Shown piece after piece: positions 1-64,000 of a DNA stretch of 64,000 nucleotides; positions within the stretch are counted from its first letter, which is position 1, and the number at the start of each line of letters is the position of its first letter. The notes beneath the pieces were generated by a model. It was not told where the DNA came from, made no database searches, and saw only the letters and a list, made by a program, of their open reading frames with translations. The position numbers and the translations under genes are program-made. The DNA comes from Lytechinus pictus (taxonomy: Eukaryota): contig NC_087251.1 of the NCBI RefSeq assembly GCF_037042905.1, positions 27,778,001 to 27,842,000 on the forward strand, read 5' to 3'.

Positions 1-329
1 AAGCTGCTATTTCGTACAAAATCTGTTTTGGAGTTTGTAATCTCATTATATGTTTTTTTTTTAAGTTTTGGAGTAGGTGGGTGGTACATTTACATTGCTT
101 AAGGGTAATCCTATTATGCATAAAAAAGTCGGTAACATGATTGCTTGTTTTTTTTCCATCTGAGAAGGATGGTTTTAGCATTCAATTTGGTGTATAACTC
201 TGATGTGCTGAAAAAAAAATTAGCACAGTTCAAAGGCCTCTATTCTACATTACAATGAGACGATCAATTTAAGTTTTTCCTGCATATCTCCAAATATATG
301 AACAAACTGACGGTGTTTGCGTTTTGAAG

Positions 330-704
330 AAATTTTGTCACTCCATGTAATATTTTCATTTAAATTTGTCCATACGATTTAAAGGAAATTTATTCTTCTT
401 GGTCGGAACATTAGCAAACTGACGTTGTTTGCTTTTTGAAGAAATTATCATATATTCACATTTGCTTGTATTCAATAATAATTCATTGCCACGGATGTCA
501 TTGGCAATATCATTCAAATCTTCATTGATTACGTTCAAGTTCAATTGGGTCATTGTAAGCAAAATTAGGGCATGAATTATCGGCATAAAGTGATAATGTA
601 CTTTGCCGAACAACTTTGGATATATCATTTGAATACATTATAACAAAATCATTGAGCCAATGATACTTCCTTAAGGACCTCCGCAAATAAATATCTCTCG
701 TCAT
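330..704 (-). pseudogene. Degenerate CR1/L2-type LINE reverse transcriptase fragment
   Basis: Frameshifted peptides NDISKVVRQSTLSLYADNS (YADD-like) and LLLNTSKCEYMII (LN.SK motif). Confidence 0.7.
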
Positions 705-3700
705 TCACCTAAATTATATTTGCCTTCATCTCCTCCCCGGCATTCAAGTAATTAAATCTGCCTCAATCTTCTCCTCGGCCTTCACCCCGTTCAACTATGC
801 CTTCGTCTCTTTCTCGGCATTCACCTCCTTTATCTCTGCCTTCGTCTCCTCGGCATTCGCCTTCTTTATCTCTGCCTTCGTCTCCTTCTTGGCATTCGCC
901 TTCTTAATCTCTGCTTTCGTCTCATCCTCGGCATTCGTTTTCTTTATCTCTGCCTTCGTTTCCTACTCGGCATTTGTCTTCTTTATCTATGCCTTCGTCT
1001 CATTTTCGGAATTCACCTTCATTATCTCTGCCTTCGTCTCCTCGGCATTCGCATTCTTTATCTCTGCTTTCGTCTCCTACTTCGACTTCACCTCCTTCAA
1101 CTCTGCCTTCGTCTCCTCCTCGGCCTTCACTCCTTTTATATCTGTCCCCTTCTCTTCGGCTTTGATCTCCTTTATCTCTGCTCCAATTTCATCGGCCTTC
1201 ACCTCCATTATCTGTGGTTTTGTCTCCTCGGTATTCACCTCCATCTTCTGTGCATTCGTCTTCTCATCGGCATTCACCTCCTTTGTATATTCTTTAGTCT
1301 CTTTCTCGGCGTTCATATCCTTTATCTCTGCCCTAATCTCCTCGATATTCACCTAAATTATATTTGCCTTCATCTCCTCCCCGGCATTCAAGTAATTACA
1401 TGTGCCTCCATCTTCTCCTCGGCCTTCAGCTCGTTCAACTCTACCTTCGTCTCTTCTCGGCATTCACCACCTTTATCTCCGCCTTCGTCTCCTCGGCATT
1501 CGCCTTCTTTATATCTGCCTTCGTCTTCTTTTCGGCATGTGCCTTCTTCATCTCTGCCTTCGTTACCTCCTCGGCATCCGTTTTTTTTTTGTCTCTGCCT
1601 TCGTCTCCTCCTCCGCATTCGCCTTCTTTATCTCTGCCTTCGTCTCCTTGGCATTCGCCTTCTTTATCTTTGACTTCGTCTCCTCCTTCAACTCTGCCTT
1701 CGTCTCCTCTTCGGCATCCATCTCTTTATATATCTGCCTCCGTATGTTTAGTCTCTCTCGGCATTAATCTCCTTCATCTCTGCCTCTGTCTCCTGCTCGG
1801 CATTCATCCCCTTTGACGGTGCCTTTGTCTCCTTCTTGGTATTCACCTATTTTATATCTACTTCCGTCTTCTCCTTGGCACTCTCCTCCTTTTATCTGCC
1901 TTCGTCATTACGTCTATTCTCGCCTCCCTTATCTCTGCCCAATTCACCTTCGCCATCCCCTCCTTTTTTCTGCCACATCTCCTTGGCCTTCACCTTCTTT
2001 ATGTTTGTCTTCGTCTCCTCCTCGGCATTCACCTCCTTTATCTCTGACCCGATCTCATCGGCCTTCATCTCCCGTTTATCTGCCTTGATTTGATTTTATC
2101 TATATCAACACGGTGAAATAGCTTTTGATCAGTAAATGGCTGATTTCCAGAGAGGCATGTAATATACAAACAGTACACCGAATAATAAATCATAACAAAT
2201 CAAAACTGATATAAGGAAAACTTATATACATAACCAAAAGAAAGGGGTGGTGAAAGAAAACAAACAAAACGACAGCAACTGGGTTTAAAAAAGATGATAA
2301 TCAAGATTTCAAGACTTTTCAATTCAATTCAAATTTTTTTCCACATCTGATTAAAAAGACAAGTGCAAATTCATATGCAGATGTATTTATACAATAATAA
2401 AACAATAAAATGAAACATACTGAGTTTGAAATAATTAATATGGTGTGAATTGAGAGACGCCGAAGGCCTTCTTTATCTCTGATTTCGTCTCATCCTCGGC
2501 ATTCGTTTTCGTTATCTATGCCTTCGTCTCCTTCTCGGCATTCGTTTTCTTTATCTATGCCTTCGTCTCATCCTCGGCATTCGTTTTTGTTATCTATGCA
2601 TTCGTCTCCTCCTCGGCATTCGTTTTTTTTTTAATCTCTGCCTTCGTCTCCATCTCGGCATTCGCCTTCTTCATATTTGCCTTCGTCTCCTCTTCGGCAT
2701 CAATCTCTTTATATATCTGCCTCCGTATGTTTAGCCTTTCTCGGCATTGATCTCCTTCATCTCTGCCTCTGTCTCCTGCTGGGCATTCATCCCCTTTAAT
2801 GTTGCCCTTGTCTCCTCCTTGGCATTCACCTATTTCATATCATCTACTTCCGTCTTCTCCTTGGCATTCTCCTCCTTTTCTCTGCCTTCGTCATCACGTC
2901 TATTCTCGCCTCCCTTATCTCTGCCCAATTCACCTTCGGCATCCCCTCCTTTTTTCTGCCACATCTCCTTGGCCTTCACCTTCTTTATGTTTGTCTTCGT
3001 CTCCTCCTCGGCATTCACCTCCTTTATCTCTGCCCCCATCTCCTCGGCCTTCATCTCCCGTTTATCTGCCTTGATTTGATTTGATCTATATCAACACGGT
3101 GAAAAGCGTTTGATCAGTGAATGGCTGATTTCCAGAGAGGCATGTAATATACAAACAATACACCTAATAATAAATCATAACAAAATAAACTAATATAACA
3201 AAAAACTTATATACATAACCAAAAGAATTTGGTGGTGAAAGAAAACAAACAAAACGACAACAATTAGGTTTAGAAAAGATGATAATCAAGATTTCAAGAC
3301 TTTTCAATTCAATTCAAATTTATTTCCACATCTGATTAAAAAGACAAGTGCAAATTCATATGCAGATGTATTTATACAATAATAAAACAATAAAATGAAA
3401 CATACTGAGTTTGAAATAATTAATATGGTGTGAATTGAGAGACGCCGAAGGCCTTCTTTATCTCTGCTTTCGTCTCATCCTCGGCATTCGTTTTCGTTAT
3501 CTATGCCTTCGTCTCCTTCTCGGCATTCGTCTTCTTTATCTATGCCTTCGTCTCATCCTCGGCATTCGTTTTTGTTATCTCTGCCTTCGTCTCCATCTCG
3601 GCATTCGCCTTCTTCATCTTTGCCTTCGTCTCCTCCTTCAACTCTGCCTTCGTCTCCTCTTCGGCATCCATCTCTTTATTTATCTGCCTCCGTATGTTTA

Positions 3701-6700
3701 GTCTTTCTCGGCATTGATCTCCTTCATCTCTGCCTCTGTCTCCTGCTCGGCATTCATCCACTTTGACGGTGCCTTTGTCTCCTCCTTGGGATTCACCTAT
3801 TTTATATCTACTTCCGTCTTCTCCTTGGCATTCTCCTCCTTTTCTCTGCCTTCGTCATCACGTCTATTCTCGCCTCCCTTATCTCTGCCCAATTCACCTT
3901 CGGCATCCCCTCCTTTTTTCTGCCACATCTCCTTGGCCTTCACCTTCTTTATGTTTGTCTCCGTCTCCTTCTCGGCATTCACCTCCTTTATCTCTGCCCC
4001 CATCTCCTCGGCCTTCATCTCCTATTTATCTGCCTTGATTTGATTTTATCTATATCAACACGGTGAAATAGCTTTTGATCAGTGAATGGCTGATTTCCAG
4101 AGAGGCATGTAATATATACAAACAATACACCGAATAATAAATCATAACGAAATTAACTAATATAACAAAAAACTTATGTACATAACCAAAATAATAGGGT
4201 GGTGAAAGAAAACAAACAAAACGACAACAATTAGATTTAGAAAAGATGATAATCAAGATTTCAAGACTTTTCAATTCAATTCAAATTTATTTCCACATCT
4301 GATTAAAAAGACAAGTGCAAATTCATATGCAGATGTATCTATACAATAATAAAACAATAAAATGAAACATACTGAGTTTGAAATAATAATATGGTGTGAA
4401 TTGAGAGACGCCGAAGGCCTTCTTTTATCTCTGCTTTCGTCTCATCCTCGACATTCGTTTTCGTTATCTATGCCTTCGTCTCCTTCTCGGCATTCGTTTT
4501 CTTTATCTATGCCTTCGTCTCATCCTCGGCATTCGTTTTCTTTATCTATGCATTCGTCTCCTTCTCGGCATTCGTTTTTTTTAATCTCTGCCTTCGTCTC
4601 CATCTCGGCATTCGCCTTCTTCATCTTTGCCTTCGTCTCCTCCTTCAACTCTGCCTTCGTCTCCTCTTCGGCATCCATCTCTTTATTTATCTGCCTCCGT
4701 ATGTTTAGTCTTTCTCGGCATTGATATCCTTCATCTCTGCCTCTGTCTCCTGCTCGGCATTCATCCACTTTGACGGTGCCTTTGTCTCCTCCTCGGGATT
4801 CACCTCCTTTATCTCTGACCCGATCTCATCGGCCTTCATCTCCCGTTTATCTGCCTTGATTTGATTTTATCTATATCAACACGGTGAAATAGCTTTTGAT
4901 CAGTAAATGGCTGATTTCCAGAGAGGCATGTAATATACAAACAGTACACCGAATAATAAATCATAACAAATCAAAAACTGATATAAGGAAAACTTATATA
5001 CATAACCAAAAGAAAGGGGTGGTGAAATAAAACAAACAAAACGACAGCAACTGGGTTTAAAAAAGATGATAATCAAGATTTCAAGACTTTTCAATTCAAT
5101 TCAAATTTTTTTCCACATCTGATTAAAAAGACAAGTGCAAATTCATATGCAGATGTATTTATACAATAATAAAACAATAAAATGAAACATACTGAGTTTG
5201 AAATAATTAATATGGTGTGAATTGAGAGACGCCGAAGGCCTTCTTTATCTCTGCTTTCGTCTCATCCTCGGCATTCGATTTCGTTATCTATGCCTTCGTC
5301 TCCTTCTCGGCATTCGTCTTCTTTATCTATGCCTTCGTCTCATCCTCGGCATTCGTTTTTGTTATCTCTGCCTTCGTCTCCATCTCGGCATTCGCCTTCT
5401 TCATCTGTGCCTTCGTCTCCTCTTCGGCATCAATCTCTTTATATATCTGCCTCCGTATGTTTAGTCTTTCTCGGCATTGATCTCCTTCATCTCTGCCTCT
5501 GTCTCCTGCTCGGCATTCATCCACTTTGACGGTGCCTTTGTCTCCTCCTTGGGATTCACCTATTTTATATCTACTTCCGTCTTCTCCTTGGCATTCTCCT
5601 CCTTTTCTCTGCCTTCGTCATCACGTCTATTCTCGCCTCCCTTATCTCTGCCCAATTCACCTTCGGCATCCCCTCCTTTTTTCTGCCACATCTCCTTGGC
5701 CTTCACCTTCTTTATGTTTGTCTCCGTCTCCTTCTCGGCATTCACCTCCTTTATCTCTGCCCCCATCTCCTCGGCCTTCATCTCCTATTTATCTGCCTTG
5801 ATTTGGTTTTATCTATATCAACACGGTGAAATAGCTTTTGATCAGTGAATGGCTGATTTCCAGAGAGGCATGTAATATATACAAACAATACACCGAATAA
5901 TAAATCATAACGAAATTAACTAATATAACAAAAAACTTATGTACATAACCAAAATAATGGGGTGGTGAAAGAAAACAAACAAAACGACAACAATTAGATT
6001 TAGAAAAGATGATAATCAAGATTTCAAGACTTTTCAATTCAATTCAAATTTATTTCCACATCTGATTAAAAAGACAAGTGCAAATTCATATGCAGATGTA
6101 TCTATACAATAATAAAACAATAAAATGAAACATACTGGCCCGTATTCTGAAGTCGGGTTTAACTTAAACTCAGGTTTAAAGTTGTGGTTTAAGTATGGCG
6201 AGCCAATTGTTACATAAATCACTAACAGTAGAGATATCATACTTCAGCTCATTTGGCTCTCAAATCATTCATAATTGTCTAGGAAGTATAAAAATATTAT
6301 TGGCTTCACCATCGATGAATCAGAAAAGAGCACAGTAAACATAATAAACATACAACTTAATAACAAATTTGATACTGTTGGCTTCCCATACTTAAACCAC
6401 AACTTTAAACCTGAGTTTAACTTAAACCCGACTTCAGAATACGGGCCACTGAGTTTGAAATAATAATATGGTGTGAATTGAGAGACGCCGAAGGCCTTCT
6501 TTTATCACTGCTTTCGTCTCATCCTCGACATTCGTTTTCGTTATCTATGCCTTCGTCTCCTTCTCGGCATTCGTTTTCTTTATCTATGCCTTCGTCTCAT
6601 CCTCGGCATTCGTTTTCTTTATCTATGCATTCGTCTCCTTCTCGGCATTCGTTTTTTTTTATCTCTGCCTTCGTCTCCATCTCGGCATTCGCCTTCTTCA

Positions 6701-9700
6701 TCTTTGCCTTCGTCTCCTCCTTCAACTCTGCCTTCGTCTCCTCTTCGGCATCCATCTCTTTATTTATCTGCCTCCGTATGTTTAGTCTTTCTCGGCATTG
6801 ATCTCCTTCATCTCTGCCTCTGTCTCCTGCTCGGCATTCATCCACTTTGACGGTGCCTTTGTCTCCTCCTTGGGATTCACCTATTTTATATCTACTTCCG
6901 TCTTCTCCTTGGCATTCTCCTCCTTTTCTCTGCCTTCGTCATCACGTCTATTCTCGCCTCCCTTATCTCTGCCCAATTCACCTTCGGCATCCCCTCCTTT
7001 TTTCTGCCACATCTCCTTGGCCTTCACCTTCTTTATGTTTGTCTCCGTCTCCTTCTCGGCATTCACCTCCTTTATCTCTGCCCCCATCTCCTCGGCCTTC
7101 ATCTCCTATTTATCTGCCTTGATTTGATTTTATCTATATCAACACGGTGAAATAGCTTTTGATCAGTGAATGGCTGATTTCCAGAGAGGCATGTAATATA
7201 TACAAACAATACACCGAATAATAAATCATAACGAAATTAACTAATATAACAAAAAACTTATGTACATAACCAAAATAATAGGGTGGTGAAAGAAAACAAA
7301 CAAAACGACAACAATTAGATTTAGAAAAGATGATAATCAAGATTTCAAGACTTTTCAATTCAATTCAAATTTATTTCCACATCTGATTAAAAAGACAAGT
7401 GCAAATTCATATGCAGATGTATCTATACAATAATAAAACAATAAAATGAAACATACTGAGTTTGAAATAATAATATGGTGTGAATTGAGAGACGCCGAAG
7501 GCCTTCTTTTATCTCTGCTTTCGTCTCATCCTCGACATTCGTTTTCGTTATCTATGCCTTCGTCTCCTTCTCGGCATTCGTTTTCTTTATCTATGCCTTC
7601 GTCTCATCCTCGGCATTCGTTTTCTTTATCTATGCATTCGTCTCCTTCTCGGCATTCGTTTTTTTTAATCTCTGCCTTCGTCTCCATCTCGGCATTCGCC
7701 TTCTTCATCTTTGCCTTCGTCTCCTCCTTCAACTCTGCCTTCGTCTCCTCTTCGGCATCCATCTCTTTATTTATCTGCCTCCGTATGTTTAGTCTTTCTC
7801 GGCATTGATCTCCTTCATCTCTGCCTCTGTCTCCTGCTCGGCATTCATCCACTTTGACGGTGCCTTTGTCTCCTCCTTGGGATTCACCTATTTTATATCT
7901 ACTTCCGTCTTCTCCTTGGCATTCTCCTCCTTTTCTCTGCCTTCGTCATCACGTCTATTCTCGCCTCCCTTATCTCTGCCCAATTCACCTTCGGCATCCC
8001 CTCCTTTTTTCTGCCACATCTCCTTGGCCTTCACCTTCTTTATGTTTGTCTCCATCTCCTTCTCGGCATTCACCTCCTTTATCTCTGCCCCCATCTCCTC
8101 GGCCTTCATCTCCTATTTATCTGCCCTGATTTGATTTTATCTATATCAACACGGTGAAAAGCGTTTGATCAGTGAATGGCTGATTTCCAGAGAGGCATGT
8201 AATATACAAACAATACACCTAATAATAAATCATAACAAAATAAACTAATATAACAAAAAACTTAAATACATAACCAAAAGAATTTGGTGGTGAAAGAAAA
8301 CAAACAAAACGACAACAATTAGGTTTAGAAAAGATGATAATCAAGATTTCAAGACTTTTCAATTCAATTCAAATTTATTTCCACATCTGATTAAAAAAAC
8401 AAGTGCAAATTCATATGCAGATGTATTTATACAATAATAAAACAATAAAATGAAACATACTGAGTTTGAAATAATTAATACGGTGTGAATTGAGAGACGC
8501 CGAAGGCCTTCTTTATCTCTGCTTTCGTCTCATCCTCGGCATTCGTTTCCGTTATCTATGCCTTCGTCTCCTTCTCGGCATTCGTCTTCTTTATCTATGC
8601 CTTCGTCTCATCCTCGGCATTCGTTTTTTTTATCTCTGCCTTCGTCTCCATCTCGGCATTCGCCTTCTTCATCTTTGCCTTCGTCTCCTCCTTCAACTCT
8701 GCCTTCGTCTCCTCTTCGGCATCCATCTCTTTATTTATCTGCCTCCGTATGTTTAGTCTTTCTCGGCATTGATCTCCTTCATCTCTGCCTCTGTCTCCTG
8801 CTCGGCATTCATCCACTTTGACGGTGCCTTTGTCTCCTCCTTGGGATTCACCTATTTTATATCTACTTCCGTATTCTCCTTGGCATTCTCCTCCTTTTCT
8901 CTGCCTTCGTCATCACGTCTATTCTCGCCTCCCTTATCTCTGCCCAATTCACCTTCGGCATCCCCTCCTTTTTTCTGCCACATCTCCTTGGCCTTCACCT
9001 TCTTTATGTTTGTCTCCGTCTCCTTCTCGGCATTCACCTCCTTTATCTCTGCCCCCATCTCCTCGGCCTTCATCTCCTATTTATCTGCCTTGATTTGATT
9101 TTATCTATATCAACACGGTGAAATAGCTTTTGATCAGTGAATGGCTGATTTCCAGAGAGGCATGTAATATATACAAACAATACACCGAATAATAAATCAT
9201 AACGAAATTAACTAATATAACAAAAAACTTATGTACATAACCAAAATAATAGGGTGGTGAAAGAAAACAAACAAAACGACAACAATTAGATTTAGAAAAG
9301 ATGATAATCAAGATTTCAAGACTTTTCAATTCAATTCAAATTTATTTCCACATCTGATTAAAAAGACAAGTGCAAATTCATATGCAGATGTATCTATACA
9401 ATAATAAAACAATAAAATGAAACATACTGAGTTTGAAATAATAATATGGTGTGAATTGAGAGACGCCGAAGGCCTTCTTTTATCTCTGCTTTCGTCTCAT
9501 CCTCGACATTCGTTTTCGTTATCTATGCCTTCGTCTCCTTCTCGGCATTCGTTTTCTTTATCTATGCCTTCGTCTCATCCTCGGCATTCGTTTTCTTTAT
9601 CTATGCATTCGTCTCCTTCTCGGCATTCGTTTTTTTTAATCTCTGCCTTCGTCTCCATCTCGGCATTCGCCTTCTTCATCTTTGCCTTCGTCTCCTCCTT

Positions 9701-12700
9701 CAACTCTGCCTTCGTCTCCTCTTCGGCATCCATCTCTTTATTTATCTGCCTCCGTATGTTTAGTCTTTCTCGGCATTGATCTCCTTCATCTCTGCCTCTG
9801 TCTCCTGCTCGGCATTCATCCACTTTGACGGTGCCTTTGTCTCCTCCTTGGGATTCACCTATTTTATATCTACTTCCGTCTTCTCCTTGGCATTCTCCTC
9901 CTTTTCTCTGCCTTCGTCATCACGTCTATTCTCGCCTCCCTTATCTCTGCCCAATTCACCTTCGGCATCCCCTCCTTTTTTCTGCCACATCTCCTTGGCC
10001 TTCACCTTCTTTATGTTTGTCTCCATCTCCTTCTCGGCATTCACCTCCTTTATCTCTGCCCCCATCTCCTCGGCCTTCATCTCCTATTTATCTGCCCTGA
10101 TTTGATTTTATCTATATCAACACGGTGAAAAGCGTTTGATCAGTGAATGGCTGATTTCCAGAGAGGCATGTAATATACAAACAATACACCTAATAATAAA
10201 TCATAACAAAATAAACTAATATAACAAAAAACTTAAATACATAACCAAAAGAATTTGGTGGTGAAAGAAAACAAACAAAACGACAACAATTAGGTTTAGA
10301 AAAGATGATAATCAAGATTTCAAGACTTTTCAATTCAATTCAAATTTATTTCCACATCTGATTAAAAAAACAAGTGCAAATTCATATGCAGATGTATTTA
10401 TACAATAATAAAACAATAAAATGAAACATACTGAGTTTGAAATAATTAATACGGTGTGAATTGAGAGACGCCGAAGGCCTTCTTTATCTCTGCTTTCGTC
10501 TCATCCTCGGCATTCGTTTCCGTTATCTATGCCTTCGTCTCCTTCTCGGCATTCGTCTTCTTTATCTATGCCTTCGTCTCATCCTCGGCATTCGATTTTG
10601 TTATCTCTGCCTTCGTCTCCATCTCGGCATTCGCCTTCTTCATCTTTGCCTTCGTCTCCTCCTTCAACTCTGCCTTCGTCTCCTCTTCGGCATCCATCTC
10701 TTTATTTATCTGCCTCCGTATGTTTAGTCTTTCTCGGCATTGATCTCCTTCATCTCTGCCTCTGTCTCCTGCTCGGCATTCATCCACTTTGACGGTGCCT
10801 TTGTCTCCTCCTTGGGATTCACCTATTTTATATCTACTTCCGTCTTCTCCTTGGCATTCTCCTCCTTTTCTCTGCCTTCGTCATCACGTCTATTCTCGCC
10901 TCCCTTATCTCTGCCCAATTCACCTTCGGCATCCCCTCCTTTTTTCTGCCACATCTCCTTGGCCTTCACCTTCTTTATGTTTGTCTCCGTCTCCTTCTCG
11001 GCATTCACCTCCTTTATCTCTGCCCCCATCTCCTCGGCCTTCATCTCCTATTTATCTGCCTTGATTTGATTTTATCTATATCAACACGGTGAAATAGCTT
11101 TTGATCAGTGAATGGCTGATTTCCAGAGAGGCATGTAATATATACAAACAATACACCGAATAATAAATCATAACGAAATTAACTAATATAACAAAAAACT
11201 TATGTACATAACCAAAATAATAGGGTGGTGAAAGAAAACAAACAAAACGACAACAATTAGATTTAGAAAAGATGATAATCAAGATTTCAAGACTTTTCAA
11301 TTCAATTCAAATTTATTTCCACATCTGATTAAAAAGACAAGTGCAAATTCATATGCAGATGTATCTATACAATAATAAAACAATAAAATGAAACATACTG
11401 AGTTTGAAATAATAATATGGTGTGAATTGAGAGACGCCGAAGGCCTTCTTTTATCTCTGCTTTCGTCTCATCCTCGACATTCGTTTTCGTTATCTATGCC
11501 TTCGTCTCCTTCTCGGCATTCGTTTTCTTTATCTATGCCTTCGTCTCATCCTCGGCATTCGTTTTCTTTATCTATGCATTCGTCTCCTTCTCGGCATTCG
11601 TTTTTTTTTATCCCTGCCTTCGTCTCCATCTCGGCATTCGCCTTCTTCATCTTTGCCTTCGTCTCCTCCTTCAACTCTGCCTTCGTCTCCTCTTCGGCAT
11701 CCATCTCTTTATATATCTGCCTCCGTATGTTTAGTCTTTCTCGGCATTGATCTCCTTCATCTCTGCCTCTGTCTCCTGCTCGGCATTCATCCACTTTGAC
11801 GGTGCCTTTGTCTCCTCCTTGGGATTCACCTATTTTATATCTACTTCCGTCTTCTCCTTGGCATTCTCCTCCTTTTCTCTGCCTTCGTCATCACGTCTAT
11901 TCTCGCCTCCCTTATCTCTGCCCAATTCACCTTCGGCATCCCCTCCTTTTTTCTGCCACATCTCCTTGGCCTTCACCTTCTTTATGTTTGTCTCCGTCTC
12001 CTTCTCGGCATTCACCTCCTTTATCTCTGCCCCCATCTCCTCGGCCTTCATCTCCTATTTATCTGCCTTGATTTGATTTTATCTATATCAACACGGTGAA
12101 ATAGCTTTTGATCAGTGAATGGCTGATTTCCAGAGAGGCATGTAATATACAAACAATACACCGAATAATAAATCATAACGAAATAAACTAATATAACAAA
12201 AAACTTATGTACATAACCAAAAGAATGGGGTGGTGAAAGAAAACAAACAAAACGACAACAATTAGGTTTAGAAAAGATGATAATCAAGATTTCAAGACTT
12301 TTCAATTCAATTCAAATTTATTTCCACATCTGATTAAAAAAACAAGTGCAAATTCATATGCAGATGTATTTATACAATAATAAAACAATAAAATGAAACA
12401 TACTGAGTTTGAAATAATAATATGGTGTGAATTGAGAGACGCCGAATGCCTTCTTTATCTCTGCTTTCGTCTCATCCTCGGCATTCGTTTTCTTTATCTA
12501 TGCCTTCGTCTCCTTCTCGGCATTCGTTTTCTTTATCTATGCCTTCGTCTCCCTCTCGGCATTCGTTTTCTTTATCTCTGTCTTCGCCTCCTCCTCGGCA
12601 TTCATTGTCTTTATCTCTGCCTTCGTCTCCTCCTCGGTATTCGCTTTCTTTATCTCTGCCATCGGCTCCTCGGCGTTCATTTTCTTTATCTCTGCCATTG

Positions 12701-12807
12701 TCTCCTCCTCGGCATTCGTCTTCTTTATCTCTGCCTTCGTCTCATTCTCGGCATGCACCTCCTTTGTATCTACCTTCATCTTTTTGTCGGCATTCACCTC
12801 CTTTTCC
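704..12807. repeat. Tandem array of ~1-kb units with internal 36-39-bp subrepeat
   Basis: Marker GAATTGAGAGACGCCGAA recurs 11 times (about 2447, 3432, 4398, 5219, 6476, 7482, 8487, 9453, 10458, 11424, 12429). Periods are mostly 966 or 1005 bp. The subrepeat reads as xNAEEETKAEIKK on the minus strand but with many stops and frameshifts. Confidence 0.95.
6137..6447. mobile_element. 311-bp MITE (PIF/Harbinger-like, 3-bp TSD)
   Basis: About 60-bp near-perfect TIRs starting GGCCCGTATTCTGAAGTCGGG; TSD ACT. Other array units show the empty site CATACTGAG. Superfamily inferred from TSD length only. Confidence 0.9.
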
Positions 12808-14225
12808 TGGCAGATCGATTATGATTAAGTCAACCATATCTTTTATTGATAAGAACCAGTAACAAATGGCTTATTCATTAATATCTTTACCTAATTCTAC
12901 GTTTGCGCTGTAAGGTCCATCGACACACGGAGTCTTTCTCCCTCTAGGATGAATTCAGATTTCATGGACTAGTGTTATAAACAATCAATCAATCAATCAA
13001 AACATTGAAAGTTTCCTTTTCCAAATAGGGTTAGCATTTGGAAGTCAATACTCCGCTTAGGAAGTACCTTTGTGAGGCATACATTAGCGTTTGAATTTTG
13101 CAAATTTATCTTTAAAGAACCTGTATTCAATTTATAATATATTAACATATAAGTGACACCTTCCGTAGAAATAGCTTTTCGTCATGTGTATTTTCTTCAC
13201 ATCATGCAGGATCTTCTTTAAAGGTTCAAGACACATCCTTTACATTTGCCTTCACTTTCTGTCTCTTTCTTGAAACTTGTATCACCTAGGTCATTGACCT
13301 TCGGTTACTTTTCATCCGTACGTGTCGAGGGTAAGATGATTGTGAACTATAAACCGCATCCAGGCTCGCTGCTTCGCAGACTCTTTGGAATGCTGCTATT
13401 ACTTGCGTTGACCTTGACCTCGTTTGAACTTGAACAAGAACTTGGCAAAGACATAATCGCAGTGAAGACCTAGTAGATCACGACGTCATGAAGGCAAAGT
13501 ACTTCCGATGTTTGGACCTAATATAGAAAGGAAAAAGAAACTACATGTAGTAAGGACGATTTTCAGGTATAGTTCTTACCTTAGTCCAACAATTCTACAG
13601 TTCTAGATGAACAGTAAGACCTTTGCAGTGGGTTCATTGGAATTGGTATGATATTCCCCATCCCTGAAGGTGCTAAGGACATTGAGAATTATACATTCAA
13701 GGGTCATAATTACTCCAGAAACTCCTGATATGATTCTAAACAAAAGCCCTCAAAAACTTTTTGGGATGTGTTTTGGCAAATGATGAATATTATGTTTTAG
13801 GCCATTTTACATGATTGATAAGACCTGTTTCAGGTCGTCTTTACGGACCAGGGCCAGGACCAGGATCATATCTATCCATAAAGGACACATAATGATCTAA
13901 TATACATCGAGAATAACTTAAGCCTTTTACTCCTGATAAGATGCGTAAGAAACAAAATGCCTTGAAACCTTTGGAACTGTTTTGAAGAAATTAACATATA
14001 TTTAGGCCATTTAAAGGACCAGTTTCGGGACTCTGGTATGTGCCAGGGTCTCTTTGATCCTTAAAGGACATATACCCTTTGATTTAATATACTTAAAGGA
14101 TAACATCATACTTTATAAAATAAATTTTCACGACCAAAAACGTTTTTAGAGCTAAAAATGTTAGTTTTTGACCGTTTTTGGTGGGGTTTTCGGGAAATTA
14201 TGAAAATAGGTTTATTCTAAAATGC

Positions 14226-14268
14226 AAAAATATGGAACGCTTCACGATTTTGCGTGTCATCCTTGCGC
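14226..14268 (-). ncRNA. U6: U6 snRNA, 3' part with Pol III oligo-T terminator
   Basis: Reverse complement reads GCGCAAGGATGACACGCAAAATCGTGAAGCGTTCCATATTTTT, the U6 3' half. The first 6 nt are the duplicated target site. Confidence 0.97.
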
Positions 14269-14299
14269 CTGCTACATCTCAATCTTTTTCATTTTTATT

Positions 14300-14530
14300 G
14301 GAGCCTGCAGCCAATGACGTTGCCCCGTTTGCCAACAAAAGGAACAACATATGGGACAGCCGACCAATCAAAGGCGTCCATTCGGCATCTTTCCGTCCGA
14401 ATCGTCTGCCATAGATCACGTCATAGATCACGTGCCACCACTACTTCAAATTGCTTTCTGACGAAGATCTCTCGAACTTCGAACGAAAGTTTTTGCCGAC
14501 CTTCTTCTGCAATCAATTTGACAGGTAATT
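14300..14530 (+). promoter_or_regulatory. Putative Pol II promoter and non-coding first exon of the transposase gene
   Basis: Two CCAAT boxes (about 14311 and 14364), TGACGT, tandem ATAGATCACGT with an E-box (14411-14434), and donor CAG|GTAATT at 14525. Matching acceptor TTTTTCAG at 16384, 23 nt before the ATG. Confidence 0.5.
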
Positions 14531-16407
14531 TTCCCTTTTCTCATGCCAATATTAGTGTTGAATGCTGATATGATTGTTACTGCAGAAATTCTGATAACTC
14601 TTGTTATGTTTTGATGTGCCATTAAGTGAAAAATTGGATGAAAAATGTGACGAGTTTGTCGCGGTTTGTCAGTTGGAGTGCACTGAGTGATAGCTATTGT
14701 TTTTCACGTGTATTACAATGGTCGATTTTCACGCGTGTGTGGTGATGAATTGAACTGGTTTGAACTCTGATTGAATTATTGATTAGTTAATTACCTATAC
14801 TAGTAACGGTCTGTGGAGCCTAATCCAAATCCGGTGATTAAGTATTGAGTGTTGTGATGTATTAATATCTACCCGAGATCATTATTTGTGTCAAAGGCGT
14901 GTGTAGGGGATTGTCTTTATTTAGCTTGACTGTGTCTGTGAGAATTGACTTGAGTTTGATCTACTCTCAACTTCAAGTATCATACCTCTGGCTACCTCAA
15001 GGCCAAGTGATGTTCGTGCAGGCTCCACTCCACTTCTCTACCGCTACACTACGCTAGGTGGAGCGTAGACGTATGTAGCGGTAGTGAAGTGGAGTGGAGT
15101 GGAGCCTGCGCGAGCATCGCTTGAGCCCGAAGTTGAGGTAGCCTCTGGCTAACGTCAGTCTTGATGCCTGATGGTGGGGGAGGTGTTGACTTAACCACCG
15201 TGGAGCACTTAACATATATAGGTGGTACGGGGATGGGCCGCTTTGAATGACCCCCTCTTTTCAGTTCTCTAGACTAGATGCTTCATGACAGAATTTCTAT
15301 TTAGATGCCGCCCAGCCCCGGTCGCAAGACCCCCATTAGGCCTTACGAAACATGTCAATGCCCAGGCCTAGCCCTGCCAAAATTGTCCAGTGAGAGCTGC
15401 ATGCTCGCCTTCTCAACCCACTCCGCTTAGCACCGTAAGCGCCCATACATGCACAGCAAGTGTGCACCGTACCCCCTGTGCCGCGGTCCCGTTCCGTCAC
15501 GCTGCCTGGAATAGAGTAGATAGATCTATATTTAGTTCCCAAGACCGTGTATTTTACTCTTGTCAGTTCCTCAGGGTGTTGTGAGGCATCCACACCCCCA
15601 TCTAAACATAATTTTAGTGCCCACCCCCCCCCCCCTCCCCATTGGATTTAATTTACAAGATCAAAGTTTAAAAACTCATTCAATGAAGAAGGTTGTGATT
15701 TTCTGTTAACTAGGACTCCTTGTGTGGGAAATGAAGTGGGTAATGTTTGCTTGATTGTTTTTTGCATACTGCAGTTTGCAGTACAACTAGATATATCATC
15801 ATTTAACTTTGCTCTGAAATAAATTGAATTATTTCTAAAGAAATTTGTAATGAATTAAAAATTGTAATTGTTGACTAATACCAGTTATGAAAGTGTTACA
15901 TCACACTTATTGATATATTGTATGTCCATGTGCAATTAATTCCTTTAAAGAAGTGGAAATTTCATAAAAATTAGATGTAAATAAAGTTATGACATTTAAT
16001 ATTTTTGCTTAGTATCACAAAACAGTAAATATGCACAGCCTGATCGGTATGGAAATGAGGGGGAGTGATGACTTCATGAATTTACTTTTTATTTTGCTTG
16101 TAAATACATGAAATATGAAATTTATCCATTTTAATTTTGAAATGAAGTTTTCTTCCTCCTGAGCATGTGAAATTAACATTGTTTTAATATTTGTTGGTTC
16201 AGCAAAGTTAGATGTGGCCTGTGATTCCTGCTAATAATTGTTTTTGTATGTTTTTCTCTTTCTTTACCTCTGCAGCAATCTCCATAGACATTTGGCGGCC
16301 ATCTATTTGTTATCTGTTTCGTAGTCAGTCTTTGTTTTGTCTTTCTTGTGTCTCTGTGTGTGTTAGTACTTTTGTTCTTTTCAGGTCTTTGAAGGAGGGA
16401 GGAAGAC

Positions 16408-19400
16408 ATGTTCGAGCCAGCGTTCTTCTACAAAGGCAACATCCTGAGGTTGGGGGATTCAGATAGAGCCAGAGCCTTCACCAGACCAGAGGGATTCAAG
16501 GTACGCCCAGCTGTAGAAGTTGAGAAGGAGGCCAAGAGGGAGGTCCAACGCCTTGGTGGAGACCCAAGTCATCGTGTGTCTGTGCTGGCCTTCTCCAGAG
16601 TGCAGTTTGGCAAGTACCCAGGACAGACCTTCAAGTGGCTGGTGGAGAATGCCCTGGGATGGTGTGCCGAGTTGATGTGGAACATGGAGCGGACTGGGGA
16701 GAAGTTGGACCCAAAGAGAGACCAGTCCGTCAACAAGTTTGCCCTTAAGGAGTACATCACAGCATTTCCTGAAGGGTGTGCCGCTGTTGAGATGAAGAGG
16801 AAGAAGGGGAAGCGTCAGACAGCAGGATGCAGCCAGAGTGAGAGTGGACGACCTCCAAAGACTGGATCCATGAAAGATCAAGGTAAGTCATTTTTTAATT
16901 AAATTTAATTAAATTTATATTAGAATTTTGACTAAACGGAAATGGGGTGCAAAGAATTTGTATGTTCGTTAGAGATGTGTAGGAATCCTTTTTATTGAAG
17001 TTTATTTTAAAGGTAAAATTATAGTAGATGCTGCAAACAGTTATTTCATGAGAGAGTCTTTGAAATTAACCTGTATATACTGGTCGGTCTGAAATAGCCC
17101 AGTTAAGATAGGGTTAATGTTAATTGCCACAATATTATCATAGATCTACATCTAATAAATTTAAAGTAACTTTGTGAAATCATGAAATCTTATCTCAAAA
17201 CCAATAATTCTAACGATCAGTAGTGAGAAGAATGTATATGCGGCACAGTGTATTGATAATGTTTTTAAAATGCATATTTTATTTAACTCTGCTTATTTTG
17301 CTAATTTATCACCAATGACACATTTTTTTCCATTAGCTATTAAATGTCATTTTAAGATTGCAACCACAAGTGGTGTTTATAGCGTTAATAAATAGAATGA
17401 TTTTTCATGAATAGAAATTGTTAATAAATATAATTTAATTGTTAATTGCAGTGATGCCACCTATTATAGCAAGCTCTCTGACAATTAAGTCATTGGTGAT
17501 AACTTTCATAAAACATTCCTTGGGATATTTATGACCAAATAGCATTAATATTGACAGTGAATGAATATTAAAATATTAGGTTGATATCAATATGAACTTT
17601 ATACTTCCCCCAAAAGGTGAGGGACAAGTTTTCGATGATGACCTCACTGATGCTCAGTTGATTGAAGCATTTCTACAACGTTCCTCCTTAGATTCTGCAG
17701 GTGCGTATTGTATTATAAGTTAACACATAATGTAAATTTTGTATTGGTCTTTCTTGAAATGGCTTTGCTAAAAAAAACCTACTTGTAATTGAAAAGAGGA
17801 GAGGAATGCGAGAGAGCAATAGAGGAGGTGTATAAAATGGAAGAAAGAGAGGAATTTGAGTAATGTAAAAAACAAAAACAAAAGTAAATATATTAAAGCA
17901 TAAAAAGAAGGAATTCATTAAAAATTCCATCAAAGCTAAAATGTAGAACATACTCTTCATTCAGTGTTTTTATATTGTAATGTGTTAACAGGAAATGTGA
18001 ATGCTCATATTATTTCACTGATCACTTTTTTGTATTTTTATGAATTTGAATTTGAATATCCCTCTCCTCTAATAATCAATGTTTTGTTTTGTTTTTTCCT
18101 TTTAGAAGCCACTACATCAAGAAAAGTGACTTCAACATGCAAGAGAGCAGTAGCAGATGACGGAGATAAGACAGGTAAATGTGGTTCATTTTTTCTTTTC
18201 TGGACATTTAACTTATGGGACAAGAAATATGTACTGCAACCAATCTAATAAAGTCCAACACTAGATATAATTTTTTGTTAGTGTGCACTACACGTGTGGT
18301 TATTGAGAATACCTTGAAAGCATTGAAATAAATACATATGTTTCTTTATAGTAGAGACTGTCTTCCCTTGCACCTGCCATTTAAGATTGAACTTTTTTGC
18401 ACGATTAGTGTGAACAATGATTGGATGACACCTACATAGAGAAGAAGTAGCTTGATAATGTAATAACTGTAACATTACTTGTACATTATTAGAAAACAAA
18501 TATTGTTTTCCTTATTTTATTTGCCTTTATTCTCCTGATTTCATTTTTCAATGTACCAGCATGTTACATTATTATGATGTGACTTGAATCTCTTTCAAAG
18601 ATTAATATATCTGTATATTCGTCTGAATTATCTTTGCACTTTTTTTTCCAGAGTACCTCCTGACCGAAGGGTGGAAGCAGACACTACCACGTCAGGATCA
18701 TCAGTGGGTTTCACGTGCTTTGTTCAAGGTTTCAGCCCGTGGGAAGCCTGAGTTTGACATGCAGAAGATCAACACACTTTGGTTCTTCCCACCTTTACCA
18801 CAGTTCGCTCAAGGCCAAGCTCCAAAGCCAGCACGTTACTTTGCGACCAAACTGCTGATGTGGATGCCTCGCAAGCTTTGGGGATTTAAGATTCTTTGTC
18901 CCAACAAAGAATGCAACGGTCAGGAGCTGTTATCAGCCGGTGTCTACTCCCATGTGCGACAGGTCATGGACATTGATGGATTCTACAACATGGGTGCTGA
19001 GTACCTGGAATGCAGAAAGTGTCACAAGAAGTTCATCAGTTGGAGCAAGCCCATCTTAGACCAACTGGACACCAGTCACCGGCTGTCATTCCCGGTCTTG
19101 CTCACATACAGGTTAGTGAATATCTTGTCAATATCCAAAGAATATTCCTTTATTTCTTGTTTATGTATAGCTTTTGCATTGCTTTATTATTATAACACAA
19201 TTCATATGTCATTGTATTTCTGATAATTTATTTCTTTAACTTATTGTTTTCAAACTATTTAATTAATTAACGTCATTGACTTATTATTATCATTATCTTG
19301 TATTTCCCAACTTGAGTAGGCCCTTTGCTTACCTAATTTGTAATATGAAAATACTTTACACTTTACATTTCCTTTCTTGTTTGTTAAACGTTCAATTATA

Positions 19401-22400
19401 TTAATGTATGCTATTTGTCAAGCGCTTAGATACATCATGTTAAGCGCAATATAAATACAATTTTAATTATTAATACTTTACTTCATTGCACCCTATACTG
19501 CTGTAATGCGATATTTCAAAACCATATGACAGATGGAACTTCGCAGTGATATACTGATTCCTAAATTTCTTCTTTTTGCTACAGAGGTGCTTGTGACAGG
19601 AAAATCATCGGGATGATGCGGGACAGGACACTTGGCAACGGACCATTCCAGATGATCCGCAAGCTCAAAGAGGTCCACACCGATGCTTGGCTTGCAAAGA
19701 CTGCCCAGTATTGTTCTGTGGTTGAGGAGTTCGTCAATGCCAGTGAAAGGGGCCTCATCAATCGACCAAACTGCCCACCACCGCCCGCAATGTCTTTTCT
19801 TCCCACGTATCGTTGGCTCCTGACGGTGTACTGCAACGACGTGCTGGAGCGCATCGATGAAGTGAAGGCTAGCATCACATCTACATTCGGCCGTATCCTC
19901 AAGATGGACTCGACCAAGAAGGTGAACATGAATGTGCTATTCATTTGATGTAATATCATCTTGTGTAACAAAATGGTTAACTTAAAAAATTCAAGAAAAT
20001 TGATTACAATCAACCACTTTTAAGCATCTAATTATTTTATTGTTGCTTGTGTGGTTTAAGTGGTGACTGACAGCAAAAACATTACACTTTAAGGACTTTC
20101 AATTAAGACTTTGATTAATAATTGTAATCTCATTCCTGTTTGTTTATCAATGTTTCTTTACTTCCTTCATTTCTCTGTATAATATAAGTGTGTATGATTG
20201 TATAAGATACTTGAAATTCATTCCATTTCTGAAATTTATCTTTTCATCACAGATCACAAGGAAACTGAGAGGCGAGTCAGCAGGGACTGCTGCTTGGGCA
20301 ACCAACGTCGGCAACGAGTACGGACAAGTACTGATGTCCGTGATGACTGTTGGCGAGGGAGCCGGTCTCTACGAGATGATCAAGGGCATCCAGAGACGGT
20401 ATGCAGCAGCCGGCCAACCTAGACCAGAGCTTCTGTACGTGGACAGAGGCTGCTGTGGTGCGGAATCCAGGATCTTCAGGGGGTGGCCAGACATGCCTGT
20501 CCGACTTGACGTCTGGCACTTCATGAGGAGGCTTGCTAGAGGATGCACCAGCACTGAGCACCAACTCTACCCGTTCTTTCTGAGACGGTTGTCAGCCTGC
20601 ATCTTTGCATGGAGCGCAGACGACCTGAATCAACTCATCGCCGCAAAGAGAGGGGAACTCAGGGACCAATGCATCGCTGAAACTTCTGATGAGGTCATCC
20701 TGAAGCACCTTGGAAAGAGCTCGATCGCACGACACTGCAGACGAGTGACCAGAGGAACGGAGGAGACTACCCAACTCATCGGAGATCTCTTGGCTTCCTT
20801 GGATGGCGAGGGAGGACATGACACACTCGGTGTTCCCCTCTTTGACTCCGACAGAGTGTGGGAGATTTGGGACTCACAGCAGAAACACATCGCATGCCTA
20901 CAAGATCCACCAGATGTCCAGCTCTACACCAAGATAGGAGAGTCAGTGAAAGGTGGCATCACATTGCCTGTGTTCAGATGTGCTAGAGGGTCAACATCGC
21001 TGGAGTCCTTCCATCTTCACATGAACCGGTTCATCCCTGGTAAGTTCATGTCTTATATCACTTAAAGTGTTGTAAAACAAGTGTTATAAAATCTGTCAAT
21101 GTAAGATCATGCTGATTCTTCACCATCATGTCACTATTTGGAGCATCTTTATTTCTACAGGTTTCTGTCTACATTCCTTTTTTGTATTGCAATGGATACA
21201 TTTCATAATACATTCGAAATACTTTGTTCATTTCATTTTTCAGGGACATCAGCCAACAATGTCCACTTCCAGGCCTACCTTCTTGAGGGGGTACATCGAT
21301 GGAACTGCGATCGTGCAAGGGATGCTGAAGCTGCCACTGCGCCTTCTCACGCATCATATGGCACCTACAATGAGTACGATGTCAACCGGTTGACCGAGAA
21401 GCTGTTCGGACTTAAGATCAACCCTACTCTGACTGCACCCCAGAAACACACAGGTATGCCAATGCCTTTTCTATTGTAGTCCATTCATATATGACTCCTA
21501 ATGGTCTATGAGTTATGTCAATATAAAATGCATTGAACTGATGAAATGAATTATTTTGTTATCTCAATTTTAATTCCATTTATTCAAAATTTATCTAGAT
21601 CTGTATTCCTTTCTTTCTGTCAATTTATTCCTTACAGGGGAGCTTATCGGCCTGGAATATCTCTTCAACCAGACCAACGAGGAGCTACTTCCCATGCATC
21701 CTGATGAAGGGGAGGTAGAAGATGATGATGGCGAGGACGTAGGACGTCGGGAAGAAGAGGACGTAAAGGACCCGACTGAGCCACCCCCGGAGTTTGGAGT
21801 AAGCCCTGCTTCATCCCGACGTGCCTCGAGAGTGTCAAGCCAGCAATCAGTACCACAGCACGTTAGCAGTGAGTATTTCCTATATTTTCAACGACTTTTC
21901 TTTGATTGTATTTTCAGGGAGTCATTACTACGAGCTTTACTTCAACAATTTATTCCATGACAATTGGGAACTTACACTGCTGCTCAGATGTTGTTGCAGT
22001 CCAAACACATGCTGTATCTTTTACTTTTTTATTTCTTTGTACGACATTGTACCATTTTTGGATCAATGTATTCTTCATTGCTAAATTAAATAACAATTCG
22101 ATATACCTGCAAAAACCCAATAATAAATCTTCTGAGTGACTTCCCAACATTATAAAATATTATTTCTATTTCTTCTATCTCATTTTACCTACAGCAACAC
22201 CACAGAAACACAGATCACAGAGATCATCACTGCCGGTTCCATCCACCAGATGCAGACCCCACACATCCAAGGCACCGGCAACAGTATCACGTGCTCCAGA
22301 TTCACCACCACCAACTTCAATTCACAGAACATCCACAGCACCAGCAACTGTCTCCCGGGCACCCGATTCTCCAAGGGATGACACACCGGATGGTGGAACA

Positions 22401-24631
22401 CTTGCTGGAGATGAAGAAGTGAAGGATGTTGAAGATGTGGATCTTAGAGAAGAGTCCGACGTAAGAGAAATAACCTTTATTTTTATAATGCTTATTTCAT
22501 TCATTTATCTATTATAATTAATGAATAAAATGAAATAAGCATGAATGATTCATTTCAAGTGTCCATGGGAAAGAAATAATACATGTTATTGTTGGCTTCA
22601 TTCAGAACAAGTTGGCCTGAATAATTAATTTATTTTAAGATGTTATCATGTTTCTGGTCTTACATACAAAGCTTGCATTTAAAAATATTATTTATTTCAC
22701 TTTTTTGATTTGATGTTCCTGTTATAATCACTAGACATTTTATAAATGGATGGCTATAGAAAATGACATATAGATTGGAGTCACACTGTTTATCAATGTG
22801 CAATTCTCTTTTGTTAATCCCATCATATGCATTGTCCTCTTTATTGTAATTTTACTTTTACAGGAGGAGCACACAGGTCGCAGACCAGGTTACGACCGTG
22901 TGCAAGCACTGGGGAACTACCTCCTCAAACTCAGAGGTGACGAACATCTGATGAGCTCCAGGGACTCCAAACAGATCGTGAAACTTTGGAGCGAATTGGA
23001 TCCATACGACCAACAAGTGAGACGCCCGGCCCGTCACCAAGAGAAGCTCACCAAAGGACGCTTCAAAGCCAGAGGAACATCTCCAGTTGTCCCAGGCATA
23101 GAGAGTACTCAAAGGTATGTACATTCAACTCTATTAATTTTTCTGGGTGATTTATCATGATGCAATCATGAGCAGCCTTCTTGTCTACTTTGCAAAGATA
23201 TAGAATAACAAAGAAGTATCTCAACTCGCCGATATGGATTTCATCAATCACATTCCAGTTCTTCGTTTATATCAATCACCTTATTACTTTCACTTACAGC
23301 AATACAACCAGCAGTTGAAGTGTGCTGTACACGATTTCTTGATGTATTTTTCTATCTTTGTATATTTTTTCCTCCCCTCGTACAGATGCTTTCTTGGAAG
23401 TAACTCGGGACCCGCCTCCGTACCCAACGCCAACAGGGTTATGGAGTATGTCATTGGTCAGCTCTGCAGCTACTACCCAGAGCACCAGAGGCACAAAGGG
23501 AGAGTCATTCCCAGGTGGACCACTATCATCCATGACTACAAGAACATTCGAAGCAGGGTCCTGGCCTCCACCCACATAACATCCAACACCCGCCTACAAT
23601 TGTTAGATATCAATCGATATGTCCTCATTCAATGGTAAGAATATTGAAAAATGAGTTAAATTTCGAGCACTTAGAAATGTCTTTTATTGAATTGAATTGA
23701 TTTCTTTTACATACTTTGGAACATACAGATAATTAATATGGTATATCAATCATACCTGAATTAAATAATACAGCAATTTGAAATCAAAGACAATTTAAAA
23801 TATAATGAATTAGATGGAATCATTGAAAGCAATTCAATGGCATCACAATTTTATTTGTAACAAAATTTATCTGTGTTATTACAAAGTATTTCAAATAGAT
23901 CGTATCTTTAGCAATATTTATCTCCCTATGAAATACAGCCTGTCTAATGGCATTTTTCTTTCTCTTCCTTTTCTTATTTCATGTACAGGCATAACCGAAG
24001 ATCTAAAGAAGAGGAGAGGAGTGCATTGGAGATGGGAGCTTCGGCACCTAGACCTAGCATGACTGCCCACCAATCTGTCCCACCACCAAAGGAGAAACCA
24101 CATGCCTTGCCACCACCTCCCATCCAAAGGCCCTACCAGTTCCCGATGGTTTCCAACACAGTTGGTCAGGCAAAGATGAGGGCACCAATTGCACAACCAA
24201 CATTTGTTCTGGTTCCTGTTCCTGTAATGGCCGTACCATCAACCCCTGTGTCCACCCCTGCCCCAACTACAGTCTCTGTCCCTGGATTCCGGTCCATCCA
24301 GCCTACACCTCCTACCTGGCGGCCCAGTGTACCACAGCCGAGTCAACCACCACCTTCATCACTCCCGAAGTCCACCCATTACAACAGGAAGCGCAGAGCA
24401 CAGCAACGACTCGAAGGACAGGTTTCTACCAAGGTTTACAAGGCCCGGAAAGGTCCGATTGTATGCAGCCAATGTCATCAACCAAGGGATCGAGAGACTC
24501 ACACTCAATATTATGGCAGCTGGTATTGCGAGACATCCCAGAACCAACCCTTGGCTGAATGGAAGGCGATGATGTCAGAACGGCGACTAGCAAAGCTGAA
24601 AGCTGACAAGGAGGAAGCCAAGAAGGACTAG
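16408..24631 (+). CDS. Dada-type DDE transposase, 12 coding exons, ~1353 aa, apparently intact
   Basis: Manual GT-AG model: 16408-16882, 17617-17700, 18106-18174, 18652-19111, 19585-19921, 20253-21039, 21244-21453, 21638-21868, 22195-22460, 22864-23114, 23386-23634, 23989-24631. Total 4062 nt, phases compatible, no internal stop seen. Motifs: CPNKEC...CRKC (C4 finger), candidate catalytic D in LKMDSTKK, D in YVDRGCC, DxxH in RLDVWH, E in GSTSLESFH, C-terminal CSQC..H..C. The small low-complexity exons are less certain than the core. Confidence 0.88.
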
Positions 24632-25744
24632 TGCAGTGAATAATATGTTTATCAAGACGGCATAAGTCGGGTCGCCGGCGACTAAACTGGCGCCACCTAC
24701 TGGAAGCTATGCCAGTAGGAAGGGGGATTAAGACCTCCTGCAGGATGAAAAACAAGACCTGTTAAAGTGGATCATTGCACCAGTCAGGCACAAGCAACAT
24801 CGAATCTATGGATTTAGGACACACTAATGAGAAACCAGAGGAATGAGAAAAATGGAATGAAGATTACCTTCAAGGAGAGAGGAAACAGTCTAGGTAGAAA
24901 GAGGAGATTGTGGGCAGCTTCATATATACGTCAAATCAGATGAAAAAGGGCCAAACATTCATTGAGAAATAAGGACAGGTTTTAAAACAACAGTGAAAGA
25001 CCATCTGGAAGATATAGAACATATTACAAAAATTGTTAGATGACAACAGCGGCAGCAGAATAGTGAGGAATCATTGACCAGCAATTTTCAAATTCAATAC
25101 AACTACGAAAGCAGATGGGATATTTCAGCAGTTTTCGAGAAAAGCTACAATCTGATAGAAACTCATTTTCACCGCCACAAAGTACCCCGAGGAGCTCTGG
25201 TTCTTGTAATCATTGAGCATCTCGAGTGGTGACTCAAGTTATATCGGCATTCACGACGTCTCAGTGCTATAGTACGATATCCATGATGGATAAGCATTGA
25301 GGACTTAGTGGAATGTATGTGCAACAGAATTTAGTAACAATGAAACATGTAAAGAAAAATAAATGTTGGATGTTATACAACAAAGTACTGTACCTTAGAC
25401 AAGCAACTCCTAAGGTGACTATTTTTTCCGATCGTTCACGGGTATCCTTGTGGAGCTCCATATTTAATATGTTGAGCATCATTTGCGATGACTTTGTGGA
25501 GCGGTCTCTTAAAACTAGTGTGATAATGTCAACTAGTTTGGTTTTTAATGCTGCCAAGACATTAACCAACTTTCTTCAAACTGCCATTCAAATTTGTTGA
25601 AAATTGGTTGATGTTTTGAAGGTCCCAAGCCCTTGTCAAAAGCAGAGGGAAAACCAAGTAATGCTTCATGAAAAATCCCAGGAGAGGAAAAGACGTAGAA
25701 AAAGAGAGAGATTAAAAATGATGGGGGAGGGATTTACAACCTTT

Positions 25745-26060
25745 CGGCACTCGCATCCTTCTTGTATAAATGTGACTTAATACCTTTTTCCACACTCATA
25801 AATGGGATTTACTACCTTTTAGCACTCACACTCAAAAATCTTAATGACTTCTTGAAAATAATTATTTCTTAAATTGTGACTTGCTTCCTTTTGGTATAAA
25901 TGTGACTTAATACCTTTTTCCACACTCGTAAATGGGATTTACTACCTTTTAGCACTCACACTCAAAAATCTTAATGACTTCTTGAAAATAATTATTTTTT
26001 AAAATGTGACTTGCATCCTTCTTGTATAAATGTGACTTAATACCTTTTTCCACACTTACA
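25745..26060. repeat. ~126-bp tandem repeat in the Dada 3' region
   Basis: GTATAAATGTGACTTAATACCTTTTTCCACACT occurs three times; the counterpart array is at about 58970-59340 in copy 2. Confidence 0.9.
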
Positions 26061-26068
26061 ACTACATA

Positions 26069-26100
<32 letters not shown>

Positions 26101-26449
26101 ATTCATGACTAAACTACAACAAATCTTTTGAAAGGTTTATTATTTATTCCCTGGGGAAGGAGAAATAGGAAAGAAACGTTTGCTTCAATTATAAATGAAT
26201 AAAGAAGGCATGAATGAATAAAAAAAAGAATGAATAAATGAATGAGTAAATGAATTAATGAATGAGTCAAGGAATGAATGAAAGAAATAATAAATGAATG
26301 AGTCAAGGAATGAATAAATGAATGAATAAGTCCAGGAATGAATGAATAAATGAATGAATGAAAGAAAGAATGAATGAATGAGTCATGGAATGAATAAATG
26401 AAGGATCTTTCTCTCATTCTATTTCTTTTTCATTACTTTATCCCCCCCT

Positions 26450-26488
<39 letters not shown>

Positions 26489-27014
26489 AATCAATAAATT
26501 TGAAAGGACAAGATATATCTTTCCTTCCATTCTTTCATTTTCTATTTATTTATTTATTTATCTATCTAATATTCTTCTTATTTATCTATTTATTCATCTA
26601 ATATCTATCTATATATACATATACATACATATCTTTGTTTATCTATCAATTATTCTGTCTATCTACCCCCCCACCCTCTCTCTCTTTCAGAAGTGAAAAA
26701 TACAATGAACACGAAACATAAATGCAAAATACATTCATTTCATTTCAAACATAATGCATTTATTACAAAATCAACCGTCATTACATTACAATAAAAATCG
26801 TGCCTAAAATTTCATTATTTACTTTCTTTTTCCCCCTCTCCGGCGTTCCATACGCCCGAACCCGACCGATTTGTTTTCAAACAAGGCTCCATTTCCCACG
26901 CCAGCGATAGCTCCGCCCCCCTTCTATGGCAGACGATCTGCCCAAAAATCATCAAAACAGCGCCGGCGTGGGGGCCTATGGGACGCGGGGACAGAGAAGA
27001 TTAGTCGGTAGCTT

Positions 27015-27027
27015 TTGCGCAGGGGCC

Positions 27028-27059
<32 letters not shown>

Positions 27060-27084
27060 ATAGATGTGTTGCCGAAGCGAACAC
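27015..27084 (-). ncRNA. U6: U6 snRNA, 5' part (nt 1-70), interrupted by Dada
   Basis: Reverse complement reads GTGTTCGCTTCGGCAACACATCTATTAAAATTGGAACGATACAGAGAAGATTAGCATGGCCCCTGCGCAA: U6 5' stem-loop, ACAGAGA box and AGC triad. Confidence 0.97.
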
Positions 27085-27310
27085 GATAGTGTCAAGAAAC
27101 ATCTCACTATTTAACCTAGAACACAAGTATTTCAAATTCAGAACAGTTACCGCGCCGAAACCACGTGTACTCATACACAGAGCGACGCTCCGACGGTATA
27201 TAATAGTTATATTGACTGGCTGATCGTAATAACAAAGGTCGAGCAGAATAGATTTGTCACGTGACAATAAGTCCGACCAATAGAGGGAAGCATAAGCCTA
27301 TTATGCAAAT
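27085..27310 (-). promoter_or_regulatory. U6 type-3 Pol III promoter
   Basis: TATA-like TTAAATA at -24 to -30 (27108-27114); E-box CACGTG at -78 to -83 (27162-27167); second CACGTG near 27258; octamer ATGCAAAT at 27303-27310 (about -220, the distal element position). The PSE could not be called by eye. Confidence 0.8.
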
Positions 27311-27461
27311 CAGTCGAATAGCACGTTCACAGGAAGCTATCCATTTACTACCATTGCCCGATGGGGTAATATCAACCACACGTCTCTTGAACTTTCTGTT
27401 GACTGCAAAGTTGACTCAGCAACAAGAGTAACATCCCTGAAGTATACACACACACACACAC

Positions 27462-27497
<36 letters not shown>

Positions 27498-27989
27498 TTA
27501 TATATATATATTTATATATATCCATGTGTATGACTATTGCTGAGACTTCTGGCTGAGGTCCATCGTTTTCCACCATGCTCCAGTCCGGCGGTCTCGTCGT
27601 CGTCTGAAAGGAAATAAAAACAACAAGTTTGTAAAAGCAAATAAACATAAATATACACTCAAAGTCTTGTAAAATGAATGATTTAGGTTAGTCCCTTGGT
27701 GACTAAACGACCTCGACCTATTATCATATATAATTATATGTTTATTATCAGCAGAAGCCGAACTGTATACTCTAATAAAAGAGTGTTACATAAAATAGAG
27801 TCGACAATGCAGATAAGAGAGATGGATATTATCATATTCAAAAGAGGACTATAATCATATAGTGAACATAATTAAAAGAGAAGGATTGGTCGATTGGGGT
27901 ATACAAAGAGACAGAAGAGATGGTAGACAAACAACAGAGATCGCATTATGGAGATATAATAGGATAAAACATACTATCGTAAAGAGTGT

Positions 27990-28340
27990 GTAGAGAATGA
28001 ACGTATAGAAGAAACAGAATGAACATTATAGTGAACATATAGAGAAAAGAGATACAGAGGAAAGAGAATGAATATGTATAGAAAACAGAATGAACATATA
28101 GAGAAAACAGAATTAACATTATAGTGAACATATAGAGAAAAGAGATACAGAGGAAAGAGAATGAATATGTATAGAAAACAGAATGAACATATAGAGAAAA
28201 CAGAATTAACATTATAGTGAACATATAGAGAAAAGAGATACAGAGGAAAGAGAATGAATATGTATAGAAAACAGAATGAACATATAGAGAAAACAGAATT
28301 AACATATGGAGAAAACAGAATGAACATATAGAGAAAAAAG
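27990..28340. repeat. 90-bp purine-rich minisatellite
   Basis: AACATTATAGTGAACATATAGAGAAAAGAGATACAGAGG repeats at 90-bp spacing (about 28022, 28114, 28208 region). Confidence 0.85.
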
Positions 28341-29167
28341 AATGAACATAATACAGGAAAGAGAATACATATAATATAAAATTTTAACATTTATAGCGTC
28401 TGAATATAAATGTACATAAAAATTGTGCTCATATACATGTTATAAGAAAAACAGGCGCAATTTTATAGAGAATGATGAGTGAAAAGAAAAAGGATAGTAA
28501 CAAATATATGGCCAATGAGAGAGAATAATTCAATAAAAAAATCACTTATAGATAACAAGATAGAAAATAACATATAAATATATACAGGTAGGTAGATAAT
28601 GAAATGTATACAGAGAATAAGAGAGTGGACAGAAATAGAACTATTTAACATTCATAGACTGAACATACAGGAAATAAGACAGTGAGCAGACACATAAGAA
28701 GAGAGAGAATATACAGACAATATGAATCATAAAATGAAGAGTGGACATGAAGAAGGATAAAGGGGAAAGGAATAACCAAGAAGAAGCAGAGAGTGAAATT
28801 AAAGAGGCGAGAGCGAACGCAATAGTGAAAAGATGGTACATATATATACATAAAGGAAACTATAAAGACCGCTGAAGAGGTTCTAATCTTTCATGCGGAA
28901 ACGTTCTTTTGTCACTCGCACACTCAACGAACATATACCACAATAATCTTTCTATGCCTGCGAGTGAATGTATTATCATCTGTGTATGGCCACTGAACAA
29001 TACGTCGGGATAGAGTTCAGTGTGTGTGACCCATTTATGACTGAAGATCTTTGTACCACCATCTGCAACTACGCCATCCACGACAACTGTTTGATAGTGC
29101 GTGCAGCATGTTCAGGAGTTCAATGCAGGCAAACACTGATCACCGATAACAAATCTCTCATGTTAAC

Positions 29168-29720
29168 TCCCCCCCCCCGTCAAATGTACTGCTGTACATA
29201 TGCGTGACCAAATTATTTCCAAACACCCCCTAAACGAGATTTTTCTCTGTGTGCAAAATAACCCCCTAAAAAGTTTTTCACGGGCTTCATTTACACATTT
29301 TGGCCCCTAAACAAGTTGTCGCGTGGTAGACAGAGAGGTGACAAATATCACGACCGTTTCCCCGTTTCCAAGGCCCGTTCCCAGGGTTGTTGCTTTCAAT
29401 CGGGAAGAACCCGAACACTTTTCAGAAACGAGGAGGAAAAAGCCCAGGGGGAAAAAGCTTGGGGAAAAACATTCCCTAAACACGTTTGGCTAGTCTTAAA
29501 AAAAAAGCTTTAGAAGAAAAAAACATACCCTAAATACGTACGGCCCCGCGATTTAACATTGACCAGTCTTTCAAAACCACCCTTTTTCTTTTAAATAGGT
29601 TTTTTATACCCTTAACAAGTGCACGAGCGGCCCGCGTCCAAAACTGAAAAAAACACCCATTTAAAAGCGTTATTTTTGGTCACGCATGTGTACAGCAATA
29701 TATTTGACTGGGCCCCCGGG
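29168..29720. mobile_element. MITE, 8-bp TSD (family with CCGGG/CCCGG ends)
   Basis: TSD ATGTTAAC; TIR core GTCAAAT.TA.TGCTGTACA; similar to 35774-36213 and 43086-43328. Confidence 0.8.
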
Positions 29721-32700
29721 ATGTTAACACGGATCCTCAAGGATATGCTGGCATGATCAGGGGAGGTCCGGGATACTTTTACCCCGGACTGAGAGTCAAC
29801 GAGCGTTGATGACTGTACACATGGTATCAACGCTGCACCTGCACGGCATTAAAACGGCGTTTACAAAAAAATTATAATAATACACGGCGGACGATGTCGG
29901 TAGAGTCTACACGGACCATGCCGGCAAAGCTCAGTGTCTACATAGAGCATCAGGGCATTAGTACGGAAAAACATAGTGGACACACGGTCCAACACGACCG
30001 CTACATGGACCAACAGGGCAGCTACACGGACCATACCGGATTGTTGTGCCAACTCGGCAGTCCGTGGATGACGCTTAATGTGCTTGACCTCTAAAAAACT
30101 ATACCATGATGGCCTCCCGGACGTTCAACGACCTCCACAGACCTCCAAGAATACCCAAAGGCGTCTGCATGGACGAGGTGGTCCTGTTGGTGGAGGTCCG
30201 TGGATGTCCGAGAGGCTAATAATGGAGGTTTTGGAGGTCACAAACATCCGGCGTCATCCATGGACTGCCGTGCTGCCACCCGTGCTGCCAGAGCAATTCG
30301 GAATGATCCGTGTAGCAGCCCTGTTGGTCTAAGAAGGTGCCGTGTTGGTTCTCCAGGTCCTCCGTGTTGACACCGTGCTCTGTATTCGCCGTGGAGATGC
30401 CGTCTTGATCCAGCAAAATCCGTGAAGCTGCCGCGTTGATACCGTGAGGACCCGTCGACTATTGATGGGCGTCAGCACAGAGGATTATCATTTGTTCATT
30501 GGGGACATTGCGCCCCCCCCCCCCATATACAAAAGACAATCCTCTGCTCTGACGTCCATGTCGACGCTCGATCAGGGCAAAACTATCTAGGACCTTCCCA
30601 AATAAATTATTTAAAAAACTTGATGCGAGAATTTACCTTTTGTTTAAAGGCCAAGTCTACCCCAATAAAACAATTTGAATTGTAAATAAAGTAAGCTTTA
30701 CGCTGATAACTTCGTAAATATTGGATGTAAAATTAGAGAGTTATGATATTTTCTAAATTTATTTAATTTTCACAAAGGCCTCCGCGTATAATGCCCAATA
30801 AGTGACGATGGTGTCACTATTCTTCTTGTATTTAATTGTTTAAATTTTACAACAAAAAAATCATTTTCTGCACAAACTTCGACAGTCGAAAGAATCTTCA
30901 TCAAATCAGAGTAGGTTACAATCCTGGCAATTTCACGTGTTCAGTGAGAAATCAAACTCTGCGCGCATTATAATTCGTAGGGAATGGTTTATATCAACCC
31001 TTTATTTGAGGTGCGGCTCCCTTTTCAGAAAGATTATTTTAGACAACAATGAAGGATTAACGAAAACAACCTAATCACGTGCGATCGGGGGACAATAGGG
31101 CCACCGTCTGTCTTCTCGCTCGCACCTGACCTCATAACATAAACAAAGGCGAACTTTAATTCTGTCATTCAGTAATCACAGCGGTCAGCTGTTTGATGTC
31201 TTGTGTGTCATGGCCTCGGTTGTTTGTCACTGAGAAAAAGTTTGAACATGCCAAGGCCCCGGTCCAAGACATAATACGGATGAGGCATGAAAATGTTTTG
31301 ACTGATAGGAAAGTTGCAGCCAGAGTAATATGAAACATAATAGTTGAAGTGAGAAAGTGGAGAGCAAGAAGGACATGAAGAAAATGGCTCTAGACAGGCC
31401 TATATATAAACAGTGGATTGTTAGTAGAAGTAACATTCTCATGCTTTAACAAAATTTTGAATAGAGAGTAGTTACTTAGGTCGGAAAGATGATGTGTAGA
31501 CCTGAGGTCCCGCCCACGATTATATTTCTGGCGTCTATAAACCCAGCTATCATATTTTTTTGCCATATACCGCAAAACAACTCAAAACAATATAATAACC
31601 ATGTATTTAGGCCTTGTCGAAGACCAAATTTATCACTTATGATAAAATAGTCCATAAACATAAAGCACGTGGGTCGGTATGATGAAACAGGCAAGAATTA
31701 TCACAACTTGCCAGACGTACAATTTGATTCGGTCTAGCTTTCAGTTAGGCCATAGGGAACAAAAAACAATATTATCAAATTCTAAGTCGTTCTCTTGTAA
31801 TCAGGTTAAATCTGTTTCACATATGCACCTATAAATCTCTATGCATATTCCCATGATTAATACATAACGTTCAAAATCACTCAACTTGAAAGATGAAATA
31901 AGAAATACTCACGTTGCTCATTGAAAAACCACCAACTTCCAGCGCATTGTTGACACTCCTCACCGCCAGGACAATGGGCGTAGATAAGAGTAAAGAGTGC
32001 GATGATCATTTTACTGCATTATAATCCCCTCGTTGAAAAATTAAGCATTGAAGTCATGAAAGGGATTGCCTTATTATTATTGAAGTCCGGCATTTGCAAG
32101 TGCAAAAACCCACCAATAGCTTTACTCGTTCAAATCGTGGAGAAATCTAAAGATGACAGTTTAAGTATGGAGGTAAAAACAAGTTTTGAAGCCACGGTTC
32201 AAGCCATATCATCAAGACATCAATCGATCAGGCAGTGTCTTCTCCCGGGCAACTGCTCGGTACGCAGGGAGTTCGGAGTCGACAAGTCAGGCACACGTGC
32301 TTCTGTTTTCGTTGTTGATCGAAATGGAGGGCCTGCGGATGGCGGGCCAATTGTACCATAAAGGCGAAAAACTGATTTTTTCTTGATAAAATAAGTTTTT
32401 CGATCAGTCGAAAAACATTATTTTTAGCCGATAAACTAAAATCATTTACAGGCGAAAAGATTTATCCGATAAACTTTGTTTTTCACTTGAAAAACAAACA
32501 AACAATTATTTTGTCGATGTACTAAATCATGGTTGTTTTTCGACTAAAAGATCAGTTTTTCTTTATAAACTTTGATAAACTGAGTCTGCGAAAAACAAAG
32601 TTTTTCTGTCAAAACAATAGAACATTTATTTTGAGATTGCCCAAAGGCGAGGTTTTATTATGGATGTACAACACTTTATTTTAGAAGATAAAGTTACTTT

Positions 32701-33560
32701 AAGTAAAAATGATCATTTTTTAAATGTTAAAGAAATAATAAATTCGTATCATTAATTTTGATAATAGATTGAGGAACAAAATTTTGCTTGAGATGTATTA
32801 TATTAATTATGCTGTACTTACATCATACATTGTTGTATTATCATTTGTGTTACATATATAATTAAAGTATTTTATATTATGTTATGTTTTATGGTCGAAA
32901 TATATTTTTTAATGAATATGATTTGATAAAGAAAAAAAAGTTTCGAATCGAAAAACTCAGATTTATACCTATAATTCAGAATTTGAAAACTTAGTTTATC
33001 GAATCCGAATTACTTTGTTTTTCGATTTCTATAAACTGGGATTTTTCGATTTCGATAAACTGAGTTTTTCGCCGTGAAACTTAGTCTTTCATATTTCAAT
33101 AAACTAAGTTTTTCGATAATCAGAGTGATTCACTATTGTCGGTGTGCAGTCACGGATCTATGGGATGGGGTATGGGTATATAAAAAGGGGGATAATTGTC
33201 ATTATAAGTCCAAGGGCACTGGAAGCGGGGGCGGAAGAGGGGCACCCCCGCCAAAAAATAAAATAATGATAATAGAATAACATTTTGGGGTGGCAAAATG
33301 ATTTTAGGGGTGGGGGTAAGGTTTTTTTTTAAAGGTGGATCATTGTCATTGGGTCCAATGGCGCTGTAAACGGGGGCAGAGGAGGCCTTTGCCCCCTCCC
33401 CCCCCCCCCCCCACAATACAATTTTTGGGGGTGCAAAACAAGATTTTACCCCCTTCGCTATGCTGTGTTCCACAGTGTGTGCCACAATGTGAAATCACCT
33501 TCACACCTTCCCACCTTCACTTCAGAGAATGCTGAAGCGCCCCCATGACAAGCTCATTAC

Positions 33561-35060
33561 AATAAAGTCAACTTTCAAATGACACCAAAAAGTTGGAAAA
33601 CTATTTATGCTTGAGCGAGCACTGCCCACTGAAACAAAGGATATGAAAATTAGGCTGGGCTGGAATTAGCCTTCGAATTTCTGTCAGTTTTTGAGAGGCA
33701 AATCATTTGGAAGTTGCAAAGTTATATAGGGGCGTTGTGATATATTGATGATCAACCGTGACCAGTTTTGGTTGTTTAAGCAAGTTTCATAAATTATTAA
33801 ATTGAACTTGAATGCATGAGTGAACACAAATTACACTTTTTAGGGCATCATTTCAATTAAATTATCATGTGGATCTCAGCAATGTGTTCATGGGAGTCGG
33901 GAGAATAGGGGGTGAGATAGGACTTAAGTGGGAGAAGTAGGTTGATGGAATAAGGGTCAACAGAACATTTAGCCCCCTCCCTCTCTCCCGCCTTCTCCTT
34001 CTGTGGAGTGACTGATTGTTATTGTCATGTTACGCGTGAAGTCCAGAGCAGAATGTTGATTTAATGATTAATTCTGAATTGGGGCATAAACTTTTTCTTA
34101 TCAATCATAAATCAACACTTTATCAACAAATCAACTATTTCAATGTGCAATGTGATCAATCAAACATTCAGTTTTTCAATAAGTTATTCACAAATCATCA
34201 GTCAATTTCTTGGTAATCATTCAATGAAAAAAAAATCAGCCACCGGTCACTTCAGTGGCAGTTAAGTTTTGAATAGGCTACAATCCAGGAAGAGAGACAG
34301 AGAGAGAGAGAGGGGGGGCTGGGAAATGGAGGTGGAGGGGGATACATATGATTTTTTACCATATCTCGCCCTCTTGCTTGTAACAGGTATCATCACATTA
34401 CTCTCACAAACACACTGTTGAGGTCTACAGGATGAATAGGCTACAATAAAATTACAATTCCTGTTCACTCATGCATCAAATTTCAATTTTCAATTCAATT
34501 TGCCTAAGAAACAAAACTCATCTCATTCGATAATTTAGCATAACACCCTTAGCTTTGCAAGTTCCAAATAACTAACCACTCCAAATGCTAATTCGTGCCC
34601 AGCCTAGCCGAGTTTAGTCTCTCAGGAGGAGAGAAGGGGGGGGGGGTAGAGATGGAGGGAGGGGTTGCTAAATGTTCTGTTGACCTTTATCCCATCAACG
34701 TACTTCACCTACTTAAGTCCTATCTTACCCCCTATTCTCCTGACTCTCATGAACTCATTGCTGAGATCCACATGATAAAGTCAAAATGTCGCACTAAAAA
34801 TTGCAATTCATAATCACTCATGCATTAAATTTCAATTTGATGACGCATGTCATTTTCTCAAACAACAAACTGATCACAATTAATCATTAATTCATCACAA
34901 AACCCTCAACTTTGCAAGTTCCAAACAAAAAAAATGAAAGAAATTGGAAGGCTAATTCCAGCCCAGCCTAATTTTCATACCGTTTGTTTCAGTGGGCAGT
35001 GCTCGCTCAAGCATGAAAAGTTTTCCAACTTTTTGATGTCATTTGAAAGTTGACTCTATT
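33561..35060. mobile_element. ~1.5-kb foldback element with long TIRs
   Basis: 33561-33673 is the near-perfect reverse complement of 34947-35060; further inverted similarity (about 33860-33965 vs 34675-34780). TSD not resolved. Confidence 0.8.
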
Positions 35061-35773
35061 TGCTATCTATATATATAAGTCTTTCCCCTCAAAGTGATAT
35101 ATTTTTTATTTGGCAGCCATTTCAAAAGTGTATATTTTTTGGGGGGACGCACTGTATATGCATCTTGCAGCCAGGGAAAATTCTTCATACGAACATGGGG
35201 CGTTGCCTTTTGGCTATCCCCTACGTCCCCATTTTTTTTATGGGGAGGAAAGTGCCCTTTCTGCCCCCGCTTTCAAAACAATGAAAGCTCGATGTCCGAG
35301 TTGAAATTATATTCTGTATATACTTTTTTTCAACCTATCATGCCTATTGAGCAAGATATGTATCTCACCGAAAAGGCAATGCGAGTGCAAAGCGGGAGCG
35401 AAAATTTTGTATAGTGACATATGACAGATTTTGTTATCTTCCAAGTCTTCTCCTCGTCTTATGTTATTCACTCGTCTTCCCCCTCTTATATATTTTCCCT
35501 TTTTTTCTCCTCTCCTATCATTTATCCCCGCCCCCTTTCCCCCCTTTTTTGCGGCGCCAATAGGCCACGACCGCGGCCCATTTGGCCTCCTGGATTCGCC
35601 TATGGAGGGAATGTAGTGACCGAGGAGAAAAAAAAAACTATGTAGGATTTGGAGCACTAACTTAATTATCGACATCCCGCACTCAATGTAAGGCTTCAAC
35701 AATTTGATAATCATAATCACAATTATACTCACGTATAATGTCAGTACGGGTATGTATAAGACCCCCTTTTCAC

Positions 35774-36213
35774 CCGGGGGGGGGGGGGGGCAGTCAAATG
35801 TATTGCTGTACACACGCGGGGCCAAATTAATTCCAAACACCCCAAAAACGAGTTTTTCTCTGTGTGCAAAATAACCTTCTAAACAAGTTTTCGCGTGCTT
35901 TATTTACACATTTTGGCCCCTAAACAAGTTGTCGCCAGAATATGACCCCGGGGTAAGCTTGGGATAAAAACCTACCCTAAACACGTTTGCTTAATCTTTA
36001 AAAAAAAACTTTGGAACAAAAACATACCCTAAATACGTTTGACCCTGCGATTGACCAGTCTTTCAAACTACCCTTTAAAAAAAGAAAATCGATGTTTTTG
36101 ATACCCTTAACGAGTGCACGCGCGGCCCGCGTCCAAAACTGAAAAAACACCCCTTTAAACGCGTTTTTTTTTGGTCACTCGTGTGTACAGCAATATATTT
36201 GACTGCCCCCTGG
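35774..36213. mobile_element. MITE, 8-bp TSD (same family as 29168-29720)
   Basis: TSD CTTTTCAC; TIR CAGTCAAATGTATTGCTGTACACACG / CGTGTGTACAGCAATATATTTGACTG. Confidence 0.85.
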
Positions 36214-36821
36214 CTTTTCACGCATTGTAATTGTAAATGCGGCGAATTGGCGTATAGTGAGCCAGCCTTGAAGAACATGAAGAAAGTTGATTCAGTCACT
36301 TAAAATAATATGCATAACAGGGGATGGTAAGAAAATGGAAAAGAAATGTATATAAAGAGCAAATAGGGACTAAACATGTTAAACAATCGAGATTTGTTAA
36401 ATAAAAACTCATTTGCTCACTGGTTAAAGTGAGATGAGAATGAAACAAAATGGGATCATTGGGGGTGCATTATGTACCATCACGGGCCACAATACAATCA
36501 TAGAAAGAGTGAAAATATCACAATGATGCAAATGAAAAGGAAATGATTGCAGAAAGGAAAGATTTTAAATAATTTTAAGATTATATTGGGAGATGATGCA
36601 ACATTCAAAATTTTGAGTAAAATTCATATTTGATATATTTATTAGATGATTTTATTAAGTAATGTGATTTAAAGTCTCCTTTATAAAATGGAAAATAATG
36701 TTAAGATATGTGAGAAATAATTGCAGTAAACATGCTTTAGTCCTCTCAGTGTCTAACAGCATTTTGATCAATGTCATCACCAACTCGTCGCAGGCCTACA
36801 CTTAACTTGAATTATATAGGG

Positions 36822-37007
<186 letters not shown>

Positions 37008-37189
37008 TTACCCTATATATAAAACAAAAAAAAGAAATGTGTTCCAGTATATATAATAAAAGGTGACACTTCTGAGGAATGAAGGGGTTATTGGCTCAAC
37101 CATTTCAGGGACCTTTTAGGCTCATCAGTTCAGGTCAGTGATTTGTAAAAAGCATTTGATAGCGTTAACCGTTTGTAATATGATTTTTT

Positions 37190-37810
37190 TCCTTCAAATT
37201 ATGGTATCCCAACAAGCAATCAATGTAATGTATACAGTAACACTTTCCCTTGTTCGAAGTGTAGATGGACCTAGTGAACAGTTTGTGACAACTTCTGGAT
37301 TTCTTCAGGGTGACACTTTGGCACTATATCCATGAATTGTAATTGTAGTAGATCACATTCTAGGATATTCATTAGATTATGTAAGAACAAAATGAATGGA
37401 AATCAAACCTATGTCTACAAATAGGGGCCAACACAAAATTATTTGACTGATTGAGATTATGCCGATGATAATAACATTGACTACAGTAACTGCTCTATTG
37501 AAGGATGCACAAGAACTGCCTTTTGTAGTAGAAAATGCATCTGCAAAGTTTGGCCTCTACTTGAATTCCCAAAAGACCGAGTACATGACATTTAACGAAG
37601 CCCATGATCATGCATCAATTCCAAAGGGGCCAATCTTAAAGAAATTGACGATTTTCAGTATTTATGTTCATACATATGCGACTCGAGAAAATAATTTCTA
37701 TCTAGGAAAGTTCTTGCATGGAATGCACACAATAAGCTGCATTTAATTTGGGAATCAAATGCTCCTCCGTTAACAAAGTTTTCCCTTTTTAGGGCATGTG
37801 TTGCGCCTCC
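37190..37810 (+). pseudogene. Degenerate RTE-type LINE reverse transcriptase fragment
   Basis: DGPSEQF..TSGFLQGDTLA, DYADD (about 37455-37470), GLYLNSQKTEYM and DFQYL in shifting frames. Confidence 0.8.
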
Positions 37811-38561
37811 CTCATAAAACCAGATTACAGAAACCTTTAAAGTTTGTTGATTGCATATGTATATTAGGGATACAAATAATTTGTTATATGGACAAAGTTA
37901 TAACCATATTTAAAATTCATTAGTCACTCATACAATTCATAAATGGACTTATAATCATACACTCATGGTGTAGGGGATATAACTTTTGCAATTAATAAGT
38001 TAACGTATAGGGGCGTTGACCAAATTCTTGTGAGAATACATTGAGCGCCGGAGCGAATGCAAAGGCAAATTCAAGCACTTTGACTGCATTTTAAGATAAA
38101 TCCACGCATAGACATGGTATTAATCATTTGATGATTATAAGTGGTGTGTGTGTGCGGGGGGGGGGGGGTTGTGATTGTACAAATGGACTTCGGCGTAGAG
38201 GATTATCCTTTGTTCATGGTTTGGCGTCTATTGTTGTGTCCCCCCAAAAGGCACAAAAGATAATCATCTGCTCTGACACCCATTGTACATGACATCCCCC
38301 CTCTCCGAAGAGTGGAGGAAATAACCCCCACCCCCTCGTTCAACGGTACCATTCAACGATGACCAGGCGTATATTTACGCAATAAGACAATAACTATAAA
38401 TAATAACAAACACTGATGTAAAACAGATGTGGGATACACTGATACACCATCTCCAACACTGGCGTAAATCCGGTCCGAGCAGTGGGTGGGGGATGATCAC
38501 AATAATACATATTGACCTCTAACCTGAACATTTTTGGGACACACTCGCATGTAAGCGCATA

Positions 38562-40825
38562 CATTCGTAAATCCGACGCTTCGTTATTCCGAAGGTTCGA
38601 ATATTCCGAAGGTTCGTCATTTCGAAGATTCGTAATTCCGAAGGTTCGTTAGTCCGAAACGAAACGAGGTTCGTTAGTCCGAAACGAAATGAGGTTCGTA
38701 ATTCCGAAGGTTCGTTAGTCCGAAAACGAAATGAGGTTCACGAATCCGAAGGTTCGTCAGTCCGAAAACTGATGTTCGTCTATCCAAAGGTTCGTTAGTC
38801 CGAAAACGAAATAAGTTTCGTTAATCCGAAATGAAATAAGGTTCGTTTCAAGTACTTATTCTATTCATGAACTCCATGAAGTTCTCAAGATATTCATTTT
38901 CAGGTCAGATCGTCAAAACTTATCAGCTGGCGCTGCGTGCTCGCATTTTCATTAGTATGTATAGGCCTACTTCTATATGAATTCTAACAAACTACTTAAA
39001 ATTTCTCTTTATGACATTTTATCAAAAATTTCAGCTCGCACTTTGCGCTCGAACTAATTAGTTAGTTCCATACGAGTCTTGTTCATAATCACAAACATTG
39101 TTCATAATGTTAAGATTGTAGGACAAACTTCCTGAACTTATATAACTTTTAGCTCGCTCCTCGCGTTCGCATTATTCAATCAGGGATTATGACATACATT
39201 TCTCTTAATTATAAGAATAAAGCTAAGAAGTCACTGTTCGGACAGCCCCTTCAAAAAAAAAAATTAGCTTTGAGCAGCCGATAGGGGAAAATGTGAATGA
39301 CCCCCCCCCCCCCCATTGGCAAAGCTCGATCGACATATATATAATTAAATGTGTATATTATGTATACAAATATAAATTTAATGTGAAAAAAAGTGTGTCC
39401 CCCCCCTCATTCCGAAAAAAGCTGACTACTATGGCTGCGGATGGCTTTTTTGCCCCGCCCTAGCCCCAAAAAGGGTGTTTGAGGTCCAAACAATCACCCC
39501 TTCCCCGAGCTGATTATAAGTCATGTAAGTGGTAAACATTTAATCAAGAATGGATCTAAGTATAAATTTTGAACTTTGATAAAACAATATCAAAAAGCAT
39601 CAACACGCCCCTAGCAATATTTGATTTGATAACTTCTATGATAATAATTCTGCTCTTATATTTCGATAATAGTAGTTTTCTCGTTAAATTCATTTATATT
39701 TTCTTTGTTCGATGTTCGGTAGTTTGTCTTTTTAAGTTGTAATTATTGTAAACATGTTTAGTTTGGTCCTTGTACCTTTGTATCATGTACATGTATCTAT
39801 GTGTAAACCGGATAAATAAAATGAATAATAAAATAAATATCTGCAGGGCTAGCGCAATGAGAGATAAACATGAGCATAATGACCTAGCTTCGCACTCGCA
39901 TTATTCGATGTATCCTATTCATGAGTCACTAAATGCTGTCCTTAACAGGTTCCTTTTCTGGTCAGTATATTATTTTCAGCTCGCACTTCGCGCTCGTGTT
40001 AATTCTTCAGTTAGATCCACATCTTTTTAATGATTACAAAAACCACTTAGAATGTTTTATTTTGGAATATTGGAATTTGAATATATACAAAATATTTCTT
40101 AATGAAATGTCTAAAAGTTTGAGCTTGCTATCCACGCTAGCAACACCTCCCAAGGTTACCCTTTTAACAGCAATTGACAAAAAACGAGTTTTACAGCTTC
40201 AACTTTGAGTTTTTTTCCAAACCGCTTACACTTTCTCGCGAAAAATGAAACCTGAATATATTTTACCACAATCAGAAATCACTTCAAAAAGCTGTGCTCT
40301 ACTTAATACTATAAAACACACAATGACTTCACGCAGATGATAATCTCATGGTGAAAATATCACCAAAATGCCCATTTTGACATGAGTGCCATTTTTGGCT
40401 TTGCCCCCCAAACGAAAATTCGTTTCGCCGCCCTTCTTTTTGCCTCCCCATCCTCACAACAATTGAAAAGCAACGCTGTTTCTCTCCCTTCCCTCTACCA
40501 AGCTTACCCTTCCGGTTTTCCCGGCTTCGCCACCGATTATTTCATTTTTCGGATTAACGAACCTTCGGAATAAAGAACACCTTATTTCGTTTTCGGATTA
40601 ACGAACCTTCGGAATAACGAACCTTATTGTTATCAGACTAACGAACATTCAGAATAACGAAACTAATTTCGTTTTCGGACTAACGAACCTTTGGAATAAC
40701 GCCACAAATGTTCGGAATAACAAACCCTTTTTCGTTTTCGGATTAACGAACATCGAGGTATAGGCAATTTACGTGTTTCGGAATTACGAACCTTCGGAAT
40801 AAAGAATCTTCGGAATTACGAAGTG
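38562..40825. mobile_element. Foldback-type element with terminal arrays of ~16-bp TTCCGAAGGTTCGT repeats
   Basis: Tandem array at 38562-38850 and its reverse complement at 40545-40825; CA...TG ends flanked by TA. Confidence 0.75.
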
Positions 40826-43085
40826 TAAATAAGAGCTATATGTATACGGGGTATATACTGGTATAACCGTGTACATCATATTATTACCATCATTCAGTTA
40901 AAGGCCCATAGCAATTTTTTTCGATGGCTATATTTGAATGGATTTGTTGATATATAAAGTAATGAATTACAATTATTAACAATTTGTAGTTGGAAGACAA
41001 AATGGTGTCCAAAAACCTCTTTCAAGTGGTGTGTGATTATCACAACACGGGCAATGTATACGTAGGTATTTACTGTAAATGTGTACATTATTCTCTTATC
41101 TTTCAGTTAAGGCTGTTATGATTTTTACAGTTAATATCAATGTGCGAGCGAAGCAAGCGAGCAAATTTTCTGCAGTCGGAAGACAAAATGATGTCCAAAA
41201 AACTCTTTCAAGTGGTGTGTAATAACACGTCATATATACGTATGTACTTGTATATATTGTAACTGTGTACATTATTCTATCCTCTTTTAGTGAAAGGTCT
41301 ATACACGATTGTTTGATGGCTATATGGCTTTGTTGTGATATAAAGGATTGAATTACAGTTAATATCAATGTGTGAGCCAGTGAGCAAATTTGTTCAGAGT
41401 TAGAAGAATGATGAACAAAAAAGGGGCTTGTAATTATTGGAGAATTGCAGTGCATTATGCAGCGAGTGAGCGTAGTGAGCTAGCCTTGAAAAGGTTGCTC
41501 CAGTTGTTTGAAATGATGTATTACAGAGAATGGTAAATGTAAATTATCAATAAATTAAACTTCAGAAGAAACGGAAAATAAAGAGCATATAAGTATTGAA
41601 CAGTCCATATTTAATTCAATGAAAACTCATTTTGCTCACTGGTTAAAGGTAAGATAAGAATGAAAAATGGATCGTGATTATATCGGGATTAAGGGTGCGT
41701 ATGGAATGATTATAGGCCGTCACAGGCCACGGTATATACTTCCAAAAAACGTGGAAATAGCACAAGGATACAAATTAAAAGGAAAATATTGCAGGAAGGA
41801 AAGATTTTAAACAATCTTTAAGATTATATTGGGAGAGGATGCACTTTTCAAAATTTTCAATAAAATTCATATTTCGAATATCAGATTGTTGTGGAATTTA
41901 TGTGATTTACAGTCTCCTATAAACGGCTGAAATGGTAAAGTGTGTGGGAAATAATTATTGCTGTCCTAACTTGCCTCTGTGTTTCATTAACGGCATTGAT
42001 TTCGGTCAATGTCATCAGTCACCCATCGTATACTTTACCTGAAGTAAAGGGTATGCCTATTTTTTTGTACAAATTATCTCCCTCCCACTTCCACAAAGAT
42101 GCGAGGATAATATGACCCCACCCACCCCACATTCACGCCAGTATATTCAAAGGATGTATTGGTTTATGATCAAAGTTTATATATCAAAATCATTGGTATT
42201 ATACGATAATAAATTGAAGTATAATAACCATAATATTATGATACATGGGATATGACAATTGCAATAAGCTAATCGCAGGGAGGTGTCATGTAAGATTAGA
42301 CTGAGCGAGGGAGCGGAGCGACTGCAGGAGAAATATTGCATTTTTAGAATGCAAAATTTGGAAAATTTAAGCACTTTGACCGCATCCACGCATTGTCAGT
42401 ACTCTGTTTTGAAAAGTAGGTAGATAATATTGTACATGCCACCCCTCCCCCCTTTGACAAGTGGGGATCGGATCAGATCGATATAAGTGCTTATATTGTC
42501 TAGATCCCCAAAGTCCTATCTCTAGATATAAGTTAGAGGGCACCAAACCGACTTTGCACCTGGTCATCATTGTGTGTTTTATATATAAAATCTTTATTCA
42601 GATTGTTGTACACTTTTTAAGTATAAACGTATATAGAGACTTATTCTTTTTTGTATTGTCTTATAAAATATGGAGATATAAATATGTACATTTTTTTATT
42701 ATGGGATAGCCTATTCACATCTCTCAGTATTATATATATAAATTTTAATATTTGCTCAGAATTTAAAAAGTCTTTATGTTTGGATTTTTGTCATCATACA
42801 ATACCGCATTATTATACAGTAAATACAAGTGAAAAATAACTGTTTTCTCTGTGTGTATTATGGGTTGTGATAATCTTTGTTAAAAAATGTTTATTATAAT
42901 GTAAAACATTTCATTTGTTATTTTGCTGTATACATGTACTTCACGTTATTTTGTATATTTTCTTTATTACCCTTGTATGTATGAAAATTGTGTTATTATC
43001 TGAATAAAGGCTAAAAAGCATTAAAAAAAATCATTAGACGCCTCACCCGATGTACAGTAAGTTTACATTTTAGAGCATAATAAAG

Positions 43086-43328
43086 CCGGGGGGAGGCAAA
43101 TCTATTGCTGTACACATGCGTGACCAAATTATTTCCAAACGCCCCCTCAACGAGTTTTTTCTCTGTGTGCAAAATACCCCCTAAACAAGTTTTTCGTGGG
43201 CTTTGTTTACACATTTTGGCCCCTAAACAAGTTGTCGCCAGAATATGAACCCGGAAAAAAGCTTGGGGAAAAACATACCCTTAACACGTTTGACCCGGCG
43301 ATTGACAATTGACCAGTCTTTCAAAACT
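43086..43328. mobile_element. Truncated copy of the same MITE family
   Basis: Left TIR and internal sequence match 35774-36070; right end missing. Confidence 0.75.
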
Positions 43329-44699
43329 GGATAATTCCACATTCCTTTAATTGTGGTCCTTTTTTGTGGGGGGGGGGGGGGGGGGTGATTCCCCCCAGCC
43401 TACCTCCGTAGAACAGTTCCTGGTCGGTCGATCCAATTTAGGCATTTTGACTTGCGGCCCTTTCTTCTAATTTATATGAATTTTTCTTCTGTTTTTATTA
43501 GCAGTATTTTACTTTAATAAATACCCCACTATTCTCTCCGAAACATTCCATGACAAATTTAAGAAAGAGTTAAAATCTCACCTGTATGGTCTATATACAG
43601 CCGCTATACATGTTATCTTTTATTGTTAATTCGAAGGTGTAGGCCTATTTTTATGTGGAAGCACAACATGATAAAGTTAATAGCGATATAGTTTTCTATG
43701 TATTTCATCTCTAATATGCGTTGTATTATTATCCAAATAATTAAATGCAGTCGATCTCACAGATTTCATCATTTCCTAATGAAGCCCCATAGTTGAAAAT
43801 TCTATAAAGCTTTGTCACCAACACTCCAGTTGTTATTTTTTTTTACTTTTCTTGACTATATGTCACAGACTGCATCATATAAATGAGGCAAAATGTAATT
43901 AATTTCACTTAAAAACTTAACTGCAATAGGTCTTCAAAAAACAAAGCAAAATAAAAACAAAACAGTGATATTTTATTTATTTATTTATTTGTCTTATTTA
44001 CCCAGGGTAGCCTGTTCGGTGATTCAAACACTATTCTCAATCAGGGCCTTGCACAAATACATATATACATAGAACAAGCACATTACATTAAAACATGTGA
44101 GACATTATCACATTACAATAAAATTTCAATAGAGTGAAATAATATGAGTAATTGATAAAAAGAACCAGTATTCATCAGGAATTCAGTTGGATATCAAGGG
44201 AAAATGTATAGGAATGCAAATTAATTACATTAATTTTAATTGAGTAATTTAAGTGCAAGAAGAATTTAGAAATTGATATTTTAAACATAAAACTTCATTG
44301 AAAGAACCTATATGTACATTTCGATCCCTCATTCAATATTTGTTTGTACTTGAAAACAATATATAAAATTGTAATAGAGAGAGTGGATGTTAATTATTCA
44401 TTCGACTTCATTATATTATTCTACGTAACAGTTGTATTTTCATTTACTTTACCTATAACATATACAATAGGCCTATATTTGAGAACTGACATTACTGACG
44501 GATCCATGAAGACGACCGTGGGCGACCATGGAGGTGTCATTGCATTTTATTTAATGTATGCAATAGCTTGAATTGATGACACATGTTGCAATAAGTTTGA
44601 AATGTGTTGCCTTAGTAAAACAAAGTCAACAAAATATCACGCATTTGAAGCATTTCCCGTCAGTTGCATCAGCTGATAATCAATAGTAATGTTATGGTG

Positions 44700-45080
44700 A
44701 TTGATCTGCGCATGCGCAGTGCTTGAGGTGGCAAACTGGGGGCTCGACCAGCTGCCGAAGATCGGCGGAATTTGACTTAAAAACAGCATTTTGGAAGTGA
44801 TTTCAAGCCTGGGTGTGTTTCAGGAAATGTGCAGTCCTCTTTCATTTAAACATGGATATTAGTTGGAATTTGTCAGGTTTCGTGAACAGCCAGGAGAAAT
44901 TAGAAGTTTCCTCCTGCTCCATGAACAACCTTCCGCCAGAGGTAAGACAAAAACAAACGGGCGGTAGCGGGTGAAAATGCGGGAACGGGCGGCCTGGAGC
45001 TGGGGGTGTGCGCTGGGCCTGGCTTGGCATGATTGCAATCACAGAGTCGTGTCTGATTCTTGTTTGTACTACAAGTTGTA
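44700..45080. promoter_or_regulatory. Putative host-gene promoter and first exon
   Basis: NRF1-type palindrome TGCGCATGCGCA (44707-44718), local GC/CpG enrichment, and ATG AAC AAC CTT CCG CCA GAG|GTAAGA (44921-44941) with a strong donor. Confidence 0.45.
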
Positions 45081-45722
45081 GCTAGTAATATTCCAGTCTT
45101 TGTTTAGACGGCCTGGGTTTTTTTAGTGGATGTTCAAACTGAGAAGAAAAGAACTAGTCTAGTGCTTGTGTGTAAACCCATTTGGTCTAACTGCAGCAGT
45201 CAGAAAAAGTTGAAAGAGATTTAATTTTATTGGTCAGTTGGTTGGATTCTAGATCTAATTTAACTCAGTCAGTGGGAGTTAGATCCAATCTTTAAACCCA
45301 ATTCACAAAAGGCTTCCTTACTAGAATCTTGTGATATCGATACTATTGGAAGAAAGAGCCTGACAAGATGTAGCCTTAGTCACAAAATAGCTAGACTGAA
45401 AACTCCACTGTTGCATAGGAGTTTTTAAACATTTTCTGATTTTTTGTCTCACCTGCATAGCACTTTAGCAGAGAGACTAACGACAACGTTATAGGCGCCG
45501 CTTTTCCGATGGCGGCAGCATCAACATCAAATCTTAACTGAAGGTTAAGTTTTTGAAATGACAGCATAACTTAGAAAGTATATAGACCTAGTTCATGAAA
45601 CTTTGACATAAGGTTATTCAAGTATTACTCAATATCCTGCCTGAGTTTCAGGTCACATGACCAAGGTCAAAGGTCATTTACGGTCAATGAACTTGACCAT
45701 TTGGGGGAATCAACATCAAAAT

Positions 45723-48700
45723 TGTTGTAAAAATGAAAGTTGTGGGTTACAGATGATGTGATGGCACGAGATACGATACGTTACGATGGCGAGTGGTTAT
45801 TAATGACAAGTACAAGTACAACACTGACAAGGATTAGGACTCACTAATACACAAATGGGTTACTTCGACGGTACGGGACAGGGACAACAACTAATACTCA
45901 CCTGACACTTGTACAGATGATGCCACACGGTAGATAGTACAGGTTCCTTAACTAATTCTATGTTGCTTCTAGCTATAGTAACAGACCATGGCGCCTGGTG
46001 GGGATGCAGCTGGGTTGCGTGCGTCCACACTCGATGGCGTCTTGGGGTCTTCTCTTTCTGGTCTCTGGATCCAATCTCTCAGCACCAGCTTGTGTACGTG
46101 CTGTGCAACGCACACACGTAGCAGGCGTAGGAGCATATAAAGGCTCCTCCAATCAGGAGCGCTCCTCGCATACACACAGCACATACACAGACTTAATATA
46201 CATGAACATAGATCAATACATATATACTAATACACAGACTAATACATATATGGTACTACAGGTACATGGCAAATTTACTACATTCCTCCCGGTTCCATCA
46301 GATTGCGACATATATTGACAAATCTATGAATTGACTATATTGTGCAATCTCAATAGAAAAATACAGATATGAAGAACTCTGACAGAGGAATGTAATATAT
46401 GCCTATATGATTAAAACTGATTAAATACATGACATCAATAAAATACCTCAAATACATAAAAAGTGTGATCTGAGGACATAAACTTGTTTCTATAATAACT
46501 TGTTCATTTAAAAAGGTTGCTGGTCCAGCAAAATCAAATATCTTATCGCTTGAGACCAGCAAATATACACTTTGAGAAACAAGAACAAGTTAATGGTAAG
46601 TAATCCGGCCAGTCTGGCCCAGTCTTGTCTATGTATTGATAGTTGAAACAAAGAATATATTCTTATTTAGTGCAAGTCTAAAAGACTGAAAGAAGGTGTG
46701 TTCATCCTTCAAAGTGCACTTCTTTACATATAGATTGTTCAGGTTGACTCTTGGTCAGTGCTGTATATCAAGTTGTATATTGTACTATTAATAAGCATAA
46801 CAATGAAATAAAGCCAATTTGGCTGGAGCTCTGTTACCAATATATAGGCCTGTACAATGTGACCTTTACAAATATGATATATGATTGGTAATATGTTTGA
46901 GCTCTTAAAAGCATGTAAAGTAATGATACTTCAACCAGATCTGGTGCAAATAAATATAACAACCTGGACTTGACATACATACATAGTATTTTCTCTTGAG
47001 AAAAACTACTACTATTTCAACATCCTGTATGACAATATTTCCAGGGTTGTTTATATTAGCCTTTGCAAACAAGGTAAAGGATCTATGGTTGAAATATCTA
47101 TATATCTTTTATGAAGTATAAAATATATACAAATATGATAAAAGAATTATCTATTGCATAACCAGTGTTTGCACCAATTACTTCATATGTCACATGAAGA
47201 GGTAAAAACTATTGAAAAATAAGAAGTGTGCCTTCACCTTCAGTGACTATTAAAAGGAAATACAATGTATAACAGAAATTTCAATTGCAGGACTTTCAGC
47301 AACTGATCAAGGAGATACTACTCCATTCTTGGGGTGGTGGCCAGGGAGGAAGGAGCCAAGGACAAGATATAAGAAATGGGTCATTACTTAAACTACAAAC
47401 ATATCTCTGGTTCCACCAGAGAAGAGAACTGAGGAATTCAAGGATGGACAGCTTAGGAGGGGTACTTCCCCAAAGCATTTGCACAAGATAACTCTGCCCA
47501 TGCTTGGCATCCTCAGTAGAGGCTCGACTGTCCTCTGACACAGTTACAAAACTTACATTATCTACATCTAAGGTATTAACTGTAACATCACTTACACATG
47601 AAGTATCTACAGTTACATCATCTATACATGTGGTATTTACAGTTACAGCATCTACACTAATGACATTATCAGAAACACAAGTACCTACATCTATTGTTAA
47701 ACGTTCTGGACAGTTCCTCTTGAAGTGTCCAGATTTGTTACATGCAAAACAAACATCACGACAAGACAACTTGGATTCAGTGTCTTCTGTCGAAGGAGAA
47801 TCTGTATGCCTATTCAGCTCTGGGACAGCAGTTACCGATCCCTGGACTGAGGACTGGAAGGACTTCATCTGTGCCCCTGGAGCAGATTGAATATCAACCT
47901 TCTTCTCCAGATTGGGCACTCGGTCCTCCAGACTGTTCTGACCGGAGGACTGCTGAGCATTAGAGGCATGCCCGGAAACACCCATACGGTTAACTCTGGG
48001 ATCCTCCTCGACAGTATCGTAAGACCTTTGTCTTGCATACGTTAGCCGATGCTGAAACCACCGAACTAAGTAAATGGCATCATCGAGATTCCGAGGACGT
48101 GATTTGATAGCGTATTTTCCCGCTTCATGGTCTAATAAACCCTGACAAAACTTTTGCACTATTTGCCTCTCAAAAATCTCCTCAGGCAATCCGTCAAAGA
48201 CGCGTGAAGCGTAGGATAGGACACGGTCGGCCCATTCCCCCTTTGTTTCGGTTGTTGCCTGCTGCGCAAAATCAAATTGCAATTGTGCGACAGGAAATTC
48301 TTTGGAAGCAAATCTTTGCTCAAGCTTCTTGATAACATCTGTATAGGGAATGTTTAGCTTGGAAGAAACAATAATTGATGCAAAATATTTGATTGCGCTT
48401 CCCTCAAGACAAAAGCAAAGTTCATTGAGCTGTTGGGCTTGACCCCAACCTCGATCTTCCGAATAAAGCTGGAAATCACGTATAAAAGTGTGCCAACATC
48501 CTCTACCATCGAAGGTCACGGACTTGGGCAACGAGGACACTCGCGCACCAGGAGTACACCCACGAGAATAAGATCTCAGGGCATCGTAACCTCGATCTAA
48601 GGACGGAAGCCTTGAATCTAGAGCAGATGAATGCCGAGATGATTTCAGTTCTTCTGACAATGATTTCATTTGAACAGCCATACAGTGCATCATCATTGCT

Positions 48701-50076
48701 ATATAAGCATCATCTTTGGAATGATCATTAGAAGTATGACAGGAAGATTGTGGATAAGAATCATGTTTATTCGTAATCTGAACCCTACTGTTTGATCTGG
48801 ATTCACATTGGGTATAAGATGATTGTTTGGAATCCTCACTAGTATAGGGAGTACCAGGAGCATATCTAGAGTGATCAGTATATTGTGAATGATATCTATC
48901 CTGATCAACCTTGGAAGAACCATATGAAATATGACCAAAATTCCTTGAACAATCTTCATGATGATCAGTCCTAGAATAACAAGATGCATCAGGACGCAAA
49001 TTATGAGCCTGAGGCTTTCTACCAGTATTGGGTTCAGCATATTTATATTGGCATTTATCAGCACATTTATATACAAGATCTGTTAAATCGAGATCAGATA
49101 AATAATGTATCCTTGAACAATCGAACCTCTCATAAACAAATTCATCTACAAAATTTCTTGGATAACCAAGCTTGTACAGATTATTTGCCAGTGAATACTC
49201 ATATAAGTATCCCCTACTAGTATTACGACTGTCTATAATGTCTTCAACTAATCCTTGTCTTGCTCTGGCGATTTCACTTTGCATCATTATGAATTCCAGA
49301 TAAATTCAGGAAAGTATTATTGATGATCACCTTGGTGATTCAAAGGCATATTCTTAAACATATTTTAAATGATACTTTCATTTATTCAATGATCTACAGT
49401 GTATTAAACTTAGCAGAATAAAGCTTGCAGATCAGTGAAAGAACTTAACTAGGTTTGTTTATACTTGTGTCACTGAACACACTTACTGCCAAGGAAAGAG
49501 TGAAGTACTGCAATACTTGTACTGCTAAGAACAAGCGTCCGACTCTGAATATTAATAATAAATGTACACACTCCTGTAGCAATGGATGTATTCAGTGAAA
49601 GTATATTTACAAAGTACAGTGCAGCTTCAAGTTTCAGAAACTACACTTGTAGAATAGAATATCAAACTTCTACTACTCTGATTAATCGCAGAAGTGTCAA
49701 TAAGTTTTACTTACTCTACGACTATTAAAAGAACCTAACAAGGATTCAACTTATCGAAGCCTCAACGATTTACAGGAGTAGCATTCAATAATAATTGTTT
49801 ATTTCTGATGAATGCAATATATAAATAAATGTGTCAAACACACATTTATCCCACATCCGATTTTTTTTTGTTTTTTTTGTTTTTTTTTAGAATGTGGATG
49901 AGCCTAAAAATAATTAACTATTTAGAAATCAACTTGCGCAAAATGACAGCAGTGAATTTTGTATTTCACTGAAATGAAGGATTGAATTCCAGAGCCTGAA
50001 TAGAAATTCGCAAATTTTCAGCGCAAGAATGATGCTCCAAATAAAGCACATTAACAGAGCAACCATATGAAAAAAC

Positions 50077-50111
<35 letters not shown>

Positions 50112-53100
50112 CAAAGAACTTTGATATCAAACATTGATTCTGATATCAAAGATTGATCTGTACTTTTCACTTAAAGTCTGAATAAATAGTTGGTTTAATT
50201 AAAATAAGTATGTTCAAAAGCCTTATTAAAATTTAATTCAGTACTTCTTGTAACTTCATTTGAGATCTATTTTTCTTTGAAAATATAGAAATTAAATTTA
50301 CAAGAATTATTCCAAAGAAAATTTCCTGATTTAACAATGCTTGTTAAAAGTAATCAACTAAGAAAACCTGAATTTCATACAGACAGAAAGACAATCCAGG
50401 ATAACCTCCAAGAAAAATTTCCTACAAAGAACTAAGGGCCTGAAATTAAATTCCAAGTCCTCGTTCAAACAAGTGTACACCGAGTCAAAAGGCAAAGCAA
50501 AACAATTGCACTTGTTGGCTCCAGGTATACACAGTCAGGAAATTACAAACACCTGAGAGATTAACAAGATTATCTGCAAGGGAAAAATCCCTAAACTATT
50601 TGAAATCAAATTCTCACTATGGGATTCTTGTGATCCAAAGTATTTTTATGGTTAAATTCGAGCTAGTTTTCGTTACAAAAATCAGAAGTGTAACAAAGAT
50701 CTGAAATATATTTTAGGTAAAAAACCAATTCACTGCTCTAACTCAACTGATAAGCTCAAATTCAAGAGGTTAAAGGAATTCGAATAAATTATTTTAATTC
50801 CCAGTAAGAGTCGAATTGATATCAAACAATGCAAAGACAAAGTAGTGATAGTGCTGCCTACAGCACAACACCTACACGTGAGATAGGCACACGCTATTGC
50901 CGTTGGCTGGTGGAGATCTACTTGATCGACACCGTCACCGGACAAAGCTAAAAAAAAGTACAAACGAGAATATGGCAATATGGGAACAAGGAACTTAGCT
51001 CAATTCACGTAAATATTGAGTCAAGAGACAATTGGCAGCTAAATCCAGCAAATTGTCAGTAAAAACTGACGAAAAGAAAACTCGTTCAGAATTTGCCTTC
51101 ACGGAGACGATAGACGGCTAGTGAACGTTACCCCTGCCTGGAGTTACGGACCAGACAGAGAGGTGCGTTGCGCTGGGGTTGATTAGGAAACCGCGCGACG
51201 TTAGACCTAAAATTAAATAATTAAGAATGATTAAATTACAAAATCAACTTCTACGAGTTCCTGCTTGGAACTAATCTTTAGAATAAATCAACGGTCAATC
51301 ACGATAATCGTATAAAATCAGAATTTTGCAAATTCTAACTCTGATCGACTGTTGTGTTTACGTCAACGAGAGTCTCGATCTCGATCAAGTGAAAAATATA
51401 AAAGTCACGTGATTCGGCTCGACAGTGATGACTCACTCAATTATTCGCCGAGCGAGGCGATCGAGGGTAGATTGTCAATTTTTGGTCAAAAACAATCTAT
51501 TACTTCTTGACTTCCAAATCAATGGCAATGAAAATCAGCACATAGAGTTACCAATAGTGATGATTCAATTAATTTCGAATCAAAACGACATAAAAACATG
51601 TAACATGAAGAACATAGAGAATAATTTATCTAAGTTATCAAGAAATAAATAGCCTACCGGTTTCTCTGCAAAACTACACAATTTCGAAAAATTATGGAGC
51701 CTACACCCAACCAGCCCAAACTACTAATTATTTGATAGGGAAGATAAAAGTATTCAGACTTCTCTTTCCCAGTCCCAACGGGTCTGACACTGGTATTGAC
51801 AGAAGTCTATTCACATAAATATTTCAGACGTCTATATTTTTTCCAGTCCCAACGGGTCTGACACTGGAATTATTATACAGAAGTCTATATTCACACACAA
51901 TTCAGACGTCTATTTTTTCCAGTCCCAACGGGTCTGACACTGGAAATATTTATAGAAGTCTATTATATTCACACACAAATCTACCGAGTGGGTGAACAAT
52001 TAGCAACAATGAGTAACAATAACTTTTAGATTGAATTTAAGACAATGACAATCACAGTTATTAAAGAGAAACAATCACAATATCAGATGTGATGAATGAA
52101 ATGCTTTAAAGAAAATTCACAAGATGTGTATTGATTAAGAACAAAATTCAAGAGTATATTTTCAAGTTACAGGTAAGATCCGAAGCTCAGAAAACCCACC
52201 TATTTTTCTAGTAACAGGTAAGATCTGAAGTTCAGAAAAACCCACCTCTAACGTACCACCGACACAAGTGTAATTTCGAGCTGGGTAAAAATTTGAAGTA
52301 AATCCAGACTATTACTCAACTCGGCAACCAGGAGTATTATAACTTCTAACACTCTTTCTGCCACTCAATGTGTACAGAACTGGCTGTAAAAAACGCTTGC
52401 CAAATTTCGATAGAAAATATATACTGGAAATTTTAAAGAAATATATGAACAGCAACTCTACGCCCTCAAAATATTGGTGCACTGCCCGATATGCAAGAGT
52501 ATGAAATTCTAGGAAACTTATACCATCTGGAATAATTACTGAGGATCGAGAGAATATTTCAAGTTCAAATTAACTTTTCCAATCCAATAAATCCACCAAA
52601 TACTCACACCCGACTTTTTTTTTTTAATTGGTGTGGTGTGAATGTTCCGAATTCGAAAGAAATCTTAGACAATGGCGGATGGCGGACTAAAAATATCCAA
52701 GCCTAAAAGCAGATTTCAAAGAATTCACAAACAAAAGCAACGAGATGGTAAGCTACGCAAAAATATGCAAGGAACGAAATTCTTGATCGCGAGCCAAACA
52801 ATAAAAGGGACTCACGAAGAATGCGATCAGAAATGCAAGTGCAACTAAACAATGTAGGGCGTGTGCACAGAGAATACCACGTGCGTTGCAATGAAAATAC
52901 AACGTAGTGGACATGAAATAACTTCCTAGATATGGCAAAAATATATCAAGATTGACTTGTATCAAACAAGGAATTATATCATGTACGGAAAAATGGTAAA
53001 ACTAAAACAAGATGTGTGCATGCGAGATGCATGCGAATCCACGCAATCACGGCACGCAAAATGACAATTCGCGGTAGAGAGCGGAAAACTTCCCACTCAC

Positions 53101-53793
53101 TCTCCGTTCGTTATACACTTCAAAATCACTCACAAATGACTTTCATGAGCAAATATGAAGTATGAACGGACATGAAATGATGAAAATGAAAATGACAGGC
53201 GCACAGGACGATCCGAAAACTCGCAATCGCCAATGTTGTAAAAATGAAAGTTGTGGGTTACAGATGATGTGATGGCACGAGATACGATACGTTACGATGG
53301 CGAGTGGTTATTAATGACAAGTACAAGTACAACACTGACAAGGATTAGGACTCACTAATACACAAATGGGTTACTTCGACGGTACGGGACAGGGACAACA
53401 ACTAATACTCACCTGACACTTGTACAGATGATGCCACACGGTAGATAGTACAGGTTCCTTAACTAATTCTATGTTGCTTCTAGCTATAGTAACAGACCAT
53501 GGCGCCTGGTGGGGATGCAGCTGGGTTGCGTGCGTCCACACTCGATGGCGTCTTGGGGTCTTCTCTTTCTGGTCTCTGGATCCAATCTCTCAGCACCAGC
53601 TTGTGTACGTGCTGTGCAACGCACACACGTAGCAGGCGTAGGAGCATATAAAGGCTCCTCCAATCAGGAGCGCTCCTCGCATACACACAGCACATACACA
53701 GACTTAATATACATGAACATAGATCAATACATATATACTAATACACAGACTAATACATATATGGTACTACAGGTACATGGCAAATTTACTACA
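45723..53793 (-). mobile_element. LTR retrotransposon (Gypsy-like), gag-only, non-autonomous
   Basis: 560-bp LTRs at 45723-46282 and 53234-53793, TG...CA ends, identical by eye; 4-bp TSD AAAT. On the minus strand, PBS-like TGGCGATTGCGAG lies next to the 53234 LTR and PPT-like GGGAGGAA next to 46283. Confidence 0.93.
47296..49287 (-). CDS. gag: Gag-like protein (663 aa) with capsid-like region and CCHC zinc knuckle
   Basis: Uninterrupted ORF. FDG..W..F...F and L...LEGSA...F capsid-type pattern, AQQ...E...EWADRV major-homology-region-like segment, zinc knuckle CFACNKSGHFKRNC. Lies between the LTRs. Confidence 0.85.
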   Translation of the reverse strand: MMQSEIARARQGLVEDIIDSRNTSRGYLYEYSLANNLYKLGYPRNFVDEFVYERFDCSRIHYLSDLDLTDLVYKCADKCQYKYAEPNTGRKPQAHNLRPDASCYSRTDHHEDCSRNFGHISYGSSKVDQDRYHSQYTDHSRYAPGTPYTSEDSKQSSYTQCESRSNSRVQITNKHDSYPQSSCHTSNDHSKDDAYIAMMMHCMAVQMKSLSEELKSSRHSSALDSRLPSLDRGYDALRSYSRGCTPGARVSSLPKSVTFDGRGCWHTFIRDFQLYSEDRGWGQAQQLNELCFCLEGSAIKYFASIIVSSKLNIPYTDVIKKLEQRFASKEFPVAQLQFDFAQQATTETKGEWADRVLSYASRVFDGLPEEIFERQIVQKFCQGLLDHEAGKYAIKSRPRNLDDAIYLVRWFQHRLTYARQRSYDTVEEDPRVNRMGVSGHASNAQQSSGQNSLEDRVPNLEKKVDIQSAPGAQMKSFQSSVQGSVTAVPELNRHTDSPSTEDTESKLSCRDVCFACNKSGHFKRNCPERLTIDVGTCVSDNVISVDAVTVNTTCIDDVTVDTSCVSDVTVNTLDVDNVSFVTVSEDSRASTEDAKHGQSYLVQMLWGSTPPKLSILEFLSSLLWWNQRYVCSLSNDPFLISCPWLLPPWPPPQEWSSISLISC

Positions 53794-54358
53794 AAATCTT
53801 AACCTAAGGTTAAGTTTTTGAAATTTCGTCATAACTTTGAAATTATATGGACCTAGTCCATGAAACTTAGCCATAAGGGTAATCAAGTATCAGTGAACAT
53901 CCTGTGCGAGTTTCAGGTCATATGACCAAGGTCAAAGGTCATTTAAGGTCAATGAACTTTGGCCATGTTGGGGGTATTTGTTGAATTACCATCATATCTC
54001 TGTAAATGTATTGGTCTAGTTCATAAAACTTGGACATAAGAGTAATCAAGTATCACTGAACGTCCTGTGCAAGCTTTAGGTCACATGACCAAGGTCGAAG
54101 GTTGATGAACTTTGGCCATGTTGGGGGGAATTGTTGAATTTAACCATCATGACTCAGAAAGTGTGTGGATCTAGTTTATAAAACTTGGACATAAGAGTAA
54201 TGAAGTATCACTGAACATCTCATGCGAGTTTCCGGTCACATGACTAAAGTAAAAGGTCATTTAAGGTCAATGAACTTTGGCCATTTTGGAGGTAATTATT
54301 AGATTGCTGTCATAACTTTCAAAGTTTATAGATATAGTTTATGAAATGTGTATATAGG

Positions 54359-56157
54359 CAGGGCTCGACACTAGCGCCGGTCCGACGGTCCCAGACCGGT
54401 AAAAATCACTGTCGGACCAGTAGATTTTCAGAAATAGCAAGATTTACTGGTCCGACATGACCAGTAAAAAATATCATTGTCGGGCCAGTAATTTTTCCAA
54501 AAATAGCAAGATTTATGGGTCCGACATAAACAGTAATAAAAACTATTGTTGGGCCAGTAACTTTTTCAGAAATGGTCAAATTCCCTAGTCCAACATAAAC
54601 ATGAAAAATATTCCATGACTCAAATTGCGAACCATTTTCCTCCCGTTAAATTCTGGCATTCACACACAGAACACACACAGAATGAATCGCATGCAATCTT
54701 TGATAGGGTAACATACAGTGTACACGTGGCTAGCCAGCCACACAGCCCACATGGTAAATTTCCTACTGGCTGCACGAACGAAGCTTGGCTAACCTCTGGC
54801 AGATATCTCTCACAGAACTGTCAAAATTCACATTTCACACTAATGAAAAGCTCTTATAATGTCCATATTTCCTAAAAATTTGCCAAAATTGGGGTAACTC
54901 TGTCATTTGTAAGCAGTAAAAGGAGAAATTTTCACTTCTGTTTTAGTTCAAAGAGATCGGGTTTCGAGTGATATCGTCTGAATACATGATAGCCCCACAT
55001 ATGCATTTGTGTGTGTGTTGATACACTTGGTTTCTTTCGTAGCTAGTACTAGTATATTTTAATTGAGCCAAAAAGAAACTGATAATTTATTTATGATGAT
55101 AGTTTTAGCTTTCTTCCTTTGTTTTCTTTCAATCTTTCTTTCCTTCTTTCTTTTCAATCTTTCTTTGTTTCTTCCCTCTCTTCTTTTACTGTCTTTCTTT
55201 TTTAATTTTCCCTTTTTCTTTGTCTTTTGTTCTTTCTTTCTTTCTGTCCTGTTAATATTTTTCTCTATTTCTAATGCTCTTTCTTTTTCTTTCTTTTTTG
55301 ATTTCCTTCTTTCTTTAATTCTTGAGTCCATCCATCCTATATTTATCTCTTCTTTCTTTCTTCATTTCCTTCCTTCTTTTCCCCTTTCTTTCCTTCATTC
55401 TTTGTTACTTTCTTTCTTTCCTCATTCCATCCATCCTTTCTTTACCCTTTCTTGTTTTTATTCCTTCTTTCAGCCCTTTCTCTCTTTCATTCCTTCCTTT
55501 CTTCTTTGTCTTTTGTTCTTTCTTTTTCCCCTTAGTTCGATCTATCCTTTTACCTTTTCTTTCTTCCTTTTATTTACTGCTTGCTTCCTTTCCTTTCTTT
55601 CTTTGAAGTTTGGTCTTTCTTTTTTGTTCTTCCTTTCATTTATTCTTTTACCTTTTTTTTTTTTTTTATATTGCTTGCTTGCTTGCTTCCTTCTTTATTC
55701 CTTCCCAACATTCCTTTTTCCTTCTATCATTTTCCCTTTTCTTGATTTCTTCCTTCTTTCAATCCTTTCTTTCTGTTTTCCTTCTTTCCATCTCTCCTTT
55801 TACCCTTTCTTTCTTTTTTTATTCCTTCTTTCCTTCTTTCTTTCATTACTTTGTCTTTTGTTCTTTCTTTCTATATTGCTTGCTTCATTTCTTTCCTTCT
55901 TTCCTTCATTCTTTTTTTCTTTTGTTCTTTCTTTCCTTCCTTTCCTTCTTTGTTTTTTTTTTTCCTTCCTTCACATTTTTTCTTTACTTTTTTCTTCCTT
56001 CGTTTCTTTTATTCTTTCTTTTTTCCTTCTTTCCATCTCTCCTTTTACCCTTTCTTTCTTGTTTTATTGCTTCTTTCCTTCTTTCTTTTTTCATTACTTT
56101 CTGTCTTTTATTTTTTCTTTCTTTATTGCTTGCATCATTTCTTTCCTTCTTTTTGTT

Positions 56158-56253
<96 letters not shown>

Positions 56254-56649
56254 TCCTTCCTTTTTTTCTTTCGTTCTTATTTTTGTTCTTTCTTTCCTTC
56301 CTTTCCTTCTTTCTTTCTTTAGTTCTTTCTTTTTTTCCTTCCTTCACATCTATCCTTTCTTTACCTTTGCTTTTTTCTTCCTTCCTTCCTTTCTTTTATT
56401 CTTTCTTCCTTTCTTTCTTTTTGTCTTTCATTCATTCATTCATTCATTCCTTCATTTTTTTTTTTTTGGGGGGGGGGGTAACAAGAAAGGACAGCAAAAT
56501 AAACTCACGCCTTTTTTTAATGTTTTCTTTATTTTTTGGGACCAGTAGATTTTAGGTTCGGACCAGTAAAAAATTGAAAAACTGGGTATCTACTGGTCCG
56601 ACATGAATAGGTTGGACCAGTAGAAAAAAAGGGTTAGTGTGGAGCCCTG
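54359..56649. mobile_element. MITE with CAGGGCTC termini and 7-bp TSD, carrying a TC-rich expansion
   Basis: TIR CAGGGCTCGACACTA / TAGTGTGGAGCCCTG; TSD ATATAGG; repeated GGACCAGTA subterminal motifs. Confidence 0.85.
55105..56470. repeat. TC-rich low-complexity / (TTTC)n tract
   Basis: Direct reading; pure (TTTC)n at about 56156-56255. Confidence 0.97.
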
Positions 56650-59418
56650 ATATAGGAATAATCAAGTATCACTGGCAAGTCTTATGTCGCATGATCAAGG
56701 TCAACTTTCATTTATTGTCATTGAACATCTAGTATTGTATCATTATATGAATTGTGTTTTTGTGAATAATTATATTATAGTAGTTTTCAAAGTCAGCACT
56801 GCTGCTATATTGAATCGCGTGATGCAGGTGAGACTGCCAGAGGCGCTCCACTTGTTTTAGTTCTGCAACACAGATGGAAATCTCCCACAGAACTCGTAGT
56901 GCCGGTGTTTCGCACGACACTTAACTACAGCCTTCGATTACTCCGTAATTTTTCCTTTTGACGGAGAAGATAAAGCGTTTGAATGAAAATTATTAATATT
57001 ATTTTAACTTAACAATCCAATCAGCTTACCAGTTTCTTGAAATATGTGATTTTCATCCAGGAATAAAATTACAAAGAGCCTGTGCACAGTACTAGCGATG
57101 TATCGTCGTCATGTTTCTTTTGCAGCTTGAGCATACGAATGCACCAGCTAATCATTTTCGTGTTACCAGTCTCAGCAGAGCATATTCCTGACAGAAATAG
57201 ACTTATTTATCAGTCTACAAAATAGCCTAATTTTCAAAAGCAAAACTGTAATAAAATTGCAATTACTGTAACGAATAGTGAAATACAAATCAAAATAATC
57301 ACAGACGCAAAGAATGCATCATGCTTAATACTTGAACCATGAAGATGAGAGCATGTCATTGCTTCAAAAATTACATGGCCAATTTATTTCATGACTCATA
57401 AATCAGCTGCGGACGTTGACGTACAGGGTACCCCCAGGATATTAAATTTTCTTTTACGGAAAGCATGGAAGTATTTGTTAAATAATGATAAGCTTTAAAT
57501 GATTCTAAATGTCATGAAATATTGCAGCAAAAATATTTGAATCTGTAGATAATGGAACATGATTTAAAGAACTCTGTAAAAAGAATAATAGCAAAATGTT
57601 GGTGAGGGTGTGAAAATGTATAATTTTATTTTGGTCATGGGAAAATATTTAACTGAAAGTGTTTTTTTTTTCACCATTTAATCATGAGGAAGGAGCAAGG
57701 TAAACATTAGAAGTGAACAATGTTATTAAACAAACGTTTGTGACATTTTTGGCTTCCCATAATTTTAGCCCAGAGTTAGACCACATTCTAAGATTTTTAT
57801 CCGACAGTAACCAGAGTAACTGTGCTTCTCAGAAAATTGAAAACAAGGGAAGAACAAATTTGACAACTTTTGGGACAATAATTTTGATGAAATACTCCAC
57901 AGACTTCAGAATTTGAGCCATAGAGTTCATCAGCTTGTTTTACTTCTGTTCAGGCCTGATGTTTTTCATGCACCATACAGTACCAGTCACCATTCTTTGA
58001 ATCACTATTACATGTACCTGTTTCAACCAGAGAACAATAGATTTGGTCCACTGATCTACCGACTAATCTTCTCTGTCCCCGCGTCCCGTAGGCCCCCACG
58101 CCAGTGCTCTCCGGTAGATTTTTGGCCAGATCGTCTGCCATACAAGGGGGCGGAGCTAGCGCTGAGCGTGGGAAATGGAGCCTTGTTTGAAATTAAATCG
58201 GTTGGGTTCGGGCTTATGGAATACCGGAGAGGGGGAAAAAGAAAGAAAAAAAAAAATTCTGGCACGATTTTTATTGTAATGTAATGACAGTTTGAAACAA
58301 AATCTTTGTGTGTTTATTTTTTAATAAATGCAGTTTGTTTGAAATTAAATGAATGTATTTTGCATTTAGGTTTCCTGTTCATTGTATTTTTCACTTCTGA
58401 GAGGGATTTTTTACTTCTGAGAGAGAGAGAGAGATGGGGGGGGGGGGTAGATAGACAGAATAATTAATAGATAAACAAAGAGAGAGAGAGAGATATATAT
58501 ATATATATATATATAGATATTAGATGAATAAATAGATAAATAAATAAGAAGAAAAATAGATAGATAAATAAAAAGAAAATGAATATTGAAAGAATGGAAG
58601 GAAAGATATATCTTGTCCTTTCTAATTTATTGATTAGAGAGAGGGGGGGGGGGTAAAGGAATGAAAAAGAAATAGAATGAGAGAAAGATCCTTCATTTAT
58701 TGATTCCTTGACTCATTCATTTATTCTATCTTTCATTCATTCCTGGACTCATTCATTTATTCATTCCTTGACTCATTCATTCATTTATTCATTCATTTTT
58801 TCATTCATTCATGCCTTCTTTATTAATTTATAATTGAAGCGAAAGTTTCTTTCCTATTTCCTTCCCTGTAAATGTTTCTAGGAAATAAATAATAAACCTT
58901 TCAAAATATTTGTTGTAGTTTAGTCATGAATTGAATAAAAAAAATATATATATATCATGTGTAGTTATAAGTGTGGAAAAAGGTATTAAGTCACATTTAT
59001 ACAAGAAGATGTAAGTCACATTTTTGAAAATAATTATTTTCAAGAAGTCATTAAGATTTTTGAGTGTGAGTGCTAATAGGTATTAAAACCCATTTATGAG
59101 TGTGGAAAAAGGTATCAAGTCACATTTATACAAAAAGGATGCAAGTCACATTTTTAAAATTAATTATTTTGAATAAGTCATTAAGATTTTTGAGTGCAAG
59201 TGCTAAAAGGTAGTAAATCCCATTTATGAGTGTGGAAAAAGGTGTTAAGTCACATTTATACAAAAAGGACGCAAGTCCCATTTGTGGAAGTAATTAGTTC
59301 CAAGAAAGTCATTTAGATTTGTGAGTGCGAGTGCCGAAAGGTTGTAAATCCCTCCCCCATCATTTTCAATCTCTTTTTCTCTGTCTTTTCCTCTCCTGGG
59401 ATTTTTCATGAAGCATTA

Positions 59419-60437
59419 TCGTAAGTAACGGTCTATTAACCGCACCTTTTTCTCCGCAGGATAGAAGCAAAAGTCGGGGGTGCGGTTTATCCACGGTGAC
59501 GGGTCTGAGCCAGCCCGCCGTAACCCCTCCCGAACATGTAAGACGTCTGCCAGTTCACAACACATCGAGTGGCCGGGCGTAGCCGCCCAGGGCAATGTCG
59601 TATAGAGGGGTATGAGCCGCGGGTAATGAGAAGCGATTATTACGATTTTATTAAATATTGTCCATAACAAACGCACCCACCTTCATGACACTAATTTCGA
59701 CGTTTATTCTCGGTTCAAAGCAGCGAAGTTCCCTGGCTTAGTTCAAAGAGAAGCCAAGCATACTCTGTAATATTTTGTCACAGCTGAGCGAGCGCGAGAG
59801 TTGAGTTAGCTGAGCTAGCTTGCGTTGTATTGTGGTTATAGTGCGACTTAAGCTGGCGCTATTCATTTTAATCCTCGATCCCCTCCAAAGTCCTGTTTCG
59901 CGCCAGCTTATTTTTTCTTTCCCGTTTGCTTTTCATAAGATACCATGTAGTGGTACACCACGCACGCACGAGAGAGACGGCACGAAGCCGTCAAAACAAA
60001 TTTTAAAAATGCCAATTTCTTTGTTTCTTGAACCTTCCTGTAATCCCGTATCCAAAATTCATGCTAAGACATCGAATGCTAGACAAATTCTGAAAGTGAT
60101 TGTGAGTTTGTGATGCAAGAAATGTGAATGTTTCTTCCTCCTACGCCGGGAAAGACACAGATCATTATTTGATAAGATGTACTGGTAGTGGTACCGTATC
60201 GTAGTTTGCAATGTACATGAACGGCAGTGCTGTGTGTGTGTGTGTACACTGTGACTGTGAGGTGAGTGAGTGTGTAAGTGGCCAATATTGTCGGGACCTT
60301 TCTTTTTTGCAAACATTTGTAGATGAATTGATCAAGAACAGCAGATTTCCGCATACCGGTAATCTCTTTGGATACTTTGAAATCTTTAACTTAGTTTTTG
60401 TTTCTTCGTACCTCAAATATAATGTGAGAAGGATTTT

Positions 60438-60470
<33 letters not shown>

Positions 60471-60519
60471 TGGGGGTGCGGTTAATCCACGGGTGCGGTT
60501 TATAGTCCGTTACTTACGG
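59419..60519. mobile_element. Tc1/mariner(pogo)-like MITE inside Dada copy 2
   Basis: TA TSD; TIR (T/C)CGTAAGTAACGG.CTAT.AACCGCACC at both ends; empty site GCATTACTTGG present in copy 1. Confidence 0.88.
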
Positions 60520-60633
60520 TACTTGGTTTTCCCTCTGCTTTTGACAAGGGCTTGGGACCTTCAAAACATCACCCAATTTTCAACAAATTTGAAAATAAAT
60601 TTCAAGAATGGTAGTTTGAAGAAAGTTGGTTAA

Positions 60634-61217
60634 AGGAGAATGAAACCCTTGAAACCAGCTGAATCCATATCAAAGAGAAAAATCAAAGAAACATATTGTT
60701 GAAAGTTTGAGGAAGATTGAATGAATAATAAGAAAGTTATGAGCATTTGAATATTGAGATCACTAATGCCATGTAGATCCTCCCATTGGCAATGCAACCA
60801 AGATCTGTGATGTCACACACGTACAACTCCCTCATTACTTTAGTACTTATTTCACTTATATTCTCACTTTTATAGAGTCTATCACAAGGTGAGGTGTTCT
60901 CTTTACGAGAGGACAAGTACAGAGGTTTCACAACATTATATCAATGATGAATCGTTTGTCATATGATTAGAATGAGCAAAAAGAGATGTTTTGGGATATA
61001 TTTTCAGTGTCCAAAAGGGGAGAGTTGTTCATCTGTGACATCATAGATCTTGGTCGCATTGCCAATGGGAGGATCTCCATAGCATTAGTGATCTCGACAT
61101 TCAAATGCTCATAACTCTTCTATTGCTAGTCCTATTTTACTCAAACTTTTGTTGATCTTACTCTTTTATTTTTCTGCTTTCACAAAAGCTAACTTGCTCC
61201 AAGAGTTTCATTCTCCT
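60634..61217. mobile_element. Kolobok-like MITE inside Dada copy 2
   Basis: TTAA TSD; AGGAGAATGAAAC / GTTTCATTCTCCT termini; long internal inverted similarity; absent from copy 1. Confidence 0.85.
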
Positions 61218-61929
61218 TTAAAATGTCTTGGCAGCATTAAAAACCAAACTAGTTGACATTATCACACTAGTTTCAAGAGACCGCTCCACAAAGTCATCGC
61301 AAGTGATGCTCAATATATTAAATATGGAACTTCACAAGGATACCCGTGAAGGAACGGAAAAAATAGTCATCTTACGAGTTGCTTGTCTAAGGTACAGTAC
61401 TTTGTTGTATAACATCCATCATTTATTGACTTTACATGTTTCATTTTTACTAAATCCTGTTGCACATTCCACTAAGTCCTCAATGCTTATCCATCATGGA
61501 TATCGTACTATAGCACTGAGACGTCGTGAATGTCGATATAACTTGAGTCACCACTCGAGATGCTCAATGATTGCAAGTACCAGAGCTCCTCGGGGTACTT
61601 TGTGGCGGTGAAAATGAGTTTCTGTCAGATTTTAGCTTATCATCAATCTGTCTGTATCTTGAAAACTGCTGAAATATCCCATCTGCTTGCGTAGTTGTAT
61701 TGAATGCATTGTTGGAAAATTGCTGCAATGATTCCTCACTATTCTGCTGCCGCTGTTTGTCATTGTCCCCAACAAGTTTTGTAATATGTTCTGTATCTTC
61801 CACATGGTCTTTCACTGTCGTTTTATAACCTGTCCTTATTTCTCAATGAAAGTTTGACCTTTTCTCATCTGATTTGACGTATGTATACAGTATATGAAGC
61901 TGCCCACAATCTCCCCTTTTTACCTATAC

Positions 61930-63741
61930 CAGGGCTGGAAATTGGTGGTGGTCCGGGGGCAATTAACCGCCTAAAGCTCCGTTGGGCACCCTAAAAGTCG
62001 GATAATAGTGCCCGGGCTGACCACCAGAAAAAATAAATGTAGAAAACCGAAAATGAGTAGGTCTAAAACGAATCGTAGGGCAGCACACGACACTGGCACT
62101 GGTCCGACGGTCCCAGACCAGTAAAAATAGCTGTCGGGCCAGTAACTTTTCAGAAATAGCCAGATTTACTGGTCCAACATGACCAGTAAAAAATATATAT
62201 TTTCTCCTCTTTAGTATCTTAAAAAATGTCTTTCCAAAATTGAGAAATGGTTCGCATTAATTGTGTTGTGTGTGTATGTGTGTATTGTTTGTTAGTACGT
62301 TTTTTTTTTGGGGGGGGGCAATAAAAACAATAAAAGACAGCAAAATAAACAAGTCTTTTTCATGTTTTTCTTTATTTTTCGGGACCAGTAAATTTTAGAT
62401 TCGGACCAGTAAAATATTGAAAAACTGGGTATCTACTGGTCCAACTTGAACAGATTGGACCAGTAGAAAAAAGAGTTAGTGTGGAGCCCTGCGTAGGGAC
62501 AGTGATTTTCCGTTTCAGAAAATCGTAAATTCCGTCTTAGCATGTCAGAAAACGGAAATTCCGTTTCCCCATAGACTTTGTGTACACGGAAAATTGGCAA
62601 TTCCGTTTACCATTCAGTAGCAATATATCACTCGCGTTGGTCAAAATTTGTATCTGCCACCGTACCCACAACGCAGTAGAATCCGCTCTAATCGGATCTA
62701 TGCGGGTACACAAAATATTTAGAAAAACACATTTGACACAAATACACCCTTACCTTTCACATTATTAGCATTATTTTTTTGTTAAATTAATTTTTATCGA
62801 TAATTTTGGGGGTTTTTGGACATCGTTTCGACCAGTCAACGACTTTAGCCTATCCGCCATTTTGAATTTCAAGACCGGAATATCGTGCTGTTACATCTTG
62901 AAAAGTAGAGGGCAGCAACACACAACTGTGTTGTTTGCATGTGAATGTTTTCGACACGGCCGACTCGGCCCATTGAACTTGAATAAAGTTAAGTCCTTTC
63001 ATTATAGTATCAAATTCAACGTGTGGTGAGCTTGTTGTGTGTAATTTGGTGATTGAGGACACATTTTGTGATGTTGAGGAATGGACAACTACATGATCAC
63101 TTGTTTATGTTTTGCCTCATCCAAGCCACTTGTGGTTTTGTTCCCACTATTTCTGTAATGTATACTTCTGGGGCCCATTTCATAAAAAGTTGCTATAAAT
63201 TCTTTCGCAGCCAGAGGCTGAACTGTGGAATCTTTTACAAATAAAAAGTATAAACATTACGTAAACATCATAAATAATTACATAATTACACAATGCAAAA
63301 TGAAAATACTAATATGATATCCAAAAACTAACTATGAGTACAGGATATCATGCATTAAAAGAAAACAAATTAAGCACAGAGACTCAGAGTTTACCTTAGA
63401 GTGACATAGAGAAAGGGACAGGGACAGAGAGAGACAGTTACACAGAGGGAGAGAGAGAAACATGGACAGAGAGAAAGAGAAAAGGATCATGAGTAATTTT
63501 TTTAAATCTCCTTTGAAACAAAGGCTTGATTTTGTCCTTTTTAATCTACAGAAAGGTTCCACCAGTAATGTAGTGTTTCACAGCAAACTTACACATACAG
63601 AGTTGATACACTTTACAATTTGTCATGATACAATTTTTTCAATATGCATGTGATGACCACCTAAACTGCCATTTGACTACCTAAAGTTCAGTCCAGGGTG
63701 CCCAGCTGACTTCCAAAAATTCAAGTTAATCGAGAGGCCTG
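61930..63741. mobile_element. hAT-like non-autonomous element, 5-bp TSD, inside Dada copy 2
   Basis: Absent from copy 1; CAGG...CCTG ends; TATAC duplicated on both sides; TIRs are degenerate. Confidence 0.7.
62081..62491. mobile_element. Short copy of the same MITE family, 7-bp TSD
   Basis: Ends similar to 54359-56649 (GGTCCGACGGTCCCAGACC ... TAGTGTGGAGCCCTG); TSD CGTAGGG (62074-62080 and 62492-62498). Confidence 0.85.
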
Positions 63742-64000
63742 TATACTGTTTTCTCTCTCCTTGAAGGTTAGCAATCTTCATTCCATTTTTCTCATTCCTC
63801 TGGTTTCTCATTAGTGTGTCCTAAATCCATAGATTCGATGTTGCTTGTGCCTGACTGGTGCAATGATCCACTTTAACAGGTTTTGTTTTTCATCCTGCAG
63901 GAGGTCTTAATCCCCCTTCCCACTGGCATAGATGCTTCCAGTAGGTGGCGCCAGTTTAGTCGCCGGCGACCCGACTTCTGCCGTCTTGATAAACATATTA

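Follow-up and report, generated by a model that had tools for sequence, protein, structure and literature searches.

Very few DDE transposons have a single exact insertion site. Dada is among them, and the way in which it finds that site has been a question since 2013. This question is raised again by a 64,000-nucleotide stretch of DNA from Lytechinus pictus (NC_087251.1, positions 27,778,001 to 27,842,000; hereafter the window, whose own numbering is used throughout), in which a U6 snRNA gene is split by a transposon.

The element and its target

The element at 14269-27014 is a Dada-U6 DNA transposon that has inserted into a U6 gene and is flanked by a 6-bp duplication. The locus comprises the following features.

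14269..27014, forward strand: Dada-U6 DNA transposon, 12,746 bp, with boundaries set by the split U6 gene and the duplication
14263..14268, forward strand: left target-site duplication TTGCGC (GCGCAA in the U6 sense), the duplication published for Dada-U6
27015..27020, forward strand: right target-site duplication TTGCGC
27021..27084, reverse strand: 5′ part of the U6 snRNA gene (Rfam RF00026, 70.6 bits, model positions 1-68 including the duplication)
14226..14262, reverse strand: 3′ part of the U6 snRNA gene, identified by its sequence, which matches the intact U6 gene L010
16393..24631, forward strand: intron-containing Dada transposase gene (DUF6729 with a CCCC finger; D at 19907, D at 20442, DxxH at 20508, E at 21003; C-terminal CCHC finger)
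58056..64000, reverse strand: older, interrupted second copy of the element, its right end lacking about 3 bp and lying next to DNA other than U6

Dada-U6 is defined by insertion into U6 with a GCGCAA or GCGAAA duplication, which was found in 3/3 young copies, and by ends without terminal inverted repeats; the two ends here are alike at 13/30 positions. At least two further copies with identical ends occupy the same U6 site elsewhere in the genome, all copy numbers in the genome being lower bounds. The transposase gene is antisense to U6 and encodes both zinc-finger motifs characteristic of Dada (N-terminal CCCC and C-terminal CCHC); its DUF6729 match has an E-value of 9.6e-56, and four GT..AG joints occur in contigs of related elements. 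The second D and the DxxH are nearly invariant in 83 relatives, and the DDE assignment rests on motif and fold. The element thus shares with published Dada-U6 (PMC3706591; PMC8869645) the U6 site, the 6-bp duplication, the antisense transposase with DDE, DxxH, CCCC and CCHC fingers, the lack of terminal repeats, and a sub-terminal inverted repeat held in common with U6 at one distance. It differs in being a new family with its own end sequences, in a right end that matches U6 over 14 bp, and in its length (12.7 kb vs. the published 4.7-11.0 kb). In two other Dada-like families, C18 (62%) and C12 (54%), inspection of 30 kb apiece revealed no split RNA gene from which the ends could be defined; further matches lie on C2 and at a second place on C17.

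A sub-terminal block common to the ends and one target arm

Sub-terminal inverted repeats at both Dada-U6 ends and in U6, lying at one distance from the duplication, were described by Kojima and Jurka (2013; PMC3706591), who also guessed that the shared repeat serves target recognition. An earlier note on this DNA had claimed that AATCTT lies at positions 13-18, counted from the duplication, at both transposon ends and in the U6 5′ arm. This is borne out, and the four arm sequences that it quoted all read as quoted.

14281..14286, forward strand: left-end sub-terminal block AATCTT, positions 13-18
26991..27004, reverse strand: right-end sub-terminal block, positions 11-24, a 14-bp identity with the U6 5′ arm that includes the published 9-bp word
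27031..27044, forward strand: end-like block of the U6 5′ arm, positions 11-24 from the duplication

In register, the right end agrees with this arm letter for letter over 14 bp (positions 11-24). The right end keeps 9/9 of the published 9-bp word, and the left end keeps 5/9 (positions 15-23) plus a 6-bp run in register. Against 20,000 random 30-mers from the window, the likeness has P 0.007 for left vs. right end, P 0.00015 for the right end vs. the U6 5′ arm, and P 0.008-0.02 for the left end vs. that arm; none of 200,000 random pairs gave a three-way in-register run of six. The three-way block AATCTT in both ends and the U6 5′ arm is therefore real and far above chance. What the earlier note drew from it, namely that the target resembles a transposon end and that one binding module could read both, holds for one arm and was already published, and the left-end symmetry, which the note took to be undescribed, is likewise in print (PMC3706591). 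With its core already published and both of its new details failing, as discussed below, the original observation contributes little.

The block is also found beyond this family. Among 28 metagenome U6 junctions, agreement of the 15 distinct ends with the 5′ arm is 83% over positions 13-24 (0/5,000 in both nulls) and only 29% over positions 4-12. In 17 published families, the two ends are identical at 67/85 of positions 15-19 vs. 19/85 of positions 3-7, as read by eye and then tested, although the families are related and the counts are not independent; the TrTi 3′ end lies outside these counts and would add 5/5 and 0/5, respectively. Of the 23 fish Dada-U6 records, four 3′ ends were excluded (two end in U6 flank and two have no terminus). 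The check on left-end conservation that the note had proposed gave a mixed outcome: exact AATCTT at 13-18 is present in 5/26 published records and the TCTT core at 15-18 in 11/26 (by eye), with about eight of the 26 left-end records seeming to start away from the true end. The block is missing from the Capitella end beside the 3′ arm and from both such metagenome ends (L052 and L062), and in one metagenome end type (5/28 loci) the 9-bp word sits 3 bp further in. As a side observation, GTTCCA, repeated in the left ends of fish elements, may echo a word present on both U6 arms; this is not obvious in the element here.

A Dada-5S family in the same genome has a different block, AGTACTA at positions 18-24, common to its ends and its own target arm only. 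Its ends match the 5S 5′ arm at 8/12 and 9/12 positions and the U6 5′ arm at 1/12 and 2/12, whereas the Dada-U6 ends match the U6 5′ arm at 12/12 and 8/12 and the 5S 5′ arm at 3/12 and 4/12. With the second arm of their own target, both families agree at only 2-3/12 positions, which is no match. A pattern search for further 5S junctions gave two matches, the known copy and a 5S gene with a 1-base deletion. Dada-5S and the tRNA-targeting Dada elements belong to the same superfamily and have the same junction design (PMC8869645); that paper reports Dada-5S from fish only, and the word “inverted” is absent from its text. The end/target blocks of these lineages were read here from its sequence files and from the genome. 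By eye, published tRNA-targeting families show a similar pattern: GGACT at positions 16-20 in the tRNA-Ser arm recurs in 9/12 3′ ends and 5/12 5′ ends of fish Dada-tS, and both ends of fish Dada-tY read GTCTGTA at 17-23 vs. GACTGTA in tRNA-Tyr. GC at 22-23, as in tRNA-Ala, is present in 14/14 complete Dada-tA 3′ ends (3/17 records have no complete 3′ end) and in 0/18 Dada-U6 3′ ends (by eye), and the target word of Dada-tN and Dada-tL is shifted by a single base. A Dada-5S block that differs from the Dada-U6 block in the same genome and geometry was not found in print. This second family of the same design and a different signal suggests that the target is found because it resembles the element's own end.

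The target arm as a probable pseudo-end, and other readings

Taken together with known transposases, these sequence comparisons indicate that the target arm probably acts as a pseudo-end, recognized through the shared sub-terminal block. A single DNA-binding module of the transposase would recognize the block in either end and in the target arm. Docked in the manner of an end, the arm would receive the insertion at a point determined by the constant spacing between block and active site. The other target arm would not be read by that module. Between the block and the cut the letters drift freely, and a lineage that switches target also switches its block. Several observations speak against this reading, namely the ends without a block, the displaced or offset words, the incomplete left-end word, the U6-type word kept in Dada-tA 3′ ends and a fold match, described below, that misses the binding domain. 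The block also leaves unexplained the likeness among targets near the duplication, which is stressed in PMC8869645.

The likeness might instead be historical: the ends would once have been captured or converted from target DNA, the block being kept for end recognition, and target choice would fall to a different surface of the protein, which reads the bases beside the duplication. The targets of related lineages do resemble each other there, the ends of two Dada-5S copies resemble the target arm well beyond the block (17/24), a second Dada-U6 family matches its target arm at 21/25 positions at one boundary, and Dada-tA 3′ ends retain the U6-type word, with AATCTT at 13-18 in 11/14 although the tRNA-Ala arm reads ACCATT there. 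However, each lineage has re-established the match in letters of its own and keeps it, inverted, at both ends, whereas positions 4-12 diverge, and a module able to bind the block in an end would bind the same block in the target as well. We therefore regard a purely historical likeness as unlikely.

The earlier note had favored bipartite ends (GCTAC + AATCTT) and a two-armed, pseudo-palindromic target read by the same module. This reading depends on three further features.

14271..14275, forward strand: GCTAC, left-end positions 3-7, family-specific and not conserved
27008..27012, reverse strand: GCTAC, right-end positions 3-7, family-specific and not conserved
14244..14249, reverse strand: AATCGT, U6 3′ arm positions 14-19, whose AAUC forms a stem with GAUU of the 5′ arm in a predicted U6 RNA fold

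In this copy, GCTAC is indeed found at 3-7 of both ends and in neither arm, but its departure from chance is marginal: a run of five anywhere in positions 1-12 has P ~0.01 for one family and ~0.16 over 18 families. It occurs at both ends of all three young copies, in 1/15 distinct metagenome ends and at one end of a C17 Dada-5S copy. No published Dada-U6 end that was read has it, and its place is taken by ACTAC in the older copy and by GGTAC in the two C45 Dada-5S copies. As the conserved outer half of a bipartite repeat it fails, the both-end identity of 19/85 at 3-7 being at chance level (P 0.75). Judged by its distribution among these sequences, GCTAC is a feature of the Dada-U6 family here and not a second conserved box. 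Bipartite ends nevertheless occur in the superfamily, because Dada-tL ends share two blocks, AGCTG and ATAGTCC.

As for the second arm, the letters AATCGT were given correctly, but they lie off register and carry no significant signal in this copy, where comparison of the 3′ arm with either end or with the U6 5′ arm, taking the best of five offsets, gives P 0.26-0.60. Over the 15 metagenome ends, the 3′ arm matches 68% of positions 13-18 at the best offset (P 0.05, 0.009), but only 35% over 13-24; the match shifts or vanishes between hosts, although zebrafish U6 has AATC in exact register, and 5S has no such match. The likeness of the second arm may arise because the element sits in the loop of an RNA hairpin. 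The arm-pairing stem is present in the minimum-energy structure only, the centroid being without those four pairs (z-scores 0.07 and -0.81), and the structure of metazoan U6 inside the particle is not experimentally determined (PMC5855946). The 3′ arm was accordingly rejected as a recognition site for this copy and for 5S, as was GCTAC as a conserved box on the published ends, the metagenome ends and the C45 Dada-5S copies. Comparison has already largely refuted the bipartite, two-armed reading, which we consider improbable.

Selection at the RNA level, in which a transcript of the broken U6 gene would run into the adjoining end, fold back on its 14-bp complement and mask the ACAGAGA region, would suit the better match of the adjoining end here (14 bp vs. 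6) and the resemblance to the U6 3′ arm, one base out of register, that ends beside the 5′ arm show at positions 4-12 (49%, P 0.016, 0.028). It is highly improbable, however, as the block is also present at the far end, beyond the reach of such a transcript, the better-matching Dada-5S end is the one not adjoining the arm, the design recurs in tRNA and 5S targets, and no transcript of this kind was seen.

The nearest solved transposase and the possible meaning of the block

The proposed recognition of the target arm as a pseudo-end can be compared with a solved structure. The solved fold nearest to that of a close relative of this transposase (P0001) belongs to the ISCth4 transposase (Z 12.6, rmsd 3.7, 269 residues, 12% identity; next row 8.9); in Foldseek, ISCth4 ranked first at E 1.2e-3, with no match at E 0.001 or better. 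P0001 has the RNase H-type catalytic domain with a helical insertion domain that marks the IS256 family. PDB sequence searches gave 0 matches for the catalytic exon and one irrelevant match (E 0.88) for the profile. The ISCth4 transposase binds base pairs 14-25 via a domain at residues 56-108 (PMC7780238), and the fold match spans residues 111-397, outside that domain. Likenesses between the systems are the sub-terminal binding at 14-25, a best junction spacer of 6 bp, equal to the Dada duplication length, and attack beside the recipient end (PMC7780238). By contrast, ISCth4 has long terminal repeats (24/31 bp alike, vs. 13/30 in the Dada ends here), 8-bp duplications and A/T-rich, non-specific targets, and for Dada no circle is known; in four runs of diverged relatives, with little or no cover of the end bins, no right-to-left joint was present among the 15 of 47 joints listed. 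IS911 (IS3 family) and IS30, as cited in PMC7986276, insert into their own terminal repeats and so likewise use an end-like sequence as target; as cited there, that target is a real element end used in a side pathway, whereas Dada normally inserts into a conserved RNA gene of its host.

It is tempting to speculate, by analogy with these systems, that end mimicry extends across the superfamily, although this broader model is rather doubtful. An RNA-gene arm would replace the recipient end in an IS256-type copy-out/paste-in pathway, and the ends, target and N-terminal binding region would co-evolve as a readable code. The element would move via an end-6 bp-end junction, carrying the spacer with it, which would explain the replacement of the duplication in Dada-tA and Dada-tY, and Dada would be a eukaryotic DDE element retargetable by design. 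Both Dada papers name gene delivery as a use (PMC3706591; PMC8869645). Because the two families in one genome differ in their block and not in its geometry, each could serve as the control for the other in swap experiments; for the base pairs that would be read, and for the effect of moving the block, the nearest solved transposase supplies predictions.

The Dada-U6 element and its copies

14269-27014, 12,746 bp: Dada-U6 element, between two TTGCGC copies, inside a minus-strand U6 gene

The gene hosting this element was identified by an Rfam U6 match (70.6 bits). The element's own gene is interrupted by introns, and its product carries DUF6729, a CCCC finger, the motifs D, D, DxxH and E, and a CCHC finger, all of which are published marks of Dada transposases; four GT..AG joints were located at these introns in contigs of related elements. 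Within Dada-U6, the element is a new member. This genome contains at least three near-identical copies at one and the same U6 site, at least one older copy with non-U6 flanks that lies partly in the window from 58056, and a lone right end. In the older copy (58056-64000 and extracted locus L004), TTGCGC still adjoins the left end and the DNA beyond is non-U6. Next to a young insertion on contig C21, the U6 3′ end and its downstream DNA recur twice more in tandem, in decayed form (L003:1142-1385). High-copy repeats nested in the window element (14990-15143 and about 17086-17211), which include one palindromic piece and have very high read depth, may account for its extra length. Elsewhere in the window, diverged short repeats at 693-12806 form a long array whose base composition is strongly strand-skewed, and a 560-bp direct repeat of 100% identity (45723-46282 and 53234-53793) has its copies 7.5 kb apart.

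The block shared with the U6 5′ arm

The earlier note had quoted both element ends and both U6 flanks, all four correctly, and AATCTT is indeed carried at positions 13-18, counted away from the duplication, by the left end, the right end and the U6 5′ arm, which has 14 bp in common with the right end (positions 11-24). Against random window 30-mers, the match is significant between the right end and the arm (P = 0.00015), the left end and the arm (P = 0.008-0.02) and the two ends (P = 0.007), and a three-way run of 6 arose in 0 of 200,000 random pairs. Scanning metagenomes for U6 5′-arm junctions yielded 28 loci with 15 distinct ends (transposase match on the contig in 7). AATCTT at 13-18 is present in 5 of these ends (11 allowing one mismatch), and TCTTC at 15-19 in 9 (13 allowing one mismatch). 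Both ends of published families were also read by eye, as available in Dataset S1 of Kojima (2022; PMC8869645) and Fig. S2 of Kojima and Jurka (2013; PMC3706591); in the 17 families for which both are present, 67 of 85 positions over 15-19 are identical between the ends.

The interpretation of the target as a transposon end is supported for the U6 5′ arm, and fails for two further parts. The first is GCTAC at 3-7, proposed as the conserved outer half of a bipartite repeat. In the same 17 families, the two ends agree at only 19 of 85 positions over 3-7 (P = 0.75), and GCTAC is absent from all of them as read by eye; it occurs in 1 of the 15 metagenome ends, in which columns 1 and 3 are biased because the junction pattern fixed them, and the older copy in this genome has ACTAC. 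GCTAC is family-specific and not conserved among the Dada-U6 ends compared. Bipartite ends exist in other Dada lineages, most clearly in Dada-tL.

The second is the U6 3′ arm, supposed to complete a pseudo-palindromic target read on both sides. Against random window 30-mers, all comparisons with this arm fall at P = 0.26-0.60 when the best of five offsets is taken, and the arm differs among hosts, with the word at 14-19 in both this genome and Daphnia, whereas zebrafish has AATC at 13-16 and Capitella has AATTCG. Across the 15 metagenome ends it matches 68% over 13-18 (P = 0.05 and 0.009) but only 35% over 13-24, a pattern for which complementarity to the 5′ arm suffices. The minimum-energy fold of an intact U6 gene of this genome, which is weak and not seen in the centroid structure, makes the duplicated site the loop of a hairpin, with AAUC paired to the GAUU of the 5′ arm; U6 is known to contain an internal stem-loop (PMC5855946).

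Among loci L048-L075, ends adjoining the U6 5′ arm resemble the 3′ arm at 4-12 once shifted by one base (49%; P = 0.016 and 0.028), a post hoc result on related sequences. The end with which metagenome elements L051, L053 and L071 adjoin the U6 5′ arm is almost identical to that of L059 and L068, and the two groups have the transposase gene in opposite orientations.

Ends and targets across Dada lineages

A protein search of the genome identified a Dada-5S element.

G000:C17:20584980-20593556 (host contig C17; L045/L046): Dada-5S element in a split 5S rRNA gene, GGGAAT duplication

Two further copies on C45 (L076, L078, L080, L081) make at least three in this non-fish genome; in these two, one flank reads GGGAAC and the opposite flank GGGAAT, a mismatch like that reported for Dada-U1. 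AGTACTA lies at 18-24, in exact register, in both Dada-5S ends and the 5S 5′ arm (0 of 200,000 random pairs), and is absent from the 5S 3′ arm. Over 13-24, the Dada-5S ends match the 5S 5′ arm at 8 and 9 of 12 positions, versus 1 and 2 for the U6 5′ arm, whereas the Dada-U6 ends match the U6 5′ arm at 12 and 8, versus 3 and 4 for the 5S 5′ arm. A C45 end is alike with the 5S arm at 17 of 24 positions.

The published fish lineages, as far as their available ends can be read by eye, appear to obey the same rule; the counts may contain slips of one base, and they come from related families. GGACT at 16-20 of the tRNA-Ser arm recurs in 9 of 12 3′ ends and 5 of 12 5′ ends of Dada-tS; both Dada-tY ends have GTCTGTA at 17-23, versus GACTGTA in tRNA-Tyr; GC at 22-23, as in tRNA-Ala, is found in 14 of 14 Dada-tA 3′ ends versus 0 of 18 Dada-U6 3′ ends; and Dada-tD/tV ends share AGCCG at 5-9, versus AGGCG in tRNA-Val and tRNA-Gly. 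Against the rule, AATCTT is kept in 11 of 14 available Dada-tA 3′ ends although the target arm reads ACCATT, Capitella-type ends adjoin the 3′ arm without the block, one metagenome end type (5 of 28 loci) has the block 3 bp further in, and Dada-tN and Dada-tL, in the published ends available, are offset by one base.

A second Dada-U6-like family, 89% identical in the catalytic exon, occupies G000:C18:14794500-14842760 (L032-L037). A sequence resembling the U6 5′ arm (in register, 21 of 25 positions alike) is found at its boundaries: on the right it stands head to head, and it is amplified in tandem, along with the left-end interior, as units of roughly 1.1 kb; it may be a captured end or a decayed U6 fragment. 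An intact U6 gene follows after some 6.5 kb. No split RNA gene was found, within the 30 kb covered for each, near two other Dada-like transposase genes, G000:C18:14100227-14105298 (62% identical) and G000:C12:13744326-13750466 (54%).

Proposed docking of the target arm

Among solved structures, the ISCth4 transposase of the IS256 family has the fold nearest to the model of a close relative's transposase (P0001; catalytic exon 89% identical; mean pLDDT of the model 77.7), with Z 12.6 and rmsd 3.7 over 269 residues, the next match scoring 8.9; it also ranks first in Foldseek (E = 1.2e-3). The Dada junction, composed of target arm, 6 bp and end, has the geometry of an IS256-type end-to-end junction, and it seems fairly probable that one target arm docks on the transposase as a pseudo-end. 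A complete copy-out pathway, with the spacer carried along, is doubtful; it would account as well for the way duplications have been replaced in Dada-tA and Dada-tY. The fold likeness leaves the pathway unfixed, the ISCth4 domain binding base pairs 14-25 falls outside the aligned part of the match, and the Mutator-like elements of eukaryotes are cut-and-paste. In reads from diverged relatives, which cover the end bins little or not at all, no right-to-left joint appears among the 15 joints listed. A route similar to copy-out has been suggested for KolobokP (PMC9587614), and insertion into their own repeats also occurs in IS911 and IS30 (PMC7986276).

The core idea, that the target resembles the element's own end, is already published. 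The left-end symmetry, thought undescribed in the earlier note, has been in print since 2013, when the same was stated for Dada-U1 (PMC3706591); AATCTT is the published word plus two bases and is visible at both ends in Fig. S2 of that paper. The word "inverted" does not occur in the available 2022 text (PMC8869645). The generalisation across lineages was not found in the available parts of these two Dada papers, the sole relevant ones among the literature matches, though their other figures or Repbase entries may show it. The value of the present observations lies in the co-variation of ends and targets, which makes the 2013 guess a controlled experiment.
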